This document shows positions 1 through 64,000 of a DNA stretch of 64,000 bases, one piece after another. A program made the position numbers and the translations under genes. The DNA is taken from positions 32,001-96,000 of the forward strand of contig CAVQXP010000002.1 in assembly GCA_963717935.1 (NCBI GenBank), in the 5' to 3' direction. The notes under the pieces were generated by a model. That model had not been told where the DNA came from. It saw only the letters and a program-made list of their open reading frames with translations, and did not search any database. Source of the stretch: Candidatus Eiseniibacteriota bacterium. GTDB lineage: Bacteria > Eisenbacteria > RBG-16-71-46. Numbering within the stretch: position 1 is the stretch's first letter; the number at the start of each line of letters is the position of its first letter.

Positions 1-1
1 C

Positions 2-427
2 GAGAGCATCGAGCCGATGGAGCGGCTCGGGAAGGAGATGGGCCGGCTCGGAGGCGAGATGGGCCAGCTCGGCGCGCGGCAGGGCCGCTTCGGGGCCGAG
101 ATGGGGCGTCTCGGTGCCCGCCAGGGCGCGCTCGCCGCCCGGCTCGCCCTGTTGGAGCTCCGCGACTACGACGACCCGGGGATCGAGCGCGAGATCGCGG
201 CGATCGAGCGCAAGATGGACGAGCTGTCCCGCCGGCAGGACGAATTCAGCCGGCGGCAGGAGTCGCTCGGCGGCGAGCGGATGGACGAGCTCGGCGACCG
301 GATGGGCGAACTCGGCGACCGGATGGAGCGGCTCGCCGAGCGTGCCGAGCGGGAGCTGAAGGCTCTGGCGAAGGAGGCCATCTCCTCGCGCAAGGCCGAA
401 CGCCTCGGGGACCGCGGCGACCTGTAG
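2..427 (+). CDS. 3' end of a coiled-coil/heptad-repeat protein (resembles the C-terminal tail of M56/BlaR1-type peptidases); partial
   Basis: Frame is open from the window edge. 7-aa repeats MGRLGGE/MGQLGAR/QGRFGAE/MGRLGAR; high-GC3 codon usage; TAG at 425-427. Confidence 0.6.
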   Translation, partial: ESIEPMERLGKEMGRLGGEMGQLGARQGRFGAEMGRLGARQGALAARLALLELRDYDDPGIEREIAAIERKMDELSRRQDEFSRRQESLGGERMDELGDRMGELGDRMERLAERAERELKALAKEAISSRKAERLGDRGDL

Positions 428-442
428 CCGGGACCCTCTCGT

Positions 443-480
443 CACGGGGCGCGGCGACCCGCGGGTCGCCGCGCCCCGTG
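443..480. terminator. Perfect 38-bp palindrome between convergent genes (probable bidirectional terminator)
   Basis: CACGGGGCGCGGCGACCCG (443-461) is followed immediately by its exact reverse complement (462-480). Confidence 0.6.
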
Positions 481-501
481 CTGCTCTCCGGTGTCAGAAC
501 G

Positions 502-2088
502 CTATGCCTGGGCCGCCGCGGCGGGCTCGGGGTGCTTCTCGAGCCAGCGGTTGAACAGCCACATGGCGAGAGCCGAGGCGAAGCCGATCGCCATCAGGAT
601 GATCCACCCCGCGGCGTTGTTCCACGGGACCAGCTCGAGCAATCCGTCGGGCCGCACGGTGGCGTCCCTGGCCATGACCTCGTTGAAGATGAGCGCCCCC
701 ACCGGGCCGCCGGTCAGCGAGCCGATGGCGAGCGGCAGGTTGGCGTAGCCCAGGAAGAGCCCCTCCTGGCCCTTGGGCGCAAGCGCGCCGATGTACTCGT
801 ACATGCGCGGCGAGGTGAACAGTTCGCCGAAGGCGATCAGCGCGACGGTGAAGATCAGGAACATCGAGCCGACCGGCAGCCAGTTCGCGGCGAGCGCCCG
901 CAGTCCGCCGGGCTCCCAGATCGGGAAGAGGTTCAGGATCATCGCCAGGCCGATGATCACCGTCCCGATGACGATCGAGCGGATCGCCCGGACCTTGCCG
1001 AAGAACGCCGTGACCAGCAGCTGGAAGCAGACGATGATGAAGGGGTTCGCCGCCGTGTAGAGGTCCATGGCCGGCTTGGTCTCGATCACGCGCTTCGCGT
1101 AGAGCGGGAGCACGTTGTAGACCTGGTTGTAGAGGAAGAAGAAGCCGCTCATCACGATCAGGAACATGGTGAAGCGCTTGTTGCGGAGCACCAGCACCAT
1201 GTCGAGCAGGATGCGGCCGATCGAGCGGCGCGGCCTGGGAGGCGTCCCGGCGGCGACCTCCATGTCGCGATAGAAGAAGAGCACCACGAAGAACGCCACG
1301 ATCGAGGCGACGGCCGCCACCGCGAAGATGTAGGACAGTCCGGCCTCCGAGCGCGCGGTCGGAGGCGCGCGGTGGACGAGCCAGGCGATGGCGAGCCCGC
1401 CGCCGACGATCAGCGCGGCGAAGGGCAGCGCCGTCCAGGCCCGGTGCCCCTTCTGCGACTTCGACTCGACCGAGCGGTAGACCAGCAGGATCAGTGCGGC
1501 GGCCACCAGTCCGCAGATGCCCACCACGGTCAGCGTGGTGGCGAAGCTCGAGCCGGTGCGCACGACGAACGCCACGCCGCGCCCGACCAGCGAGCCGATG
1601 TTGATGATCATGTAGAAGATGGCGAAGCCCAGCGTGACGCGCGCGCCGGCGCTCTTCTGCATGGTCCCGGAGATGCAGGGCTTGATCACCGATCCGCCCA
1701 TGCCGATCAGCAGGATGGCGACGAGGACCGTGGCGATCAGCCCGGGCGAGGCCGTGAACTCATTGTGGACGACCGGCGAGAGCACCGCCCCGCCGAACCA
1801 CACCGGGTAGCCCATCAGGGCGTAGCCGGCCGCCAGCAGCACGAAGGCCACCAGCAGAGAGCGGCGGAACCCGACCTGGTCGGCGATCGTGCCCGAGAGG
1901 ATCGGCAGGAAGTAGACCAGGGTCCACAACACGCTGTTGAGGTTGGAGGGCCAGTACGCCCCGAGGCCGAGCTGGCCGAGATAGATGACCACGAAGCTGG
2001 CCATCGAGTAATACGCGGCGCGCTCGAACAACTCGGTGACGTTGGCGCTCCAGAACACGTTGGGGAACTTCGCGTGGGCTTCGGCCAT
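502..2088 (-). CDS. MFS transporter, POT/PTR (di/tripeptide) family-like
   Basis: ATG at 2088 with GGAG RBS. ELFERAAYY (ExxERFxYY-like POT motif), GTIADQVGFRRS MFS loop, GFAIFYMIINIGS, GELFTSP; many TM segments. Confidence 0.85.
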   Translation of the reverse strand: MAEAHAKFPNVFWSANVTELFERAAYYSMASFVVIYLGQLGLGAYWPSNLNSVLWTLVYFLPILSGTIADQVGFRRSLLVAFVLLAAGYALMGYPVWFGGAVLSPVVHNEFTASPGLIATVLVAILLIGMGGSVIKPCISGTMQKSAGARVTLGFAIFYMIINIGSLVGRGVAFVVRTGSSFATTLTVVGICGLVAAALILLVYRSVESKSQKGHRAWTALPFAALIVGGGLAIAWLVHRAPPTARSEAGLSYIFAVAAVASIVAFFVVLFFYRDMEVAAGTPPRPRRSIGRILLDMVLVLRNKRFTMFLIVMSGFFFLYNQVYNVLPLYAKRVIETKPAMDLYTAANPFIIVCFQLLVTAFFGKVRAIRSIVIGTVIIGLAMILNLFPIWEPGGLRALAANWLPVGSMFLIFTVALIAFGELFTSPRMYEYIGALAPKGQEGLFLGYANLPLAIGSLTGGPVGALIFNEVMARDATVRPDGLLELVPWNNAAGWIILMAIGFASALAMWLFNRWLEKHPEPAAAAQA

Positions 2089-2201
2089 GGTGGTCTCCAG
2101 GATGCGGCGATAACGGATGCCGGGCGTTCTCCGGCTCGGCGGCGGGGCGGAGCATAGCACCCGTGTCCAGTCGGTCCGGCGGCCGGGCCGTGCGACCGAC
2201 G

Positions 2202-3674
2202 CTACTCGATGGTGCGGATGCTCAGATCCCGCCGGCCCTCTTGGTCGGAGATGATCTCGTGATCGGGGTTCGCCGGGTCCCGGATCATCCGGCCGTCCAC
2301 GAGGAAGGCGTAGGGGGTCCTGCCCGGCGGCAGCACGAAGTCGCCCGCCCAGCCGTCCGCGGTCCGCGCGAGGAACGAGAAGAGAGACCACCGCGAGATA
2401 CCGAACACACACACGAAGCGGGCGTCGCGGTATCCCTCGAGCTCGAAGCGGGCGTTCGCGGCGGGCGGACGGTCCCCGTTCAGCCGTGCCAGGAGCGTCC
2501 GCACCGCGGGCAGATAGGCCCGCCGTGCCACGGGATCGGTGGAATCCGCCGCCGCCTGGCGCTCCAGGCAGGCTCTCGCCCCTTCCGGGTCGCCGGTCAC
2601 GAGCCGCGCGAGCCCCTCGTAGAACTCGGCGGCCGGGTCCGCGCGGCCGCCCGTCCCCAGCCACTCGTCGACGAAGACACGGGCGTCGGCGAAGCGGCTG
2701 GTCCGGTACAGGGCGCCGCAGAAGATGTGGCGCAGGGCGGCCAGGCGCGCCGGTTCGGGCAGCGTGTCACGCATGCGCTCGGAGATCCGCACGGCCGCGG
2801 CGGCCCCCTTCGCCTGACAGGCGTCCCGGATCGTCACGATCGGGGCGTCGCGGAACAGCGTGCGCATGAGATAGGACCGCTTCCCCCGCGCGAGCAGGTC
2901 CTGGATCGTGAAGTGGTAGGCCTTCCGGAAGTCGCCCGCGTAGTAGAAGTAGATGTCGCCCGTCGCCAGGTTCGCGATGTTGGTGTAGACGGTGCTGACA
3001 CCCCGGCGCTGCTGGGTGGAGTCCATCACCGCCCGGAAGCTCTCGAGGCTCACGCCGCGCGCGGCAAGCATCCGTTCGGCGATGGGGAAGCGCCAGCACG
3101 TCAGGGCCCAGGGCGAGGAGCGCTGCGTGCAGACGTTGAAGTTGGTCGAGATCTGAGGGCCGGTCTGCGTCAGGCACACGCCGTCCGCGTTGACGATGGC
3201 CAGGTTCCCCAGACGGTCGGCCACGTGGAGCTGGCCGCCCAGCAGCGAGGGCAGGCGATAGGTCTCGAACAGCGCGAGGACCTCGGGCACGGTGGCGCAC
3301 GTCCTCAGCATGTGCTTCACGAAGGCGGGATCCTCCCCCGGGAAGTCCTTCTTCCTGTCCCAGTCCCGGTATTCCGACGTGGGAATCCCGGGCAGCGCGT
3401 TGAGATCGAGGAACAGGCCCCGCTCGTTGAGCCCGCCCTGCACGAACGCGTGGGGCCGGTCGTAGGGAAGGGTGTACGTGAAGGCGATCACGCCGAGCAG
3501 GCCGCGCTCGCGAGGCAGGACGTTCAGGTACGTGTCGAAATCGAACGCGTAGTCCTCGTTGTTGCCGGTCCACACGTCGCCGCCGGGGGCCCGGCCGGAG
3601 ATGATCGTGCAGGCGTCCGCGACACCGGCGAGGAGCGCGATGAGCAGGCAACAGGCGGCGAAGAGACGTCCCAC
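2202..3674 (-). CDS. Secreted Ntn-hydrolase (choloylglycine hydrolase/C45-like) with a helical TPR-like region and a C-terminal CBM48/AMPK-glycogen-binding-like domain
   Basis: GTG start after GGAGGT. Signal peptide ends ADA|CT, giving an N-terminal Cys nucleophile. GNNED, GGLNERGL and TNF motifs; C-terminal W..DFVLPPGRTPYAFLVDG...DPANP. Confidence 0.7.
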   Translation of the reverse strand: MGRLFAACCLLIALLAGVADACTIISGRAPGGDVWTGNNEDYAFDFDTYLNVLPRERGLLGVIAFTYTLPYDRPHAFVQGGLNERGLFLDLNALPGIPTSEYRDWDRKKDFPGEDPAFVKHMLRTCATVPEVLALFETYRLPSLLGGQLHVADRLGNLAIVNADGVCLTQTGPQISTNFNVCTQRSSPWALTCWRFPIAERMLAARGVSLESFRAVMDSTQQRRGVSTVYTNIANLATGDIYFYYAGDFRKAYHFTIQDLLARGKRSYLMRTLFRDAPIVTIRDACQAKGAAAAVRISERMRDTLPEPARLAALRHIFCGALYRTSRFADARVFVDEWLGTGGRADPAAEFYEGLARLVTGDPEGARACLERQAAADSTDPVARRAYLPAVRTLLARLNGDRPPAANARFELEGYRDARFVCVFGISRWSLFSFLARTADGWAGDFVLPPGRTPYAFLVDGRMIRDPANPDHEIISDQEGRRDLSIRTIE

Positions 3675-3843
3675 GATGGCACCTCCGGGGTGGATGGGCG
3701 CGCGGCGACCGCGCGCCGGCTCACGCCAGCGAAACCCACCCATCCGGTGTCCGTCAAGCGGGAAGCGACGAGTGCCGGTCCGGCACGACGTGTGAACGGG
3801 GCGCGGGTCGTCGCACGGCAGGGGCGGGACCGGTTCGGAGCGT

Positions 3844-6015
3844 TCAGAGGACGAGCAGGGCCGCGAGCGCGACGGCCGCCGCCAGCGCGGCGGTCGCCGG
3901 CAGGCCCAGCATCGGGATCGCGACGAGGCCCGCGACGAGCGACCCGGCGCAGCCCCCGAGCAGGTCGGCGGCATAGACGGGGCCGATGACGGTGCCCCCG
4001 TCCGGCGTGCCGTGGAGCACGGCGTAGGCGAACGCGGCGGCGACCAGGAAGCCGCAGGCGAAGAGCAGTGTCCCCGCGCCCGCGAGCGCGCCGCCGGCAC
4101 CCGCATGGAGCAGTGCCGCGCACGCGAGCCCGAGCGCGGCGAGGGCGACGAAGGCGAGCGCGCCGGCGAAGCGCCCGGTGCCGGGCCGGCGCATCAGGCG
4201 CTCCATCGCCCGCGCGCCCAGCGCCAGCCCGCCCATGAACGCCATGAGCAGCGCCCCGAGGTCCTGGTAGAGCACCCCCGAGCGCGTCTGGTAATCGAGC
4301 AGGAGCGCCGACTCGAGCAGCATGCCCGCGAAGCCCGCGGCCGCGGCGAGCAGGGCGCGGCGCGGCATGGCGTGCCGCCGCGCGAGGAGGAAGGCGAACC
4401 CGAGCAGGGCCGTCGCGGCCCACGCCCACGGCGACCGGGCCAGCGTCCGGGCCTCGACCTCCGGCAGGTCGAGGCGCCCCAGCGAAGGGAAGAAGCGCGC
4501 GAGCCAGAGCATCATCGTGGTCTGGTAGCAGACGGGCCGGGCGTCGCGATTGGCGAGCGCGGGCGTGTCGGCCAGCTGCCGCGCGATCTCCGCGAACCGG
4601 TCGTTGGTGTAGAGGTAGCGCACGTACGCCGGGGTGACGAGCCGCGTGCCGGGGTCGCGCGCGGGCAGGCGCCCGCCCAGCACCGCGGGATCCCGCACCA
4701 GCGGCGCGCGCGAGGCGAACAGGAGGCTCGTGGTGCCCGGCAGCACCACGGTCGCGGGGAAGACCTGGTGCAGCGCCCGGTGGATGCTCGCCGTGCGCCG
4801 GGCGAGCACGGGCGTCCAGAGGTTCTCGGCGCTCCTCAGGCGCAGCGCGAGCACGCCGCCGGGCGCGAGGTGAGCGGCGCAGGCCGCGAAGAACTCGCGG
4901 GTGTAGTAGCGGTTCGTGCGCCCCGACTCGGGCTCGGGCAGGCCGATCAGGATGAGGTCGTACACCTGGGCGTGGTCGAGGAAGCGGCGTGGATCGGCGA
5001 ACGCGACGTGCACGCGCGGATCCGCGAGTGCCGCCCGCTGCGGGTCCGGCAACCGCGGCGCGACGAGCGCCAGGAGCGTCGCGTCCAACTCGACGTCGTC
5101 CACGCGCGCAAGGCGGTGGCGGAGGAGCTCGAGCACCAGCCCCTGCGCGGCTCCGCCCAGGACCAGCACCCGGCCCACCGTGTCGCGCTGGACGGCGGCC
5201 AGCTGGACGAACTCCTCAGCTGCGGTGCCCTGGCTCTCGTAGGCGAGCGCGTCGTTCTCGAACACCGCGACCTGGCCGAGCGTGCCGGTCACGGTGACGC
5301 GCCCGTAGGGCGTGTCGCGCGTGGCGAGCAGGCCCGGATGGTTCCAGCGCGTCATGCCCCGGTCGAGAGCGGGCGCCACGGCCAGCAGGACGAGCGCGAG
5401 GAGGAGGCCCGCGGCGGCGGCCGGCCCGCGACCCGCCTTCGGCGGGTGCCCGGTGGGTGTCCGGCTCGCGCCCGAGCCGGGCCAGGCGGCGGCGCAGGCC
5501 GCGATCCCGCAGAGCAGCGCGGCGTCCCAGTTCTGCAGCCCCGCGGCGGACAGGAGCGTGGCGAGCAGTCCCCCGAGCAGACCGCCCGCGCTCTCGAGGG
5601 CGTAGGCGGCCGCGGGCGAGCGTCCGGTCGCGATGAACCGCCGGGCCGTCCACTGGAAGAGCAGGCCGAGCAGGAGCGAGACGGGCACCAGGCAGAGCGC
5701 CAGGGCGAGCAGTTGCCGTTCGAACGGCAGGTAGGCGCCCGGTACGCCGCCGAAGAGGATGCGCACGCCGCGCGCGAGCACGACCGCGAGCGGCAGCAGG
5801 AGCCCGAGGGCGACGAAGAGTCGCCGCACCGCGCGCTCGCCGGGCGGCTGCGCGCCACGGCCCGGGGCGGCGCCGGCGGCGGTGCCGAGGAGCCAGGCGC
5901 CCAGCCCCAGCACGAGCACCAGCTCGCTGCCGAAGAACGCGACCTCGCACTCGCGCAGCAGCACCACCTGCGCGAGCAGCGCGATGGCGCCGACGGCGAA
6001 GAGCCGGAGTCTCAT
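3844..6015 (-). CDS. Polytopic membrane protein with a central spermidine-synthase-like (class I SAM-binding) domain (fused MFS/spermidine synthase type)
   Basis: About 7 N-terminal TMs. Central TPYG...VLVLGGAAQG...VELD...ADPRRFL...YDLILIGLPEP...NRYYTREFF...LAPGGVL. About 6-7 C-terminal TMs ending YAADLLGG. Confidence 0.8.
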   Translation of the reverse strand: MRLRLFAVGAIALLAQVVLLRECEVAFFGSELVLVLGLGAWLLGTAAGAAPGRGAQPPGERAVRRLFVALGLLLPLAVVLARGVRILFGGVPGAYLPFERQLLALALCLVPVSLLLGLLFQWTARRFIATGRSPAAAYALESAGGLLGGLLATLLSAAGLQNWDAALLCGIAACAAAWPGSGASRTPTGHPPKAGRGPAAAAGLLLALVLLAVAPALDRGMTRWNHPGLLATRDTPYGRVTVTGTLGQVAVFENDALAYESQGTAAEEFVQLAAVQRDTVGRVLVLGGAAQGLVLELLRHRLARVDDVELDATLLALVAPRLPDPQRAALADPRVHVAFADPRRFLDHAQVYDLILIGLPEPESGRTNRYYTREFFAACAAHLAPGGVLALRLRSAENLWTPVLARRTASIHRALHQVFPATVVLPGTTSLLFASRAPLVRDPAVLGGRLPARDPGTRLVTPAYVRYLYTNDRFAEIARQLADTPALANRDARPVCYQTTMMLWLARFFPSLGRLDLPEVEARTLARSPWAWAATALLGFAFLLARRHAMPRRALLAAAAGFAGMLLESALLLDYQTRSGVLYQDLGALLMAFMGGLALGARAMERLMRRPGTGRFAGALAFVALAALGLACAALLHAGAGGALAGAGTLLFACGFLVAAAFAYAVLHGTPDGGTVIGPVYAADLLGGCAGSLVAGLVAIPMLGLPATAALAAAVALAALLVL

Positions 6016-6094
6016 GCCCGACCCGGGCGGTTCGTGGATCGCCCGGGCCGGGTCCCGTGCCCCGGCCGCCGCGGCCGTCGCGCGCGGCCGCGAC

Positions 6095-7675
6095 TCACCG
6101 GAACTGCGATTCCCGGAAGTGGATGCTGCGGAAGGTCCAGAACTCGGCGCCACTCTTCCACGCGTCCTTCGTGAGCCCCGCCTTGAGGCAGAGGTTCTCC
6201 ATGAGCGCCGTCTTGTCCCAGCCCTGCTCGGCCGGCACCTGCGGCAGGAACACCGCCACGCGGCCGTCCTTGCGGATCTGGACCCCGTCGCGGCCGAGGA
6301 CGACCGCGTCGGGGCCGGCGACCCGCTCGAGCGGGGTGAGCACCGAGATCTCGATCTCGAGGTCCCCGAGCTCCGCGGGCTCGACGGGCGGGAAGCGCGG
6401 GTCCTCGAGCGCGGCCGAGAGCGCCATGGCCCCGACGTTCTGCGCGAGCGGCCGGTCCCCGGCCAGGTGGCCGATGCAGCCGCGCAGCTCGCCGCGCGCG
6501 TAGAGGGTCACGAACACGCCCTGCTTCCGCCGGGCGGCGGGGGAGAAGCCGCGCGGGAGCGGCACGGTGCCGGTCGCGAACCAGCGCTCGAGCGTGCGGC
6601 GCGCCAGCCGCAGCAGCGCCCTCTGGTCGGCGGGGCCGAGCGCCGCGTCCCCCGCCGGATCGGGTGGGGGGCCGAGCGCCGCGGTGTCCGCGTCTCCACG
6701 GCCCGAGGTGAACATCACCGCGCCGTAGCCCACGACGTGCGCGGGGTCGCCCACCGGCACGTCGCCGCTGTTCGCCCGCGACAGCACGATGCCGCGCCGG
6801 GCGCCCAGCGCCCGCGCCGCCTCCATCGCCACCATGACCGCCCCCTCTCCGCAGGCGCAGGTTTCGAGGCCGCGGTGGCCGGCCCGCAACTGCGCCGCCG
6901 CGACCTGCTGCAGTGCCGCCGGATCGAGCCGCGCGATGGCGGCAAGCACGGCGCGATCCGCGGCGAGACTGCCCTCGGAGTCGGGGTAATGCGACAGGTC
7001 GCTGCTCGCCACGATCAGGACGCGGCGTCCGGCGAGCACGCGCGCCAGCGCCTGGGCGATGCGCGCCAGGGCCGGCGGGTCCTCCGTGCCGACGACCACG
7101 GGCAGGATCCTCGCATCCGGCAGCACGACCTGCGCGAACGGCACCTGCACCTCGATCGAGTGCTCGCGCTCGTGGACACGCGCATCCGAGTTGAAAGGCC
7201 CGCCCGTGGCCAGCAGCGCCGCGGCGGCCGCCGTGTCCACCTCGGCCACGCCCAGCGGCGTGCGGAAGCCCGCCCCCGGGTAGACGGAGGCGCCCGAGAA
7301 ACCCGGCGTCGTGTGGTTCGTGCCGAGGATGACGACCAGGTCGTACGCCCGTCCCGCCGCCTGGCGCCAGCCGTCGGCTGCGATCTGCCCCGAGTAGACG
7401 TAGCCCGCGTGCGGCAGGACCAGCGCGACGGGGCGCTCGTTGCGCGCCGGGACGGCGTCGGCGAGGAACGCCTTCACCGCGGCCTCGAGCTTCGCGGGCT
7501 CCTTCGGGTAGAACTGTCCCGCGACCGCGGCCGGCCGCACGCCGGCCTCCGGCGTCGTGGCCGCGGGGGAGGAACAGGTCGAGGCGCTGAAGACGAGCGC
7601 CGCGGCGAGCAGAGCCGGCAGGGCGATCCAGGGGCCCGGGCGCTTCACGAGCCGGCGCAGCGGAGGGTTCGTCAT
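6095..7675 (-). CDS. amrB: AmmeMemoRadiSam protein B-protein A fusion (MEMO1 + AMMECR1 domains) with an N-terminal signal/anchor
   Basis: ATG overlaps the upstream stop (ATGA). Hydrophobic N-terminus. MEMO motifs RPAAVAGQFYP, PHAGYVYSG, EHSIEVQ, SSDLSHY, CG, VGY. AMMECR1 motifs GVFVTL...LRGCIG, DPRF, IEISVL, FLPQV, LCLKAG. Confidence 0.9.
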   Translation of the reverse strand: MTNPPLRRLVKRPGPWIALPALLAAALVFSASTCSSPAATTPEAGVRPAAVAGQFYPKEPAKLEAAVKAFLADAVPARNERPVALVLPHAGYVYSGQIAADGWRQAAGRAYDLVVILGTNHTTPGFSGASVYPGAGFRTPLGVAEVDTAAAAALLATGGPFNSDARVHEREHSIEVQVPFAQVVLPDARILPVVVGTEDPPALARIAQALARVLAGRRVLIVASSDLSHYPDSEGSLAADRAVLAAIARLDPAALQQVAAAQLRAGHRGLETCACGEGAVMVAMEAARALGARRGIVLSRANSGDVPVGDPAHVVGYGAVMFTSGRGDADTAALGPPPDPAGDAALGPADQRALLRLARRTLERWFATGTVPLPRGFSPAARRKQGVFVTLYARGELRGCIGHLAGDRPLAQNVGAMALSAALEDPRFPPVEPAELGDLEIEISVLTPLERVAGPDAVVLGRDGVQIRKDGRVAVFLPQVPAEQGWDKTALMENLCLKAGLTKDAWKSGAEFWTFRSIHFRESQFR

Positions 7676-8598
7676 CCTCGGCTCCGGGGAGCGGGACGCA
7701 TCACGTGCGCGGGCGCGTCGAGCGCGGCCAGGTCCGCGCCGGGCTCGCCCGCGGTGAACAGGACCGCACCATAGCCCACGACGCGTGCGCGGTCGCCCGG
7801 CGGAGCGTCGCCGCTGCTGGCGTGCGAGAGCACCGCGCCGCGCGTGGCGCCGAGCGTCCTCGCGGCCGCCAGCGCCGTGAGCACCGGCGCCAGGCCGCAG
7901 GCGCAGGTGTCGAGCCCGCGGCGCCCGGCGCCCTCCTCGCGGGCGATGGTCTCGCGCAGCCCGTCCGGGTCGAGCCGTGCCATGGCGGCCAGCACCGCGC
8001 GGTCCGCGGCGACGGCGTCCTCGTAGGAAGGGAAGTGCGAGAGGTCGCTGCTCGCCACGATCAGCGCGCGGCGGCTGGCGAGCACGTTCGCGAGCGCCAC
8101 GCCCAGCCGGGCGCACAGGTGCGGGTCCTCGTCGCTGACGATCACGGGCAGGATGGGCACGCCGGGCAGCACGGTCTGCACGAACGGCAGCTGCACCTCG
8201 ATCGAGTGCTCGCGCTCGTGCGGCGCAGGGTCCGAGGAGCAGTCGCGGTCGGCGGCGAGCAGGGCGGCGGCGGCCTGCTCGTCCACCTCCACGACGCCGA
8301 GCGGCGTGCGGAAGCCGCTGCCGATGAAGACCGAGACGCCGGTGAAGAAGCCGGCGGTGTGGTTCGTGCCGAGCAGGACGACCAGATCGTAGCGGTGGCC
8401 CTGGGCCTGCCGCCAGGCGTCGGCGGCGATCAGCCCCGAGAAGGCGAAGCCCGCGTGCGGGACGACCATCGCGAGGGGGCGCCCGCCGCGCGGCGGCAGC
8501 GCCACCGCGAGCAGGGCCCTCACGTCGGCCGCGAGGCGCCGCGGCTCCTGCGGGTAGAACGAGCCCGCCACCGCGGGCGGGCGCACCGGCTGTCTCAT
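7672..8598 (-). CDS. amrB: AmmeMemoRadiSam system protein B (MEMO1 family), no signal peptide
   Basis: RPPAVAGSFYP, PHAG, GTNH, EHSIEVQLPF, SSDLSHF, CG, VVGYGA motifs. Confidence 0.9.
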   Translation of the reverse strand: MRQPVRPPAVAGSFYPQEPRRLAADVRALLAVALPPRGGRPLAMVVPHAGFAFSGLIAADAWRQAQGHRYDLVVLLGTNHTAGFFTGVSVFIGSGFRTPLGVVEVDEQAAAALLAADRDCSSDPAPHEREHSIEVQLPFVQTVLPGVPILPVIVSDEDPHLCARLGVALANVLASRRALIVASSDLSHFPSYEDAVAADRAVLAAMARLDPDGLRETIAREEGAGRRGLDTCACGLAPVLTALAAARTLGATRGAVLSHASSGDAPPGDRARVVGYGAVLFTAGEPGADLAALDAPAHVMRPAPRSRG

Positions 8599-8602
8599 CG
8601 CG

Positions 8603-9853
8603 TCAGCTCCACACGCCCGGGATCGCGCGGGCGCAGTGCTCGCAACGTCCGTCCTTCAGGTGCATTCCGGTCACGAACAGCCCATCGCGCTCGATCACCG
8701 TCCTGCCGCACTTCGGACAGTAGGTGTTGTTCCCCGGGTGTCCCGGCACGTTGCCCACGTACGCGAAGTGCAGGCCCTGCTGCAGGCCGATCTCCCGCGC
8801 GCGCTCGAGCGTGGCCACGGGTGTGCCCGGGAGGTTGGGCAGCTGGTAGTCGGGATGGAAGCGCGTGAAGTGGACGGGCACGTCGGGCCCGACCTCGCCC
8901 ACGATCCACTTCGCGAGTTCGGTCAGCATCCCGGGCGAGTCGTTGAGCGTGGGCACGACCAGGTTCACGATCTCGAGGTGCACGCGGCTCTTCGCCACCT
9001 GCCGGATGCTGCGCAGCACGGGCTTCAACTCCGCTCCGCACACGTCGCGGTAGAAGCCCTCGCTGAACCCCTTGAGGTCCACCTTGATGGCATCGAGCAC
9101 CTCGCACATCTCGGCCAGCGGTGATTCGTTCATGTAGCCGCACGAGATCAGCACCGAGCGCCGGCCGAGCGGCCTGCCCGCCCGCGCGATGTCGGTCAGG
9201 TACTCGGTGAAGACCGTCGGCTCGTTGTAGGTGAAGGCGATGACCGGCGCCCGCCGCTCGACCGCGGCGCGTGCGAGGCTCGCGGGGGGCAGCGGCGCCT
9301 GAGCATAGTCCTCGGGGCGGGCCTGCGAGATCCCCCAGTTCTGGCAGAACTTGCAGCGCAACGGGCAACCGCTTGTCGCCAGCGAGTATGCGGCCGCTCC
9401 CGGCAGGAAGTGGAAGAACGGCTTCTTCTCGATCGGGTCCACGTGGATGGCCATGGGCCGCCCGTAGACCAGGCTCCTGAGTTCCCCGTTGACGTGGATG
9501 CGCGCCCGGCACATGCCGCGCTCGCCCTCGGCCAGCGTGCAGTCCCGCGCGCACAGCGTGCAGCGGATGAGCGCGCGCCGGTGCGCGGGCTTCACGCCCG
9601 CGGCGAGCGAGCCCGCCGGGTGACAGGCCGCGCAGTCGGCCCTGCCCGCGGTGGCGGTGGAGACCCAGTAACGCGCCCGCGGCGCGGCGCGGACCAGGTC
9701 CGCGAGCAGGTCGTTCGCGGCGCAGGCGGGCTCGAGCGGGAGCGGGAGCCACCCGTGCGACCCGGAGAGCAGGGTGCTTCCCGCCAGCAGGGCCCCGCAG
9801 GTGGCGCAGGTCCTCAGCAGGAAATCACGGCGGGTGGATGTGCGTCGGGACAT
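8603..9853 (-). CDS. amrS: AmmeMemoRadiSam radical SAM enzyme with a twin-arginine (Tat) signal
   Basis: N-terminus MSRRTSTRRDFLL. DPIEKKPFFHF; CPLRCKFC (CxxxCxxC); TYNEP; VHFTRFHP; YVGNV; C-terminal CPKC/CEHC. Confidence 0.92.
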   Translation of the reverse strand: MSRRTSTRRDFLLRTCATCGALLAGSTLLSGSHGWLPLPLEPACAANDLLADLVRAAPRARYWVSTATAGRADCAACHPAGSLAAGVKPAHRRALIRCTLCARDCTLAEGERGMCRARIHVNGELRSLVYGRPMAIHVDPIEKKPFFHFLPGAAAYSLATSGCPLRCKFCQNWGISQARPEDYAQAPLPPASLARAAVERRAPVIAFTYNEPTVFTEYLTDIARAGRPLGRRSVLISCGYMNESPLAEMCEVLDAIKVDLKGFSEGFYRDVCGAELKPVLRSIRQVAKSRVHLEIVNLVVPTLNDSPGMLTELAKWIVGEVGPDVPVHFTRFHPDYQLPNLPGTPVATLERAREIGLQQGLHFAYVGNVPGHPGNNTYCPKCGRTVIERDGLFVTGMHLKDGRCEHCARAIPGVWS

Positions 9854-9944
9854 GGCCGCGCCTCGCTCGGATGGGAGCGTAGCGCAGCCGACGGGTCCGG
9901 TCCACGGGGCGGCGGGAGCGTGCGGCGCCCGCGGCGTGGTCCCC

Positions 9945-12701
<2,757 letters not shown>

Positions 12702-12992
12702 CGCGGGCCACGGGGTTGCAGCGGTTATCGGCCCCGCGGGCTCGCGGCTTGACCCGGGAACCCGAAGGCCTTTCGGGCCACGGCCCGCCCGGGCGGGCCG
12801 CCCTCAGGCCGCCGGCGGGGCCGCCGGCACTCGGGTGGATGCCACGCCCCGGCCCTGGCGGCGCGCGGCGTTTCGAACGCGCGCGGGAGCGGACCGCCAG
12901 GGGTGGTCCCGGCCATGCCGCACGCATCCGCCTTCCAGGGTCGGCGGTCACGACGTCCGCTCGAGTCCCGGCCTCGGCCCTCCCCGCCCGGA

Positions 12993-14546
12993 CTACCTCT
13001 CCGCGAACACGCTGGGGTAGCGCGCGAGGAAGGCGATCGCGTGCTGCAACTCGCGCAGGTCCAGGACCTCGCCGATCTGGTGCGCGTTCTGCATGATCCC
13101 GCTGCCGAAGCCGAACAGGGCCGGGTGGCGGTGCTCGCCCGTGGTGACCCAGCGCTTCGATTCCGGCACGATCAGCACCCGATCGCTCACGGGCACGGGC
13201 CAGCCCACGCCGTCGGTCGAGAACACCCAGCGGTCCACGTGCGGCTCGCGGCGCAGCGAGCCGCCTTCCTCCCGTCGCACGTCCACGTGCGGCGTGATCA
13301 CGCTGCGGTAGGTCGCCAGTGCCGCCTGGATGGCGGGGTGCTCCTCGGGCGTCAGCCAGGCCAGGTAGACCTGGGGGTTCCCGGGCACGTAGCCGCGCCA
13401 GGTGGGTTGCTCGTAGACCGGCACCATGACCTCGACCGTGAGGCCCGCGGCGCGCGCGCGGCGCACGGTCTCGAGCGACTCGATGTCACGCAGCGCCTGC
13501 TCGGGCGATTCCCCGGTGGTGAGCCGCCGGTCGAGACGGAAGGTGAAGCGCTCGGGCACGGAGCAGTCGCTCGGGGTCTCGACTTCGGCCCACGAGGCGG
13601 TGCGCGAGCCGGGGCCGAGCAGCGGGTCGCGCAGAAACCCCTCGCCCCGCTCGTGCTGTGCGGTGGCCTCGGCGAGGACCGCGCTGCCGTGCTCGAGCGG
13701 GTTCAGGCCCTCGCGCGGGATCGAGCCGTGGCACGAGCGCCCGGTCACCCGGACCTCGATCATCATGCGGCCGCGCTGACCACGGCGGATGCCCAGCGCG
13801 CCGTTCGCCGTGTCGCCGGTCATCTCGGTGAGCACGACGACGTCGGGGAGCATGGCGGACGGCGCACCGGGGAACACGCGGCGCGTGAGGTAGAGCGGCC
13901 CGCCGCCCTCGTTGTCCTCCTCGGCCAGCGTGACGTAGCTGCGCACGACCGCGCCGTGCAGCGCACCCTCGGGCCTCAACTCGAGCAGGATGCGCGAGGC
14001 GATGATCTGCGCCACCACGCCGCCCAACTGGTCCGCGGCGCCGCGGCCGAAGACCAGGTGCTCCCACTCGTCGTCGGGCGGGAGCCAGCCGAGTTCCCGT
14101 CGCAGGTAGCCGCGGTCGAGCCGCGCGGGGTCGACGAGCCCGAGGAACGGGTCGAGCCCGCCGGTCTTCTCGTGCCACTGGGCGCGCAGCGGCCTGACCG
14201 TGTCGCCGTGGCCGTCCAGGTAGATGACACGCTTCTCGCGGCGCGGCACGCCGTCGTCGCGGTCCTCCAGCACCCAGTTGAGGTTGCCGAAGGCGTCGTA
14301 GCCGATGTCGTCCTCGTGCACGACCGCGCCGGCCTCGAGGATCGCGCGCCGCAGGTACTCCAGGCGCGGGCCCTCGTGGTTGCTGATGCCGCACAGCGGG
14401 TCGCCGCCCTGCACGAGCGGCCGGTCCACGTGGTCGGCGGGGATGCGGATGGCCTCCCGCAGGATGGAGGCCGCGAGCGGCAGGTCCCGCGCGGCGGCCG
14501 CCGCGATCTTCGCGTCGAGCCCGCCGCGCGAGGCGCCTTCGCTCAT
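12993..14546 (-). CDS. M20 family metallo-amidohydrolase, YgeY-like
   Basis: DGHGDTV, GRGAADQLGG, EED, VLTE, GQRGR, CHGS and AH motifs; starts 4 nt after the ygeW stop. Confidence 0.75.
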   Translation of the reverse strand: MSEGASRGGLDAKIAAAAARDLPLAASILREAIRIPADHVDRPLVQGGDPLCGISNHEGPRLEYLRRAILEAGAVVHEDDIGYDAFGNLNWVLEDRDDGVPRREKRVIYLDGHGDTVRPLRAQWHEKTGGLDPFLGLVDPARLDRGYLRRELGWLPPDDEWEHLVFGRGAADQLGGVVAQIIASRILLELRPEGALHGAVVRSYVTLAEEDNEGGGPLYLTRRVFPGAPSAMLPDVVVLTEMTGDTANGALGIRRGQRGRMMIEVRVTGRSCHGSIPREGLNPLEHGSAVLAEATAQHERGEGFLRDPLLGPGSRTASWAEVETPSDCSVPERFTFRLDRRLTTGESPEQALRDIESLETVRRARAAGLTVEVMVPVYEQPTWRGYVPGNPQVYLAWLTPEEHPAIQAALATYRSVITPHVDVRREEGGSLRREPHVDRWVFSTDGVGWPVPVSDRVLIVPESKRWVTTGEHRHPALFGFGSGIMQNAHQIGEVLDLRELQHAIAFLARYPSVFAER

Positions 14547-14550
14547 CGGA

Positions 14551-15696
14551 CTACTTCCCGAGCGCTTCCAGCCGTTGCGCGAGGTTCGGGACCTTCGCCA
14601 CCGCGAGCAGCGCCATGATGGCGTACATCTTGTACTGGGCCTGGCGCGCGACGTTCACGGTGTGCTGCCGCATCACCCCGTGCGAGACCTCGTCGCCGAT
14701 GTCCGCGGGCAGCGGGTGCATGTAGAGCGCGTCCCCGCCCCGGGTGAGTCCCATGCGGTTCTCGTTGCAGATCCAGTCCTTGTGCTTCGCGTTGCCCGCC
14801 AGCGCTTCCCTCTCGATCTCGCCCAGGCGCGCCTTGTCCTTCGCCTTGTTGGCCTCGACGCGCTGGAGCATGAGGTCGTAGGGGCCCCAGGACTTCGGAT
14901 ACACGATGTCGGCGCCCTTGAACGCCTCGTCCATCGAGTTCACCACCTTGAACGAACCGCCCGAGGCCTTCGCGCTGGCCGCGGCGAACTCCATGGTGTC
15001 GGGCATCAGGTGGTAGCCCTCGGGGTGGGCGAGCACCACGTCCGCGCCGAAGCGGGTGAAGAGCATGGAGCAGCCCTGCGCCACCGAGAGCGGCTTGGCG
15101 TACGAGGGCGAGTAGGCCCAGGAGATGGCGATCTTCTTCCCCTTGAGGCCGCCGGGGTTGCACTCGCGCATCCACATCAGGTCGGCCAGCGTCTGTGTCG
15201 GGTGGTCGATGTCGCACTGCAGGTTCACGACCGGCACGCGGCGCGGGTCCCGGGTCGCGGCGAGGTAGTCGTCGATGCCCTGCTTCACGTCGCGCATGAA
15301 GCGGTTGCCCTCGCCGATGATGAGGTCGTGGCGCACGCCCAGGGCGTGGGCGTTCATCCCGAGCATGGCGCCGGTCTCGACCGCGGTCTCGCCGTGCGAG
15401 ACCTGCGTGCTGCTGCCGTCCACGATGACCGGAGCCAGGCCGAGTCGCGCGCAGGCGCCGGCCCAGGCCGACTTCGTGCGGGTGGACTGGTCGAAGAACA
15501 GGGCCCAGCCCAGCTCGTCCTTGAACAGCGCGGTGGACTTGCCGGCGTAGTCGAGGCCGGCGAAGCGGCCGATCACCGCCATCAGGATCTCGAGCTCGGG
15601 TGTGGTCCAGTCACGGGTCAGCAGCAGGCTGCGGCCAAAGAGGGAATCGAGCGCCGCGCGGGCGGGGACCGGTGGGAGGGACGTCACGGGACTCAT
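14551..15696 (-). CDS. ygeW: Knotted carbamoyltransferase YgeW
   Basis: ATG after AGGAG. DQSTRT, HGET, NLQCDIDHPTQTLAD, SWAYSPSYAKPLSVAQG (YgeW signature), YPKSW, YMHPLPAD. Confidence 0.85.
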   Translation of the reverse strand: MSPVTSLPPVPARAALDSLFGRSLLLTRDWTTPELEILMAVIGRFAGLDYAGKSTALFKDELGWALFFDQSTRTKSAWAGACARLGLAPVIVDGSSTQVSHGETAVETGAMLGMNAHALGVRHDLIIGEGNRFMRDVKQGIDDYLAATRDPRRVPVVNLQCDIDHPTQTLADLMWMRECNPGGLKGKKIAISWAYSPSYAKPLSVAQGCSMLFTRFGADVVLAHPEGYHLMPDTMEFAAASAKASGGSFKVVNSMDEAFKGADIVYPKSWGPYDLMLQRVEANKAKDKARLGEIEREALAGNAKHKDWICNENRMGLTRGGDALYMHPLPADIGDEVSHGVMRQHTVNVARQAQYKMYAIMALLAVAKVPNLAQRLEALGK

Positions 15697-16031
15697 GCTG
15701 ACTCCTTGCAGGTGCGGGAGCCGGCGGACCCCTCGAAGGTCCCGGCCGGCGCCTCGGGATGGCGGATGGCATCGTCTGGCCGCCGCGCTCGAGGGATCGA
15801 CAAGCCGCAGGTGGCCACAGTCACGAGATCGGCCCGGCATCGTACCCGCTGTGCCGGACCGCGTTCAACCCGGGTTGGGCCGTTCCGTGGCCCGACGGGC
15901 CCGCGCCGTGCGGGCCCGTTTCGTCAGGAACCCGTGCAGGCGGCTGCGTTTGCCCGCGGCAGGGGCCTCGGTTATCCTCCTTGGTCCCTCACGAACGCAG
16001 GTCTTCCCGCGAATCTCTAAGGAGCCATCGG

Positions 16032-17510
16032 ATGCGGGCTACTCCGAAAATCAACGAAGCCGTCCTTGCCAAGACCGCCGCGCGGTGCCGCGAGCGCAAG
16101 ATCATCATCCCCACCTTTGCCGAGCAGAAGGACCCGAGCCGGATCCCGGAGCCGATCAAGAAGCGGCTGGCCGGGGTGGGCCTGTGGGACGTCAACCCCC
16201 TCAACCTCTACCGGATCACCTGGAAGAACGAGCCGAAGGAGAAGGGCGGGTTGTTCAATCGCGGCAACTGGATCGAGTTCCCGAGCGAACTCACGGGGGT
16301 GAAGGCCCGCATCGTCGGTCTCGTCGGCAAGTACTTCCCCACGGGCGCGCACAAGGTGGGCGCCGGCTTCGGCTGCCTCGTGCCGCGGCTCGTGTCCGGC
16401 GAGTTCGACCCGGACACGCAGAAGGCCGTCTGGCCCTCGACGGGCAATTTCTGCCGCGGCGGCGCCTTCGACTGCGCGCTGCTCGCCTGCAAGGCCATCG
16501 CCATCCTGCCCGAGGGCATGAGCCGCGAGCGCTTCGACTGGCTGCGCGAGATCGGCACGGACGAGGTCATCGCGACCCCGGGCACCGAGTCGAACGTCAA
16601 GGAGATCTACGACAAGTGCTGGCAGCTGCGGACGGAACGCGGTGACAAGATCTCGATCTTCAACCAGTTCGAGGAGTTCGGGAACGCGATCTGGCACTAC
16701 ACCCTGACCGGCTCGATCATCGAGGAGGTGTTCGGCCAGATCCGCAAGCCGGACAGCCGGCTCGCCGCGTACATCTCCGCGACCGGTTCGGCGGGCACCA
16801 TCGCGGCCGGCGACTACCTGCGCACCAAGTTCCCCCACGTCAGGGTCGTGGCGACCGAGGCGCTGCAGTGCCCCACGCTGCTGCAGAACGGCTTCGGCGC
16901 GCACCGCATCGAGGGCATCGGCGACAAGCACGTGCCCTGGGTGCACAACGTGCGCAACACCGACATGGTCGCGGCCATCGACGACGAGCAGTGCATGAGC
17001 CTGCTGCGGCTGTTCAACGAGGAGGAGGGGATCGCGTTCCTCGAGCGCAGCGGGGTGAAGGCGGACTTCCTCAAGCTGCTGCCGCTGGTGGGGATCTCCA
17101 GTATCGCGAACGTCGTGGCGGCCATCAAGACGGCGAAGCACTACGAGCTGGACGGGCGGGACATCCTGTTCACGCCGCTCACCGACTCGATGGAGCTCTA
17201 CGGGTCGCGCAAGCAGGAGCTGCGCGAGGAGCACGGTCCGTACACCCGCGAACGCGCGGCGCAGGACTTCGCCCGTTACCTCGAGGGCGCCGGGATCGAC
17301 TACCTGCAGGAACTCGGCTACCACGACCGCAAGCGGCTCCACAACCTGAAGTACTTCACCTGGGTGGAGCAGCAGGGCAAGAGCTCCGAGGAACTGGCCG
17401 CCCTGTGGGAGCCCGATTTCTGGACCGAGACCTGGGCCCAGGTCGGCGAGTGGGACCGGCTCATCCAGCAGTTCAACGAGCGCACGGGCCTGCTCAAGAC
17501 GCTCGACTAG
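16032..17510 (+). CDS. Fold-type II PLP-dependent enzyme (cysteine-synthase/Trp-synthase-beta superfamily), function unknown
   Basis: ATG after AAGGAG. FPTGAHKVG (PLP Lys), STGNF, TGSAGT, HRIEGIG, GISS. Confidence 0.8.
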   Translation: MRATPKINEAVLAKTAARCRERKIIIPTFAEQKDPSRIPEPIKKRLAGVGLWDVNPLNLYRITWKNEPKEKGGLFNRGNWIEFPSELTGVKARIVGLVGKYFPTGAHKVGAGFGCLVPRLVSGEFDPDTQKAVWPSTGNFCRGGAFDCALLACKAIAILPEGMSRERFDWLREIGTDEVIATPGTESNVKEIYDKCWQLRTERGDKISIFNQFEEFGNAIWHYTLTGSIIEEVFGQIRKPDSRLAAYISATGSAGTIAAGDYLRTKFPHVRVVATEALQCPTLLQNGFGAHRIEGIGDKHVPWVHNVRNTDMVAAIDDEQCMSLLRLFNEEEGIAFLERSGVKADFLKLLPLVGISSIANVVAAIKTAKHYELDGRDILFTPLTDSMELYGSRKQELREEHGPYTRERAAQDFARYLEGAGIDYLQELGYHDRKRLHNLKYFTWVEQQGKSSEELAALWEPDFWTETWAQVGEWDRLIQQFNERTGLLKTLD

Positions 17511-17611
17511 CGCGCGCCGCGCGCGTCGCGGACGGGAGCCGTCACCGGGCGGCTCCGAGTCACCGACCGACAATCGATCGCGCCCGACCGGGCGCGGATG
17601 GAGTGGGGAAC

Positions 17612-18562
17612 ATGACGACCGAGAAGAAGCTCGCCATCCTCGCGGTGGGCGGGAATTCACTGATCATGGACGAGTCGCACAGGTCGGTGGAGGACCAGTA
17701 CGCCGCCGTCGAGGAGACCTGCCGCCACATCGCGGGACTCGTGAAGGCCGGCTATCGGGTCGTGGTGACCCACGGCAACGGTCCGCAGGTCGGTTTCATC
17801 CTGCGGCGCAGCGAGCTGGCGGCCCACGAGCTGCACCAGGTGCCGCTCGACTCGTGCGGCGCCGACACGCAGGGTGCGATCGGCTACCAGGTGCAGCGGG
17901 CGATGTACAACGAGATGAAGGACTGGCCGCAGCGCTCCGTGGTCGCCACCGTGGTGACGCAGGTGCTGGTGGACCGCAACGACCCGTCCTTCAAGAAGCC
18001 GTCGAAGCCGATCGGCTCCTTCATGGACGAGAAGACGGCGACGGAGCACCGGCAGAAGGACCGCTGGGACATCGTCGAGGACGCCGGGCGCGGGTTCCGC
18101 CGCGTCGTGGCCTCGCCACGGCCCCTGCGGATCATCGAGCTGGAGGCCATCCGCCGGCTGCTCGAGAACGACATCGTGGTGGTCGCGGTGGGCGGCGGCG
18201 GCATCCCGGTGATCGAGGACGAGAAGGGCCATCTGCGGGGTGCCGCGGCCGTGATCGACAAGGACCTCGCGACCAGCCTGCTCGCGCGCGACCTGAAGGC
18301 CGACCTGCTCATCATCTCGACCGCGATCGAGAAGGTCTGCCTCAACTACCGCAAGCCCGACCAGAAGGACATCGACCGCATGACCCTCGCGGAGGCGAAG
18401 AAGTACCTGGCCGAGGGCCACTTCGCACCGGGAAGCATGAAGCCCAAGATCGAGGCCATCATCGAGTTCCTCGAATCCGGCGGGAAGGAAGCGCTCATCA
18501 CCGACCCGCAGCACCTGGTGCCCGCGCTGGAGGGCAAGTCGGGCACCTGGATCGTCGCGTGA
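17612..18562 (+). CDS. arcC: Carbamate kinase
   Basis: AVGGNSL, THGNGPQVG, TQG.IGY, KPIG, GRGFRRVVASP, GGGGIPV, AVIDKD, GSMKPK. Confidence 0.95.
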   Translation: MTTEKKLAILAVGGNSLIMDESHRSVEDQYAAVEETCRHIAGLVKAGYRVVVTHGNGPQVGFILRRSELAAHELHQVPLDSCGADTQGAIGYQVQRAMYNEMKDWPQRSVVATVVTQVLVDRNDPSFKKPSKPIGSFMDEKTATEHRQKDRWDIVEDAGRGFRRVVASPRPLRIIELEAIRRLLENDIVVVAVGGGGIPVIEDEKGHLRGAAAVIDKDLATSLLARDLKADLLIISTAIEKVCLNYRKPDQKDIDRMTLAEAKKYLAEGHFAPGSMKPKIEAIIEFLESGGKEALITDPQHLVPALEGKSGTWIVA

Positions 18563-19797
18563 GCGCGAAGGCCGGGGCTGCGACCGGCCTGCGGTGCGTC
18601 GCCTGCGGTCGGCTCACGCCGGTCGCCGACGACCTCTACGTCTGCCCGGGCTGTGGCGGGAACACGCTGGTCGAGTACGACCTCGACGCGCTGAGGAAGA
18701 GCTGGTCGCGCGAATCACTCGCGAAGAACGGCGACCGCACGCTCTGGCGCTACCTGCCCATCCTGCCCGTGAGCGCCCGGCTCGAGGGGCCGCCGGTCGG
18801 CTGGACGCCGCTGGTCGCCGCCCCGCGCCTGGCGCGGGAGCTCGGGCTCGCGCAGCCGCTGCTGCTCAAGGACGACGGGCGCAATCCCAGCGCCTCGTTC
18901 AAGTGCCGCGCCAGCTCGGTGGCGCTCAGACGCGCGCAGGAGCTCGGGCACACGCTCGTGACCGGGGCCTCGACCGGCAATGCCGCCTCGGCGACCGCCG
19001 TGCTCGCCGCCGCGCCCGGCATCCGCACGCGCATCTTCGTGCCGAAGACCGCGCCGCGGGCGAAGATCGCCCAGCTGCTCACCTTCGGCGCCGAGGTGCT
19101 GGCGGTGGACGGCACCTACGACCAGGCCTTCGACCTCTGCCTCGAGGCCACGCGCCGGTTCGGCTGGTACAACCGCAACACCGGCTTCAACCCCTACACG
19201 CGCGAGGGCAAGAAGACGGTCTCCTTCGAACTCTGCGAGCAGCTGGACTGGCAGGTGCCGGACCTGGTCGTCGTGCCGGTCGGCGACGGCAACATCCTCT
19301 CGGGCGTCTGGAAGGGCTTCGTCGAGTTCCAGCGCCTGGGTTTCATCGAACGCACGCCCCGGCTGCTCGCGGTGCAGGCCGAGGGCAGCGCGGCGATCGT
19401 GAAGGCCGCGGCCGGCGACGGCGTGATCCGGCCGGTGTCGGGAGACACCGTGGCGGACTCGATCTCGGTGAGCCTGCCGCGCGATGGCGAGGCGGCCGTG
19501 AAGGCGATCCGCGAGTCGGGCGGGTTCGGCGTCACGGTGAGCGATGCCGCGATCCTCGCCGCCATCGGCGAGGTGGCGCGCGGCGCGGGCGTGTTCGCCG
19601 AGCCCGCGGCGGCGGCCTCCTGGGCCGGGCTCAAGGAGGCCGCGCGCCAGGGCCTGGTGGACCCGGCCTGGCGCATCGTGGCGCTCATCACCGGCAACGG
19701 ACTCAAGGACGTGGCCTCGGCCATGAAGGTGGCCGGCGAGCCGCGGATCATCCCGCCGGACGCCAGCGTGCTCGATACGTTGTTCCCCGAGGGGTAG
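18559..19797 (+). CDS. Threonine-synthase-like PLP enzyme with an N-terminal Zn ribbon
   Basis: GTG overlaps the arcC stop. CVACG...CPGCG; LWRY; NPSASFKCR; STGNA; EGKKT; PVGDGN; EPAAA; ITGNGLKD. Confidence 0.8.
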   Translation: MSAKAGAATGLRCVACGRLTPVADDLYVCPGCGGNTLVEYDLDALRKSWSRESLAKNGDRTLWRYLPILPVSARLEGPPVGWTPLVAAPRLARELGLAQPLLLKDDGRNPSASFKCRASSVALRRAQELGHTLVTGASTGNAASATAVLAAAPGIRTRIFVPKTAPRAKIAQLLTFGAEVLAVDGTYDQAFDLCLEATRRFGWYNRNTGFNPYTREGKKTVSFELCEQLDWQVPDLVVVPVGDGNILSGVWKGFVEFQRLGFIERTPRLLAVQAEGSAAIVKAAAGDGVIRPVSGDTVADSISVSLPRDGEAAVKAIRESGGFGVTVSDAAILAAIGEVARGAGVFAEPAAAASWAGLKEAARQGLVDPAWRIVALITGNGLKDVASAMKVAGEPRIIPPDASVLDTLFPEG

Positions 19798-19867
19798 CGA
19801 AGGAAGCAGGAACCACAGTCAGCGTCGCGCTCGACTGTCGACAATCAACCGATCTGGGAGAAATGCC

Positions 19868-20824
19868 ATGAGGAGCTTCATCGGACGTGACATCCTGTCG
19901 CTCAAGGATTTCGAGCGCGACGATTACACCCGCATCTTCGAGGTGTGCGAGAAGCTCGCGCCGCACGCCCACAACCGCCGCAACACCGACCTGTGCGCGG
20001 ACAAGACGCTGCTGACCGCGTTCTACCAGCCGAGCACCCGCACCCGCCTGTCCACCGAGGCCGCGATGCACCGCCTGGGCGGCCACGTCCTGGGCTTCTC
20101 CGACGCCAAGATGACCCGCGCCGGCGACTTCTACCAGGAATCCATCAAGGACACCGTGCGCATGCTCGAGTACTACGGCGACGTGATCGCCATGCGGCAC
20201 TTCCAGCTGGGCGCGCCGGCCGAGGCGGCGAAGCACTCCTCGGTGCCCATCATCAACTGCGGCGACGGCTGGGGCGAGCACCCGACCCAGGTGCTCACCG
20301 ACCTGTACACGATCTGGCGCGAGCGGGGCACGCTCGACGGACTGCGCTGGCTGTGCGTCGGTGACCACCGCATGCGCACCATGCACTCGATCGGCTACGC
20401 CGCCGCGTCGTTCGACATGGAGCTCGACGTGGTGTACCCGCCGGACATGGCGCCCACGGCCGAGTTCAAGCAGGAGCTGGCCGACCGCAACGTGCGCTAC
20501 CACGAGTGGAAGAGCACGTCCGAGTGCATCGACAAGGCCGACGTGATCTACATCGAGCCGGTGGTGCAGGCCGACTACACCAAGTCGCGCGTGGATGCGG
20601 CCGAGGCGAAGAAGGGCCTCACGCCGCCCGAGTACCAGGTCACGCGCACGATGATGCGCGAGAAGGCCAAGCCCGGCTCGATCGTCCTGCACTCGCTGCC
20701 CCGCATGGACGAGCTGCCGGCCGACGTGGACAGCACGCGCCACGCCCGCTACTGGATCGAAGCCGCCAACGGCGTGGTGCTGCGCATGGCGCTGATCGCG
20801 CTGGTGCTGGGCCGCGCCGAGTAG
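19868..20824 (+). CDS. ATCase-like (PyrB-like) carbamoyltransferase of uncertain specificity
   Basis: FYQPSTRT, ESIKDT, INCGDG.GEHPTQ, HSLPR; GGAG RBS. Confidence 0.8.
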   Translation: MRSFIGRDILSLKDFERDDYTRIFEVCEKLAPHAHNRRNTDLCADKTLLTAFYQPSTRTRLSTEAAMHRLGGHVLGFSDAKMTRAGDFYQESIKDTVRMLEYYGDVIAMRHFQLGAPAEAAKHSSVPIINCGDGWGEHPTQVLTDLYTIWRERGTLDGLRWLCVGDHRMRTMHSIGYAAASFDMELDVVYPPDMAPTAEFKQELADRNVRYHEWKSTSECIDKADVIYIEPVVQADYTKSRVDAAEAKKGLTPPEYQVTRTMMREKAKPGSIVLHSLPRMDELPADVDSTRHARYWIEAANGVVLRMALIALVLGRAE

Positions 20825-21011
20825 ACGGCCTTCCGGAGACTCACGCGCGGCGGGTCGTCACGGCCCGCCGCGCGGTCCGTTCCGGGCGGTGGGGCGGTGC
20901 GCCGCGGTCCGGGCGCCGTCGTCCGTTGCTCCCTGCCGGCGCGGCGCGTTGCCGGCGCGGCGCCCGCAGGCTAGCATGACCGCGACCCGGACTCCGACCC
21001 GTGAGGTGACG

Positions 21012-22556
21012 ATGGCCGCCGAGTACCGCTTCCCGCCGCTCGTGGATCTCGAGGACGACACACCGCGACGCGCGATCGTGACACGCGACGCGGCCGAGGA
21101 GCGCGCCTTCCTCGATCACCTGCGCCGCGGCGTGGTCGGCGCGGACGCGACGTTCCGCACGCCGGAGGGGGAGAAGCCGCTCCTCTATTTCGACTACATC
21201 GCCTCGGGCCGCTTCCATCGCGCCGTCGAGGACGAGCTGGCCGGGCGCGTGCTGCCCTTCATGGCCAACACGCACACCGATTCCTCGTACACCGGGCGGC
21301 TCATGACGCGCTATTACGAGGACGCGTTCCGCCGCATCGGGCGCTACCTGAACGCGGGGCCCGACGACGTCATCATCCCGGTGGGTGCGGGCTCGACCGG
21401 CGCCGTGAACCGGCTCATCGCCATCCTGGGCCTGCGGATCCCCTGCCAGCTCGAGGACCGCTACCGGCTCTCGAGCAGGATCCCCGCCGGGGAGCGCCCG
21501 GTGGTGTTCCGCAGCCACATGGAACACCACAGCAACGACATCACCTGGCGCGAGACCATCGCCGAGACGGTCTACGTGGACTTCGACGCGCACGGGCGCG
21601 TGAGCCTCGAGCACCTGGACCTGCTGCTCGAGACCTACGCGGACCGGGCGCTCAAGATCGGCACCTTCTCGGCCGCCTCGAACGTCACGGGGATCCTCAA
21701 CGAGACCGGCGCGATCGCGCGGGTGCTGCACGCGCACGGGGCGCTGGCCTTCTTCGACTACGCCGCCTCGGGCCCCTACGTGGACATCGACCTGCATCCC
21801 GCGGGGGCCGACGGCCGCCCCGACGAGGCGGCCGCCAAGGACGTCGCGTTCTTCTCGGTCCACAAGTTCCTGGGCGGACCGCGCACGCCGGGGCTGCTGG
21901 TCGCGAACCGGCGGCTGTTCACGAACCGCGTGCCCGCGGAGCCCGGCGGCGGCACCGTGCTCTACACCTCGCCGACCGAGCACGTCTACCTGCCCGACTT
22001 CTTCCACCGCGAGACCGGCGGCACGCCGCCCATCGTGGGCAGCATCCAGGCCGGACTGTGCTTCGACCTCAAGCACGCGATCGGCTCCGAGCGCATGCGG
22101 CGGATCGAGCAGGACTACCTGCGGCGCGCGCTGGCCGAGTGGACGAGGAACCCCGGGCTCGAGGTGCTGGGCAACCCGGAGCCCGAACGGCTGGGCGTGG
22201 TCTCGCTCATCTTCAAGGGCGTGCACCACAACCTGGCCTCGGCCCTGCTCAACGACTTCTTCGGCATCCAGGTCCGAGGCGGCTGCATGTGCGCCGGGCC
22301 CTACGGCCACGAACTGCTGCACATCGACCAGGGCATCTCGCTCGCGATCAAGCACGAGCTCGAAGAGGGGCACATCGGTGTGAAGCCCGGCTGGGTGCGC
22401 ATCTGCTTCTCGCCCGTGACGGGCGAGAACGAGTTCCAGACGCTGCTCGAGGGCGTCGACTTCGTCTCGAAGCGCGGGCGCGAGTTCTACGACCGCTACA
22501 CGCTCGACGATCACACCGGCGAGTGGCGCCGCACCGGGAAGGGCGCGAAGGCGTAG
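21012..22556 (+). CDS. Aminotransferase class V PLP enzyme (cysteine desulfurase/selenocysteine lyase-like)
   Basis: ATG after GAGGTG. YFDYIASG, EHHSN, ASNVTG, FDYAA, SVHKFLGG, GGTP, RGGCMCAGPY. Confidence 0.85.
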   Translation: MAAEYRFPPLVDLEDDTPRRAIVTRDAAEERAFLDHLRRGVVGADATFRTPEGEKPLLYFDYIASGRFHRAVEDELAGRVLPFMANTHTDSSYTGRLMTRYYEDAFRRIGRYLNAGPDDVIIPVGAGSTGAVNRLIAILGLRIPCQLEDRYRLSSRIPAGERPVVFRSHMEHHSNDITWRETIAETVYVDFDAHGRVSLEHLDLLLETYADRALKIGTFSAASNVTGILNETGAIARVLHAHGALAFFDYAASGPYVDIDLHPAGADGRPDEAAAKDVAFFSVHKFLGGPRTPGLLVANRRLFTNRVPAEPGGGTVLYTSPTEHVYLPDFFHRETGGTPPIVGSIQAGLCFDLKHAIGSERMRRIEQDYLRRALAEWTRNPGLEVLGNPEPERLGVVSLIFKGVHHNLASALLNDFFGIQVRGGCMCAGPYGHELLHIDQGISLAIKHELEEGHIGVKPGWVRICFSPVTGENEFQTLLEGVDFVSKRGREFYDRYTLDDHTGEWRRTGKGAKA

Positions 22557-22873
22557 CCGAGCCCTGCGGCCCGGCCGGCGATGAAGCGCCGGTTCCGGTG
22601 GCCCCCGGGGCCTCTTCATCCCCGGGCCCCGGCGACGCCCCGGGAGGGCGACCGGTGTCCCGGGCGGGACGGCTCCGCACCCCGTGGGACATCCGAGCCT
22701 GGCCGGTTCCGGACGACGGCAGCGGTGGCCGCGCGGGAATCCCCACTCTTTCGGGCCCGTCTTTCGCGGAATGCAGCGAATGCGGGGACGAATGGCCCTG
22801 GTGGTGCACGTTTCGCCATCCGTGCGGGCCTCGATGCCGGCGTCCGGTGACCCGCCGCCGTTCCGATGACCTC

Positions 22874-22889
22874 TGGCATGCCCCATGCA
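22874..22889 (+). promoter_or_regulatory. Putative sigma54 -24/-12 promoter (copy 1)
   Basis: TGGCATGCCCCATGCA has GG-N10-GC spacing and is conserved in copy 2. Confidence 0.65.
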
Positions 22890-22963
22890 ATTGACGGCCG
22901 GGTGACCTGGCGTGGACCAGGGGACACCGGAAGTCTCACGCATCATCTCGAGGAGGTCCGCAG

Positions 22964-23425
22964 ATGAAGAAGCACAGCTTGCTCGTCATCGTGGCAGTGC
23001 TGCTCGCTCTCGCCGCGGGTTCCGCGTACGCCGCGCCCCACGGGCCGGGCGACAATGGCCTGGGATACACGGTCGGGGGGATCTTCGAGTCGGCGCCCGA
23101 TGCTGACGGGGACGGCATCCCCAACGGGCAGGATCTCGATTACCAGCCGCCCCTGGACGGCAGCGGCTCGCAGTTCGGTCCGCGGGTGAGCGCGTTCGAC
23201 AGCCCCGGGCTGGAGACGCCGATTCGCTCGAACTACTGGTTCCGCTACATGTGGATGGGTGGACTCGGCCCCTTCATGAACGGCCTGTTGGGCAACAGCT
23301 ACGGTCCCGGCGACGGCACGGGCTTCAACGGCGACGGACCGGGCGACGGCACCGGCTACGGCCCCGGCGACGCCATGGGCGAGTGCGACGGCACGCTCGT
23401 TCGCGAGAGATTCCAGCGGCCGTAG
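22964..23425 (+). CDS. Small secreted Gly/Asp-rich protein with a DxDGDG motif and GPGDGTG repeats (paralog 1)
   Basis: GAGGAGG RBS. Sec signal MKK...AYA; DADGDGIPNGQD; repeated GPGDGTG. Confidence 0.85.
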   Translation: MKKHSLLVIVAVLLALAAGSAYAAPHGPGDNGLGYTVGGIFESAPDADGDGIPNGQDLDYQPPLDGSGSQFGPRVSAFDSPGLETPIRSNYWFRYMWMGGLGPFMNGLLGNSYGPGDGTGFNGDGPGDGTGYGPGDAMGECDGTLVRERFQRP

Positions 23426-23849
23426 CAGCAGGCATCGCAGCAACCGGTCCCGGACGCGGCCGGGGTCCTCGTGACCCGGCCGCGTTCTTCATGGCGCGGG
23501 GTTCATCCCGGCCGGAGGAAGAGGAGCGCGGGATCGTTCGGGCTCGACCCGACGGCATCGTCCCCTCGAGGTGCGGCCGCGAATCCCACGACCGTCACAT
23601 GCTCGACGATCACATCGGTGGGCAGGTGCCGGTGTCCCGGGCGGGACGGCCCCGTACCCCGCGGGACATCCGAGCCTGGACGGTTCCGGGCGACGGCAGC
23701 GGCGCTCGCGCAGGAATCCCCAGTTTCCGCGCCCATCCTGTGCAGAACGCGGCGGACGCAGGGACGAATTGCCCCGGTGACGCACGTTTCGCCGTCCGTG
23801 CGGGTCTCGATGTCAGCGTCCGCTGACCCACCGCCATTCCGATGACTTC

Positions 23850-23865
23850 TGGCATGCCGCGTGCA
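23850..23865 (+). promoter_or_regulatory. Putative sigma54 -24/-12 promoter (copy 2)
   Basis: TGGCATGCCGCGTGCA, GG-N10-GC. Confidence 0.6.
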
Positions 23866-23938
23866 GCCACAGCCGGGCGCCCTGGTGTGGTCCAGGGGAG
23901 ACCGGATGTCTTACGCATCATCTCGAGGAGGTCCACAG

Positions 23939-24388
23939 ATGAAGAAGTCCAGCTCGGTCGTCATCCTGGCAGTGCTGCTCGCTCTGGCCGCAGGTTCCGC
24001 GCACGCTGCGCCCTACGCGACGGGCGACGATGGCCTGGGATACATGATCGGAGGGGATTGCGACTCGGCGCCCGACGCCGATGGTGACGGCATCCCCAAC
24101 GGGCAGGATTCCGATTACCTGCCGCCCCTGGATGGCTCCGGCTCGCAGTTCGGCACGCTCAGCGCGGTCGCGCTGGATACGCCGATTCGTTCGCACCACT
24201 GGTTCCGCTACATGTGGATGGGTGGACTCGGGCCCATGGTGAGCACCCTGTTGAGCACCGGTTACGGACCCGGCGACGGCTTGGGCTTCGACGGCGACGG
24301 GCCGGCCGACGGCACCGGCTACGGGCCCGGCGACTGCACGGGCGACTGCGACGGCACGTTCGACCGCGACCGGCTTCACTGGCAGTAG
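23939..24388 (+). CDS. Small secreted Gly/Asp-rich protein (paralog 2)
   Basis: GAGGAGG RBS. MKK...AHA signal; DADGDGIPNGQD; WFRYMWMGGLGP identical to paralog 1. Confidence 0.85.
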   Translation: MKKSSSVVILAVLLALAAGSAHAAPYATGDDGLGYMIGGDCDSAPDADGDGIPNGQDSDYLPPLDGSGSQFGTLSAVALDTPIRSHHWFRYMWMGGLGPMVSTLLSTGYGPGDGLGFDGDGPADGTGYGPGDCTGDCDGTFDRDRLHWQ

Positions 24389-24517
24389 CAGCGAACATCG
24401 TACCGACCGCTTCCAAGCGCGGCCGGGTCCTCGTGACCCGGCCGCGTCCTTCATGGCACAGGGCTCACCCCGGGAGTGAGCCCCGTCCCCCGGGGCCGCC
24501 GGGCCCGGGCCGGCCGT

Positions 24518-24955
24518 TCAGGCCAGCAGCTTCTGCGTCCGCCCGAACAAGGCGTAGCGCCCGGGGCCGGTGAGCAGCAGGACGACGGCGACGACGGCGA
24601 GCAGCAGGGCGTACTCGTAGCCCTGGCCGCGGCCTCCGGCAGCGCCCCCGTTCATGAAGAACCCGCTCGCCCAGTGCAGCTTGACGATGGCGACCACCAT
24701 CGCGACGGCGAAGCCCAGCGCGGCGAGGCGGCTCAGCACGCCGAAGGCGATGGCGATGCCGCCGAAGAACTCGACGGCGATCACGAGCCAGGCCATCGAG
24801 GCCGGCAGGCCGAGCGTGCCGACCAGGCGCACGAACCCCTGCGGTCCGTGGCCGCCGAAGAGCCCGAGGAGCTTCTGCGCCCCGTGCGCCCACATGATGG
24901 CGCCCAGCGCCAGCCGGAGAAGGAGCAGCGCGAGATCGTTGAAGCTCGACTTCAT
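24518..24955 (-). CDS. DoxX family membrane protein
   Basis: LLLRLALG..MWAHGAQKL, EFFGG, GYEY, GPGRYAL. Confidence 0.9.
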   Translation of the reverse strand: MKSSFNDLALLLLRLALGAIMWAHGAQKLLGLFGGHGPQGFVRLVGTLGLPASMAWLVIAVEFFGGIAIAFGVLSRLAALGFAVAMVVAIVKLHWASGFFMNGGAAGGRGQGYEYALLLAVVAVVLLLTGPGRYALFGRTQKLLA

Positions 24956-25116
24956 GGCATCGTCCCCCCAGGGTCCGTCCTCAGGTCGCGAGTCGCGAAA
25001 CGCCGCGCAGGATAGCACCGCCCGGCAGGTTGCCGGAACGCACGCTGCGTGCTATCGCTTCCGCGGTGCGTCGGCCGTCGGCGCCACGGAGCCACTTCCT
25101 GCCAGCGAGGGTCCCG

Positions 25117-25731
25117 ATGTTCTCCCTCTTCCCCAAGGACGAGAACTTCTTCGAGTTGTTCCGGCGCCAGGCGGTGCTCGTGCGCGCGGGCAGCGACCAA
25201 CTGGACGAGATGGTGCAGAAGTTCGACCGGCTCGAGGAGCGCTCCCGGGCCCTCAAGGACATCGAGCACCAGGGCGATCTGATCGCGCACGAGCTGTTCG
25301 AGCGCCTGAACCGCACCTTCATCACCCCGCTCGACCGTGAGGACATCCACGGCCTGGCGAGCGGCCTCGACGACGTGCTGGACGCGGTCGAGGCGATCGC
25401 CAGCCGCATCGTGCTCTTCAAGATCACGAACACGACGCCCCAGGCCCAGCAGCTCACGCGGATCGTGGCCGAGTGCGGGGTGCAGATCGAGCAGGCGGTC
25501 GGGCACCTCAAGGACTTCAAGGGTCTGATGTCCTTCACGATCGAGATCAACCGGCTGGAGAACGAGGCCGACGGGCTCTCGCGCCAGGCCGTGGCGGACC
25601 TCTTCAACGGCCAGCACGACTTCCTCGACGTGATCCGCTGGAAGGAGATCTACGGTCGTCTCGAGAACGCCACGGACCAGTGCGAGGACGTGGCCAACGT
25701 GATCGAGTCCATCGTCCTCAAGAGCCGCTGA
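25117..25731 (+). CDS. DUF47/PhoU-like phosphate transport regulator
   Basis: EHQGD, TFITPLDREDI, ENEAD, WKEIY..LE.ATD.CEDVAN; lies directly upstream of pit. Confidence 0.9.
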   Translation: MFSLFPKDENFFELFRRQAVLVRAGSDQLDEMVQKFDRLEERSRALKDIEHQGDLIAHELFERLNRTFITPLDREDIHGLASGLDDVLDAVEAIASRIVLFKITNTTPQAQQLTRIVAECGVQIEQAVGHLKDFKGLMSFTIEINRLENEADGLSRQAVADLFNGQHDFLDVIRWKEIYGRLENATDQCEDVANVIESIVLKSR

Positions 25732-25733
25732 GC

Positions 25734-26741
25734 ATGGACCTGCCGCTGAGCGTGATCGCGATCATCCTGATCGCGCTGGCCTTCGACTTCAGCAACGGCT
25801 TCCACGACGCCGCCAACTCCATCGCCACCGTGGTGAGCACCCGCGTGCTGTCGCCGCGCCTGGCCGTGATGTGGGCGGCGTTCTTCAACTTTGCAGCATT
25901 CCTGGTCTTCGGGGTCCACGTCGCGAAGACCATCGGCAAGGGGGTGGTGGACCCCGCGATCGTGACCCCGCCCATCATCCTGGCCGCGGTGCTGGGGGCG
26001 CTGTTCTGGAACCTCATCACCTGGTGGATCGGTCTGCCGACGTCCTCCTCCCACGCGCTCATCGGGGGGCTGGCGGGCGCGGCGCTGGTCTCGTCGGGTC
26101 CGCAGTCGGTGATGGTCGGGGGGCTGATCAAGATCGCCCAGTTCATCGTGCTCGCGCCGCTGATCGGGCTGGTGGCCGGCTTCGGGATCATGGTGGCCGT
26201 GATGTGGGGGTTCCGGCGGGCCACGCCGCGCGGGGTGGACGGGCTGTTCCGGCGCCTGCAGCTCGTCTCGGCCGCGGCCTACAGCCTGGGGCACGGGGGC
26301 AACGACGCGCAGAAGACCATGGGCATCATCACCGCCCTGCTCTACTCGACCGGGCAGCTCCACGGCGAGTTCCACGTGCCGCTGTGGGTGGTGCTCATCA
26401 GCCACGGGGCGATCGCCGCGGGCACGATGTTCGGCGGCTGGCGGATCGTGAAGACCATGGGCATGAACATCACCAAGCTGAAGCCGGTGGGCGGCTTCTG
26501 CGCCGAGACCGCGGGGGCGCTCACCCTGTTCGGCGCGACCGCGGCGGGGATCCCGGTCTCCACCACCCACACCATCACCGGCGCGATCGTCGGCGTGGGG
26601 GTCAGCTCCACCGGACGCCTCTCCGCCGTGAAGTGGGGCGTGGCCGGGCGCATCGTCTGGGCCTGGGTCCTGACCATGCCGGCGGCGGCGCTCATCGCGG
26701 CCGCCGCCTGGTTCGTCGCGCACGCGCTCGGGATGAGGTAG
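25734..26741 (+). CDS. pitA: Inorganic phosphate transporter (PiT family)
   Basis: NGFHDAANSIAT, GLPTSSSHALIGG, GHGGNDAQK, PVSTTH. Confidence 0.92.
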   Translation: MDLPLSVIAIILIALAFDFSNGFHDAANSIATVVSTRVLSPRLAVMWAAFFNFAAFLVFGVHVAKTIGKGVVDPAIVTPPIILAAVLGALFWNLITWWIGLPTSSSHALIGGLAGAALVSSGPQSVMVGGLIKIAQFIVLAPLIGLVAGFGIMVAVMWGFRRATPRGVDGLFRRLQLVSAAAYSLGHGGNDAQKTMGIITALLYSTGQLHGEFHVPLWVVLISHGAIAAGTMFGGWRIVKTMGMNITKLKPVGGFCAETAGALTLFGATAAGIPVSTTHTITGAIVGVGVSSTGRLSAVKWGVAGRIVWAWVLTMPAAALIAAAAWFVAHALGMR

Positions 26742-26766
26742 CCGCCCGCCCTGCCCGGATCGCGGG

Positions 26767-26792
26767 CGGCCCGCCTCGTGCGAGGCGGGCCG
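26767..26792. terminator. GC-rich hairpin between convergent genes
   Basis: CGGCCCGCCTCG-TG-CGAGGCGGGCCG. Confidence 0.5.
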
Positions 26793-26826
26793 TCGTCGTG
26801 CCGTGCCGATCGTGCCGTGGCGGGGC

Positions 26827-27729
26827 TCACCGCTTCGGGGGCTTGGCGAAGCCCAGTTCGCCGCGCTCGCGGTCCCGCAGCCGGTCTCCGTCCAGAGCGA
26901 TGCCCAGCGCCCGCAGGCTCGAAGCGTACTCGTAACGGAAGACCAGGTGGTCGCCCGGCGTCGCGGCGGCCACGAACGAGGTCTCGCGCACCGGGTCCCG
27001 CCGCCGCTCGCCCCAGCCCGTGCCGGGGTAGGCGTCGCTCTGCGGAGCACCGGCCAGGTCCCTGGCGAGGGACTCCTCCGCCGTGCGTGGCGCGTTCGCC
27101 TCTCCCTTCCGCATCCGGTCGGCGCCGGGCGCGGGGGCCTCGGTCGCCTGGGGCTTCGCGTCGCCGAGCAGACGCTTGATCTCGCCCCGGCCGAACCGCG
27201 CCACGGGGTGGCGCTCCTCGAAGGCCAGCACGCGGATCCAGCCCATGTCGCCGTTCGCCTGCCCGGTGCGCTCGGCGTAGGAGCGCTCCTCGTCCACGAA
27301 GACGAACTGCCGCACCTGCTCGAGCGAGGTGCGCCAGCCGCGGATGGTGGCCGTCTCCCACGGGCCGAGCACGTACATGGATTCGTTGCGCCGCAGGCTC
27401 GAGCGCTCGCCGTTCACGACGTTCAGTCCGTCCACCGAGATGAGCACGCCCACGCGCCGGCCGGTGCGGTTGTGGACGCGCAGTGCGTAGTTCCGGCCGC
27501 GCAGCGCCTGGAAGTAGCGGCGGTCCCAGCGGCCCGGGGCGAAGTAGAGCGGCGCGCTACGGCCCTCGACCAGCACCTGCACGTCCACCAGGTTGCCGTT
27601 CGCCGCGCGGTCCCAGCGGCTGCCGTCGGAGTCATCGTAGCGGGTGGCGCGGGCCGGAGCGGGGCTCAGCACGAGGGCGAGCACGGCGCAGGCCGCGAGA
27701 CTGCGGATCAGGTTCCAGTGGGTGTGCAT
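26827..27729 (-). CDS. Conserved hypothetical secreted protein
   Basis: GGAGGAG RBS; signal peptide ending ARA. Core Y.LRVHN.TGRRVGV.ISVDGLNV..G...YVL...IRGWRTS...FVF...SYAERTG. Confidence 0.75.
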   Translation of the reverse strand: MHTHWNLIRSLAACAVLALVLSPAPARATRYDDSDGSRWDRAANGNLVDVQVLVEGRSAPLYFAPGRWDRRYFQALRGRNYALRVHNRTGRRVGVLISVDGLNVVNGERSSLRRNESMYVLGPWETATIRGWRTSLEQVRQFVFVDEERSYAERTGQANGDMGWIRVLAFEERHPVARFGRGEIKRLLGDAKPQATEAPAPGADRMRKGEANAPRTAEESLARDLAGAPQSDAYPGTGWGERRRDPVRETSFVAAATPGDHLVFRYEYASSLRALGIALDGDRLRDRERGELGFAKPPKR

Positions 27730-28066
27730 GGCGCTCCTCCTCGGTGGTGGGTCGTTGTGCTCCTGCGCTTCCTGCACCGGGTACGCCGGGGGAGGAGGCG
27801 TATTCCCGGGGGGCGGGGCGGAGTCACGGCAGTGCGCCTTGCACGGTCCCCGGAACCCGTTCGGCGGCACGTACCTGAGTCCGGTCGGTCGGGCTGGTCC
27901 CAAGGGATGAGCCCGGGAGCGCGTGCAGGGCTGGACCGGCCGCGGACGCGGCTGATAGCATTAGAGGCAACCACGGGCTTCCCACTGATCTTCAGAGGAC
28001 GGCCGACGAAGCCCGGGACTCTCTCCGGTGCGCCCCCTCGGTGTCTCCGGAACCTGTGGAGAACCG

Positions 28067-30193
28067 ATGCCCCCGACACGACTCTCCGGCCCGGCGTGCA
28101 TCGCCGTAGCCTGTGCTCTCGCCTTCTGCTCCGCAGCGCCCACCCCGGCCGGCGCCGTGATCCCCAACGGCCGCCTGCAGATCATCCATCTGGACGTCGG
28201 GCAGGGCGATGGCGCCGTCATCATCTCCCCGCTGGGTGAGGTGGCGATGATCGACAACGGCGTTTACACCAATCCGACGCCCGCCTGCGGGGTGAAGGTG
28301 CTCGCCCAGCTCCAGGCGCTGGGCGTGACGCACGTGGACCACCACTTCGCCAGCCACTACCACTCGGACCACATCGGGCTCATGCCCACGATCTTCGGCA
28401 CCGGTGGCGTGACGCTCGACTATGGCTGGGACCGGGGCGGGTCCTACACGACCGCCACGTACACGAACTACGTGAACACGCTGGGTGCGAGGCGTCGCAC
28501 GATGGTCAAGGACCAGATCGTCACGCTCGATTCGCTCTCGGCGCATCCGGTCACGATCAAGTGCGTGAATCTGAACGGCGCGGGGGTCTCGACGACCGAC
28601 GAGAACACGCTGAGCATGGTGCTCAAGATCAGCTACGGTGAGTTCGACGCCGTGTTCGGCGGCGACATCGGCGGCTACAATTCCGGCGACTACAGGGACA
28701 TCGAGAGCATCGTCGGGCCGCAGGTCGGGCCGGTCGAGGTCCTCAAGGTGCACCACCACGGCTCGGCGACCTCCACCAACCCGACCTGGCTCAGCACCAT
28801 CCAGCCCAAGATCGGGGTGATCTCCGTGGGCAACAACTCCTACGGCCATCCGACCGCGGCGGCACTGGGACGCCTGCACACCGCTCTGGTCAAGACCTAC
28901 TGGACCGAGCTCGGGGACGGCGTCGCGCCCCTGGCCGGATGGGACAAGGTCTCCAACAACCAGGTCATCATCTCCGCGACCTGGCAACCGGCCGGCGTGG
29001 ACACCGTGCGCGGCACGGGCTTCGCGGACACCTTCACGAACTCCGGCACCGCGCTCGACGTCACGGCCCCGGCGGTGGCGGTGACCTCGCCCGACGGCGG
29101 CGAGGTCTGGAAGGTGGGCTCGACGCACGCGGTCACCTGGAGCGCCACGGACGCCGTGGGGGTGACGAGCGTGGACCTGGCCTACTCGACCGACGGCGGG
29201 GCCACCTTCCCCAACGCCATCGCCACCGGCATCGCCAACAGCGGTTCGTGGTGGTGGACCGTGCCCAACACGCCGACCGCCGCCGCGCGCGTGCGGGTCC
29301 TCGCCCGTGACGCCGCGGGCAACCTGGGCCGCGACTCGAGCGCGGCGAACTTCACGCTCGACCGCTGGAGCATCGTGGCCTCCGCGGGCGCGGGCGGGAG
29401 CGTCACGCCGGCCGGCACCGTGTACGTGGTCGAGGGCGCGAGCCAGGGCTTCAGCATCGCCCCGGTCGTCGGCTACCAGATCGCCGACGTGCGGGTGGAC
29501 GCGGTCTCGGTGGGCGCGGTCGCGAGCTACACCTTCAGCAACGTCGTGGCGAACCACACCCTTGCCGCCACGTTCGCGGACGCCTCGGCGCCCACGGTGT
29601 TCCTGACCTCGCCGGTCGGTGGCGAAACCTGGGAGCTGGGCGCGCTGTACACCATCCGCTGGACCGCGAGCGACAACACCGGGGTGGACTCGGTGGACGT
29701 GGACTACTCGGTGACCGGGCTGGCGGGCCCGTGGCTGCCGATCGCGCACGGGCTCGACAACTCGGGCTCCTACGCCTGGACCGTGACGGGCCCGGCGAGC
29801 GACAGCGCACTGGTGCGGGTGACGGCGTACGACGCGGAGCGGAACGCCGGGAACGCGGCGAGCGACAGCCTGTTCCACCTCGTCGATTCGACGGCCGGCG
29901 TGTGGGGGGGTGGCCCGGGGATGCTGGCGCTCGCGCGTCCGCAGCCGAACCCCAGCCAGGGCACGACGCTGCTGCGCTTCTCGCTGCCGGCGATGGGGCA
30001 CGCGCGGCTGGAGATCGTGGACATCTCCGGGCGGCGCCTGGGGATCTTCGAGGGTGAGTTCTCCGCCGGTCCGCAGACGTGGCGCTGGGATGGGCGCAGC
30101 CTGGACGGCGAGGCCTCGGGAGCCGGGCTCTACTTCGTGCGCCTGGTCACGCCCTGGGGCAACCGCACCGAGCGGCTCGTGCGGCTGCGGTAG
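28067..30193 (+). CDS. Secreted ComEC/Rec2-like metallo-beta-lactamase-fold hydrolase with Ig-like repeats and a C-terminal FlgD/CTD-like domain
   Basis: Signal peptide. [37 protein letters not shown]. Two TSP.GGE.W Ig-like modules; PNP...WDG...GLYFVRL tail. Confidence 0.85.
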
Positions 30194-30248
30194 TACGCGG
30201 CGGGCGGCGCGCTGGCAGGACCGGCGCGCCGCCTGCTAGCCTGCGGAC

Positions 30249-31160
30249 ATGGTTCGGGTCGCGACCGTGCTCCCAGCCGCCCTGGCCGTGGCGGCCAGTC
30301 TCGCCGGCCTCCCCGCGCAGGCCCAGGTCCACTCCGAGTTTCCCGCGCTGACGCGGCCGTTCACCTGCGAGTCCTTCTCCACGCAGCCGGACGACCTGCG
30401 CGCCCGGCTGGCGGACCGCGGGTTCACCGTGGAGGCCGCGGCACTGAGGCTCTCGCGGGGCGGGCGCTGCGGAGGCGCGAACGCGGAGGTGTCGCGCGGC
30501 GATGCGGGCGGCCGGCTCGCGCTCCAGTACCGCCACGGCCGCCACGCCGTCACCGCCGAGTTCAGCGAGGACGGTCCGCGGGGCAGCGAGCCGCGCGAGT
30601 ACCCGGTGCGCGTCGCGGGAAGCGGCGTGTGGCCCGAGGCGCGCGTCTTCGCCGCGCTCGTCGCCGGCTTCGACGCGGACGGTCACGCGGGCACGGACCT
30701 CGCTCTCGAGGCCGCGCCGCTGGTCTCGGGCCTGCCCGCGCCGAGCCGCTTCCCGGTCGACTGCCGGCCCCGCCTCGTCACCCGGGCGCGGCTGCGGCTG
30801 CCGGCGCGCGGCGGCGGCGCGAGCCTGGCACCCGCGGCCGCCGTCGTCCTCGATCACCTGCCGGGCCTGGCCTCGAGCCTCGTGCTGGCGCCCTCGGTCC
30901 AGAGCGAGTGGCGCGCGGGCGCGGCGCCGGTGAGCGTGCTGCTCGCGCAGGCGGCCTGGTCGGCCGGGCCGTGGCCGCTCGGAGGCGACGCCGGCGTCGT
31001 CCGCCGCGGCTCGCGGCGGCCTGCGCACCGGCTGGTGGGCCTGTTCCTGCACGCGGGCTACGCCTGGCCGCTCGACGAACGCTCGCCCGCCCGTTTCGTG
31101 CTCGGCGTGGGCACGGACCTCGATGTCGTCCTGAGGAGCGCATGGCCAACCTCAGGGTGA
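30249..31160 (+). CDS. Hypothetical secreted/outer-membrane protein
   Basis: Signal peptide ending AQA; TGnTAGCCT -10 element 6 nt before the ATG; overlaps the next gene. Confidence 0.55.
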   Translation: MVRVATVLPAALAVAASLAGLPAQAQVHSEFPALTRPFTCESFSTQPDDLRARLADRGFTVEAAALRLSRGGRCGGANAEVSRGDAGGRLALQYRHGRHAVTAEFSEDGPRGSEPREYPVRVAGSGVWPEARVFAALVAGFDADGHAGTDLALEAAPLVSGLPAPSRFPVDCRPRLVTRARLRLPARGGGASLAPAAAVVLDHLPGLASSLVLAPSVQSEWRAGAAPVSVLLAQAAWSAGPWPLGGDAGVVRRGSRRPAHRLVGLFLHAGYAWPLDERSPARFVLGVGTDLDVVLRSAWPTSG

Positions 31161-32005
31161 TCGCCGCGCAGCGCGCCCGGGCGCGCGAGGCGCTCTGGGA
31201 ATGGACGGAGCGCCCGCTCACGCTGCGCCGCCGTGTCTACTTCGTCCCGGGCTTCACGGACGAGGACGGGCTCTCGTGCTGGGGTGAGGCCGGGAGTGGC
31301 GCGCTGTGCCTCGCGAGCCAGCTGCCCGAGGTCTGTGGCAACCCGGGCCTCGCCACCTTCGTGAGCTTCGAGGCGGACGGCGCGCCACCGCGCTACGAGG
31401 ACTTCATCCGCTTCGGCGCGCACCTGGCGCGGCTCGTGGAGCAGGACCGCGCCGCGGCCGGGTCCGCGGGCGGCGATGCGGAGGTGGACCTCGTCTGCCA
31501 CAGCATGGGCGGGCTCGATGCGCTGGCCGCCATCGCCCTGCTCGACGACTACCCCGAACTCGACGCGCCGCCGCTCCAGGGCGTGCGCAACGTCATCACC
31601 TTCGACACGCCCTTCCTCGGCTTCGCCGCGGCGGACAATCCGCTCTTCGTCAAGCTCAAGCGCATGCAGCGGCCGGACGAGCCCTGGCTGACCTCCCAGC
31701 TCCTCGCGATGGAGACCCGCTCGCTGCGCATCGCCGAGGTGGTCCAGGCGCGCGACGAGTTCCTGTCGCGGGTGCGGGCGTTCTGGCCGCGCGGGGCGGA
31801 CAACACCGGCGGGCTGATCGAGGTGCCGCACGAGAGCGCCTCGTTCGGTGAGCCGGAGGAGTTCGCCCGGGCGAACCGGGAGCGCTACCGTGGCTACCGC
31901 GCCTGGGAGGACACCAGCCATTCGGGCGCGAAGGGGCTCACCCGGGACCCCCGCGCCATCGTCGAGGCGCTGGAGATCCTGGCCGGGGACCGTCCGGGGG
32001 ACTGA
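31142..32005 (+). CDS. Alpha/beta-fold hydrolase (lipase/esterase-like)
   Basis: AGGAG RBS. YFVPGF, DLVCHSMGG nucleophile elbow, ITFDTPFLG, terminal SHS. Confidence 0.75.
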   Translation: MANLRVIAAQRARAREALWEWTERPLTLRRRVYFVPGFTDEDGLSCWGEAGSGALCLASQLPEVCGNPGLATFVSFEADGAPPRYEDFIRFGAHLARLVEQDRAAAGSAGGDAEVDLVCHSMGGLDALAAIALLDDYPELDAPPLQGVRNVITFDTPFLGFAAADNPLFVKLKRMQRPDEPWLTSQLLAMETRSLRIAEVVQARDEFLSRVRAFWPRGADNTGGLIEVPHESASFGEPEEFARANRERYRGYRAWEDTSHSGAKGLTRDPRAIVEALEILAGDRPGD

Positions 32006-32168
32006 CGCCGGGGCCCCGGACGGTGTACAGTGCCTCGCACTTCGTGCCGGCGACGGGCTCCTGGCCCGGGACCGGTCTCACACCAGCCGCTTCGCCGTGG
32101 CGTCCGCCGCACCACGCAGGCCACGCGGGGCAAGATGCGGCCCGCGCAGGGCAGGGGAGAAGGAGTCG

Positions 32169-33341
32169 ATGGAGCACCTGTTGACCGAGGAGCAGCGCGC
32201 CATCCGCGACCTGGCGCGCACGATCGCCGAGGAAAAGGTCAAGCCCGTCCGGGCGAAGTACGACGAAGAGGGCATCTTCCCCTGGGACATCGTCCGGGCG
32301 ATGGCGAAGGTGGACCTGTTCCGCGTGTTCGTGCCGACCGCCTACGATGGGCTGGTCGAGACGGGGCTGGGCATCACCAACATGTGCCTCGTCACCGAGG
32401 AGCTGTCCAAGGCCTGCGCCGGGATCGCGCTGGCCTTCGCCGGCACGGCGCTCGGCGCGTTCCCCATCCTGCTCTTCGGCTCGGAGGAGCAGAAGCAGAA
32501 GTACCTGCCCGCCATGGCGGCGGGGGAGAAGCTGGCGGCCTTCGGGCTCACCGAGGCGATGGCCGGCTCGGACGCCGGCTCGCTGCGCACCACCGCGCGG
32601 CGCGACGGTGACCACTACGTCCTCAACGGGACGAAGGTCTTCATCACCAATGGCGGCGAGGCGGACATCTACACCACGGTCGCGCTGACCCAGCCCGAGA
32701 AGGGCGCGCGCGGGGCCTCGTGCTTCGTCATCGAGAAGGGCACCCCCGGATTCTCCTTCGGCAAGAAGGAGAAGAAGATGGGCATCCGCGCCAGCGTCAC
32801 CTCGGAGCTGGTCTTCGAGAACGCCCGCGTGCCGGCCGCGAACCTGCTGGGCCGCGAGGGCCAGGGCTTCATCGTGGCGATGAAGACCTTCGACGTCTCC
32901 CGTCCGGGCGTGGCCGCGCAGGCGCTGGGCATCGCCGAGGGCGCGCTGGAGGAGACGCTCAAGTACGCGCACCAGCGGCAGCAGTTCGGCAAGAGCATCG
33001 TCTCCTTCCAGGGCGTGCAGTGGATGCTGGCCGACATGGCCATGCAGATCGAGGCCGCGCGCGGGCTCATCTACGGGCTCGCCGACCGCATCGACAAGGG
33101 CGACACCCGGGACATCGGACACCTCTCGGCGATGGCCAAGGTGTTCGCCTCGGACACGGCGATGAAGGTCACCACCGACGCCGTGCAGTTGCTGGGCGGC
33201 TACGGCTACATGACCGAATACCCGGTCGAGAAGATGATGCGCGACGCCAAGATCACGCAGATCTACGAGGGCACGAACCAGATCCAGCGCAACGTGATCG
33301 GCTCGCAGCTCGTGCGCGAGGCGGCGAAGCTGGCGCGATAG
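32169..33341 (+). CDS. Acyl-CoA dehydrogenase (short-chain/butyryl-CoA type)
   Basis: AAGGAG RBS. AFGLTE..AGSD, LNGTKVFITNG, KMGIRAS, RQQFGK, GGYGY, RDAKITQIYEGTNQIQR. Confidence 0.95.
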   Translation: MEHLLTEEQRAIRDLARTIAEEKVKPVRAKYDEEGIFPWDIVRAMAKVDLFRVFVPTAYDGLVETGLGITNMCLVTEELSKACAGIALAFAGTALGAFPILLFGSEEQKQKYLPAMAAGEKLAAFGLTEAMAGSDAGSLRTTARRDGDHYVLNGTKVFITNGGEADIYTTVALTQPEKGARGASCFVIEKGTPGFSFGKKEKKMGIRASVTSELVFENARVPAANLLGREGQGFIVAMKTFDVSRPGVAAQALGIAEGALEETLKYAHQRQQFGKSIVSFQGVQWMLADMAMQIEAARGLIYGLADRIDKGDTRDIGHLSAMAKVFASDTAMKVTTDAVQLLGGYGYMTEYPVEKMMRDAKITQIYEGTNQIQRNVIGSQLVREAAKLAR

Positions 33342-33355
33342 GGAAGCCCGATGAC

Positions 33356-33396
33356 CGGCGAGGCGGAGTGGCGTGTGCCGCTCCGCCTCGCCGTTT
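33356..33396 (+). terminator. Intrinsic terminator after the acyl-CoA dehydrogenase
   Basis: 17-bp stem CGGCGAGGCGGAGTGGC/GCCGCTCCGCCTCGCCG, GTGT loop, then TTT. Confidence 0.6.
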
Positions 33397-33481
33397 CATG
33401 ACGGCTGCGCCGCCCGGGCTCTCGCGATGGGAGCGTCCTCGCCGCAAGGATCGGAGCCTCCGGGAAGCGCAGGGGGGTTCA

Positions 33482-34513
33482 ATGAGCGAAAGCGGAGGAA
33501 CCGTGGTTGTCGGTAGACGGCCAATTCGTCTGCTGGTCTTAGGGCTGCTGGGATGTGTGGTGGTTGCCCTTGCGCTGGAATGTCGGGATGAGCGGAAGAT
33601 CGACAGCCGTGTGCCCGGGGTGCTTATTGTCACCAGCGGGGGGTCGGATCTGTGCGTGTATCGATTTGCCGTTCGAGATGAACAGTGGATTGAGTGGTCG
33701 AAGTGGAGGAGTACTGCAGAATCCGGTCCTGGGGGACGGTTGGGGGATGAAGTGATCATTTCGGGTCAAGACTCACTGGGAGAGCGTCGTATCAGCCGCG
33801 TTGCGCTGGGTGGCCGCGTGAGGCCGATGTGGAAGGTGAGTGTCCCCATTCTTCGGACCACCGGTCATGACAGGGTCCCGGCGTGATGGGGGACTCGACT
33901 CGGGTTCCCTCGACGGCGGCTTCCGAGGTTGGCGCAGGAACTCGTGTTCTCGACCGGTGGCGGCTGCCGGCATCCGCCGGTCGGAGGTCGGCTACTGCCT
34001 CTTGTGTGCGCCGCTGCTGATAGTACCCGCATTGACACGCTTGGCGTTGTTGCGCGCGAGGGAGCGCCTGGGCAGTTCATCTGGCCGTACATCTCGGCCC
34101 CTGTGGAGATGGACGATGGGTGGGTGGCGGTAGTCGGGAGCGACCGTGCAGTGTGGAGGGTCCAGGTGTCGACGAGGCGTTGGGCCAGAATCGGGCACGT
34201 GGGCTTGCGGCCACTGCTCTGGCAGGCGCATCGTCGCATTCTGCTCTGTTGGAGACCGGAGGACCCCAACGGCTATGTAGCGTTGCATCTCGGGAATGGC
34301 ACTGAAGAGGAGTTGGCGCAACTCGACGGTGTCGAGGGTTTCGCAGCGCTTGGAGACAGCGACTCGATGCTCGTGTGTCAGCAGTATCGATATCTTTGGA
34401 GAGGGTTGAGCGAGTCGTGGGACATCCGGGTGTTCGACTGGGAGAGCAAGTCGCTGCGTGGCATAGCGGTGTCGAGGGCGCACTTCTCTGATCGTGGCAT
34501 ATGGGTGAGGTGA
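33482..34513 (+). pseudogene. Lower-GC foreign-looking gene (anchored, beta-rich protein) interrupted by one in-frame TGA at 33884-33886
   Basis: ORFs 33482-33886 and 33929-34513 are in the same frame with no other stop between them. Many T/A-ending codons, unlike the flanks; hydrophobic N-terminus. Confidence 0.5.
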
Positions 34514-34520
34514 ATCTGCT

Positions 34521-34650
34521 TGTTCAAGTCAGGCTGCTCAAGCGCGGTGACGACCCGACAACCGGCTGTTCAAGTCAGGCATTTCCCCGACACCCGGCCC
34601 TCCGCTGAACGCTAGGCTGCTGGCTCGGTAGTCTCCTCCTCGACTGACAC
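34521..34650 (-). mobile_element. Probable IS end remnant (IS481-like terminal repeat; no transposase core)
   Basis: 26-bp TGT-N20-ACA element at 34567-34592, with its first 14 bp repeated at 34521-34534. On the minus strand it follows a short tail ...VSVEEETTEPAA-stop. Confidence 0.35.
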
Positions 34651-34821
34651 CGCGTGCGCCTGCACGCGTTCATCGCCGGTGCGAGCCCGGCCGCGCCCCG
34701 GGTCCCGGGTCCGTGTCACCTTTCCTCACCGGGTCTCTTCGCCTAGACTGCTTGGCCGACTGGCGTACGGCGGTCGCCCGGGTGACCGACTCCGCCTTCC
34801 TTCGAGCTGACCAGAGGACGC

Positions 34822-36483
34822 ATGCCCCAGATCATCCAGTTGCTGGCCTCCAATCCCCTGCTGCTGCTGTTCAGCGTGATCGGCCTGGGCTACCTCGTGG
34901 GCAGCGCGCGGGTGTTCGGCTTCAGCCTGGGCGTGAGCGCGGTGCTGTTCGTGGGGCTGGCGTTCGGTGCGCTGGACCCGGCGCTGGCGCTGCCCGAATA
35001 CCTCTACGTCATCGGGCTGGTGCTGTTCGTGTACGCCGTGGGGCTGCAGTCGGGACCGGGCTTCTTCGCGTCGTTCGGCAGGCGCGGCATGAAGCTCAAC
35101 CTCGTGGCCACGGCCATCCTGCTGGCGGGCGCGGTGACCGCGGTGCTGGTCGGGCGCCTGGCGCGGCTGCCGGGGTCCGAGATCGCCGGCCTGTTCTGCG
35201 GGGCGCTCACGAACACACCGGCGCTGGCGGGGACGGTGGAGACCCTGAAGCAGCTCACCGCGGGGCAGCCGGCGTCCGAGGTCAGGGCCCTGCTGGCGCG
35301 CCCGGTCGTGGCCTACGGTCTGGCCTACCCCTTCGGCGTGCTGGGCGTCCTGCTGGCCTTCTGGGCGTTCTCGCGCCTGTTCCGCATCGATTTCGCGCGC
35401 GAGGAGGCCGAGCGGCGCAAGGCCACCGGCAAGGGCGACATCGAGTCGCGCACCTATCGCGTGACCAACCCGGGCCTGTTCGGGCTCACCGTGCAGGAGG
35501 CCATGGCGCTGCTGGTGGACCCGGGCTTCGTGCTGAGCCGCGTGCGCCAGGGTGACCGGCTGGAGGTGGCGCTGCCGGACACGCGCCTGTCCGAGGGCGA
35601 CCAGGTGGTGGCGGTGGGCAGCACGGGCTCGCTGGTGCGCGCCAGGGTGCTGTTCGGCGAGGAGTGCACCGAGCACCTGCCCGCCCCGCAGGTCGCCGGC
35701 ATCAGCTACCGCCGCATCTTCGTGTCCAGCCACGAGGTCGTGGGCCGCACCGTGGCGCAGGTCCAGCTCCAGCGGTTCCACGCCACGATCACCCGGCTGC
35801 GCCGCGGCGACGCGGACTTCGTGCCCACGCCCGACACCGTGCTGGAGCTGGGCGACCGCGTGCGCGTGGTCGCGCCCGCCGAGGACCTGGACCGCGTCTC
35901 GAAGTTCTTCGGCGACTCGATCCGCGCGCTGTCGGAGACGGACTTCCTCTCGATGTCGCTGGGGATCGTGCTGGGCGTGCTGCTGGGGATGATCCCGCTG
36001 CCGCTGCCCAACGGCATGACCTTCCACCTGGGCTTCGCCGGCGGGCCGCTCATCATGGCGCTGATCGTGGGCCGCCTGGAGCGCACCGGGCCGATCACCT
36101 GGGGCATGCCGTTCGAGGCGAACCTGGTGCTGCGCCAGCTGGGGCTGGTGTTCTTCCTGGCCGGCGTGGGCACGCGCGCGGGACAGGGGTTCGCGAGCAC
36201 CTTCGCGCAGGGCGGGGGCCTGCTGATCGCGGCCGGCGCGGTCATCACCTCGATGGTGGCGGTGGGCGGGATCCTGGCCGGCTACCGCTTCCTCAAGCTG
36301 CCCATGTCCGCGGTGATGGGCATGGTCTCCGGGATGCACACCCAGCCGGCCTGCCTGGCCTTCGCCACGCAGCACAGCGGCAACGACATGCCGAACGAGT
36401 GGTACGCGAGCGTCTACCCGGCCTCGATGATCGCCAAGATCCTGCTGGCGCAGGTGCTGGTGACGGTGCTGTTCAGGCTGTAG
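34822..36483 (+). CDS. AspT/YidE/YbjL family antiporter (aspartate:alanine exchanger-like) with two TrkA-C domains
   Basis: GVSAVLFVGL, GLVLFVYAVG, GALTNTPALA, YGLAYPFG, GGPL, G.HTQPA, YASVYP. Confidence 0.9.
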   Translation: MPQIIQLLASNPLLLLFSVIGLGYLVGSARVFGFSLGVSAVLFVGLAFGALDPALALPEYLYVIGLVLFVYAVGLQSGPGFFASFGRRGMKLNLVATAILLAGAVTAVLVGRLARLPGSEIAGLFCGALTNTPALAGTVETLKQLTAGQPASEVRALLARPVVAYGLAYPFGVLGVLLAFWAFSRLFRIDFAREEAERRKATGKGDIESRTYRVTNPGLFGLTVQEAMALLVDPGFVLSRVRQGDRLEVALPDTRLSEGDQVVAVGSTGSLVRARVLFGEECTEHLPAPQVAGISYRRIFVSSHEVVGRTVAQVQLQRFHATITRLRRGDADFVPTPDTVLELGDRVRVVAPAEDLDRVSKFFGDSIRALSETDFLSMSLGIVLGVLLGMIPLPLPNGMTFHLGFAGGPLIMALIVGRLERTGPITWGMPFEANLVLRQLGLVFFLAGVGTRAGQGFASTFAQGGGLLIAAGAVITSMVAVGGILAGYRFLKLPMSAVMGMVSGMHTQPACLAFATQHSGNDMPNEWYASVYPASMIAKILLAQVLVTVLFRL

Positions 36484-36503
36484 ACGCGGGTTCCCGCGTC
36501 CCG

Positions 36504-37280
36504 CTACAGCCCCATCACGTGGTAGCCGGCGTCCACGTAGAGGGTCTCGCCGGTGATGCCGCTCGAGAGGTCCGAGAGCAGGAAGAGCCCGGCGGTGCCG
36601 ATCTCCTCGCGCGTGATGTTGCGCCGCAGGGGGGCCCGCTCGGCGTGGTGCCGCAGCAGGCCGACGAAGCCGTGGATGCCGCGCGCGGCCAGCGTGCTCA
36701 CCGGGCCGGCCGAGATGGCGTTCACGCGGATGTCCTTCGGCCCCAGCTCCCAGGCCAGCTGGCGCACGCTCTGCTCGAGCACCGCCTTGGCGCTGCCCAT
36801 GACGTTGTAGTTGGGCACGGCGCGCTCGGCGGCGAGGTAGGAGAGCGTGACGATGCTCGCCCCGTGGCGCTCGAGCAGCGGCAGCAGGTGGTTCGTGACG
36901 TTGAGCAGCGAGTAGGCGCTGACCTCGAGCGCGAGCTGGAAGCCCTCGCGGGAGGTCGCGACGAACTTGCCCTCGAGGTCCTGCCGGCGCGCGAAGGCGA
37001 TGCCGTGGACCAGGCACTCGACCGAGCCCCATTCGCGATGCAGCCGTCGCGCGACGGCGCTGATGGTGCGGTCCTCGGTCACGTCGCAGGCGAGGGTCAG
37101 CGTGCCGGGCAGGCGCGAGGCCAGCTCCTCGACGTCGGCCCGCAGGCGCTCGCCGGCGTAGGTCAGGCACAGCGCGGCGCCCGCGTGGTGGAGTTGCCGC
37201 GCGATGGCCCACGAGAGGCTGCGGTGGTTGGCCACGCCCATGACCACGGCGTGCCTGCCGCTCAGGTCGATCGTGATCAC
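36504..37280 (-). CDS. fabI: Enoyl-ACP reductase FabI
   Basis: GTG after GGAGGA, overlapping the upstream stop. GVANHRSLSW, HGIAFA, SAYSL, PNYNVMGSAK, NAISAGP..TLA, ITGE.LYVDAG. Confidence 0.92.
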   Translation of the reverse strand: MITIDLSGRHAVVMGVANHRSLSWAIARQLHHAGAALCLTYAGERLRADVEELASRLPGTLTLACDVTEDRTISAVARRLHREWGSVECLVHGIAFARRQDLEGKFVATSREGFQLALEVSAYSLLNVTNHLLPLLERHGASIVTLSYLAAERAVPNYNVMGSAKAVLEQSVRQLAWELGPKDIRVNAISAGPVSTLAARGIHGFVGLLRHHAERAPLRRNITREEIGTAGLFLLSDLSSGITGETLYVDAGYHVMGL

Positions 37281-39295
37281 GATGTCCTCCCGGCCGGCGG
37301 GGCGTCGGTGCTCAGGCGGTCCTGGACGTGGTCCCAGACGCGGATGGGCAGGATGACGACCTGCACACCGCGGAACTGCAGCCGGCGCTGGACCGAGAAG
37401 GCGGTCTCGTGGTGGAGCGAGCGGGTGAAGAGGTTCTCCTTCTCGAACACCAGCTGGCCGGCGAACACCACGCAGCGCCGGAACTCCCGGGTGACGTCCA
37501 GGCTCATGGTCTCGAGCTCGGAGATGAGGTCGGTGCCGAGGGTGTAGCGGTACTCGGCGTACACCCCCATGCGCTGCGCCAGCGCCACGTACTTCTCGAG
37601 GTCGCCGCGCACCTTGGCCTCGAGCGCCTCGACGTCGCTCGTCCCCTTGAACTGGCCCGAGTCCACCAGCCCCACGGAGCAGAACACGAAGTTCCGGTAG
37701 TGGTTCCGGGGGAACATGCGGAGGATCGAGAGCAGGGTGTGGATGCCGAGGCCGCCATAGGACTCGACCAGCAGGATGGCGGTCGGGCCCGCGTTGGTCA
37801 GCTCCGCCGGCGCGCCGTGCTCGGCCAGGGGGACGTTGCCGAGGACCTCGTCGAGCGAGCGCTGCATCCGCTGCGTGCGATGGTAGTGGGAGTGGATCAG
37901 GAAGCTGACGACGGCGAGGGCGCCGGTCGCGAGCAGGGACAGCCACACGCCCTCCGCGAACTTCAGCAGGACGGTCAGGACGAGCATGCCGCCCGTCACC
38001 AGCGTGCCCACCGCGGCCGTGGCGAGACGCCGCCGCCAGTGGGCCTGCTCGTGGCGCGTGCGCCACCAGTGGCGCACCATGCCGGCCTGGGTGAGTGTGA
38101 ACGCGATGAAGACCGTGGTCGCGTACATGACGACCAGCGTCGAGACCGCGCCGCGCGTCTGCAGCACGAGGAGCGCCGCGGCCACGCCCATCGTCACGAC
38201 CCCGTTCTGGGTGACCAGGCGCTCGGAGAGGTGGGCCATGCGCTTGGGCACCCACTGGTCCGAGCCCATGGCGGCGAGGGTGCGCGGTCCGGCGATGAAG
38301 CCCGTCTGCGCGGCCACGAAGAGGAGGGCGCCCTCGGAGAGCAGGGTGAAGCCCGCGATCGCCGGGGAGACGTCCCAGCCACCGATCCGCCAGCTGCTCG
38401 TGAGCTGCTCCCACAGCACGGCGTTGAGAGTCCTGCCGGGGACCGGGTTCACGTTGCTCAGCATGTAGCAGAGCAGGATGCCGCCCGCCGTGAACGCCAG
38501 CGAGATCGCCATGTAGAGCATGGTGCGCTTGCCGGTCACCACGCGGGGCTCGCGCAGGATGTCGGTGCTGTTGCTCACCGCCTCGATGCCGGTGTAGGTG
38601 CCGCCGCCCAGCGAGTAGGCGCGCACGAAGATGACCAGCATCCCGACGAGACCCAGTTCGGAGATGCCGCCGTGGGTGTCCGCCACGGCCTTGGCCACGA
38701 GCGGACCGAGGTCCCTGCCGTGCGAGAAGATGCCGTAGCCGATGAGGGCGAGGTGGCTGGCCATGAAGGCGAGGAAGATGGGGACCAGCACCGCGATGGA
38801 CTCGCGCACCCCGCGGATGTTGAGCGCGGTGAGGCCCGCGATGATGATGACCGCCGCCGGCAGCCGATAGTCGTGCCAGCCCCCGGGCAGGAACGAGAAG
38901 ATGGCGGCGCAGCCCGAAGCCACCGAGATCGAGATGGTCAGGACGTAGTCCACGACCAGCGCGCACCCGGCGATCACGCCGGGCGCCGGGCCCAGCAGCT
39001 TCGTCGCGACCAGGTAGCCCCCCCCGCCGGTCGGGAACATCTCGACGATCTGGCTGTACGAGCTGGCGATGATGAACACCGTGGCTATGGTCGCGATGAC
39101 CAGGTACAGGGCCAGTTCCCGGTGGGCGCCCAGCTGCAGGTAGGCTTCTTCGGGCCCGTACGCGGAGGAGGACAGGCCGTCCGAGCCCAGCCCGACCCAG
39201 GCGAAGAAGGCGATCAGGCTGAGGTTCTGGAAGATGCGTGGGTCGAGCAGGTTCTTGGGGCCGCCGAGCAGCTGACCCCACAATCGGGCGAGCAC
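37277..39295 (-). CDS. APC-superfamily transporter, KimA-like (paralog 1)
   Basis: GSDGLSSSAYGPEE, GGGGY, DYVLTISIS, TGIEAVSN; C-terminal cytoplasmic domain ending LHHETAF..QRRL...ILP. Confidence 0.85.
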   Translation of the reverse strand: MLARLWGQLLGGPKNLLDPRIFQNLSLIAFFAWVGLGSDGLSSSAYGPEEAYLQLGAHRELALYLVIATIATVFIIASSYSQIVEMFPTGGGGYLVATKLLGPAPGVIAGCALVVDYVLTISISVASGCAAIFSFLPGGWHDYRLPAAVIIIAGLTALNIRGVRESIAVLVPIFLAFMASHLALIGYGIFSHGRDLGPLVAKAVADTHGGISELGLVGMLVIFVRAYSLGGGTYTGIEAVSNSTDILREPRVVTGKRTMLYMAISLAFTAGGILLCYMLSNVNPVPGRTLNAVLWEQLTSSWRIGGWDVSPAIAGFTLLSEGALLFVAAQTGFIAGPRTLAAMGSDQWVPKRMAHLSERLVTQNGVVTMGVAAALLVLQTRGAVSTLVVMYATTVFIAFTLTQAGMVRHWWRTRHEQAHWRRRLATAAVGTLVTGGMLVLTVLLKFAEGVWLSLLATGALAVVSFLIHSHYHRTQRMQRSLDEVLGNVPLAEHGAPAELTNAGPTAILLVESYGGLGIHTLLSILRMFPRNHYRNFVFCSVGLVDSGQFKGTSDVEALEAKVRGDLEKYVALAQRMGVYAEYRYTLGTDLISELETMSLDVTREFRRCVVFAGQLVFEKENLFTRSLHHETAFSVQRRLQFRGVQVVILPIRVWDHVQDRLSTDAPPAGRTS

Positions 39296-39301
39296 GGCGG
39301 G

Positions 39302-39330
39302 ACCATAGGAACTCGCGGGCCTCGAATCAA
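39302..39330 (-). promoter_or_regulatory. Sigma70-type promoter, probably leaderless
   Basis: TTGATT-17 nt-TATGGT-CCCGCC-GTG. The hexamers are identical upstream of the paralog while the spacer differs. Confidence 0.7.
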
Positions 39331-39384
39331 GCGCCGTCTACGCGGGCCGGCCGGCCGCCGGCCGCGGCGCGCCCCCGGGCGTTC

Positions 39385-41364
39385 TCAGGCGGCCCGGACG
39401 TGGTCCCAGACGCGGATGGGCAGGATGACGACCTGCACACCGCGGAACTGCAGCCGGCGCTGGACCGAGAAGGCGGTCTCGTGGTGGAGCGAGCGGGTGA
39501 AGAGGTTCTCCTTCTCGAACACCAGCTGGCCCGCGAACACCACGCAGCGCCGGAACTCCCGGGTGACGTCCAGGCTCATGGTCTCGAGCTCGGAGATGAG
39601 GTCGGTGCCGAGGGTGTAGCGGTACTCGGCGTACACCCCCATGCGCTGCGCCAGCGCCACGTACTTCTCGAGGTCGCCGCGCACCTTGGCCTCGAGCGCC
39701 TCGACGTCCCTCGCCCCCTTGAACTGGCCCGAGTCCACCAGTCCTACGGCGCAGAACACGAAGTTGCGGTAGTAGCGCGGGAACATGCGGATGATCGAGA
39801 GCAGGGTGTGGATGCCGAGGCCGCTGTAGGATTCGACCAGCACGATGGCCGTGGGCCCCGCGTTGGTCAGCTCCGCCGGCGCGCCGTGCTCGGCGAGCGG
39901 GAGGCCGTCGAGGACCTCGTCGAGCGAGCGCAGCATGCGCCGCACGCGGCGGTAGTGGGTGCGCACCAGGTAGCAGAAGCCGATGAGCACGCCCGTGGCG
40001 ATCAGGGTCACCCAGCCGCCCTCGCGGAACTTGATCACGGAGGTCACCACCAGCACCGTCGCGGTCACGAAGGTGCCGGTCATCGCCACGATCATGCGCC
40101 GCCGCCAGTGCCCGCCCTCGCCGCGCACCTGCCACCAGTGGCGCACCATGCCCAGCTGGCTCAGGGTGAAGGTCATGAACACGTTGATGGAGTACATGAC
40201 CACGAGGATCTTGACCTGGCCCAGGGTGTAGACGAGCACCGCCACGGCGGCGAGCCCCATGGCGATGACGCCATTCTGGGTCACGAGCCGCTCGGAGAGG
40301 TGGGCCATGCGCTTCGGGACCCACTCGTCCACCGCCATGGCCGCGAGGGTGCGCGGCCCCGCCGTGAAGCCGGTCTGCGCGGCCACGAAGAGGAGCGCGC
40401 CCTCCGAGAACAGGGTGATGGCCACGATGGCCGGGCCGAGGGCGAAGCCGCCCAGGCGCCAGCCGCCGGTCAGGGTGTCCCAGAGCGTGGCATTGAGGGT
40501 CCGCCCGGGCTCGTGGTGCACGCCGTTCAGCAGGTAGCACAGCAGGATGCCGCCGGCGGTGAACGAGAGCGACGTGGCCATGTAGAGCATGGTGCGCTTG
40601 CCGGTCGCCACGCGGGGCTCGCGCAGGATGTCCGTGCTGTTGCTCACCGCCTCGATGCCGGTGTAGGTGCCGCCGCCCAGCGAGAAGGCGCGCAGGAAGA
40701 CGATCAGCACGCCCAGTCCGCCCAGCTCCGCGACCGCCCGGTGCGTGTCGGTCACGGTGTCGGCCAACAGCGTGGGGAGGGCGCTGGAGTGGCGCAGCAC
40801 GCCGAAGAAGATGAGCGGGATGTGGGTCAGGACGAAGGCCAGGAAGATGGGCGTGAGCACCAGGATCGATTCCTTGACCCCGCGCAGGTTGAGCCCGGTG
40901 AGCATCGTGACGACCACGAGCTCGGTCGGCAGCTTCAGTGGTTGCAGATCCGGTGGCAGGAACGAGAAGATGGCCTCGACCCCCGCGGCGGTCGAGATGG
41001 CGATGGTGAGGATGTAGTCGATGACCAGCGCACCGCCCGAGACGATGCCGGCGGTGGGGCCCAGGAGCTTGGTGCCCACCAGGTAGCCGCCGCCGCCGGT
41101 CGGGAACAACTCGATGATCTGGCTGTAGGAGGCGGAGATCAGGAAGACGGTGACCACCGTCGCCACCATCAGGTACAGGGCGAGATGGGCATGTCCGCCG
41201 AGGTTGAGGAACGCCTCCTCGGGGCCGTACGAGGAGGACGAGAGTCCGTCGGCACCCAGCCCGATCCAGGCCAGCATGGCCACCAGGGCGAGGTTGTGAT
41301 GGATGCGTGGATCGAGGAGGTTCTTGGGACCGCCGAGCAGGAGGTCCTTCATGCGCGCGAACAC
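39385..41364 (-). CDS. APC-superfamily transporter, KimA-like (paralog 2)
   Basis: GADGLSSSSYGPEE, GGGGY, DYILT, TGIEAVSN; GTG start matches that of the paralog. Confidence 0.85.
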   Translation of the reverse strand: MFARMKDLLLGGPKNLLDPRIHHNLALVAMLAWIGLGADGLSSSSYGPEEAFLNLGGHAHLALYLMVATVVTVFLISASYSQIIELFPTGGGGYLVGTKLLGPTAGIVSGGALVIDYILTIAISTAAGVEAIFSFLPPDLQPLKLPTELVVVTMLTGLNLRGVKESILVLTPIFLAFVLTHIPLIFFGVLRHSSALPTLLADTVTDTHRAVAELGGLGVLIVFLRAFSLGGGTYTGIEAVSNSTDILREPRVATGKRTMLYMATSLSFTAGGILLCYLLNGVHHEPGRTLNATLWDTLTGGWRLGGFALGPAIVAITLFSEGALLFVAAQTGFTAGPRTLAAMAVDEWVPKRMAHLSERLVTQNGVIAMGLAAVAVLVYTLGQVKILVVMYSINVFMTFTLSQLGMVRHWWQVRGEGGHWRRRMIVAMTGTFVTATVLVVTSVIKFREGGWVTLIATGVLIGFCYLVRTHYRRVRRMLRSLDEVLDGLPLAEHGAPAELTNAGPTAIVLVESYSGLGIHTLLSIIRMFPRYYRNFVFCAVGLVDSGQFKGARDVEALEAKVRGDLEKYVALAQRMGVYAEYRYTLGTDLISELETMSLDVTREFRRCVVFAGQLVFEKENLFTRSLHHETAFSVQRRLQFRGVQVVILPIRVWDHVRAA

Positions 41365-41370
41365 GGCGGG

Positions 41371-41399
41371 ACCATAGGGATTCGACCGGCCCGAATCAA
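41371..41399 (-). promoter_or_regulatory. Sigma70-type promoter, probably leaderless
   Basis: TTGATT-17 nt-TATGGT-CCCGCC-GTG. Confidence 0.7.
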
Positions 41400-41416
41400 G
41401 GGGGAGCCGTAAGGGC

Positions 41417-42127
41417 ATGAACCTGCTCGATCGCCGCGGCGCGTTCCGCCCCCTCGACGACGTGGCCCGCGCGGTGATGGCGTGCGAGCGGTGTCCGCGG
41501 CTGCGGGCGCATTGCCGCCAGGTGGCCGAGGTGCGCAAGCGCGAGTTCCGCGACCAGCCCTACTGGGGCCGGCCGGTACCGGGCTTCGGCGACCGCCGGG
41601 CGCGGCTGCTCATCGTGGGCCTGGCGCCGGCGGCGCACGGCGCCAACCGGACCGGGCGCATGTTCACGGGCGACTCGAGCGGCGACTGGCTCCACGAGGC
41701 GCTCCACCGCGCGGGTTTCGCGAGCCAGCCGCACTCGGTGAGCCGGGACGACGGCCTGCGCCTCACGGACGTCTGGGTCACCGCCGCGGCGCGTTGCGCC
41801 CCGCCCGGGAACCGGCCCACGCGCGAGGAGCTCGCCCGCTGCCGCCCCTTCCTCGAGGCGGAGATCGCCAGACTGGCGCGCGTGCGCGTCGTGCTCTCGC
41901 TGGGTGGCGTTGCTCACGAGGCGTGGCTGCGGGCCTCCGGCTGGTGGGAGCGGCTGCCGGCCCGCCAGCGGCCGCGCTTCGCCCACGGGGCCGAGACCGC
42001 CCTGCCGGACGGGCGCGTCCTCGTGGCCTCGTACCACCCGAGCCGCCAGAACACGAACACGCGCCGCCTCACGCGGAAGATGTGGCACGCGGTCTTCCGC
42101 CGCGCGCGCCGGCTCCTCGACGAGTGA
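41417..42127 (+). CDS. udgB: Uracil-DNA glycosylase family 5 (Fe-S)
   Basis: CERCPRL, YWGRPVPGFGD, GLAPAAHGANRTGRMFTGD, RCAPP.N.P, SYHPS.QNT. Confidence 0.9.
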   Translation: MNLLDRRGAFRPLDDVARAVMACERCPRLRAHCRQVAEVRKREFRDQPYWGRPVPGFGDRRARLLIVGLAPAAHGANRTGRMFTGDSSGDWLHEALHRAGFASQPHSVSRDDGLRLTDVWVTAAARCAPPGNRPTREELARCRPFLEAEIARLARVRVVLSLGGVAHEAWLRASGWWERLPARQRPRFAHGAETALPDGRVLVASYHPSRQNTNTRRLTRKMWHAVFRRARRLLDE

Positions 42128-42153
42128 CCCGTCCGCGGCGCGCGCGTTCCCTC

Positions 42154-42182
42154 TTGACAGCGGCTGCGGCGCGGGGCAGTGT
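42154..42182 (+). promoter_or_regulatory. Putative sigma70 promoter for the riboswitch leader
   Basis: TTGACA-17 nt-CAGTGT, about 11 nt upstream of the riboswitch. Confidence 0.5.
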
Positions 42183-42193
42183 GCGGCTGCAGT

Positions 42194-42352
42194 CTTCCGG
42201 GTGCCGCAGCGCGCGGCTAAGAGGGAAGGGGGGTGAGAAGCCCCCACGGTCCCGCCACTGTGATGGGCACATCGGGTCTCGGATGCCACTGGCCTGCGGG
42301 CTGGGAAGGCGAGACCCTGCAGCGGCCCTGAGTCAGGAAACCTGCCCGGAAG
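42194..42352 (+). ncRNA. Cobalamin (B12) riboswitch
   Basis: GGTGC...AAGAGGGAA.GGGGTGAGAAGCCCC.ACGGTCCCGCCACTGTGA...GCCACTG...GGGAAGG...AGTCAGGAAACCTGCC. Flanking CTTCCGG/CCGGAAG pair; lies upstream of a TonB receptor. Confidence 0.92.
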
Positions 42353-42516
42353 CGACGGCCCGCATCTCCTGGCGCGCCAGCCGTGCGTCGGAAGAGGGCG
42401 GGTGCAGCCCGTGATGCTTCGCTGGAGAGCATCCGCGGGGAACGGCGTCCGCGTGGCCCCGTTTCCGGTGGAGTCCTCCCGGGGCGGGGCTGTTCGATTG
42501 GGGCGCGCGTGACGCC

Positions 42517-44631
42517 GTGATCGTCCAGGGCCTGGCAGTCCTCTTCCTGCTCGTCGGGAGCGATTCGCTCCCCGCACGCGCAGCCCCCGCCCGTGCCCGT
42601 CCGGCGCGCGCGTACGCGGCCGTGTCCGGCCCCGCACGGCGGGCGGGCCTCTCGGACACCGTCACCGTGCTCCCCGAGGTGCGGGTCGAGCGCGAACGCG
42701 TGCTCTCGGATGCGCGCCGGCTCCTGCCCACGGCATTCGTCACCGACCTGCGCTCCGACGCCTCGATCCGGGCGCTGGAGAGCGTCTCGGAACTGCTCTC
42801 CCAGGCCGTGGGGGTGCACGTCGCCCGCTACGGCGGTCTCGGCTCCTTCAGCACCGTCTCGCTGCGCGGCGCCGCGCCGGGGCAGGTCTCGATCTTCCTC
42901 GACGGCGTGCCGCTCACCTCCGCGGCCCACGGTGTGGTGAGCCTGGGCGACCTGCCTGCGACCGCCATCGAGCGGGTCGAGATCTTCCGCGGACTCGGGC
43001 CCCTGAGCCTGGGCGTGGCGTCTCCGGGCGGGGCCATCAACCTGGTCACGGTCTCCTCGCCGGGACTGCGAGAGCTGCACGTGAGCCGCGGCTCCTTCTC
43101 CACCTGGGAGGGCCGCGGGACCGCCGGGTTCGAGCGCGGCCCGCTCGGCCTGCTGCTGCACGCGGGCCACCAGGGCTCGGCCGGCGACTACCGCTACCGG
43201 GACGACAACGCCACGGACTACAACGCCGACGACGACAGCACCAAGACCCGGCTGAACAACCGCTTCGACGCCTGGAACGCGCTCGGGAGCCTCACCTGGC
43301 AACCGCGCCGCGACCTCTGCCTGCGCGCGCGCGAGGAGCTCTTCCACAAGGCCCAGGGCCTGCCCGGGCTCGGCGCCGACCCGGCGCTCTCGCCCCGGCT
43401 GACCTTCCTGCGCGCCCTGAGCCTCCTCGAGGTGGCTCACGAGGGCGCAGGGCTCGCCCCGCGCGCCACCCTGCGGCTCTCCGCGGACCGCGAGCGTTCG
43501 CGCTTCCGCGACACGCGGCTCGCCGACCGGGGCGAGCTGGGAACGGGCCGGCACGACACCGACGAACGCTCCGGGGCCGAGCGGCTCGCGCTCTCGTTCG
43601 CGTGGGCGCGACCGGCCCCGTGGCTCGCGCTCGAGTGCGCCGGCTCGCTGGGACGCGAGCGCGCCGAATCGCGCGATGCCGCCGACGGGCTGCCCGACCC
43701 GCCGCAGAGCCGCCGCCTCGCCCGCGGCGCCATGATGGGTCTCCAGCTGCGCACGCCGGACGGGCGGCTCGTGCTGCACGCCGCGCGGCGCTGGGACCGG
43801 ATCGAGGATCACCTGCGCTCGCTCACTCTGGGGGGGGAGCTTTCGAGCACCGACGTCGCGCGCGTCCTCGACTCTCCGCAGCTCGGGGCCCGGCTCGGCC
43901 TGGGGCACGGGCTCGAGGTCCGGGCCAACTGGGCCCGGGCGAGCCGCGCCCCCGGGTTCGTCGAGCTGTTCGGCGACCAGGGCAGCGTGGCGGGGAACCC
44001 CGCGCTGCGCCCCGAGAGCGCCGAGAACCGGGACGCCGGCGTTGCCTGGCGCGGCCGGCTCGGGGGGGGCGAGGGCGCCTTCGAGTGGGCGCGCTTCCGC
44101 TCCGACGCGCGCGACCTCGTGGTCTTCGTGAAGAATTCGGCGAGCAGCGTGAAGGCCCAGAACTTCAGCCGCGCCCGCATCCGCGGCGAGGAGTGGAGCG
44201 CGCGGCTCGAATTGCCCTGGCGGTTGTTCCTCACGGCGGCGTGGTCCTGGCAGTCGGCGCTCAACGAAGGCCCGCTGCCCGCGTTCTGGGTGGGCAAGCG
44301 CCTGCCCGGTCGCCCGTCGCGCCAGAGCCGGGCCCGGCTCGAGTGGCGCGCGCAGGGCCGCCCGGGCCTGCGCGCGGGCGCCGAGCTGGAGGTGATCGGC
44401 GACAACGTGCTCGATCCCTACAACCTTCAGTGCGTGGCCGAGCGGCGGCTGGCCGGCGCCTCGCTCTCGATCGCGCCGTTCCCGGCCGCCCTGCGCCTGA
44501 CCCTCGAAGCGAAGAACCTCCTCGACGACCGCGCCGTGGACGTGGGCGGCTTCCCGCTGCCCGGGCGGAGCGTCTTCCTCGGCTGCACCTGGCGGCTTGC
44601 CGCGGGTGCGGGCCCCCGCACGGAGCCATGA
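42517..44631 (+). CDS. btuB: TonB-dependent receptor, probable cobalamin transporter (BtuB-like)
   Basis: Plug motifs SLRG...IFLDGVPL...IERVEIFRG...GGAINL; GNPALRPE; C-terminal KNLLD...PLPGRSVFLG; under a B12 riboswitch. Confidence 0.8.
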   Translation: MIVQGLAVLFLLVGSDSLPARAAPARARPARAYAAVSGPARRAGLSDTVTVLPEVRVERERVLSDARRLLPTAFVTDLRSDASIRALESVSELLSQAVGVHVARYGGLGSFSTVSLRGAAPGQVSIFLDGVPLTSAAHGVVSLGDLPATAIERVEIFRGLGPLSLGVASPGGAINLVTVSSPGLRELHVSRGSFSTWEGRGTAGFERGPLGLLLHAGHQGSAGDYRYRDDNATDYNADDDSTKTRLNNRFDAWNALGSLTWQPRRDLCLRAREELFHKAQGLPGLGADPALSPRLTFLRALSLLEVAHEGAGLAPRATLRLSADRERSRFRDTRLADRGELGTGRHDTDERSGAERLALSFAWARPAPWLALECAGSLGRERAESRDAADGLPDPPQSRRLARGAMMGLQLRTPDGRLVLHAARRWDRIEDHLRSLTLGGELSSTDVARVLDSPQLGARLGLGHGLEVRANWARASRAPGFVELFGDQGSVAGNPALRPESAENRDAGVAWRGRLGGGEGAFEWARFRSDARDLVVFVKNSASSVKAQNFSRARIRGEEWSARLELPWRLFLTAAWSWQSALNEGPLPAFWVGKRLPGRPSRQSRARLEWRAQGRPGLRAGAELEVIGDNVLDPYNLQCVAERRLAGASLSIAPFPAALRLTLEAKNLLDDRAVDVGGFPLPGRSVFLGCTWRLAAGAGPRTEP

Positions 44632-46064
44632 ACATGTCCCGGTCCCTGCTGCTGACTCTCGTCCTGCTCCCCGCGCTGCTCGCCCCGGGGCCACCGGCCC
44701 ACGCGCTGGCGACGAAGGGCTACGTCCTGACCACGGACTACACCAGCGGCACGCTGAGCGTCGTGGACCTCGCCACCCGCGCGGTCACCCGCGACGTGGC
44801 GGTGGTGTCGGGCGACCCGTTCGAACGCTGGTACCAGGGACTGCTCTACGTGGTGAACCGGTACGGCTACGACAACATCCAGGTCATCGACCCGGCGCAG
44901 GGCTACGCCACCGTGCGCCAGTTCTCCGTGGGCAACGGCACGAACCCGCAGGACATCGCCTTCGCCTCGCCCTCGAAGGCCTACGTCTCCCGGCTCGGTT
45001 CCCCGGACCTGCTGATCGTGGACCCGTCCACGGGGGCCACCCTCGGCGTCATCCCGCTCGCCGCGTGGGCCGACGCGGACGGCATCCCCGAGGCCGCGCA
45101 CCTGGCCGTGGTGGGGGACCTGCTCTTCGTCGCGCTCGGACGGCTCACGAACTTCGTCCCGGCCGACACGGGGCTGGTCGTGGTGGTGGACATGCGGGCG
45201 GACACCGTCTACGACGCCGACCCGCTGACGCCCGGCACGCAGGTCGTGAGGCTGCGGGGCCTGAACCCGGGCACCGACTTCGCCGTGCTCCCGGCCGCGG
45301 AGCCACAGCAGGACTCGCACCTGTACATCGGTTGCTCGGGACGCTGGGGCGCGCTCGACGGCGGCGTCGAGGACATCGTGGTCCCGGCGCGGGACGGACC
45401 GCCCGGCGCCATCCACAGCGCTGGATTCGCGATCACCGAGGCCGCGCTCGGCGGGGACGTGCTGGGCGTGATCGCGGACGGTGGCGGGCACCCCTACGCG
45501 ATCGTGAACGACGCCGCCTTCAACACCAGCCTGGTCTCCTGGGATCCGGCGACCGGGGGCCTGCTCGCCACGCTTTACGCGCCGGGCGGGTACAGCCTCT
45601 CGGGCGCGGCCCTCACCGGGCGGGGCGAACTCTACGTCTGCAACAGCAGCTTCGCCGCCCCGGGGCTCTTCGTGTACGAGGCCGGCAGCGACACCTGCCT
45701 TGCCGGACCGCTCGCGACCGGTCTGCCGCCGGTCCAGATCGTCTTCGGCCAGGACAGCGCCGCTGCGCTCCCGGTGGCGCCCGGCGGGCCCGCGGTCGCG
45801 CTCGGGTGGCCCGCACCCAACCCGGCACGGGCCTCGGCCAGCCTGGAACTCACGCTGGTGGAGCCGGATGCGGCCCGGGTCGAGGTCTTCGACCTTGCCG
45901 GCCGGCGGGTGCGCTCCCTGGCGCACGGCCCTTTCGCCGCGGGCACGACGCTCCTGGGATGGGACCTCGCAGACGGGAGCGGGCACCGGGTGGCTGCCGG
46001 TGTCTATCTCGTGCGGGTGGCGACGGCACGGGCGACCGTCACCCGGCGGCTCGTGGTCCTGTAA
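44628..46064 (+). CDS. Secreted YncE/BtuG-like beta-propeller protein with a C-terminal FlgD/CTD-like domain
   Basis: ATGA overlap with btuB; signal peptide ending AHA. Blade repeats LYVVNR...IQVID, NPQDIAF...KAYVS, LLFVAL, LYIGC, LYVCN; PNP...WD...GVYLVR tail. Confidence 0.8.
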   Translation: MNMSRSLLLTLVLLPALLAPGPPAHALATKGYVLTTDYTSGTLSVVDLATRAVTRDVAVVSGDPFERWYQGLLYVVNRYGYDNIQVIDPAQGYATVRQFSVGNGTNPQDIAFASPSKAYVSRLGSPDLLIVDPSTGATLGVIPLAAWADADGIPEAAHLAVVGDLLFVALGRLTNFVPADTGLVVVVDMRADTVYDADPLTPGTQVVRLRGLNPGTDFAVLPAAEPQQDSHLYIGCSGRWGALDGGVEDIVVPARDGPPGAIHSAGFAITEAALGGDVLGVIADGGGHPYAIVNDAAFNTSLVSWDPATGGLLATLYAPGGYSLSGAALTGRGELYVCNSSFAAPGLFVYEAGSDTCLAGPLATGLPPVQIVFGQDSAAALPVAPGGPAVALGWPAPNPARASASLELTLVEPDAARVEVFDLAGRRVRSLAHGPFAAGTTLLGWDLADGSGHRVAAGVYLVRVATARATVTRRLVVL

Positions 46065-46316
46065 CGACTCCCGACGCGAGCGCGCCGCAGGAGGCGCGAC
46101 AGCGCGACAGACTGGCTCGGGCCCCGCGCACCTGTCCCAAGGCGAGCGCCGCGGAGTCTGGCCCGCCTCGCGCGCTCGAGTGCGCTTGGGGTCATGACGG
46201 CGCGTGGCGCCGTCAGGGCCGCGGGTCACCGAGTGTCGGCCACCATGACGATCTTCGCCCGGGCAACCTCCGGGTGCACATTCCTCTGGAACTCCACCCC
46301 CCGAATGGGTTATCAA

Positions 46317-46332
46317 TGGCACCAGCTTTGCT
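46317..46332 (+). promoter_or_regulatory. Sigma54 -24/-12 promoter
   Basis: TGGCACCAGCTTTGCT is a near-consensus TGGCAC-N5-TTGC(A/T) in a 430-bp intergenic region. Confidence 0.7.
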
Positions 46333-46494
46333 GTGTCGGGCCACGGAACAGTCTCTCTGCGTTCCGGACCTGCGGGCTGTAACGGAAACCGACGATCGAG
46401 GTCAGCGCGCTCCGACCGGGAGGCGCCTCACCCGACGCGATCCTCGGCCTCCGAGTAGGGCATTCCGGACCGCTTCGAGAGAGATCCGGACCCC

Positions 46495-47205
46495 ATGGCC
46501 GCGGGGCACGGCTGCCTCGCTGACTTCCAAGGAATGGAGATCTTGTTGTCCCTGCACCGCATCCTGGTCATCCTCGCCGCAGTCACAACCCTGAGTTCCG
46601 CGTGGGCCACCTCATCGAGGGCCGGCTCCGTGATGCTCACCTGGATCGCCCCCGGCGAAGACAGCCTCATGGGGCGCGCGGCCCGTTACGACCTGCGCTA
46701 CTCGGTGCGGATGATCACGTCCGAGAACTTCCTGCAGGCGACCGCGGCTGCGAACATGCCTCTGCCCGCGTCCCCCGGCACCAGGCAGTCCTATGTCTTC
46801 GACGGGCTCCCGTCGGGCGTGACCTGCTACTTCGCTATCAAGACCGCGGATCAGGGCGGCAACTGGTCGGCGATGTCGAACGTGATCGCGCGGCTGCCAC
46901 AGGACCTGAGCGCCCTGCCTGCCGCGCCGGGGCTGGCGTTCTCGGTCCCCCGGCCCAACCCGGCTCGCGACCTGTCGCGCTTCGAATGCGTCCTGCCCGC
47001 GGCCGCGCAGGTGAGGGTCGAGGTATTCGACCTCGTCGGCCGTCGCGTGCGCCTGCTGGCGGACGAACCCTGCGCCGCGGGGCTGCGGGAGCTGGTCTTC
47101 GACCTCCGGGATGACCGTGGCCTGCGGCTCGCCGCGGGCGTCTATCTGGTCCGGGCGCAGTTCGGGGGCACGGCCTTCCTGCGCAGGCTCGTGATCGTCC
47201 GTTGA
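46495..47205 (+). CDS. Small secreted fibronectin-III + FlgD/CTD-like protein (start may be 46534-46546)
   Basis: Signal peptide. LTWIAPGED...YDLRYS...GL..GVTCYFAIKTAD..GNWS.MSN; PNP...DLVGRRV...GVYLVR. Confidence 0.8.
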   Translation: MAAGHGCLADFQGMEILLSLHRILVILAAVTTLSSAWATSSRAGSVMLTWIAPGEDSLMGRAARYDLRYSVRMITSENFLQATAAANMPLPASPGTRQSYVFDGLPSGVTCYFAIKTADQGGNWSAMSNVIARLPQDLSALPAAPGLAFSVPRPNPARDLSRFECVLPAAAQVRVEVFDLVGRRVRLLADEPCAAGLRELVFDLRDDRGLRLAAGVYLVRAQFGGTAFLRRLVIVR

Positions 47206-47277
47206 CGGAGCCCGTTGCGACGGGCGGGAGCGGCCGGATAAAATAGCGGAACCCCACGCCAGTCCAGGGAGGCCGTC

Positions 47278-48767
47278 ATGCTCGGGCAGCGACCACCGCG
47301 TTCCGCTTCGCTCCTTGCCTCACTCGTGCTCTTCCTGCTGCTGGGAGCCGGTCCGGCCCGGCCCGCGCCCCCCGCCTCGCCAGACTCCGCGAGCGTCACA
47401 TCGGCTCCGCGTCCGCGCTCGACGGGCGGCCGACCGCTGCGTCCGACAGTGCCCGCCGTGCCTACCGTCGCTGGCTGTGGCAGTTGCGTGCCCGCGCGCT
47501 GGCGGACAGCCTGGCGCGCCGCGCCGACAGCCTGGCGCCGGCGGACAGCCTGGCCCGGGCGGCGGCGGTGCCCCCGCCCCGCGACTACGTGGCCGAGGTG
47601 CGCGCCAACTTCACGCCCGAGAACCGCGCCTACTCCACCACGCGCGCCGCACTCGGCTTCATCGAGCCCCTCTACGGGATCCTCCTGGGGCTCTTCTTCC
47701 TCTTCTCGGGGCTCTCCGCCTGGATGCGGGACGTGGCGCGGCGCCTGAGCCGCCGCTCCTACTTGCAGGTGCTCGTCTACGTCGCCCTCTATTTCGCGCT
47801 GGGCTTCGTGCTCAGCTTCCCGCTCACCTTCTACCAGGGGTACGCCCTCGAGCACCACTACGGGCTCTCGACCGAGAGCTTCGGCCCCTGGCTGCTCGAC
47901 CAGTTCAAGGACGTCCTCGTCACCGTGGCCTTCCTCGGGATCGTGCCGCTCGTCCAGCTGGCCTACGTGCCCATCCGGCGCTTCCCGCGGCACTGGTGGC
48001 TGGCACTGGGACTGGGCACGCTGCCCGTCATCCTGGCCGGGGCCTTCCTCCAGCCCCTGGTCGTGGACCCGCTCTTCAACCGTTTCACGCCGCTCCAGGA
48101 CAAGCAGCTCGAATCACGGATCCTCGAGGTGGCGGATCGGGCCGGCATCCCCGCGCGGCGAGTCCTGCAGGCGGACAGGAGCCGCCAGACCCGCAAGTAC
48201 AACGCCTACGTGAGCGGCTTCGGCCCGTCGCAGCGCATCGTTCTCTGGGACACGACGCTCGAGGGCATGACGGCCGACGAGATCCTCTTCGTGGTCGGCC
48301 ACGAGGCCGCCCACTACCGGCTGCACCACATGTGGTGGGGGATCCTGTTCATGACCGGCCTGAGCTTCCTGCTCTTCGGGCTCAGCGCCGGCTTCATGCG
48401 CCGATCCACGGCACGCTGGGGCAGACGCTGGGGCTTCACCGAGCTGCACGACATCGCCTCCCTGCCGCTCTTCGTCGTGGCGCTGACGCTGTTCTCGTTC
48501 CTCGCCCAGCCCGGCGTGAACGCCTTCTCGCGGTGGCTCGAGCGCGACTCCGACACGTTCGGTCTCGAGCTCACGCACGCGAACGACGCGGCTGCGCGCG
48601 CCTTCATGAAGCTCGGCTCGCAGAACCGCTCGGACCCCGAGCCGGCGCCGTTCGTGGAGTTCTTCGAGTACAGCCATCCGCCGTTGCTGGAGCGGGTGCG
48701 GTACGCGCTCACGTACCGGCCCTGGGAGGAAGGCAAGCCGAACCGGCTCTACAAGCCGAAGAGCTGA
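47278..48767 (+). CDS. M48 (Ste24/HtpX-like) membrane metallopeptidase; 1-bp frameshift near 47370-47400 (pseudogene or sequencing error)
   Basis: GGAGG-ATG and a signal peptide at 47278 are in one frame. The body is in another frame, with PLFNRFTPL, NAYVSG, HEAAH, ERDSD and SHPP...R. Confidence 0.8.
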
Positions 48768-48785
48768 CCCGCCCGGCCCAGGCCC

Positions 48786-48811
48786 GACGGCCACCCGATG
48801 GGGTGGCCGTC
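48786..48811. terminator. Hairpin between the convergent M48 and M14 genes
   Basis: GACGGCCACCC-GATG-GGGTGGCCGTC. Confidence 0.5.
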
Positions 48812-48851
48812 AGGGGAACCGACGTTTGCCTTGACCCGGGGGCGCTCCCGG

Positions 48852-51374
48852 TCAGTGGAGCACGACGATCCGCCGCGAGCGCTCTCCGGCCTCGCCCCTC
48901 AGGCGGGCGAGGTAGACCCCGGGCGCGACAGGGCGGCCGGCGTCGTCGCGGAGATCCCAGGCCAGCGCGTAGCGGCCGGCGGCGAGACGGCCGCTCGCCA
49001 GCGTACGCACCCGGCGTCCCTGCAGGTCGTGGATCTCGATCCCGAGCGGCCCCGCGCGTGGCAGCGCGAAGTCGAGGTGCGCCATGGACCGCGCGGGATT
49101 GGGCCACGGCGCGGCCAGCTCGAGCAGCGGCGCGGCGCCGGGGCCGACGGCCACCGGAGTGGACTGCTGCGCCGGGTCGAAGAGCAGCACGCGCAACGAG
49201 TCGAAGTTGAAGCCGTCGTAGCTCGTGCTCGCGTCGGACACGGTGCGCAGGCGCAGCCGCACCGCGCCACCCGCCGGTCCCGTGAAGGCCGAGAGGTCGA
49301 GCCGGTCGGTCTTCCACAGGTAGCGCGTGGCCTGGTAGATCGGCTGGCCCACGGGCTGGGGCGAGAAGACGCCGGGGCTGGTGCCGCGTCCCGCGAGCGG
49401 CGTCCAGGTCACGCTGTCGAGGCTGGCCTCGATCACCGTGCCGTCGTAGGTCTGCTCGGCCAGCCAGCGCGCCTCGAAGAACGCCCAGGCGTGCAGGCCC
49501 GCCGAGAGGTCGAGCCGCCCCTGGTACGTGAGCGTGAGGTTCGCACCGGCCGGATAGTCGCTGTCGGGGCTGTCGGCGAAATAGCTGTCCGGGTGGCGCG
49601 CGTCGGTCGAGACCACGCCCCAGCCGCTCGAAGCGGTCCAGCTCGTGAGCGCCTCGCAGGGCTCCAGCAGCACGGTCGTGGGGTGCCCGACCAGCAGTTC
49701 CACGGTGTCGCGCGAGAAGTAGCCGCCGTCGGCCGTGAAGCTCACCTCGAAGCGCAGCATCCGGCCCAGCGTCACCGTGTCGGCCGCGCTCACCAGGAAC
49801 CTGGCGCCGTCCGTCGCGTCGCCGCTGGTGAGCGACGGCAGGGCCGGGTAGGGAACCGTGGCCCCGCCCGGGAGCACCTCCGCGCCCGCGTCGAGCGGGG
49901 ACAGCGTGGCCGTGAGGTTCGCGGGCGTGACCGCCAGGCCCAGGTTGCGCGCGCGGACGGCGAGTTCCGTGGGCAGGCCGGCGATCAGCTCGCCGGCGGC
50001 GAGGCTGCTGCTCTCGACCCGCACGTAGGGCCCGGCGATGGCCGTGACCGTGTAGCCCTTGCGCAGGTTCTCCTGCGCCAGCGGCACGATGCGCGAGGGG
50101 GCGGGCCAGAAGCCGTCGCTATCGGTGCCGATCTCGGGCGTCCAGCTGAAGCAACGCGGCTTGGACACCGTGTCGCCGTAGCTCCAGTCGTTGAAGTCCC
50201 CGTTCGTGACGTAGAGGACCCGCGGTCCCTCGCCCGCGAAGTAGGGCGAGCCGAGCGTCGCCTCGTCGTTCCACTCCCAGAACGCCATCGAGTCCGGGGG
50301 CGTGAGGACGATGTACCCCCAGGGGTGGATGAAGAGTTCGCCGGAGGCGTGGAAGCAGAGTCCGGTGGCGGGCTGGAGGGAGTTGACCAGGTCGCGCTGG
50401 GCCTGCGTCTCGGGCTCCGAGAAGGCGGCCGGCCCGCGGTAGACCTCGCTGGAGGGACTGGGGCTCGAGCCCAGGTTGTCGTAGCCCCAGTTGAAGCCGA
50501 AGTTGCGGTTGAGGTCCACGCCGTACGAGCTGCCGCTGTTGACCCGGCGGTTCTTCCGCCACATCCCGCCGCCGTCCGGGCTCAGCGTCTCGTTGTAGTA
50601 GTAGCCGTCCGGGTTCACCACCGGGCAGATGTAGATCACCCGCTGGTCGAGCAGGTAGCGCGCGAACGGATCCGTGTCGTAGCGCGAGAGCAGGTCGTCC
50701 ACGAACCAGAACAGCGCCTGCATGCCCTCGGGCTCGCGCGCGTGGGCGAGGGCGTTGAGGAAGACCGCCGGCCGCGGGTCGGGGGCGTCCATGCGCTTGC
50801 CGAGCTTGAGCCCCCAGATGGGCCGGCCCTCCACCGTCGTGCCCAGCGTGTCGATCTTGTCCGCGACCAGGTCGCGCAGGTCGCTCGCCACCAGCAGATC
50901 GAGCTTCATCTTGATCTCGGCGAGCGTCCAGTAGCCGCCCATGCTGCCCGAGCCGAAGGCCGGCAGCTCCTCGGTGCGGAACACGCCGTCCGGCCCGACC
51001 GCGCTGAGCACCTTCGTCGGCGCGGGCTGCCGGCGCCCGCTCAGCTCCCGTGCCGCGCGCTCGGCGAAGTGCCGTTCGACCGCGTCGTCGAGCACCTGCA
51101 GCGCGGCGCCCAGCGCCTGCAGGCGCTCCTCGTCGCCGGGATGCAGGCACAGGTCCGCCGAGGCGCCCCGCTTGAGCGAGACGATGTCGAAGCCGCCCGC
51201 GAGCAGCGAGTCCAGGGGCAGCGCGGGGCCGAGGTTCACCCGCACGAGCTTCATGGGCGGTTCGGCTGCCGCCGCCGCCCGGACCGGCGCGAGGGACAGG
51301 CAGAGCAGCGCGAGGCTGGCGGCAAGGGAGGCAAGGGCGGGTCGGGCGAGACCGGGCAGACGGATGCGGCGCAC
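48852..51374 (-). CDS. Secreted M14 zinc carboxypeptidase (carboxypeptidase T-like) with an accessory beta domain and a C-terminal FlgD/CTD-like domain
   Basis: GTG after AAAGGAG; signal peptide. HARE, VNPDG, WRKNR, GVDLNRNF, FSEPET, FH, TPE; PNP...WD...GVYLARL tail. Confidence 0.9.
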   Translation of the reverse strand: MRRIRLPGLARPALASLAASLALLCLSLAPVRAAAAAEPPMKLVRVNLGPALPLDSLLAGGFDIVSLKRGASADLCLHPGDEERLQALGAALQVLDDAVERHFAERAARELSGRRQPAPTKVLSAVGPDGVFRTEELPAFGSGSMGGYWTLAEIKMKLDLLVASDLRDLVADKIDTLGTTVEGRPIWGLKLGKRMDAPDPRPAVFLNALAHAREPEGMQALFWFVDDLLSRYDTDPFARYLLDQRVIYICPVVNPDGYYYNETLSPDGGGMWRKNRRVNSGSSYGVDLNRNFGFNWGYDNLGSSPSPSSEVYRGPAAFSEPETQAQRDLVNSLQPATGLCFHASGELFIHPWGYIVLTPPDSMAFWEWNDEATLGSPYFAGEGPRVLYVTNGDFNDWSYGDTVSKPRCFSWTPEIGTDSDGFWPAPSRIVPLAQENLRKGYTVTAIAGPYVRVESSSLAAGELIAGLPTELAVRARNLGLAVTPANLTATLSPLDAGAEVLPGGATVPYPALPSLTSGDATDGARFLVSAADTVTLGRMLRFEVSFTADGGYFSRDTVELLVGHPTTVLLEPCEALTSWTASSGWGVVSTDARHPDSYFADSPDSDYPAGANLTLTYQGRLDLSAGLHAWAFFEARWLAEQTYDGTVIEASLDSVTWTPLAGRGTSPGVFSPQPVGQPIYQATRYLWKTDRLDLSAFTGPAGGAVRLRLRTVSDASTSYDGFNFDSLRVLLFDPAQQSTPVAVGPGAAPLLELAAPWPNPARSMAHLDFALPRAGPLGIEIHDLQGRRVRTLASGRLAAGRYALAWDLRDDAGRPVAPGVYLARLRGEAGERSRRIVVLH

Positions 51375-51502
51375 GTGGGCTCCTTTCGCGGGTCCGGGGC
51401 TCGTGAGACACCTTATGTTACCATGGCGCGGCATTCCCACGCTTCCCCGCGGGCCCCGCGGGCCCGCCCGCCGCGCACCTCACCCGGATCTCGCAGGACC
51501 CG

Positions 51503-52204
51503 ATGGCCTCCAGCACCCGCCTTGCCTGGCTCTTCGACGTGGACGGCACGCTGCTCCTCACCGGCGGAGCGGCCCGCGAGGCCTTCGCCTGCGCCGTGAG
51601 CGACCAGCTCGGGGTGGCGGACGACCTGCAGGACATCGGCTTCTCGGGCCGGATCGAGCCCCTCATCCTGCGGGACATCCTGCAGAAGCACGGGCGCTCC
51701 TTCGACTCCACCGGGGAAGCCCGCTTCTGGGACGCGGTCTTCGCCCACATGCGCCGCCTGCTCCACCCCGGCCGCGGCCGCCTCATGCCCGGCATCCCGC
51801 AACTGCTCGACCGCATCGCCGCGGAGCCGGACTGGGTGATGGGCCTGCTCACCGGCAACATGACGCAGATGGCGCGCATCAAGCTCGGGCATTTCGGCCT
51901 GGACGGGCGCTTTGCCTTCGGGGGCTTCGGCGAGATGGCTCCGGACCGCGACACCCTGGCCCGCGCGCTGGTGCGGCGCGTGGGGCGCGAGCACGGCGTG
52001 CCGGCCCAGCGCTGCATCGTGGTGGGGGACACCGAGCACGACATCGCCTGTGCCCGTGCGGCCGGGGCGCGGGTCATCGCCGTGGCGACCGGCGGGACCG
52101 ACATCGGCACCCTGGCGGCCGCCGCGCCCGACCTGCTGCTCGACGACCTGCAGGAGGCGGACGCGATCATGCGCTGGGCGGGCGCGATCGCGGCCGGCCG
52201 GTAG
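51503..52204 (+). CDS. HAD-superfamily hydrolase
   Basis: LFDVDGTL, LTGN, K, VGDTEHD. Confidence 0.9.
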   Translation: MASSTRLAWLFDVDGTLLLTGGAAREAFACAVSDQLGVADDLQDIGFSGRIEPLILRDILQKHGRSFDSTGEARFWDAVFAHMRRLLHPGRGRLMPGIPQLLDRIAAEPDWVMGLLTGNMTQMARIKLGHFGLDGRFAFGGFGEMAPDRDTLARALVRRVGREHGVPAQRCIVVGDTEHDIACARAAGARVIAVATGGTDIGTLAAAAPDLLLDDLQEADAIMRWAGAIAAGR

Positions 52205-52329
52205 CGGCCCCGCCCGGGGCGCAGCCGATTCGCCTGGCGCCTTCGTAAGTGAGAACATCACCGGGTCGCACGGCCTGGCCCCCCCCGCCGGCCATCACCG
52301 CCTGGTTCAACGAAACCGAGGTGCTACCC

Positions 52330-53883
52330 ATGGACGCATCGCGCATTCGCCGTACACCGGACCCGCGGTCGTGGCGGAACACCGTATGGATGCTCTTCGC
52401 GGGCGCGCTGCTCGCGCTCCCCGTCCCCGCGCCGGCCGCCGGGTCGTCCCGCGGGCCCGTGGGCATCCCGCCCGGTATCCAGGTGCCGGTCCTCGAACAG
52501 GCCGAAGGCCCGGTCTACGTCGTCGAGGCATACCCCCGCGTGCTCTCGGCCCGCTTCCCCGGGCTGAAGCTCCTCGCCGAATGGGAAGGGGGCGCGCTCG
52601 TCGCCGGTCCCGATGGGGCCATCGATTCCCTCGCCGCCCTCGGCTACGAGGTGCGCCGCGTCTCCGGCCAGGCGCTCCTTCCGGTGGCGCCCCCGTCGGG
52701 GCCGCAGGCCCTGGCCGGGTACGACATGCGCGTCCAGTCGGTCATGGACCAGGTCGTGCAGGCCGACCTCGTGGCCCTGCTGAACGGTCTCTCGGGGGAG
52801 ACGCCCGTCACCATCGGGGAGGCGAGCCAGGTCATCGGCACGCGCTATTCCACCTCCGACGGCTGTCGCCTGGCCGAGCAGTACGTCCTCGAGACCCTGC
52901 AGGCCTCGGGGCTGCCGGTCGAATATCAGACGTACGGCACGAGCGGCTGGCGCAATGTCGTCGCCACGCACGCCGGCGTGTCGCGGCCCGGGCGCCAGGT
53001 CCTGGTCACGGCCCATCTCGATGACATGCCCAGCACGTCGCCGATCGCCCCCGGGGCCGACGACAACGGCAGCGGGTCGGTCACGGTCCTGCGCGCCGCG
53101 CAGATCATGGCCACGCTCCCGTTCCAGAAGACGATCCGCTTCATCTGCTTCACCGGGGAGGAGCAGGGGCTCGTCGGGAGCCATGCCTACGCCGTAAGCG
53201 CCGCGGCGCGCGGGGACACCATCGACGCGGTGGTGAACCTCGACATGATCGCGTACGAGTCGGACGACGTGGACTTCATCGAGCTCCACGCCGGGACGCA
53301 GGTGGCCTCGGCTGCCATCGCCGACGTCTTCATCGGCGTGAACACGGACTACGGTCTCGGTCTCGAGCCCCAGAAGATCACCGTGGGGTCCACCTACGCC
53401 AGCGATCACGCGTCGTTCTGGGCCGTCGGGTACCCGGCGATCCTCGCGATCGAGGACATGCAGGACTTCACACCCTGGTACCACACGACGGCGGATCGCG
53501 TCGCGACCCTCGACCCGGGCTTCTTCACCCGCCTGGCGAAGGCCGCGGTCGGAACGGTGGCGACCCTGGCGGAGCCCGCCTGGGCCCTCGGTGTGGAGCC
53601 GCCGGCGCCGGCGGCCTTCATCACGATGGGTCCGAACCCGACCCCGCGTGGCACGGTGCTGCGGCTCTCGCTGCCGGCCCCGGCCGAGGTGCGCCTGGAG
53701 CTCTTCGACCTGGCGGGTCGCAGCCTGCGGACGCTCGGCGGAGGGGTCCGGCCGGCCGGCGTGAGCGAGATCCCCTGGGACGGTCTCGATGCGACGGGGA
53801 ACGTCGCGCCCGCGGGCGTGGTGTTCTACCGCGCGAGCGTGGGGGAGAAGGTCTTCTCCGGGCGGTTCATCGTTCTGAGATGA
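52330..53883 (+). CDS. Secreted M28 aminopeptidase with a C-terminal FlgD/CTD-like domain
   Basis: ATG after GAGGTG. AHLD, GADDNGSG, GEEQGL.GS, NLDMI, SDHASF, YHT..D; PNP...WDG tail. Confidence 0.9.
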   Translation: MDASRIRRTPDPRSWRNTVWMLFAGALLALPVPAPAAGSSRGPVGIPPGIQVPVLEQAEGPVYVVEAYPRVLSARFPGLKLLAEWEGGALVAGPDGAIDSLAALGYEVRRVSGQALLPVAPPSGPQALAGYDMRVQSVMDQVVQADLVALLNGLSGETPVTIGEASQVIGTRYSTSDGCRLAEQYVLETLQASGLPVEYQTYGTSGWRNVVATHAGVSRPGRQVLVTAHLDDMPSTSPIAPGADDNGSGSVTVLRAAQIMATLPFQKTIRFICFTGEEQGLVGSHAYAVSAAARGDTIDAVVNLDMIAYESDDVDFIELHAGTQVASAAIADVFIGVNTDYGLGLEPQKITVGSTYASDHASFWAVGYPAILAIEDMQDFTPWYHTTADRVATLDPGFFTRLAKAAVGTVATLAEPAWALGVEPPAPAAFITMGPNPTPRGTVLRLSLPAPAEVRLELFDLAGRSLRTLGGGVRPAGVSEIPWDGLDATGNVAPAGVVFYRASVGEKVFSGRFIVLR

Positions 53884-53998
53884 GGCCGGGTGTCCCGCTC
53901 CGAGGCGGGACTCCGTAGACCAGGTGGAGCGACCGCCGCAGCGCCACCCCGGGCTCCCCGGGCGCAACCCGGCGGCTGGGCCCCCGAACATCCTACGG

Positions 53999-54027
53999 TT
54001 GCGCCGCCGTCCTGCCGAATGTATACT
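53999..54027 (+). promoter_or_regulatory. Sigma70 promoter, leaderless, for lrp-lat
   Basis: TTGCGC-17 nt-TATACT-6 nt-ATG(54034); no Shine-Dalgarno. Confidence 0.7.
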
Positions 54028-54033
54028 ATGCAC

Positions 54034-54531
54034 ATGGCCACGAGAGCGAACGTAGACCAAGGTCTTGACGCCAAGGACCGCAACATCCTGGCGTTGATCC
54101 AGCGCGACGGGAAGATGAGCCAGGCGCTCATCGCCAAGCACGTCGGGCTGTCCACCGCGGCTGTCAACGAGCGTCTGAAGAAGCTCGAGCAGGCCGGGGT
54201 CATCCGCCGCTTCACCGCGCTGGTGGATCCCAAGGCCATCGGCATCCAGGTCACCGCGTTCATCGAGGTCTTCATCGAGCACCCGCGCTACGAGGAACCG
54301 TTCATCAAGCGGATCCTCGAGCTGGACGAGGTGCAGGAGTGTCATCACATCACGGGGGAATTCTCCGTGCTCCTCAAGGTCCGCGTGCGCGACATGGAGT
54401 CGCTCCAGCGGTTGGTCATCAGCCAGCTCAATGGTGCCGAAGGCGTACGCCAGACCCGGACCGTCATGGTGCTCTCGACGGTCAAGGAGGAGAGCTACAT
54501 CGCGACCGGCGCAGAAGGAGAGACGAGATGA
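54034..54531 (+). CDS. Lrp/AsnC family transcriptional regulator
   Basis: LDAKDRNIL..IQRDG...IAKHVGLS..AV.ERLKKLE..GVI; ECHHITG; TRTVMVL. Confidence 0.92.
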   Translation: MATRANVDQGLDAKDRNILALIQRDGKMSQALIAKHVGLSTAAVNERLKKLEQAGVIRRFTALVDPKAIGIQVTAFIEVFIEHPRYEEPFIKRILELDEVQECHHITGEFSVLLKVRVRDMESLQRLVISQLNGAEGVRQTRTVMVLSTVKEESYIATGAEGETR

Positions 54532-55883
54532 ACCCGACGACCACGCCCGCCGGACGGATCGCCCCGGCCGAGGTGCACGCCACGCTCGCCCGGCACATGC
54601 TGGCCGACGGCTACGACATGGTGCTCGATCTCGACAAGAGCCAGGGCCGGCGCCTGTGGGACGCCCGCAGCGGCCGCTGGATCCTCGACATGTTCTCGTT
54701 CTTCGCCACGCTGCCGGTGGGGCTCAACCACCCGCGGCTCAAGGAGCCCGAGTTCCTCGCCCGGCTCACCCGCGCCGCGCTCGCCAACCCCGCCAACTCG
54801 GACATCTACACGGTCGAGTTCGCCGAGTTCGTGGACGTCTTCGGGCGCGTCGCCCAGCCGGCCTACCTGCCGCACGCCTTCTTCGTCGCCGGGGGCGCGC
54901 TCGGCGTCGAGAACGCGCTGAAGGCCGCCTTCGACTGGAAGGTGCGCCGCAACTTCAGGAAGGGCTCCCGCGAGGAGAAGGGCCACCAGGTCCTGCACTT
55001 CCGCGAGGCCTTCCACGGCCGCTCCGGCTACACGCTCTCGATGACCAACACCGCGGACCCCCGCAAGCACCAGTACTTCCCCAAGTTCGACTGGCCGCGC
55101 ATCGCGAATCCCGTGCTGCGCTTCCCCGTGGACGCGGCCGAGCTGGAGCGGGTCCAGAAGGCCGAGGCCGAGTCGCTCGCGCAGGCCAAGGCGGCCTTCC
55201 GCGAGCGCAAGGACGACATCGCCTGCGTGCTGATCGAGCCCATCCAGGCCGAGGGCGGCGACAACCACTTCCGCGGCGAGTTCCTGCGCGCGCTGCGTGA
55301 CCTGGCCCGCGAGAACGAGGCGTTCTTCGCGGTCGACGAGGTGCAGAGCGGCGTCGCGCTCACCGGCCGCATGTGGGCGCACCAGCACTTCGGTCTCGAG
55401 CCCGACCTGCTCGCCTTCGGCAAGAAGATGCAGGTCTGCGGCATGATGGCCGGCCCCATGATCGACGAGGAGCCGGAGAACGTCTTCAAGGTGTCGAGCC
55501 GCCTCAACTCGACCTGGGGCGGGAACCTGGTGGACATGGTGCGCGCCCAGCGCTACCTCGAGATCATCGAGGAGGAGCGCCTGGTGGACCACGCCGCGAC
55601 CGCCGGCGAGCACCTGCGACGCGGGCTCGAGGCGCTGGTGGCCTGGCGCCCCGACGTGCTGTCGAACGCGCGCGGGCGCGGCCTCATGTGCGCGATCGAG
55701 TTCTCGGAGGGCCCGGTGCGCGACGCCGTGCAGGAGAAGGCCTACGAGCTGGGGATGATGATCCTCGGCTGCGGGCTCACGAGCCTGCGCTTCCGGCCGC
55801 CGCTCGACACCACCTTGGCGGAGCTCGACGAGGCGCTCGGCATCCTGAAGAAGGCGGTCGAGGCCACCTCGAAGAAGTCGTAG
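54528..55883 (+). CDS. lat: L-lysine 6-transaminase (class III aminotransferase)
   Basis: HMLADG, LDMFSFFA, NSDIY, GALGVENALKAAFDWK, AFHGRSGYTLS.TNT, EPIQAEGGD, DEVQ, FGKK, SRLNSTWGG; coupled to an Lrp gene as in mycobacterial lrpA-lat. Confidence 0.9.
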   Translation: MNPTTTPAGRIAPAEVHATLARHMLADGYDMVLDLDKSQGRRLWDARSGRWILDMFSFFATLPVGLNHPRLKEPEFLARLTRAALANPANSDIYTVEFAEFVDVFGRVAQPAYLPHAFFVAGGALGVENALKAAFDWKVRRNFRKGSREEKGHQVLHFREAFHGRSGYTLSMTNTADPRKHQYFPKFDWPRIANPVLRFPVDAAELERVQKAEAESLAQAKAAFRERKDDIACVLIEPIQAEGGDNHFRGEFLRALRDLARENEAFFAVDEVQSGVALTGRMWAHQHFGLEPDLLAFGKKMQVCGMMAGPMIDEEPENVFKVSSRLNSTWGGNLVDMVRAQRYLEIIEEERLVDHAATAGEHLRRGLEALVAWRPDVLSNARGRGLMCAIEFSEGPVRDAVQEKAYELGMMILGCGLTSLRFRPPLDTTLAELDEALGILKKAVEATSKKS

Positions 55884-56004
55884 CGACGCGGGGGCCGCAC
55901 CCCGTGAACGCGCCACCGGTGCCCTTCGCGATAGGGGACGGCCGGTGGCGCTTCGCTTTGGCGGGCCATACCCGCCGCCCGCCGCCGGTGGTAGTCTGCT
56001 GCCG

Positions 56005-57516
56005 ATGAGCGCCTCCGAGAAGCCCCGCTTCCGTGGCTCGGCCGCGGTCGTGCTCCTGCGCGGGCACGGCCTCGACCTCGAGACCTGGTGGGTGCGGCGC
56101 AGCGATGCCGTGAGCATCATGCCCGGTTTCGATGCGTTCCCCGGCGGCGCCATCGAGCCGACCGACGCCGGGCTCCCGATCGAAGGCGTCGCCGACGAGG
56201 GCGAGCGCGTGCTGCGCGCCTGCGCCATCCGCGAGGCGTTCGAGGAGGCGGGCGTGCTGATCGGGCTCGTCGCTCCCACGAGCTGTGGGCCCGAGCGGCT
56301 GCTCGAGGCGCGCCAGAACCTGCTGGCCGGCGTGGTCACCTTCCCCCGGCTCGCCTGGGAGTGCGGCTGGCGCTTCCGCGCCGACGCGCTGACCTTCGCC
56401 GGGCGCTGGCAGACGCCGCCGTTCACGCCCGTGCGCTTCGACGCGAGCTACTTCCTCGCGCGCGTGCCGGAGGGGCAGGAGCCGAGCGTGCACGGGGTCG
56501 AGCTGGTGTCGGGCGAGTGGATCCGGCCGCTCGACGCCCTCGACCGCTACCACGACGGGCGCGCGGCCTTCGCCACGCCCATCCTGCACGCCCTGCTCGC
56601 GCTGGCCGAGGGCGAGGACGACCTGCCCGCGCGCCTGGCCCAGGGCCCCGAGCTGGCCGCCTATCCCGTGCGGCGCATGGAGTTCAAGTGGGGCATCGTG
56701 CTCCACCCCATGAAGACCCGGCCGCTGCCGCCCGCCACGCACACCAACGCCTACCTCGTGGGCGAGCGCGAGCTGGCGCTCGTGGACCCCGGCAGCGGCG
56801 ATCCCGACGAGCTGGAATCGCTCTCCACGCTGCTCGAGGTGCTGCGCGTCGAGGGCCGCCGGCTCAAGCTCATCCTGCTCACGCACCACCACCCCGACCA
56901 CACCGGCGGCGTGGCGGCCGTGCAGAAGCGCTGGCGCGTGCCCGTGGCCGCGCACCCCGAGACCGCGCGCCACCTGCACGTGGACCAGGTGCTCGCCGAC
57001 GGCGAGCGCGTGAGCCTCGCGCCCGGGCTCGGCGACTGGGACCTGCGCGTGCTGCACACGCCCGGGCACGCGCAGGGGCACCTCGCGTTCCTGCACGAGC
57101 GCACCCGGTCGCTGCTCTGCGGCGACGTCATCCCTGGCGGCAAGGGCACCGTCATCCTCGACCCGCCCGACGGCGAGCTGGTGCCCTACCTGGCCTCGCT
57201 CGAGCGGCTGCTGGCCGAGCCCGTCGAGACCCTGTTCCCCGCGCACGGCTCGCCGCAGGGCGCGGCGCCGCAGCGCATCCGCTGGCTGATCCAGCACCGG
57301 CTCAGGCGCGAACGGCTCGTGCTCGAGGCTCTCGGCGCCGAGCTGCAGGAGCTGCCCGCGCTGGTCGAGCGCGTCTATACCGACACGCCCGGCGAGCTGT
57401 GGGCCTACGCCGAGCGCACCCTGCTCGCGCACCTGCTCAAGCTCGAGGCCGATCGCCGTGTCGTGCGCGAGGGCGAACGCTGGCGGCTGGCCGCGCCCGG
57501 GCCGCCCGCGCCGTGA
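56005..57516 (+). CDS. NUDIX hydrolase-metallo-beta-lactamase (LACTB2-like)-winged helix fusion
   Basis: FPGG...AIREAFEEAG; W.TP...RFD; TN.YLVG; THHHPDH; TPGH..GH; GD; PAHG; AHLLKL. Confidence 0.85.
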   Translation: MSASEKPRFRGSAAVVLLRGHGLDLETWWVRRSDAVSIMPGFDAFPGGAIEPTDAGLPIEGVADEGERVLRACAIREAFEEAGVLIGLVAPTSCGPERLLEARQNLLAGVVTFPRLAWECGWRFRADALTFAGRWQTPPFTPVRFDASYFLARVPEGQEPSVHGVELVSGEWIRPLDALDRYHDGRAAFATPILHALLALAEGEDDLPARLAQGPELAAYPVRRMEFKWGIVLHPMKTRPLPPATHTNAYLVGERELALVDPGSGDPDELESLSTLLEVLRVEGRRLKLILLTHHHPDHTGGVAAVQKRWRVPVAAHPETARHLHVDQVLADGERVSLAPGLGDWDLRVLHTPGHAQGHLAFLHERTRSLLCGDVIPGGKGTVILDPPDGELVPYLASLERLLAEPVETLFPAHGSPQGAAPQRIRWLIQHRLRRERLVLEALGAELQELPALVERVYTDTPGELWAYAERTLLAHLLKLEADRRVVREGERWRLAAPGPPAP

Positions 57517-57556
57517 GGCGGGCCGTGTGCGGGGGAGCGGAAGCGACGGCCGCTTC

Positions 57557-59182
57557 GTGAGCCGGAGCGTCGCCGTCGTCGGCGCGGGCGCCGCGGGCCT
57601 CACCGCCGCTCTGCGCGCGGCTGAGGCCGGGGCGCACGTGACGCTGCTCAACGCGCACCCGAAGGTCGGGCTGAAGATCCTCATGTCCGGCGGGACGCGC
57701 TGCAACGTCACCCACCGCGAGGTCGGGGCGCGCGACTTCCAGGGCGGCTCGCGCAACGTCGTGGCGCGCATCCTGCGCGCGTTCCCGCCGGAGGCGACGC
57801 GCGAGTGGTTCGAGTCGCTCGGCGTGCCGCTCGTGCTCGAAGAGAGCGGCAAGTACTTCCCCGCGAGCGAGGATGCGCAGACGGTGCTCGACGCGCTGCT
57901 CGGCGCGATCGAACGGGCCGGTGTCACGATGGAGAGCGGGGCGCGCGTCGTGAGGCTCGAGCGCGCGGGCGGCCCGGGCGGTGACGCGGGCGAGTGCGCG
58001 GGGGACGCGGCGGGGGAGAGCGGGGGCTGGCGGCTCGGCGTCCAGAGCATGAAGGTGAGTGGCGACTTCTCCGCCGCGGCGCACGCCGTGGGCGAGGCGT
58101 GCTGGCCGCTGCCCGCGGCCGAGCCCGACCGCTGGATCGAGGCCGATGCCGTCGTGCTCGCCACCGGCGGGCTCTCGTTCCCGCGCACCGGCAGCGACGG
58201 CACCGGCTACGCCCTGGCCGCCGCTCTCGGCCACACGATCGTGGCCCCGGTGCCCGCGCTCACGCCGCTCACCGCCGCCGACCCGCTCTGCACGCAACTG
58301 CAGGGCGTCACCGTTGACGTGGAGCTGACGCTCGCGGTGGGCGGGAAGCGCGCCGAGCCCGCGCGCGGCTCGTTCCTCTTCGCCCACTTCGGCTACTCCG
58401 GTCCCGCGGCACTCGACCTCTCGCGCTCGTGGCTGCGCGCGGAGGGCCGCGGCGAGCGCGCGGTGACCGCGAACTTCCTGCCCGGCGAGACGCGCGAGAG
58501 CCTGCTCGCCGCCTGGCAGCGCGAGACCGCCCCCGAGCCGCGGCTCCAGGTGCGGCACTGGCTCGGCCGCCGGCTGCCCGACCGGCTCGTGCTGGCGCTC
58601 TGCGCCGAGGCCGGCGTGGACGCCGGGGCGTACGCGAGCCAGACCAGCCGCGCGCATCGTGCCGCCCTCGTCGAGTACCTCTGCGCGCGCGCGCTGCCCG
58701 TGGACGGCACGCTGGGCTACGAGAAGGCCGAGGTCACCGCCGGCGGCGTCGCGCTCGACGAGGTGGACGCGAGCACGCTCGAGTCACGCAAGGCGCGCGG
58801 GCTCTACCTCTGCGGCGAGGTGCTCGACGTGGACGGGAGGCTGGGGGGATTCAACTTCCAGTGGGCGTGGTCGTCCGGCACCGTCGGCGGGGCGGGTCGC
58901 GGGGCGGGCGGCGGACCGGCGGTCGCGGTGGGGGCCGATGGCTCGGCGGCGACGCGGTCGGGACTCTCGCGGGCCAACCCCGGGGCACTCGCCGCGCGCG
59001 TAGGTCACATGCGCGCGGCGAGTCCCATGCCGCTTACCTTATCGGCACCACGCGGGCCTGCTCCACCAGGGCCCTCGCCGCCAGATTGCCGCCGGCCTTC
59101 TCGGCGTCCGCCCGGCTCTCGAACCGGCCCAGGTAGACGTGATAGGAGCCGTCGGCTCCGGCGCGCGCGACCCGGGCCGTGA
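57557..59182 (+). CDS. HI0933/BaiN family NAD(P)/FAD-dependent oxidoreductase; true end probably about 59003 (frameshift near 58885)
   Basis: VVGAGAAG, GLKILMSGGTRCNVT, LATGGLSFP.TGSDG.GY, FAHFGYSGPA, VTAGGV, GEVLDVDG.LGGFNFQWAWSSG. Confidence 0.88.
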   Translation: MSRSVAVVGAGAAGLTAALRAAEAGAHVTLLNAHPKVGLKILMSGGTRCNVTHREVGARDFQGGSRNVVARILRAFPPEATREWFESLGVPLVLEESGKYFPASEDAQTVLDALLGAIERAGVTMESGARVVRLERAGGPGGDAGECAGDAAGESGGWRLGVQSMKVSGDFSAAAHAVGEACWPLPAAEPDRWIEADAVVLATGGLSFPRTGSDGTGYALAAALGHTIVAPVPALTPLTAADPLCTQLQGVTVDVELTLAVGGKRAEPARGSFLFAHFGYSGPAALDLSRSWLRAEGRGERAVTANFLPGETRESLLAAWQRETAPEPRLQVRHWLGRRLPDRLVLALCAEAGVDAGAYASQTSRAHRAALVEYLCARALPVDGTLGYEKAEVTAGGVALDEVDASTLESRKARGLYLCGEVLDVDGRLGGFNFQWAWSSGTVGGAGRGAGGGPAVAVGADGSAATRSGLSRANPGALAARVGHMRAASPMPLTLSAPRGPAPPGPSPPDCRRPSRRPPGSRTGPGRRDRSRRLRRARPGP

Positions 59183-59678
59183 GGTTCGTGCTGGCCTTGA
59201 GTTCCTCCGCCCTCTCCTGGGCCCGGTCCTCGAACAGGAACCCGCCCGTATCGAGAGCGAACGGACCCTCCTCCTCATCGAGAACGATGCCCGCCGCCCG
59301 GGCCTGCCGGACGATGATCCGGCGCTGCTGCCACTTGGGCAGCTTGTTGAAGGCGGCGATCGAGTCGGCGCGGGCCACGGCGGCCAGGCTGTCGGCCGTC
59401 TGCACGCGGGCGATGGAGTCCGCGACCGCTGCAGCGCGCACGGCGGCGCGTTCGGCCTCGGCCTTGGCCTTCTGCTGGGCGCTGACGAACCACCAGCCGA
59501 CGGCCACCAGCGCGACGACGATCACCAGCGTGAACATCCAGGCGCCGGCAGAGGACTTCTTGCCCTTCGCCTGCGCGTTGTCGAGTTTCTCGCGCAGGCG
59601 CGGCGACAGCAGCGGCTCGGTCCTCGATGGGGGCTGGGTGGGCTTGGTCCCAGGATCACGATCCTCAGGTTCGTTCAT
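59034..59678 (-). CDS. Membrane-anchored SPOR-domain protein
   Basis: AGGAGG RBS; single TM; Ala-rich linker; C-terminal G.F...A...YHVYLGRFESRADA. Confidence 0.75.
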   Translation of the reverse strand: MNEPEDRDPGTKPTQPPSRTEPLLSPRLREKLDNAQAKGKKSSAGAWMFTLVIVVALVAVGWWFVSAQQKAKAEAERAAVRAAAVADSIARVQTADSLAAVARADSIAAFNKLPKWQQRRIIVRQARAAGIVLDEEEGPFALDTGGFLFEDRAQERAEELKASTNLTARVARAGADGSYHVYLGRFESRADAEKAGGNLAARALVEQARVVPIR

Positions 59679-60127
59679 GGTTCCTCCTGTGGTGCGCCGA
59701 TGGACGGCATCGGGCCCGAGAGCGGCGCTTGAGCCTCTCCGGGGACGGCCGGGATACTACCAAGTTTCACGACGATGGCACCTCTGATCTGCGCCGTGCC
59801 CCCGGGGGGGATGGCCGGCCCCGACTCGCCGGGGGCATGTGTGGCCACCGCGGTGGCAGGGGACCTTCCCGCCGCCCGCGCCAGGACGCGAGCCGACCCC
59901 GCGCCACTGCCGCGCAACGGAGTCCGCCTTCCGGGGCACGGCGGCAGGATGCTAGCCTGACAGCGCGAGAGAAGAATCCTCTTCCCTCGATTGCTCCTTC
60001 CGCGGCGCGGACCACGGCCGGCGGAAGATGTACTACTATCACATGCTGGGCATGCGTTCGATGTCGCGGTGGAGGAAGGACATGCTGGAGCGAGCGGGGA
60101 AGTGACCGGCTCCAGGCTCGACTGACC

Positions 60128-61456
60128 ATGAGTCCGGACCGTCTCTGTGCCTGGGTCGTGACCGCCGACATGGGGTTGGGCCACCAGCGTGCCGCGCACG
60201 CCCTGGCGTACCTCGCGCACGAGGGTGTCCTCACGGCCGGCAGCCCGGGCGCCACCGATGAAGACGAAGCCCGCTTCTGGCGCCGGCTCACCTGGACCTA
60301 CGAGTCCCTCTCGCGCGCCAGGAACATGCCGTTCGTGGGCGGCGCGGTCTTCGGCCTGCTGGACCATCTGCTGCACATCCCGCCCTTCTATCCGCTGCGG
60401 GACCTCTCGAAGCCGTCGCTCAACAACTACCTCGTGGACCACCTGATCCGGAAGGGGCTGGGCCGCTCGATACTCGAACGGCTGCGCTCACGCCGGCTGC
60501 CGGTGATCTCGACCTTCTATGCCCCATCGCTCGTCGCGGACCACGCCCGCTTCGCCCCGGTGTACAGCGTCATCTGCGATGCCGACCTGAATCGCGTCTG
60601 GGTGGCGTCGAAGGTGGCGCAGAGCCGCATCCAGTACTTCGCGCCCTGCGGCCGGGTCATGCGGCGCCTGCGTCAGTACGGCGTCCCCGACGAGCGCATC
60701 TTCATCACCGGCTTCCCGCTCCCGCGCGGGAACATCGGCGGACCGGGGATGGAGACGCTCCGGGCGGACCTGTTGCAGCGGCTGGGACGGCTCGACCCGC
60801 GGGGGCGATTCGCCTCGGTCTTCGGCGCCACGGTGCAGGAGATGCTGGGCGAGCGGCCGCAGCCGGTGCCCGGCGGTGCCCGGGTCACGGTGACCTTCGC
60901 GGTGGGCGGGGCGGGAGCGCAGACCGAGATCGGCCTGCAGCTGGCGCAGAGCCTCAAGCCGGGCATCCTGGACGGCCGGTTCCGGCTCGCGCTGGTGGCG
61001 GGCGTGAACCCGCTGGTCGAGCGCCTGTTCCAGGGGTTCGTGAGCCGCATCGGCCTGGACGCCGCGCTCGGCGACGGCGTGCTGATCGTGCACGAGGAGC
61101 GCAAGCCCGACTACTTCGAGCGATTCAACGCGCTGATGCGCGAGACCGACGTCCTCTGGACCAAGCCGAGCGAGCTGTCGTTCTACTCGGGGCTCGGCAT
61201 CCCGATCGTGATGGCTCCGCCGCTCGGCTCGCAGGAGGGCAAGAACATGCGGTGGTTGATGGACAAGGGCGCCGCGCTGCCGCAGTACACGCCCGCGCTG
61301 GCCCTGGAGTGGCTGTCCGACATGTTGAAGGACGGCGTGCTCGCCGAGAAGGCGTTCAGCGGGTTCGTCAAGAACCGCACGCTCGGGGTCTACAAGATCG
61401 AAGAGGTGCTCCGGACCGGGACGATGGCGAGAGAGACCCACCCGCTCAGGCGCTAG
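60128..61456 (+). CDS. GT-B fold glycosyltransferase-like protein (MGDG-synthase-like)
   Basis: ADMGLGHQRAA, STF, CDAD, ITGFPL, GGAG, DVLWTKPSEL, P.GSQE..N. Confidence 0.7.
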   Translation: MSPDRLCAWVVTADMGLGHQRAAHALAYLAHEGVLTAGSPGATDEDEARFWRRLTWTYESLSRARNMPFVGGAVFGLLDHLLHIPPFYPLRDLSKPSLNNYLVDHLIRKGLGRSILERLRSRRLPVISTFYAPSLVADHARFAPVYSVICDADLNRVWVASKVAQSRIQYFAPCGRVMRRLRQYGVPDERIFITGFPLPRGNIGGPGMETLRADLLQRLGRLDPRGRFASVFGATVQEMLGERPQPVPGGARVTVTFAVGGAGAQTEIGLQLAQSLKPGILDGRFRLALVAGVNPLVERLFQGFVSRIGLDAALGDGVLIVHEERKPDYFERFNALMRETDVLWTKPSELSFYSGLGIPIVMAPPLGSQEGKNMRWLMDKGAALPQYTPALALEWLSDMLKDGVLAEKAFSGFVKNRTLGVYKIEEVLRTGTMARETHPLRR

Positions 61457-63240
61457 CCGCTCGCCAGGTTCTCCAGCTCCAGCCACCGCGCGTAGGCCTG
61501 GTGGATCTCGGCTTCGATCGCGGTGAGGCGCTGGCGGGCCGGCGCGACCTCGTCCCCTCGCGTCGTGTAGAAGCTCGGTGAGGCCATCAGGTCGAAGAGG
61601 GCCTGCTTCTCGGCCTCGAGGCGCTCGATCCTCCCGGGCAGATCGGCCAGCTCCCGCTTCTCCTTGAAGGTGATGCGCCGCGGTCGCGCCGTGCCCCGCT
61701 CCGCCCTGGGCCGGGCGGGCCTCGCGGCGGGAGGAGGCTCGACGGGCTTCCGCTGGCGGAGCCAGTCCTCGTAGCCGCCGACGTACTCGCGCCACTGACC
61801 GGCGCCCTCGAAGACCAGGGTCGAGGTGACGACGTTGTCGAGGAACGCGCGGTCGTGCGAGACGAGCAGCAGCGTGCCCCGGAATTCCAGGAGCATCTCT
61901 TCGAGCAGCTCGAGGGTCTCCAGATCGAGGTCGTTGGTCGGTTCGTCCAGGACGAGGAGGTTGCAGGGCCGCGAGAGGATCTTCGCGAGCTGGAGCCGCT
62001 TGCGCTCGCCGCCGGACAGCCGGAGCACGGGCCCCTGGATCTGCTCGGGGGTGAAGAGGAAGTCGCGCAGATAGCCGACGACGTGGCGTTCGACGCCACC
62101 CACGGTGATCGTATCGCGCCCTTCACCGAGGGTCTCGACGACGGTCTTCGTGTCGTCGAGCGCGTCGTGAAGCTGCTCGAAGTGCGCGACCTCGAGCTTC
62201 GTGCCCGCGGTCACGGAGCCCTGCTGCGGGGCGATCTCCTGGAGGAGCAGGTGGATCAACGTCGTCTTGCCGCACCCGTTGGGCCCCAGGATGCCGACGC
62301 GATCGCCGCGCAGGATCGTCCCGGTGAATCCGCGGACGATCGGCGTGTCGTCGTAGGCGTACCCCAAGTCCTTGCAGCGCAGCACGATGCGCCCCGAGGC
62401 ATCCGCCTCCTGGAGTTGCGCCTTCACGCGCGCCACCTCGTCGCGGCGCGCGCCGCGCTCGACCCGCAGCGCCTCGAGCGCGCGGACCCGGCCTTCGTTC
62501 CGCGTGCGCCGCGCCTTGATCCCGCGCCGGACCCAGGCCTCTTCCAGCGCCAGTTTCCGGTCGAAGAGCGCGGCCTGGTCCACCTCGACGCGCTGCTCCT
62601 CCTCGCGCGTCTCGAGATAGGCGTCGTAGCCGGAGCGGTAGCTGCGGAGCGCGCCGCGGTCCAGGTCGAGGATGCGCGTGGCGAGGCCGCGCAGGAAGCT
62701 GCGGTCGTGGGTGACGAAGATCAGCGTGCCCCGCCGGCGCTGCAGGGCGTCCTCGAGATGGCGGATGGCGTCGATGTCGAGGTGGTTGGTCGGCTCGTCC
62801 AGGATCAGCAGGTCGGGGTCGCGCACCAGGGCCGCCGCGAGCAGGACGCGTCGCTTGGAGCCGGCGGAGAGCGCCGCGAGGGTGGCGTCCAGGTCCAGCG
62901 CCAGGTCGCTCGCCGCCTGGTCGATCCGCGTCTCGATCCGCCATGCGGCGTCGCTCGTCGTCACCCCGCAGATCTCGTGCAGGTACTCCCGGACGGTGCC
63001 GGCGAGGTCGAGGGGCACCTCCTGCTGCAGGCTCGCCACGCGCAGCCCCGGCTGGCGGACCACGTCGCCGGAGTCGGGGGCGAGCGTGCCCTCGAGGAGC
63101 TTGAGGAGCGTGGACTTGCCGGCGCCGTTGCGGCCCAGCAACCCGAGCCGTTCGCCGTCGTCGATCTGGAGGCTCACGGAATCGAGCAGGGGAGGCCCGG
63201 CAAAGGTGAGGCTCACGCCGTTGAGGCTGATCAGCGCCAT
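61453..63240 (-). CDS. uup: ABC-F family ATPase Uup
   Basis: Two ABC cassettes (GRNGAGKST, LDEPTNHLD; GPNGCGKTT, LSGGE, LDEPTNDLD); GIKARRTRNEGRVRAL linker; C-terminal coiled coil ending RWLELE. Confidence 0.92.
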   Translation of the reverse strand: MALISLNGVSLTFAGPPLLDSVSLQIDDGERLGLLGRNGAGKSTLLKLLEGTLAPDSGDVVRQPGLRVASLQQEVPLDLAGTVREYLHEICGVTTSDAAWRIETRIDQAASDLALDLDATLAALSAGSKRRVLLAAALVRDPDLLILDEPTNHLDIDAIRHLEDALQRRRGTLIFVTHDRSFLRGLATRILDLDRGALRSYRSGYDAYLETREEEQRVEVDQAALFDRKLALEEAWVRRGIKARRTRNEGRVRALEALRVERGARRDEVARVKAQLQEADASGRIVLRCKDLGYAYDDTPIVRGFTGTILRGDRVGILGPNGCGKTTLIHLLLQEIAPQQGSVTAGTKLEVAHFEQLHDALDDTKTVVETLGEGRDTITVGGVERHVVGYLRDFLFTPEQIQGPVLRLSGGERKRLQLAKILSRPCNLLVLDEPTNDLDLETLELLEEMLLEFRGTLLLVSHDRAFLDNVVTSTLVFEGAGQWREYVGGYEDWLRQRKPVEPPPAARPARPRAERGTARPRRITFKEKRELADLPGRIERLEAEKQALFDLMASPSFYTTRGDEVAPARQRLTAIEAEIHQAYARWLELENLASG

Positions 63241-63353
63241 GGTCTCTCTCGTCTCCTCGCGCCCGAAGAACGGCTCTGCACCCGCCCGGCCCGGCCGGGT
63301 GTAACCTCATCCCGCCTTCCGCGCCACCCACCATAACCGAAATCGAGGCGACC

Positions 63354-63896
63354 TTGGCTCTCGGCGCCGTGATCCACCAGTTCACCGTGCAGCTCTCCCA
63401 CGTGGACCGCGGCGTCTACGAGTCGCTGGACCTGCGCGTCGCGCGGCATCCCTCGGAGAGCGAGGAGTTCCTCTGCGCCCGCGTGCTCGCCTGCTGCCTC
63501 GAGCACCGTGAGGGGCTCGCCTTCTCGCGGGGGCTCGCGGACCCCGACCAGCCGGCGCTCGAGGTGCGGGACCTCACGGGCACGGTGCAGGCCTGGATCG
63601 AGATCGGCACGCCGGACGCCGCCCGGCTGCACCGGGCCAGCAAGGCGGCGCCGCGGGTGGTGGTCTACACGCATCGCGACGCCGGGCGCTACTGGGACTC
63701 GCTCGCGGGCGCGCGCATCCATCGCGCGGAGTCGCTCGAGCTCTACGGGCTCGATCGCGCGCTGGTGGCGGCACTGGTCGCGCACCTGGAGAGGCGCATG
63801 GCGTTCGACCTGTCGGTGGCGGACGGGGTGCTCTACCTGACGCTGGGCGGGGAGTTGTTCACCGGCCTCGTGACCACGCGCCGCCTGGGGGCGTAG
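63354..63896 (+). CDS. yaeQ: YaeQ family protein
   Basis: MAL.A.I...LSHVDRGVY...ARHPSES...GL.FSRGL..PD.PAL...WIEIG.PD..RL.RASK. Confidence 0.88.
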   Translation: MALGAVIHQFTVQLSHVDRGVYESLDLRVARHPSESEEFLCARVLACCLEHREGLAFSRGLADPDQPALEVRDLTGTVQAWIEIGTPDAARLHRASKAAPRVVVYTHRDAGRYWDSLAGARIHRAESLELYGLDRALVAALVAHLERRMAFDLSVADGVLYLTLGGELFTGLVTTRRLGA

Positions 63897-64000
63897 GCGC
63901 GGGCGCGACGCCGCGGCGGGGGAGACGCGCCGGCAGGGACGCGCCCCCGGGGGAGCGCGCGTGGGCGGAACGCGCCGGAGGATGTTATCCTGCCGCCTCG

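Follow-up and report, generated by a model that had tools for sequence, protein, structure and literature searches.

We have analysed a window of 64,000 nucleotides from a Candidatus Eiseniibacteriota genome and describe a gene cassette that is probably an extracytoplasmic variant of the AmmeMemoRadiSam system with a core of three genes. These genes encode AmrS, a radical SAM enzyme with a predicted Tat signal, a fusion of AmrB and AmrA with a predicted export signal, and a membrane protein with a SpeE-like domain. Radical SAM enzymes are treated as cytoplasmic, as they need SAM and a low-potential electron donor and their clusters are oxygen-sensitive. An exported member would be unexpected, since the cytoplasm is considered the only site of this chemistry. 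The original prediction, made from the DNA of the window, was of an envelope-facing radical-SAM module. It is supported here by sequences and structural models on all three points on which it was checked, namely the gene starts, the conservation of the signals and the linkage of the SpeE-like gene.

Results

Features of the cassette are collected in the table. As predicted, four genes are co-oriented, here all on the minus strand, with a 4-nt gap between amrS and amrB (8599-8602), an ATGA overlap between amrB and the fusion (7672-7675), and a 79-nt gap between the fusion and the membrane-protein gene (6016-6094). Profile matches agree with the predicted products of the four genes.

Table. Features of the cassette, with positions in the window and residues of the encoded proteins
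Feature	Position	Strand	Description
amrS	8603..9853	-	416 aa, stop codon included in end coordinate; radical SAM enzyme with predicted Tat signal, AmmeMemoRadiSam
Predicted Tat signal peptide region of AmrS	9719..9853	-	residues 1-45; RR, residues 8-9, at 9827-9832
N-terminal add-on of mature AmrS	9572..9718	-	residues 46-94; APRARYW motif and CxxCH
CxxCH of AmrS	9620-9634	-	residues 74-78; C74-x-x-C77-H78
CX3CX2C radical SAM cluster motif, CPLRCKFC	9344..9367	-	residues 163-170 of AmrS
amrB, stand-alone, Memo-like	7672..8598	-	308 aa, no signal peptide; TIGR04336, 236.9 bits
amrB-amrA fusion	6095..7675	-	526 aa, N-terminal signal (predicted); TIGR04336 and TIGR04335
Fusion signal (predicted)	7574-7675	-	residues 1-34
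Fusion Memo domain	6710-7537	-	TIGR04336, residues 47-322
Fusion AMMECR1 domain	6116-6619	-	TIGR04335, residues 353-520
Membrane protein	3844..6015	-	723 aa, 14 helices and SpeE-like domain
First 7 TM helices	5347-6015	-	AF2 model
SpeE-like Rossmann domain	4567-5331	-	AF2 model, residues 229-483
Second 7 TM helices	3850-4431	-	AF2 model

AmrS is matched by TIGR04337 (365.8 bits, cut-off 220, residues 95-415) and by Pfam Radical_SAM PF04055 (55.3 bits, cut-off 29.5), and TIGR04337 matches all 52 aligned homologues. The cluster cysteines C163, C167 and C170 are invariant in the 52 sequences, and additional four-Cys motifs are found at the N- and C-terminal ends. The best solved fold for the AF2 model (pLDDT 85) is the PFL-activating enzyme 3cb8 (TM 0.81, E 2.7e-15), and a PFL-activating enzyme is also the sole PDB sequence match (E 5.6e-4). 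NCBIfam models of glycyl-radical activases match all 52 members weakly; on the AmrS of the window they score far under their cut-offs (e.g. 47 bits against 232).

The N-terminus of AmrS reads MSRRTSTRRDFLL, followed by a hydrophobic stretch. Its motif, TRRDFLL, can be compared with the Tat consensus SRRxFLK and following hydrophobic stretch quoted in an excerpt of PMC3712460. That this region resembles a Tat signal, as predicted, is borne out by a match to NCBIfam TIGR01409 (TAT_signal_seq) at 19.2 bits (cut-off 16.7, residues 7-31); this is a short model, and just 15 of the 52 aligned members are matched at E <= 0.01. R8 and R9 are invariant in all 52. The twin arginine is present in 114 of 120 homologues of 63-92% identity, and the six without it all start later than the protein of the window. 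Five of these are N-terminally short, and a 334-aa form (P0065), whose regex match is internal, lacks the whole N-terminal part. Across 80 related loci the motif is found in 77, the others having KR (L032) or an ORF cut by the contig end (two loci). The model has a helix at residues 8-29 followed by disorder at 29-44. Tat-like N-termini are also found in 27 of the best 150 AmrS-family representatives (50%-identity clusters), so the signal has been kept in many diverged lineages. AmrS is thus a predicted Tat substrate by its twin-arginine motif.

The predicted signal is followed by an add-on of about 50 residues, after which, only at residue 95, the TIGR04337 profile starts. P58, R61, W63, C74, C77 and H78 are invariant in the 52 aligned sequences, and H91 is conserved in at least 90%. 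The CxxCH starts 29 residues past the predicted end of the signal. It is found in 119 of the 120 AmrS proteins, in 108 of them 24 residues before the Cys motif, and in 74 of the 80 loci. The segment with CxxCH is absent from seven signal-less AmrS proteins encoded on plasmids. Six of the 80 loci (L046, L063, L070, L071, L075 and L077) keep the Tat signal without CxxCH, as do 24 of the 27 Tat-like family representatives; exported AmrS can therefore do without haem, should it bind any. The usual substrates of haem c attachment are unfolded proteins exported by Sec, whereas Tat carries folded proteins. A fold search gave no match for the short add-on. A single CxxCH predicts haem binding poorly: in an archaeal survey (PMC4429474), 4347 of 4410 single-motif proteins were judged false positives. 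Split-Soret cytochromes c are reported there with predicted Tat signals plus CxxCH. We read the CxxCH of AmrS as a possible haem c site.

The start of AmrS bears directly on these features. Its ATG is at 9853 and the next in-frame start is a GTG at 9595, the use of which would lose an N-terminal stretch conserved across phyla at the protein level. A true start downstream of the signal does not agree with the invariance of R8 and R9 together with that of the six residues of the add-on.

Both AmrB copies are matched by TIGR04336 (236.9 bits for the stand-alone protein and 237.7 for the fusion, cut-off 26), and the fusion is matched by the AmrA profile TIGR04335 (164.1 bits, cut-off 99). The fusion begins with MTNPPLRRLVKRPGPWIALPALLAAALVFSASTC and has a hydrophobic segment at residues 13-36. 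The signal-like N-terminus proposed for it recurs in the family: a hydrophobic 12-mer lies directly ahead of the Memo domain in 65 of 66 orthologous fusion ORFs at a threshold of 1.9, and the 66th scores 1.88, just under it. Thus both signals are conserved in orthologues. A lipobox-like Cys is found by a loose pattern in 23 of the 66; in the window the sequence is FSASTC, with Thr at -1. The stand-alone AmrB and the AmrB half of the fusion share 63% identity. This extra gene is found only in L001-L003, the three closest of the 80 loci, and no hydrophobic segment lies ahead of the Memo domain in these three proteins. The four-gene exported system originally proposed stands for three of its genes, which are conserved, but not for the signal-less stand-alone AmrB.

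The AF2 model of the membrane protein is confident (pLDDT 90.6, pTM 0.91), with seven plus seven helices around residues 229-483. Pfam Spermine_synth matches residues 271-424. In a Foldseek search the best match is 1uir (E 1.3e-12), 3anx is likewise matched (TM (target) 0.72-0.75 and E 1e-12 to 1e-10 for the two), and all of the top 50 matches listed are aminopropyltransferases. The PRK03612 profile, in which membrane helices are included, aligns with residues 129-392, and the scores lie under the SpeE equivalog cut-offs (92.2 bits against 472 for PRK03612, 75.9 against 260 for PRK00811, and 58.1 against 249.55 for TIGR00417). SpeE enzymes carry the motifs GGGDG and DSTDP, whose acidic residues are catalytic and select dcSAM. 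In 39 aligned sequences of the membrane family these motifs are not found at the positions judged by eye to correspond, which read GGGxEG and GMPEP (GGAAQG and GLPEP in the window). Of a nucleotide-binding Rossmann fold the domain retains both the glycine-rich loop and the acidic residues. The label "spermidine synthase", which source records give to homologues otherwise named "hypothetical protein", is probably wrong.

The charged residues R21, E22, E141, E568 and D684 within the helices are invariant or nearly so. Loops of the 39 orthologues hold on average 19.5 Lys and Arg per protein on the N-terminal side and 8.3 on the SpeE-like side; by the positive-inside rule, applied to the model, the SpeE-like domain is predicted to be periplasmic. 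Pfam MFS does not match the protein at E <= 0.01. An hhalign comparison of the N-terminal with the C-terminal bundle gives a probability of 24% (P 8e-4), pairing helices 4-5 with 12-13.

Linkage was counted in the 54 loci where the flank downstream of a Tat-type AmrS reaches 5 kb or more. The fusion is present in 50 and the membrane gene in 48, always on a single strand in the order AmrS, AmrBA, membrane gene, and no further conserved neighbour was found. The conserved core is these three genes. The membrane gene is not nearby in the remaining six loci, three of which have AmrS alone, among them that of Desulfonema magnum, the only cultured organism. Seven signal-less AmrS loci on plasmids served as the control, and none has the membrane gene within 6 kb. 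The predicted preferential linkage of the SpeE-like gene to Tat-type AmrS is thus seen (48/54 against 0/7, Fisher p = 3.9e-6, for a small control and phylogenetically non-independent loci). The AmrB-AmrA fusion is next to a signal-less AmrS in two of the seven plasmid loci. On a Segatella hominis plasmid a fusion with a signal-like N-terminus accompanies an AmrS without signal, so the two proteins need not share a compartment.

Discussion

How such a system could work outside the cytoplasm is suggested by its three parts. AmrS would be synthesized and receive its Fe-S clusters in the cytoplasm and then be exported folded via Tat. The CxxCH of the add-on, with the conserved His, may be a covalent haem c site that passes electrons from periplasmic carriers to the radical SAM cluster. 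The fusion would leave by a Sec-type, often lipoprotein-like signal and be located at the outer face of the membrane. The 14-helix protein would be the component particular to the exported type, with its SpeE-like adenosyl-binding domain, between helices 7 and 8, in the periplasm. It could move SAM, or a group derived from SAM, through the membrane and present it there; alternatively, it could transfer a SAM-derived group onto the same envelope substrate. The substrate that we favour is a lipid or a protein of the envelope. The stand-alone AmrB of the window, a recent paralogue, may travel with AmrS as a Tat hitch-hiker, or it may be cytoplasmic.

Taken at its fullest, this would be the first self-contained radical SAM system outside the cytoplasm: an enzyme that Tat exports in folded form, Fe-S clusters included, drawing electrons through its own haem c, using SAM exported and held by the periplasmic SpeE-like domain of the 14-helix protein, and modifying an envelope lipid or protein together with a lipoprotein homologue of MEMO1 and AMMECR1. 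We put this complete version forward tentatively, as a conjecture more likely wrong than right.

It is conceivable that AmrS stays on the cytoplasmic side, held by an uncleaved Tat-like anchor or bearing a non-functional signal. Its SAM and reductant would then come from the cytoplasm, with catalysis at the inner face of the membrane; the product would leave by way of the membrane protein, and the fusion alone would work outside. To our knowledge, SAM and a low-potential donor, which radical SAM chemistry needs, are not known in the periplasm but only in the cytoplasm. The limited reach of TIGR01409 among the 52 members and the signal-less extra AmrB also fit this arrangement, and the Segatella pairing indicates that proteins of the AmmeMemoRadiSam family are in some cases divided between the two sides of the membrane. 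However, the invariant twin arginine is followed by a stretch of the moderate hydrophobicity that Tat signals typically show, and an anchor preceded by positive charges would still put the remaining chain outside. Moreover, a CxxCH conserved right after the signal makes most sense outside the cytoplasm, and the bias in Lys and Arg places the SpeE-like domain outside as well. We regard a cytoplasmic AmrS as unlikely. The signals could also be artefacts of gene starts, or the SpeE-like linkage a coincidence, in a genome of 71-77% G+C with many long spurious ORFs and alternative starts in every frame. Yet protein-level conservation of the N-terminal regions extends to loci of 34-64% G+C from other phyla, and the N-terminal features are more than chance because they are kept in orthologues from at least nine phylum-level groups, as judged from record titles. 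Both this conservation and the synteny contradict the artefact, which we consider highly improbable.

The cassette may also be exported and work differently. AmrS could be a maturase like the PFL activases, modifying AmrB or AmrA a single time with SAM that it had bound prior to export; the signal-less AmrB might travel with it as a hitch-hiker. In that case the membrane protein would not supply SAM but would act separately, as a transferase on the final substrate. PFL-activating enzyme, the nearest solved fold, acts on a protein; the weak activase matches extend to all 52 members; and the Rossmann features retained by the SpeE-like domain would suit a transferase. Tat can carry folded proteins with cofactors and signal-less partners, as stated in an excerpt of PMC10924467. 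Hitch-hiking cannot be general, however, since the signal-less AmrB is found in just three of the 80 loci. We think a single modification of this kind rather unlikely.

If the export of AmrS is true, the extracytoplasmic variant that we favour would extend radical SAM chemistry to the periplasm in a phylogenetically broad family, and would imply new periplasmic routes for SAM and electrons, for which the SpeE-like membrane protein and the CxxCH add-on, respectively, are candidates. With about one fifth of the sampled AmrS-family representatives bearing Tat-like signals, radical chemistry would have a widespread compartment that has been overlooked so far. Human AMMECR1 and MEMO1, whose prokaryotic homologues are AmrA and AmrB, still have no settled biochemical function. 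Three parts that all point to the envelope narrow the search for the substrate.

Comparison with known systems

No radical SAM enzyme is known to us among Tat substrates. The phrase "periplasmic radical SAM" was not found in the literature searched, nor was a published description of an exported AmmeMemoRadiSam variant. In having a twin-arginine signal and Fe-S clusters that would need cytoplasmic insertion, AmrS resembles Tat-exported redox proteins, and it shares a predicted Tat signal and CxxCH with split-Soret cytochrome c as excerpted from PMC4429474. AmrS has the CX3CX2C motif and the fold in common with glycyl-radical activases; unlike AmrS, these are cytoplasmic proteins of about 245 aa with no signal, and they do not have its additional terminal four-Cys motifs. 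The central domain of the membrane protein has the fold of SpeE aminopropyltransferases; in contrast to SpeE and the PRK03612 type, it lies between two 7-helix bundles and scores far under the equivalog cut-offs.

The closest likeness is to the AmmeMemoRadiSam system itself, for which we know of no established function. TIGR04335, TIGR04336 and TIGR04337 each score higher than the curated cut-off, and the genes lie side by side in one orientation, so that AmrA, AmrB and AmrS stand together as in other members, in which fusions are known beside signal-less AmrS too. Compared with these, AmrS here adds a Tat signal and a 49-residue segment with CxxCH, the fusion bears a predicted export signal, and the third partner is a 14-helix SpeE-like membrane protein. 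AmrS is also the first gene here, whereas AmrBA is first in two of the plasmid controls.

The AmmeMemoRadiSam cassette

The first 16 kb of the window has a G+C content of 67-77%, and because of this high G+C long spurious ORFs are plentiful. The ORF coordinates agree with the four co-oriented genes of the original prediction, all on the minus strand, and the spacings claimed there are all present: first a 4-nt gap, next an ATGA overlap, then a 79-nt gap. The first three genes are an AmmeMemoRadiSam system, with NCBIfam scores over the curated cut-offs: 365.8 bits for the radical SAM enzyme AmrS against TIGR04337 (cut-off 220), 236.9 and 237.7 bits for the two copies of the Memo-like AmrB against TIGR04336 (cut-off 26), and 164.1 bits for the AMMECR1-like AmrA part of the AmrB-AmrA fusion against TIGR04335 (cut-off 99). 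The closest solved fold found by Foldseek with the AmrS model is the PFL-activating enzyme (3cb8, TM 0.81); the PDB holds no AmrS structure.

Table. Cassette genes and nearby features in the window
Feature	Position	Strand	Length
amrS	8603-9853	-	416 aa
amrB, stand-alone	7672-8598	-	308 aa
amrB-amrA fusion	6095-7675	-	526 aa
membrane protein gene	3844-6015	-	723 aa
CxxC pair (TCATCG) in AmrS Tat signal	9796-9807		residues 16-19
hybrid histidine kinase gene	9945-12701	-	
ORF downstream of membrane gene	2202-about 3730	-	
aspartate/ornithine carbamoyltransferase-family gene	14554-15864	-	
aspartate/ornithine carbamoyltransferase-family gene	19727-20821	+	

The hybrid histidine kinase gene (HisKA, HATPase_c, receiver and Hpt domains) ends 92 nt upstream of amrS and is not a conserved neighbour of the cassette across the 80 related loci. 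Just downstream of the membrane gene lies an ORF whose signal-like N-terminus ends in Cys, followed by TIISG, and which has no Pfam match at E ≤ 1e-5; it may, as a guess from its sequence, encode an exported N-terminal-nucleophile hydrolase. The two carbamoyltransferase-family genes lie within 6 kb of each other, and genes for an M20 peptidase, a PLP-enzyme and a class-V aminotransferase are found nearby.

The N-terminal signal of AmrS

Residues 7-31 of AmrS match the Tat signal model TIGR01409 at 19.2 bits (cut-off 16.7). Conservation of this predicted twin-arginine signal was examined in the 120 best AmrS matches, which are 63-92% identical, nearly all 404-438 aa long and aligned over the full query: 114 of them have RR near the N-terminus. 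The six without RR begin later than the window protein, and in one of these (P0065) the pattern match is internal and not a signal. When the window AmrS is aligned with 51 of the 120 homologues, every sequence has R8 and R9. Among genomic relatives, of which the best 80 of at least 597 were examined, RR precedes the core in 77, the exceptions being L032, which has KR, and two ORFs truncated by the contig end. By record title, Candidatus Eisenbacteria are closest (91% and 86% identity), and the other loci come from Acidobacteriota, Syntrophales and other former Deltaproteobacteria, Ignavibacteria/Bacteroidota, Latescibacterota, Calditrichaeota, Kryptoniota, KSB1, Fibrobacteraceae and Myxococcales. 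The putative signal is thus conserved among orthologues, as the original prediction requires.

A contrary result is that, at E ≤ 0.01, TIGR01409 matches only 15 of the 52 sequences in the alignment. Our explanation is that a model of 29 positions is too short to be a good test of conservation, and we therefore relied on the invariant RR pair. A 'small-x-small' signal peptidase site is present in all 114 sequences, a criterion that is too permissive in Ala/Gly-rich sequence to tell a cleaved signal from a membrane anchor. The next in-frame start of amrS is a GTG at 9595, and its use would remove a stretch conserved across phyla; a downstream start is therefore very unlikely. The CxxC pair in the hydrophobic part of the Tat signal is kept in the closest homologues (CAACG, CAGCG) and absent from distant ones.

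How common a Tat-like signal is in the wider family was seen in a search of 1.84 billion cluster representatives with AmrS, the best 150 of which were sorted by our own motif rule. Eighty are of the short, signal-less kind, 27 have a Tat-like N-terminus (3 with and 24 without CxxCH), 13 have 36-140 residues ahead of the core without RR, 14 carry long N-terminal fusions, and 16 are fragments with no recognisable core motif. Exported-looking AmrS are therefore frequent and diverse, and by this motif sorting the CxxCH type of the window is one clade of them. Sec- or lipoprotein-like N-termini replace Tat in a few family members, for example P0280, one of the 13, and P0313. The fusions in the 14 proteins exceed 140 aa (proteins of about 440-1150 aa, among records P0241-P0390).

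The CxxCH add-on

Between the Tat signal and the start of the TIGR04337 profile at residue 95, AmrS carries an add-on for which no fold match was obtained, as Foldseek with the AmrS model returned radical SAM cores only. Six of its residues do not vary (P58, R61, W63, C74, C77 and H78), and conservation of H91 is at least 90%. The CxxCH motif occurs in 119 of the 120 homologues, in 108 of them exactly 24 residues ahead of the first Cys of the CxxCxxxC motif, and in 74 of the 80 loci. Signal-less AmrS from seven plasmids retain the RYW motif with only about 13 residues from it to the Cys motif, and CxxCH therefore lies in an insertion. The six loci that have lost CxxCH (L046, L063, L070, L071, L075 and L077, of Syntrophales/Smithella type) retain the Tat signal and the RYW motif, and their CxxCH segment is about 12-15 residues shorter. 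Five of the six have both the fusion and the membrane gene; the sequence of L046 ends too early to tell.

CxxCH is the attachment motif of haem c, which is usually attached to Sec substrates. In a protein that is predicted to be exported, this motif and the conserved second His suggest a small bis-His haem site, and from these residues we put haem binding by AmrS at roughly even odds. In general, one CxxCH on its own predicts poorly: a survey of archaea classed 4347 of 4410 proteins with a single motif as false positives, and the same survey reported split-Soret cytochromes c with predicted Tat signals (PMC4429474). None of the 29 window ORFs scanned is a tat or cytochrome c maturation gene.

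The AmrB-AmrA fusion and the stand-alone AmrB

For the fusion, we scored up to 45 residues directly ahead of the Memo domain in 66 orthologous ORFs, without choosing a start codon. A hydrophobic 12-mer (mean Kyte-Doolittle ≥ 1.9) is present in 65 of the 66, the single ORF under the threshold, in L002, scoring 1.88, and this supports the proposal that the fusion bears a putative signal. With chosen starts the N-termini resemble signal peptides, many with a terminal Cys; a loose lipobox-like pattern is found in 23 of the 66, and FSASTC in the window is ambiguous.

The stand-alone AmrB lacks a hydrophobic segment of this kind and shares 63% identity with the fusion's AmrB half. Among the 80 loci its counterparts are found only in L001-L003, the closest relatives; it is, judging from this identity and distribution, a recent paralogue outside the conserved unit. 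The four-gene module of the original prediction is thus narrowed: amrS, the fusion and the membrane gene are conserved, and the stand-alone amrB is limited to L001-L003.

Linkage of the three genes

To examine linkage, the window proteins were compared by phmmer with the stop-to-stop ORFs in all 80 loci. In 74 loci the sequence continues for 1700 nt or more past amrS, and 68 of these have the fusion. The membrane gene was counted where 5000 nt or more follow amrS, which holds for 54 loci, the other 26 being too short; here the fusion is found in 50 and the membrane gene in 48. The order is invariably amrS, amrBA, membrane gene on one strand. Only amrS is present in L010, L030 and L032; L030 is Desulfonema magnum, the only cultured organism, where flanks of 8 kb to either side showed AmrS alone. 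The membrane gene is missing from L005, L013 and L020, and L016 and L034 have amrS and the membrane gene with no fusion. Where partner genes are lacking the neighbours are unrelated (thiolase, SpoIIE/HAMP, MgtC, PgpA and others). All-against-all ORF clustering of the 80 loci returned no further conserved neighbour, only the three genes and ORFs overlapping them out of frame or antisense.

Seven plasmid records with an AmrS homologue of 40-45% identity (tblastn) served as controls. Their AmrS have no Tat signal and no CxxCH, and no match to any part of the membrane protein was found within 6 kb at E ≤ 1e-3. The preferential linkage of the SpeE-like gene to Tat-type AmrS is borne out by 48 of 54 loci versus 0 of 7 controls (Fisher p = 3.9e-6), in a comparison where the control set is small and confined to plasmids and the two sets are not phylogenetically independent. 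At least 14 AmrS and membrane-protein matches record the same length for the longest contig (e.g. 12077, 13581, 17238, 44209, 108088), and these identical values suggest that the two genes may lie on common contigs in metagenomes too.

The membrane protein

The membrane protein matches only SpeE-type NCBIfam models, all far under their cut-offs, and Pfam Spermine_synth; its homologues are named 'hypothetical protein' or 'spermidine synthase', and names in the ESM Atlas are generic only. The AF2 model (pLDDT 90.6, pTM 0.91) opens with seven helices; a domain follows at residues 229-483, and after it come three short helices and a second set of seven. The domain matches an aminopropyltransferase (1uir, E 1.3e-12, TM 0.72-0.75). 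We aligned the window protein with 38 of 48 full-length orthologues, leaving out seven near-duplicates and a further three whose starts are uncertain (L036, L038, L076). At the positions that we take to correspond to the SpeE motifs GGGDG and DSTDP, the family has GGGxEG (window GGAAQG) and GMPEP (window GLPEP). The family retains the glycine-rich loop, the acidic E309 after strand 2 and D341. From these altered motifs and retained residues, binding of an adenosyl ligand would therefore be expected and classical aminopropyl transfer would not.

In the 39 sequences the loops on the N-terminal side hold 19.5 K+R per protein, and those on the same side as the SpeE-like domain 8.3; the positive-inside rule therefore predicts a cytoplasmic N-terminus and a periplasmic domain. 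Conserved charged residues lie within helices (R21, E22, E141, E568, D684), which would be in keeping with transport of a charged substrate. The helix bundles may be repeats of one another, on the pattern of 14-helix MFS proteins, with the domain placed between the two central helices. Profile comparison of the N- and C-terminal bundles by hhalign gives little support (probability 24%, P 8e-4), and the protein has no MFS domain according to Pfam. Motifs common to both bundles (QVVLLRE and GMLLE; AYAxESxGGxxGG and LYAADLxGGCxGS) suggest a possible internal duplication.

A possible mechanism

The Tat signal of AmrS, the Sec/lipoprotein signal of the fusion and the charge bias of the membrane protein give three independent pointers to a place outside the cytoplasmic membrane. 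AmrS would be exported folded with its clusters already in place, and a haem c at CxxCH could supply electrons to its Fe-S clusters. The membrane protein might supply or hold SAM or a SAM-derived group, and a lipid or protein of the envelope would serve as substrate. We consider moderately probable the whole picture of an exported system of AmrS, the fusion and the membrane protein, in which we infer export, haem, orientation, SAM supply and substrate alike. Taken by itself, SAM supply by the membrane protein seems to us rather doubtful.

We keep alive the alternative that radical SAM chemistry and the AmrA/AmrB reaction take place one after the other, on either side of the membrane, and not jointly. 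The reason is a Segatella hominis plasmid (NZ_CP137560.1, control locus L083), where at 4408-6825 an AmrB-AmrA fusion opens with a signal-like segment (MRKIVLVVLLTMC...) and the adjacent AmrS is short (295 aa), with no Tat signal and no C-terminal Cys motifs; in at least this lineage the membrane therefore seems to separate the two proteins. For the window cassette, joint action of exported partners is the reading that we prefer.

Relation to known systems

In the literature that we searched, neither an exported AmmeMemoRadiSam system nor any periplasmic radical SAM enzyme is described, although Burroughs et al. 2019 may already cover secreted or membrane-linked forms. On AMMECR1, radical SAM and Memo together, only a citation of 'Memo-Ammecr1 systems' was found, and a MEMO1 review (PMC7694686) adds nothing on an exported system. 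Nothing relevant was found on a fused transmembrane or MFS spermidine synthase. Burroughs et al. 2019 (J Biol Chem 294:10211) is reportedly the main comparative study of Memo-AMMECR1-radical SAM contexts, and is said to tie Memo contexts to the modification of nucleotide bases and isoprenoids.

Follow-up and report, generated by a model that had tools for sequence, protein, structure and literature searches.

The window analyzed here, a 64,000-nucleotide stretch of a Candidatus Eiseniibacteriota contig, holds at positions 12993-22556 a group of genes reminiscent of the ATP-yielding end of anaerobic purine breakdown, and no recognizable dpaL, the gene for diaminopropionate ammonia-lyase (DpaL, or YgeX), lies within it. 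Which enzymes would complete such a pathway, and which compound would enter it? The reading that we favor, and regard as reasonably probable, is that the cluster encodes the part of reductive uric-acid (2,8-dioxopurine) degradation that yields ATP, its lower half, in a variant with two carbamoyltransferases in which two PLP enzymes, here called PLP1 and ThrCl, would replace YgeX.

Two divergent operons and their recurrence

Seven intact open frames (GC3 0.91-0.94, in a genome of 71.5% GC) make up two divergent operons, confirming the original prediction of a ygeW-ygeY pair on the minus strand and a PLP enzyme-arcC-thrC-like-carbamoyltransferase-class V PLP series on the plus strand; its coordinates for PLP1 and ThrCl also stand. 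The features are:

12993-14546, minus strand: M20w, 517 aa with several insertions, a divergent YgeY-family M20 metallohydrolase
14551-15696, minus strand: YgeWw, 381 aa, a YgeW-family carbamoyltransferase
15697-16031: divergent intergenic region, 335 bp
16032-17510, plus strand: PLP1, 492 aa, a CysK-fold PLP enzyme with N- and C-terminal extensions
17612-18562, plus strand: ArcC (carbamate kinase), 316 aa
18559-19797, plus strand: ThrCl, 412 aa, a class-II threonine-synthase-like PLP enzyme with an N-terminal four-Cys zinc ribbon
19868-20824, plus strand: ATCl, 318 aa, an ATCase paralogue ('pseudo-ATCase')
21012-22556, plus strand: AT5, 514 aa, a NifS/SufS-like class V PLP enzyme

The ATG of YgeWw at 15696 is preceded by an AAGGAG site, and the longest open frame, which reaches 15840, is probably too long. 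For AT5, the start at 21012 is backed by an orthologue alignment (13 sequences), the frame in the ORF list beginning at 20889, while the GTG start of ThrCl overlaps the ArcC stop. The region between the operons presumably carries the promoters of both; no Rfam match with an E-value up to 0.1 was obtained across 12000-24500.

A collection with one genome per species yielded 568 stretches with confirmed PLP1 relatives, spread over many phyla, and 80 of these loci, with PLP1 identities of 65-90%, were fetched. The PLP1-ArcC-ThrCl-ATCl block recurs at an identity of at least 60% in 9-11 of the 80, and the complete layout including AT5 was found again in Eisenbacteria MAGs, indicating that the arrangement is not due to chance.

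Enzymes encoded by the cluster

Over 354 aa, YgeWw shows 49% identity to its E. coli counterpart YgeW, and it scores below the cut-offs of both family models (385.8 bits against 453 for NF005538, and 363.3 against 500 for TIGR03316). In a quick rather than careful tree search, it groups with Eisenbacteria sequences (17 rows, support 99); the sister of this clade contains E. coli YgeW (14 rows, support 100), and both lie within a 31-row clade (support 100) apart from OTCase and ATCase. Its neighbor M20w, 29% identical to E. coli YgeY, reaches 171.9 of the 321 bits set by the YgeY model NF009555. M20w shares the HxD, GRGxxD, EED and SCHGS motifs with E. coli YgeY in an alignment in which H113/D115, D172, E209-E210-D211 and S271-C-H273-G-S, which we take to be the M20 metal and catalytic residues, are invariant; orthologues with 66-70% identity are present in Eisenbacteria loci. 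ArcC passes both of its models (402.8 bits against 266 for NF009007, and 367.4 against 358.25 for TIGR00746), is 47% identical to E. coli YqeA and, by tblastn, is the only carbamate kinase of the genome, which also has a single PLP1.

The second carbamoyltransferase, ATCl, falls short of the ATCase model TIGR00670 (228.3 bits against 236.95) and retains the carbamoyl-phosphate site (STRTR, HPTQ, R168 and HSLPR). In all six aligned orthologues, a Pro occupies the position of R230 (E. coli precursor numbering), which binds the side chain of aspartate, and the stretch EPVVQADY is identical. ATCl displays the marks of a pseudo-ATCase as laid down by Barba et al. (2013), with STRT, HPTQ and H[ST]LP kept and RXQ lost, and its clade forms a long branch beside the ATCases in the quick tree. 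The real pyrB (C4:1090557) lies elsewhere and adjoins pyrC; argF is likewise encoded elsewhere. The passages on these paralogues in Barba, Dutoit, Legrain and Labedan 2013 (PMC4016543) report that one pseudo-ATCase phosphorolyzes allantoate, that subgroup 1 (Rxyl_2847) is a ureidoglycine carbamoyltransferase, and that subgroup 2 (Nocardioides) adjoins ygeW, xdhABC and hyuA. We propose that ATCl acts as a second catabolic carbamoyltransferase.

Both PLP1 and ThrCl match Pfam PALP (PF00291). PLP1 obtains 108.1 bits against the cut-off of 350.95 of the CysK model TIGR01139, and 39 sequences agree without exception at K108, S136-T-G-N139 and the S249-T256 loop; with its AF2 model (pLDDT 84), the best PDB folds retrieved by Foldseek were O-acetylserine sulfhydrylases (target TM-score 0.74-0.83). 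ThrCl fails PRK08197 (NF006050, 299.4 bits against 303) and passes TIGR00260 (204 against 167). Each of 39 aligned sequences retains C13, C16, C29, C32 and K115, and its best solved relative is the threonine synthase 2ZSJ (294 bits). The DpaL profile NF006058 (cut-off 276) gave no match to PLP1, 44.5 bits for ThrCl and at best 83.8 bits in the genome, of which the assembly misses roughly 7%; a tblastn search of the same genome with E. coli YgeX at 1e-8 also returned no match. No canonical dpaL was thus found, and the two PLP enzymes appear distinct from housekeeping copies: a canonical thrC at C4:1552329 scores better than ThrCl (222.5 bits), and PLP1 stays far from CysK. The outcome that the original prediction had named as its refutation, a dpaL elsewhere together with ordinary cysteine or threonine synthases, did not arise. 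We infer that PLP1 and ThrCl may jointly stand in for the absent YgeX.

The last gene of the plus-strand operon, AT5, matches Pfam Aminotran_5 (113 bits) and does not pass the SufS model TIGR01979 (119.9 bits against 475.1). Its PLP lysine K285 (SxHK) and R422-G-G-C425-x-C427-A-G are invariant in 13 sequences, and it adjoins a gene of a window-type cluster in 17 of 28 loci fetched. AT5 is a conserved lineage-specific accessory; our guess is that it serves as a cysteine- or selenocysteine-lyase-type sulfur/selenium donor for the molybdenum hydroxylase.

Upper-pathway genes and distribution across genomes

The original prediction listed dpaL, hyuA, ssnA, ygfK and xdh as missing, which is correct for the window only: when the genome was searched for these genes and for selD, an SsnA-like gene, XdhD/YgfM, a hydantoinase and selD proved to be present, and dpaL and ygfK were not found. 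The SsnA-like hydrolase (C2:27394-28485; 35% identical to E. coli SsnA, 272 bits against a cut-off of 444) and, divergent from it, a PreT/PreA-like fused reductase lie about 14-17 kb upstream of the cluster. The main chromosome carries XdhD (C4:1582807-1585669) in two adjacent frames, 54% and 52% identical to E. coli XdhD, whose scores against TIGR03313 (652.5 and 573 bits) together exceed the cut-off of 1101.9, as well as a YgfM homologue (34% to E. coli YgfM), selD and a hydantoinase in three frames (36% and 46% to HyuA; 347.6, 140.8 and 37.5 bits against TIGR02033). The splitting of XdhD and the hydantoinase over two or three frames could stem either from faulty assembly or from genuine decay. 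Comparison with E. coli K-12 proteins revealed no UacT-type urate permease in the genome. Of the gene set expected for the reductive urate pathway, this genome has the split XdhD and hydantoinase, a YgfM-like protein, the PreTA-like fusion, the SsnA-like protein under its cut-off, a YgeW-like protein, carbamate kinase and a YgeY-like protein, without YgfK or YgeX.

Across the 80 PLP1 loci, homologues of the pathway are frequent (XdhD in 32, SsnA, YgeY and YgeW in 31 each, YqeA in 27, YgfK in 25 and HyuA in 3), and YgeX is found in none. ThrCl is present in 42 loci, directly beside PLP1 in 20 of these, and one Woeseiaceae locus has the order YgfK-SsnA-YgfM-like-XDH-PLP1-YgeY-carbamoyltransferase-carbamate kinase-ThrCl. 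At the level of whole genomes, all 50 PLP1 genomes contain an SsnA-like gene with an E-value up to 1e-40 (over the cut-off in 29), 49 a ThrCl orthologue, 47 a hydantoinase over its cut-off and only one a DpaL over its cut-off. DpaL is likewise missing from all 151 genomes of a phylum sample, in which 59 carry a PLP1-type gene and 58, all of them within the 59, an SsnA-like gene, both with the same patchy spread over genera. The comparison lends support to the predicted replacement of DpaL by fold-II PLP enzymes. It also fits the suggestion that two carbamoyltransferases could capture two carbamoyl groups, as ATCl, present in 17 of the 50 genomes, anticorrelates with canonical YgeY: a YgeY of at least 478 bits occurs in 31 of 33 ATCl-negative and none of 17 ATCl-positive genomes (Fisher p 1.7e-11, overstated by genome kinship), four of the latter having a weaker YgeY-like gene (324-444 bits).

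Candidate pathway, alternatives and known systems

All steps and enzyme roles of the pathway outlined here derive from homology and gene context. The XdhD/YgfM homologues of the main chromosome would reduce urate, and the PreT/PreA-like fused reductase would dearomatize the ring, as a counterpart of C. difficile UacX and not of YgfK. The SsnA-like hydrolase, encoded shortly before the window begins, and the dihydropyrimidinase-type hydantoinase would open the rings to yield 2,3-diureidopropionate, from which the YgeW-family enzyme could take one ureido group with phosphate and ATCl the second, again with phosphate, the divergent M20w being a possible hydrolytic alternative. Carbamate kinase would convert each carbamoyl phosphate to ATP, and PLP1 with ThrCl would turn 2,3-diaminopropionate (or else an intermediate that retains one ureido group but has its alpha-amine free) into pyruvate and ammonia. 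In E. coli, the second ureido group is hydrolyzed by YgeY. The chemistry of YgeW, YgeY, YgeX and YqeA is known (PMC12507026; the commentary PMC12990295; bioRxiv 10.1101/2025.04.24.650524).

Several observations weigh against this reading. The upper pathway is scattered, since XdhD and the hydantoinase belong to a different replicon and are both broken into two or three frames; the SsnA-like match stays far under its cut-off, and neither YgfK nor a UacT-type permease was found; YgeWw, M20w, ATCl and PLP1 each miss the curated cut-offs of their nearest families; the M20 hydrolase and ATCl are both present, so that a replacement of YgeY by ATCl is not clean here; two PLP enzymes are proposed where E. 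coli uses one; and 19 of the 80 PLP1 loci inspected show no consistent neighbors around PLP1. Much of this would suit the same enzyme logic acting on a substrate other than urate, such as a reduced N-heterocycle or a ureido-amino acid (one derived from a pyrimidine or a hydantoin, for instance, or albizziin from plants), a possibility that the original prediction had raised as a different ureido-amino acid and that we regard as rather unlikely. To its credit, the nearest upper enzymes are atypical, with the weak SsnA-like match and a dihydropyrimidine-dehydrogenase-like fusion of PreT/PreA type in place of YgfK, XdhD is frameshifted in the assembly, and every lower enzyme may be counted as under its family cut-off, though ArcC passes both of its models. 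However, XdhD is 52-54% identical to its E. coli namesake and its pieces together clear the curated cut-off, a DHO_dh-type reductase in place of YgfK is already known from the description of C. difficile urate degradation (PMC12507026), and 58 of the 59 PLP1-type carriers in the phylum sample also have an SsnA-like gene, while PLP1-type genes adjoin XDH-family genes in 32 of the 80 loci. Since the upper-pathway genes are scattered and not absent, urate remains likelier than a different ureido-amino acid.

Relatives within the phylum raise another difficulty for urate degradation by a single pathway. In many of their genomes, M20w-YgeWw-carbamate kinase-AT5 is accompanied by a PLP1 paralogue alone, ThrCl being absent: in 11 Eisenbacteria loci, M20w, YgeWw and a carbamate kinase of their own (43-47% identity) lie beside AT5, ten of them with a PLP1 paralogue of 44-47% identity and without ThrCl or ATCl, and none of five such genomes searched contains a canonical PLP1. 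The PLP1-ArcC-ThrCl-ATCl block is, moreover, 75-82% identical to blocks of other phyla. The window could accordingly hold two modules side by side that act on different compounds, one an Eisenbacteria-specific set of M20w, YgeWw and AT5 and the other a horizontally acquired block, which we consider improbable. A relative, L149, has YgeWw-PLP1-ArcC-ATCl-M20w as a single-strand series, the genome of the window contains no second carbamate kinase and no second PLP1, and no genome of the phylum sample showed both PLP1 types, which alike co-occur with the SsnA-like gene; this looks like replacement within one pathway. L149 lacks ThrCl, which together with the paralogue loci indicates that the pairing of PLP1 and ThrCl is not obligatory. 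An anabolic or housekeeping role, in which the genes would encode ordinary cysteine and threonine synthases and a pyrimidine ATCase, or would make a ureido-amino acid natural product from carbamoyl phosphate, seems to us very improbable indeed. ThrCl does pass the broad thrC model, ATCl comes near the ATCase cut-off, and carbamoyltransferase equilibria favor carbamoylation, as stated in the passages cited above (PMC4016543), but canonical thrC, pyrB-pyrC and argF are found elsewhere, PLP1 reaches 108 of the 351 bits set for CysK, the Arg for aspartate binding is missing from ATCl, genes for NRPS, ATP-grasp or export were not seen near the cluster, and there is a strong link to genes of catabolic XDH, SsnA and carbamate kinase.

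The reductive urate pathway of the preferred reading was elucidated as recently as 2025, and in gut bacteria alone. Because the PLP1 carriers sampled almost never have YgeX, the environmental form seems, from gene content, to end with PLP1/ThrCl-type enzymes instead. A published survey (PMC12507026) scored 'YgeX' by Pfam PF00291, which PLP1 and ThrCl also match, so that the swap would be invisible to it. A more speculative idea, which we hold to be doubtful, is that PLP1 and ThrCl perform new chemistry rather than just replace diaminopropionate ammonia-lyase, the CysK-like enzyme, for example, using PLP to beta-eliminate urea or carbamate directly from albizziin-type intermediates or the ThrC-like one carrying out a second step (water addition, or D/L handling), with AT5 as a dedicated donor to the molybdenum hydroxylase in Eisenbacteria; if true, hundreds of environmental species would finish the pathway through intermediates and products unlike those of the gut-bacterial route. 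The ATCl-bearing form may gain one more ATP from each purine. With functions assigned to PLP1, ThrCl and ATCl, labels such as cysteine synthase, threonine synthase and aspartate carbamoyltransferase would be corrected and the pathway completed for bacteria of sediments and soils.

Each of these three proteins both resembles and departs from a known family. PLP1 shares the fold, PLP lysine, Asn loop and phosphate loop of CysK and cystathionine beta-synthase, but is longer by about 85 residues at the N-terminus and 110 at the C-terminus and lies far under the CysK cut-offs. ThrCl aligns over the full catalytic domain with solved class II threonine synthases, from which it differs by the additional four-Cys ribbon and by being a second copy beside a housekeeping thrC. 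ATCl shares with the pseudo-ATCases of Barba et al. (2013) the STRT, HPTQ and HSLP motifs, the loss of RXQ and a purine-catabolic context beside carbamate kinase and a YgeW homologue, whereas its fourth motif, P-V-V, fits none of the patterns given there for three subgroups (AIA/AIS/SIA, GX[SC] and VXP; PMC4016543) when compared with those published patterns.

At the level of the pathway, the C. difficile variant, as described in PMC12507026, also uses a dihydroorotate/dihydropyrimidine-dehydrogenase-type reductase (UacX, of the DHO_dh family, in place of YgfK) for the dearomatizing step; in that description, however, C. difficile is without YgeW and carbamate kinase, has the hydrolase UacY and keeps YgeX, whereas here YgeX is missing and both ureido groups may be phosphorolyzed. 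The likeness to the gut-bacterial reductive urate pathway, as presented in PMC12507026 and by Liu et al. 2025 (bioRxiv 10.1101/2025.04.24.650524), is broader, with homologues of YgeW (49%), YqeA (47%), YgeY (29%), SsnA (35%), XdhD (52-54%), YgfM (34%) and HyuA (36-46%) and the same logic of coupling ureido-group phosphorolysis to carbamate kinase. The present system differs in that YgeX is missing and two other fold-II PLP enzymes occur, a PreT/PreA-like fusion takes the place of YgfK, and an ATCase-like carbamoyltransferase and a NifS-like enzyme are found in addition, with the genes distributed over two replicons.

Gene content and genomic setting of the cluster

Since the window has a GC content of ~71%, the genuine reading frames were chosen by third-position GC and family matches, which resolve the cluster into two divergent operons with seven intact genes:

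12993-14546, minus strand: M20w, a YgeY-family M20 metallohydrolase, beginning 4 nt past the YgeWw stop (YgeY NF009555, 171.9 bits against a cut-off of 321)
14551-15696, minus strand: YgeWw, a YgeW-family carbamoyltransferase (NF005538, 385.8 bits against 453)
16032-17510, plus strand: PLP1, a CysK-fold PLP enzyme of 492 residues (Pfam PALP; CysK, 108 bits against 351)
17612-18562, plus strand: ArcC, carbamate kinase (402.8 bits against 266)
18559-19797, plus strand: ThrCl, a threonine-synthase-like PLP enzyme whose start overlaps the kinase stop (PRK08197, 299.4 bits against 303; TIGR00260, 204 against 167)
19868-20824, plus strand: ATCl, a paralogue of aspartate carbamoyltransferase (ATCase, 228.3 bits against 236.95)
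21012-22556, plus strand: AT5, a class V PLP enzyme (Aminotran_5; SufS, 119.9 bits against 475)

The cluster is genuine, its coordinates and gene order being those of the original prediction. All seven genes are single-copy in the genome, the carbamate kinase being the only one there, and Rfam gave no match across 12000-24500 (E up to 0.1). The next gene after M20w in its direction of transcription encodes a hybrid sensor kinase (9945-12701, minus; HisKA, HATPase_c, receiver and Hpt domains), which may regulate the cluster or have nothing to do with it. Memo-like genes (AmmeMemoRadiSam system protein B) are found nearby at 7672-8655 (minus) of the window and at C2:24132-25598 (minus) of the same contig, and two of them adjoin the cluster in a relative (L044:1-1931), a synteny with no obvious tie to purine breakdown. 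Two adjacent paralogous genes for amino-acid permeases, of ~690 and ~720 codons in stop-to-stop frames, occupy 37277-39337 and 39385-41559 (minus).

At most 0.30 of the sampled words was found in any sequencing run. Contigs from three RNA libraries (X16, X17 and X18) match every one of the seven genes at 90-99% identity, and one of these contigs (1721 nt) spans PLP1, ArcC and ThrCl; they represent relatives in metagenomes and, as such libraries may contain DNA, hint only weakly, if at all, at expression.

PLP1 and the reductive urate pathway

As outlined in Li et al. 2025 (PMC12507026), Percudani's commentary (PMC12990295) and Liu et al. 2025 (bioRxiv 10.1101/2025.04.24.650524), the reductive pathway converts urate to 2,8-dioxopurine by XdhD/YgfM, dearomatises this product by YgfK (in C. 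difficile by UacX, of the DHO_dh family) and opens the rings by SsnA and HyuA to yield 2,3-diureidopropionate. YgeW then cleaves off one ureido group as carbamoyl phosphate, from which YqeA makes ATP, YgeY hydrolyses the other, and YgeX (DpaL, 2,3-diaminopropionate ammonia-lyase) breaks the resulting 2,3-diaminopropionate down to pyruvate and ammonia.

A total of 568 relatives of PLP1 were confirmed, and the best 80 of these 568, which share 65-90% identity throughout, were kept as loci; they come from Planctomycetota, Verrucomicrobiota, Myxococcota, Woeseiaceae, Kiritimatiellia, Elusimicrobia and others. Locus counts are based on tblastn and family searches, gene calling by third-position GC being unreliable on several high-GC loci. 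With E. coli proteins as tblastn queries, XdhD was detected in 32 of the 80 loci, SsnA, YgeY and YgeW in 31 each, YqeA in 27 and YgfK in 25; YgeX was found in none of them. ThrCl is present in 42/80 and directly adjacent to PLP1 in 20 of these 42. The order in locus L056 reads YgfK, SsnA, an FAD subunit, a selenium-type XDH, PLP1, a true YgeY (512 bits), a carbamoyltransferase, a carbamate kinase and ThrCl.

Inspection of the neighbours in 19 of the 80 loci revealed no recurrent partner, and we therefore searched whole genomes for 50 of the 80, picked mainly for longer loci. SsnA-like genes (E up to 1e-40) are present in all 50, above the cut-off in 29, and a ThrCl orthologue in 49, with DpaL above its cut-off in a single genome. 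Replacement of HyuA as well, a reading suggested by its detection in only 3 of the 80 loci, is ruled out by a hydantoinase above the cut-off elsewhere in 47/50 genomes; HyuA is thus unlinked, not missing. A second sample comprised 151 genomes of the window's own phylum, mutually related and including many incomplete MAGs, so that its counts overstate independence. Among these, 59 carry PLP1-type genes and 58 carry SsnA-like genes, all 58 lying within the 59, and the two genes show identical patchy counts per genus (8/11 in g3, 2/9 in g4 and 1/4 in g7); DpaL was found in 0/151. PLP1 is a marker of the reductive urate pathway.

The original prediction noted that upper-pathway genes are lacking in the window, which is right but does not extend to the genome (G000; 3.02 Mb in five contigs, the window being C2:32001-96000). 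A divergent pair lies ~14-17 kb upstream of the cluster: an SsnA-like hydrolase (C2:27391-28950; 272 bits against 444, 35% identity to E. coli SsnA) and a fusion of PreT-like and PreA/DHO_dh-like parts (C2:28451-31381). Contig C4 carries a YgfM-like gene and an XdhD orthologue (C4:1582807-1585669), the latter in two adjacent reading frames with 54% and 52% identity to E. coli XdhD (652.5 + 573 bits to TIGR03313, cut-off 1101.9), together with a dihydropyrimidinase-type hydantoinase (C4:157003-158375) split over three frames (347.6 + 140.8 + 37.5 bits). The frame changes in these two genes are single-base shifts; they may stem from errors of long-read assembly or from genuine decay of the genes, which matters for whether this strain has a working pathway. 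The genome also encodes selD (339 bits), and the housekeeping thrC, pyrB-pyrC and argF are all on C4. The genome-wide search for dpaL that had been proposed returned none (best match 83.8 bits against 276; no tblastn hit with E. coli YgeX).

At C4:261851-267203 (locus L124:3851-9203), a gene for an FdrA-like protein (497.7 bits against 433) adjoins one for a fused Fe-S/Mo XDH-family protein. Since FdrA (AllF) is named as an oxamic transcarbamylase subunit in the title of PMC11326118, the genome may have a second ureide route.

PLP enzymes and lineage-specific layouts

The AF2 model of PLP1 (pLDDT 84, pTM 0.88) has a CysK/CBS core (target TM-score about 0.8, 20-28% identity) with extensions at both ends; the fold search returned only generic CysK/CBS folds, with no clue to the substrate. 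The alignment shows no variation at K108, in the S-T-G-N loop or in the phosphate loop. These features would suit beta-elimination or beta-replacement on an alpha-amino acid with a beta leaving group, and they leave the substrate unnamed.

ThrCl, which is homologous to class II threonine synthases, carries an additional four-Cys ribbon and scores only 44.5 bits against the DpaL model (cut-off 276). The position that we take to be the phosphate-binding Arg of threonine synthase varies within the family alignments. The window's ThrCl and its closest relative (L009) have SFKCR as the PLP-lysine motif at residue 116, where the other 37 aligned sequences have SFKDR or a near variant, the Asp being nearly invariant in the family. 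In two Phycisphaerales loci (L036:17625-19868 and L069:10232-12178), a tungsten-type aldehyde:ferredoxin oxidoreductase adjoins the ArcC-ThrCl-ATCl block, which may point to an aldehyde as intermediate or be coincidence. A TupA-like tungstate-binding protein is encoded at C2:15951-16838 of the window's genome.

Relatives of AT5 are mostly labelled Candidatus Eisenbacteria, as are the closest PLP1 and ATCl loci, which makes this the probable affiliation of the genome. AT5 retains the PLP lysine and an RGGCxCAG motif in the alignment, and we therefore read it as NifS/SufS-like; its role is a guess. It adjoins a gene of the window-type cluster in 17 of 28 loci, in two layouts. In layout A (eleven loci), AT5 has as neighbours M20w (66-70%), YgeWw (67-73%) and a carbamate kinase other than ArcC (43-47%), and an XDH-family gene adjoins M20w in three loci. 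Ten of the eleven also carry, ~1-3 kb downstream of AT5, a PLP1 paralogue (L132, L134, L135, L138, L139, L141, L142, L143, L146 and L148) of only 44-47% identity, as against at least 65% for true PLP1 across phyla. Canonical PLP1 was found in none of the five layout A genomes searched, and no genome of the phylum sample has both types; ThrC-like matches reach only 35-40% in 10/11 layout A genomes, with none in the remaining one. In layout B, that of the window and its closest relatives, canonical PLP1, ArcC, ThrCl and ATCl sit between YgeWw and AT5. Locus L149 has YgeWw-PLP1-ArcC-ATCl-M20w on one strand, without ThrCl. In a quick tree, YgeWw falls in an Eisenbacteria clade sister to that of E. 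coli YgeW, and M20w, despite several insertions, retains the catalytic motifs common to E. coli YgeY.

Comparison with described pathways and pseudo-ATCases

The assignment of the cluster to the reductive urate pathway is well supported; the roles of PLP1, ThrCl, ATCl, M20w and AT5 are inferred, with PLP1 and ThrCl proposed to stand in for YgeX. According to its Figure 3 legend, the neighbourhood survey of Li et al. (PMC12507026) scored 'YgeX' by PF00291 and 'YgeW' by PF00185. PLP1 and ThrCl match PF00291 too, so the survey is unable to tell DpaL from either of them, nor, with PF00185, YgeW from an ATCase paralogue. Among the papers listed by full-text searches of openly accessible literature, none treats PLP1/ThrCl-type enzymes. 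The terms 'threonine synthase' and 'cysteine synthase' are missing from the main text of Li et al., of the Liu preprint and of Barba et al., and 'pyridoxal' is likewise missing from the latter two.

The original prediction also held that two carbamoyltransferases could capture both carbamoyl groups for ATP. ATCl is present at no less than 64% identity in 17 of the 50 PLP1 genomes. Of the 33 genomes lacking ATCl, 31 have a YgeY of 478-624 bits, as against 0/17 of the ATCl-positive ones (Fisher p 1.7e-11, inflated by the relatedness of the genomes); four of the latter have a weaker YgeY-like gene (324-444 bits), adjacent to ATCl in two. This anticorrelation fits the idea. In the window an M20 enzyme is retained as well, and the replacement of YgeY by ATCl is therefore not clean here.

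ATCl retains the carbamoyl-phosphate motifs STRTR, HPTQ and HSLPR, plus R168, and has a Pro where the E. coli precursor has R230, within 'EPVVQADY', identical in 6/6 aligned orthologues; the genome's real PyrB retains R and Q in the same alignment. The roles that we presumed for these residues are consistent with Barba et al. 2013 (PMC4016543, Table 1). In that paper such proteins are named pseudo-ATCases, one of them was shown to phosphorolyse allantoate, and in Nocardioides a pseudo-ATCase adjoins ygeW, xdhABC and hyuA.
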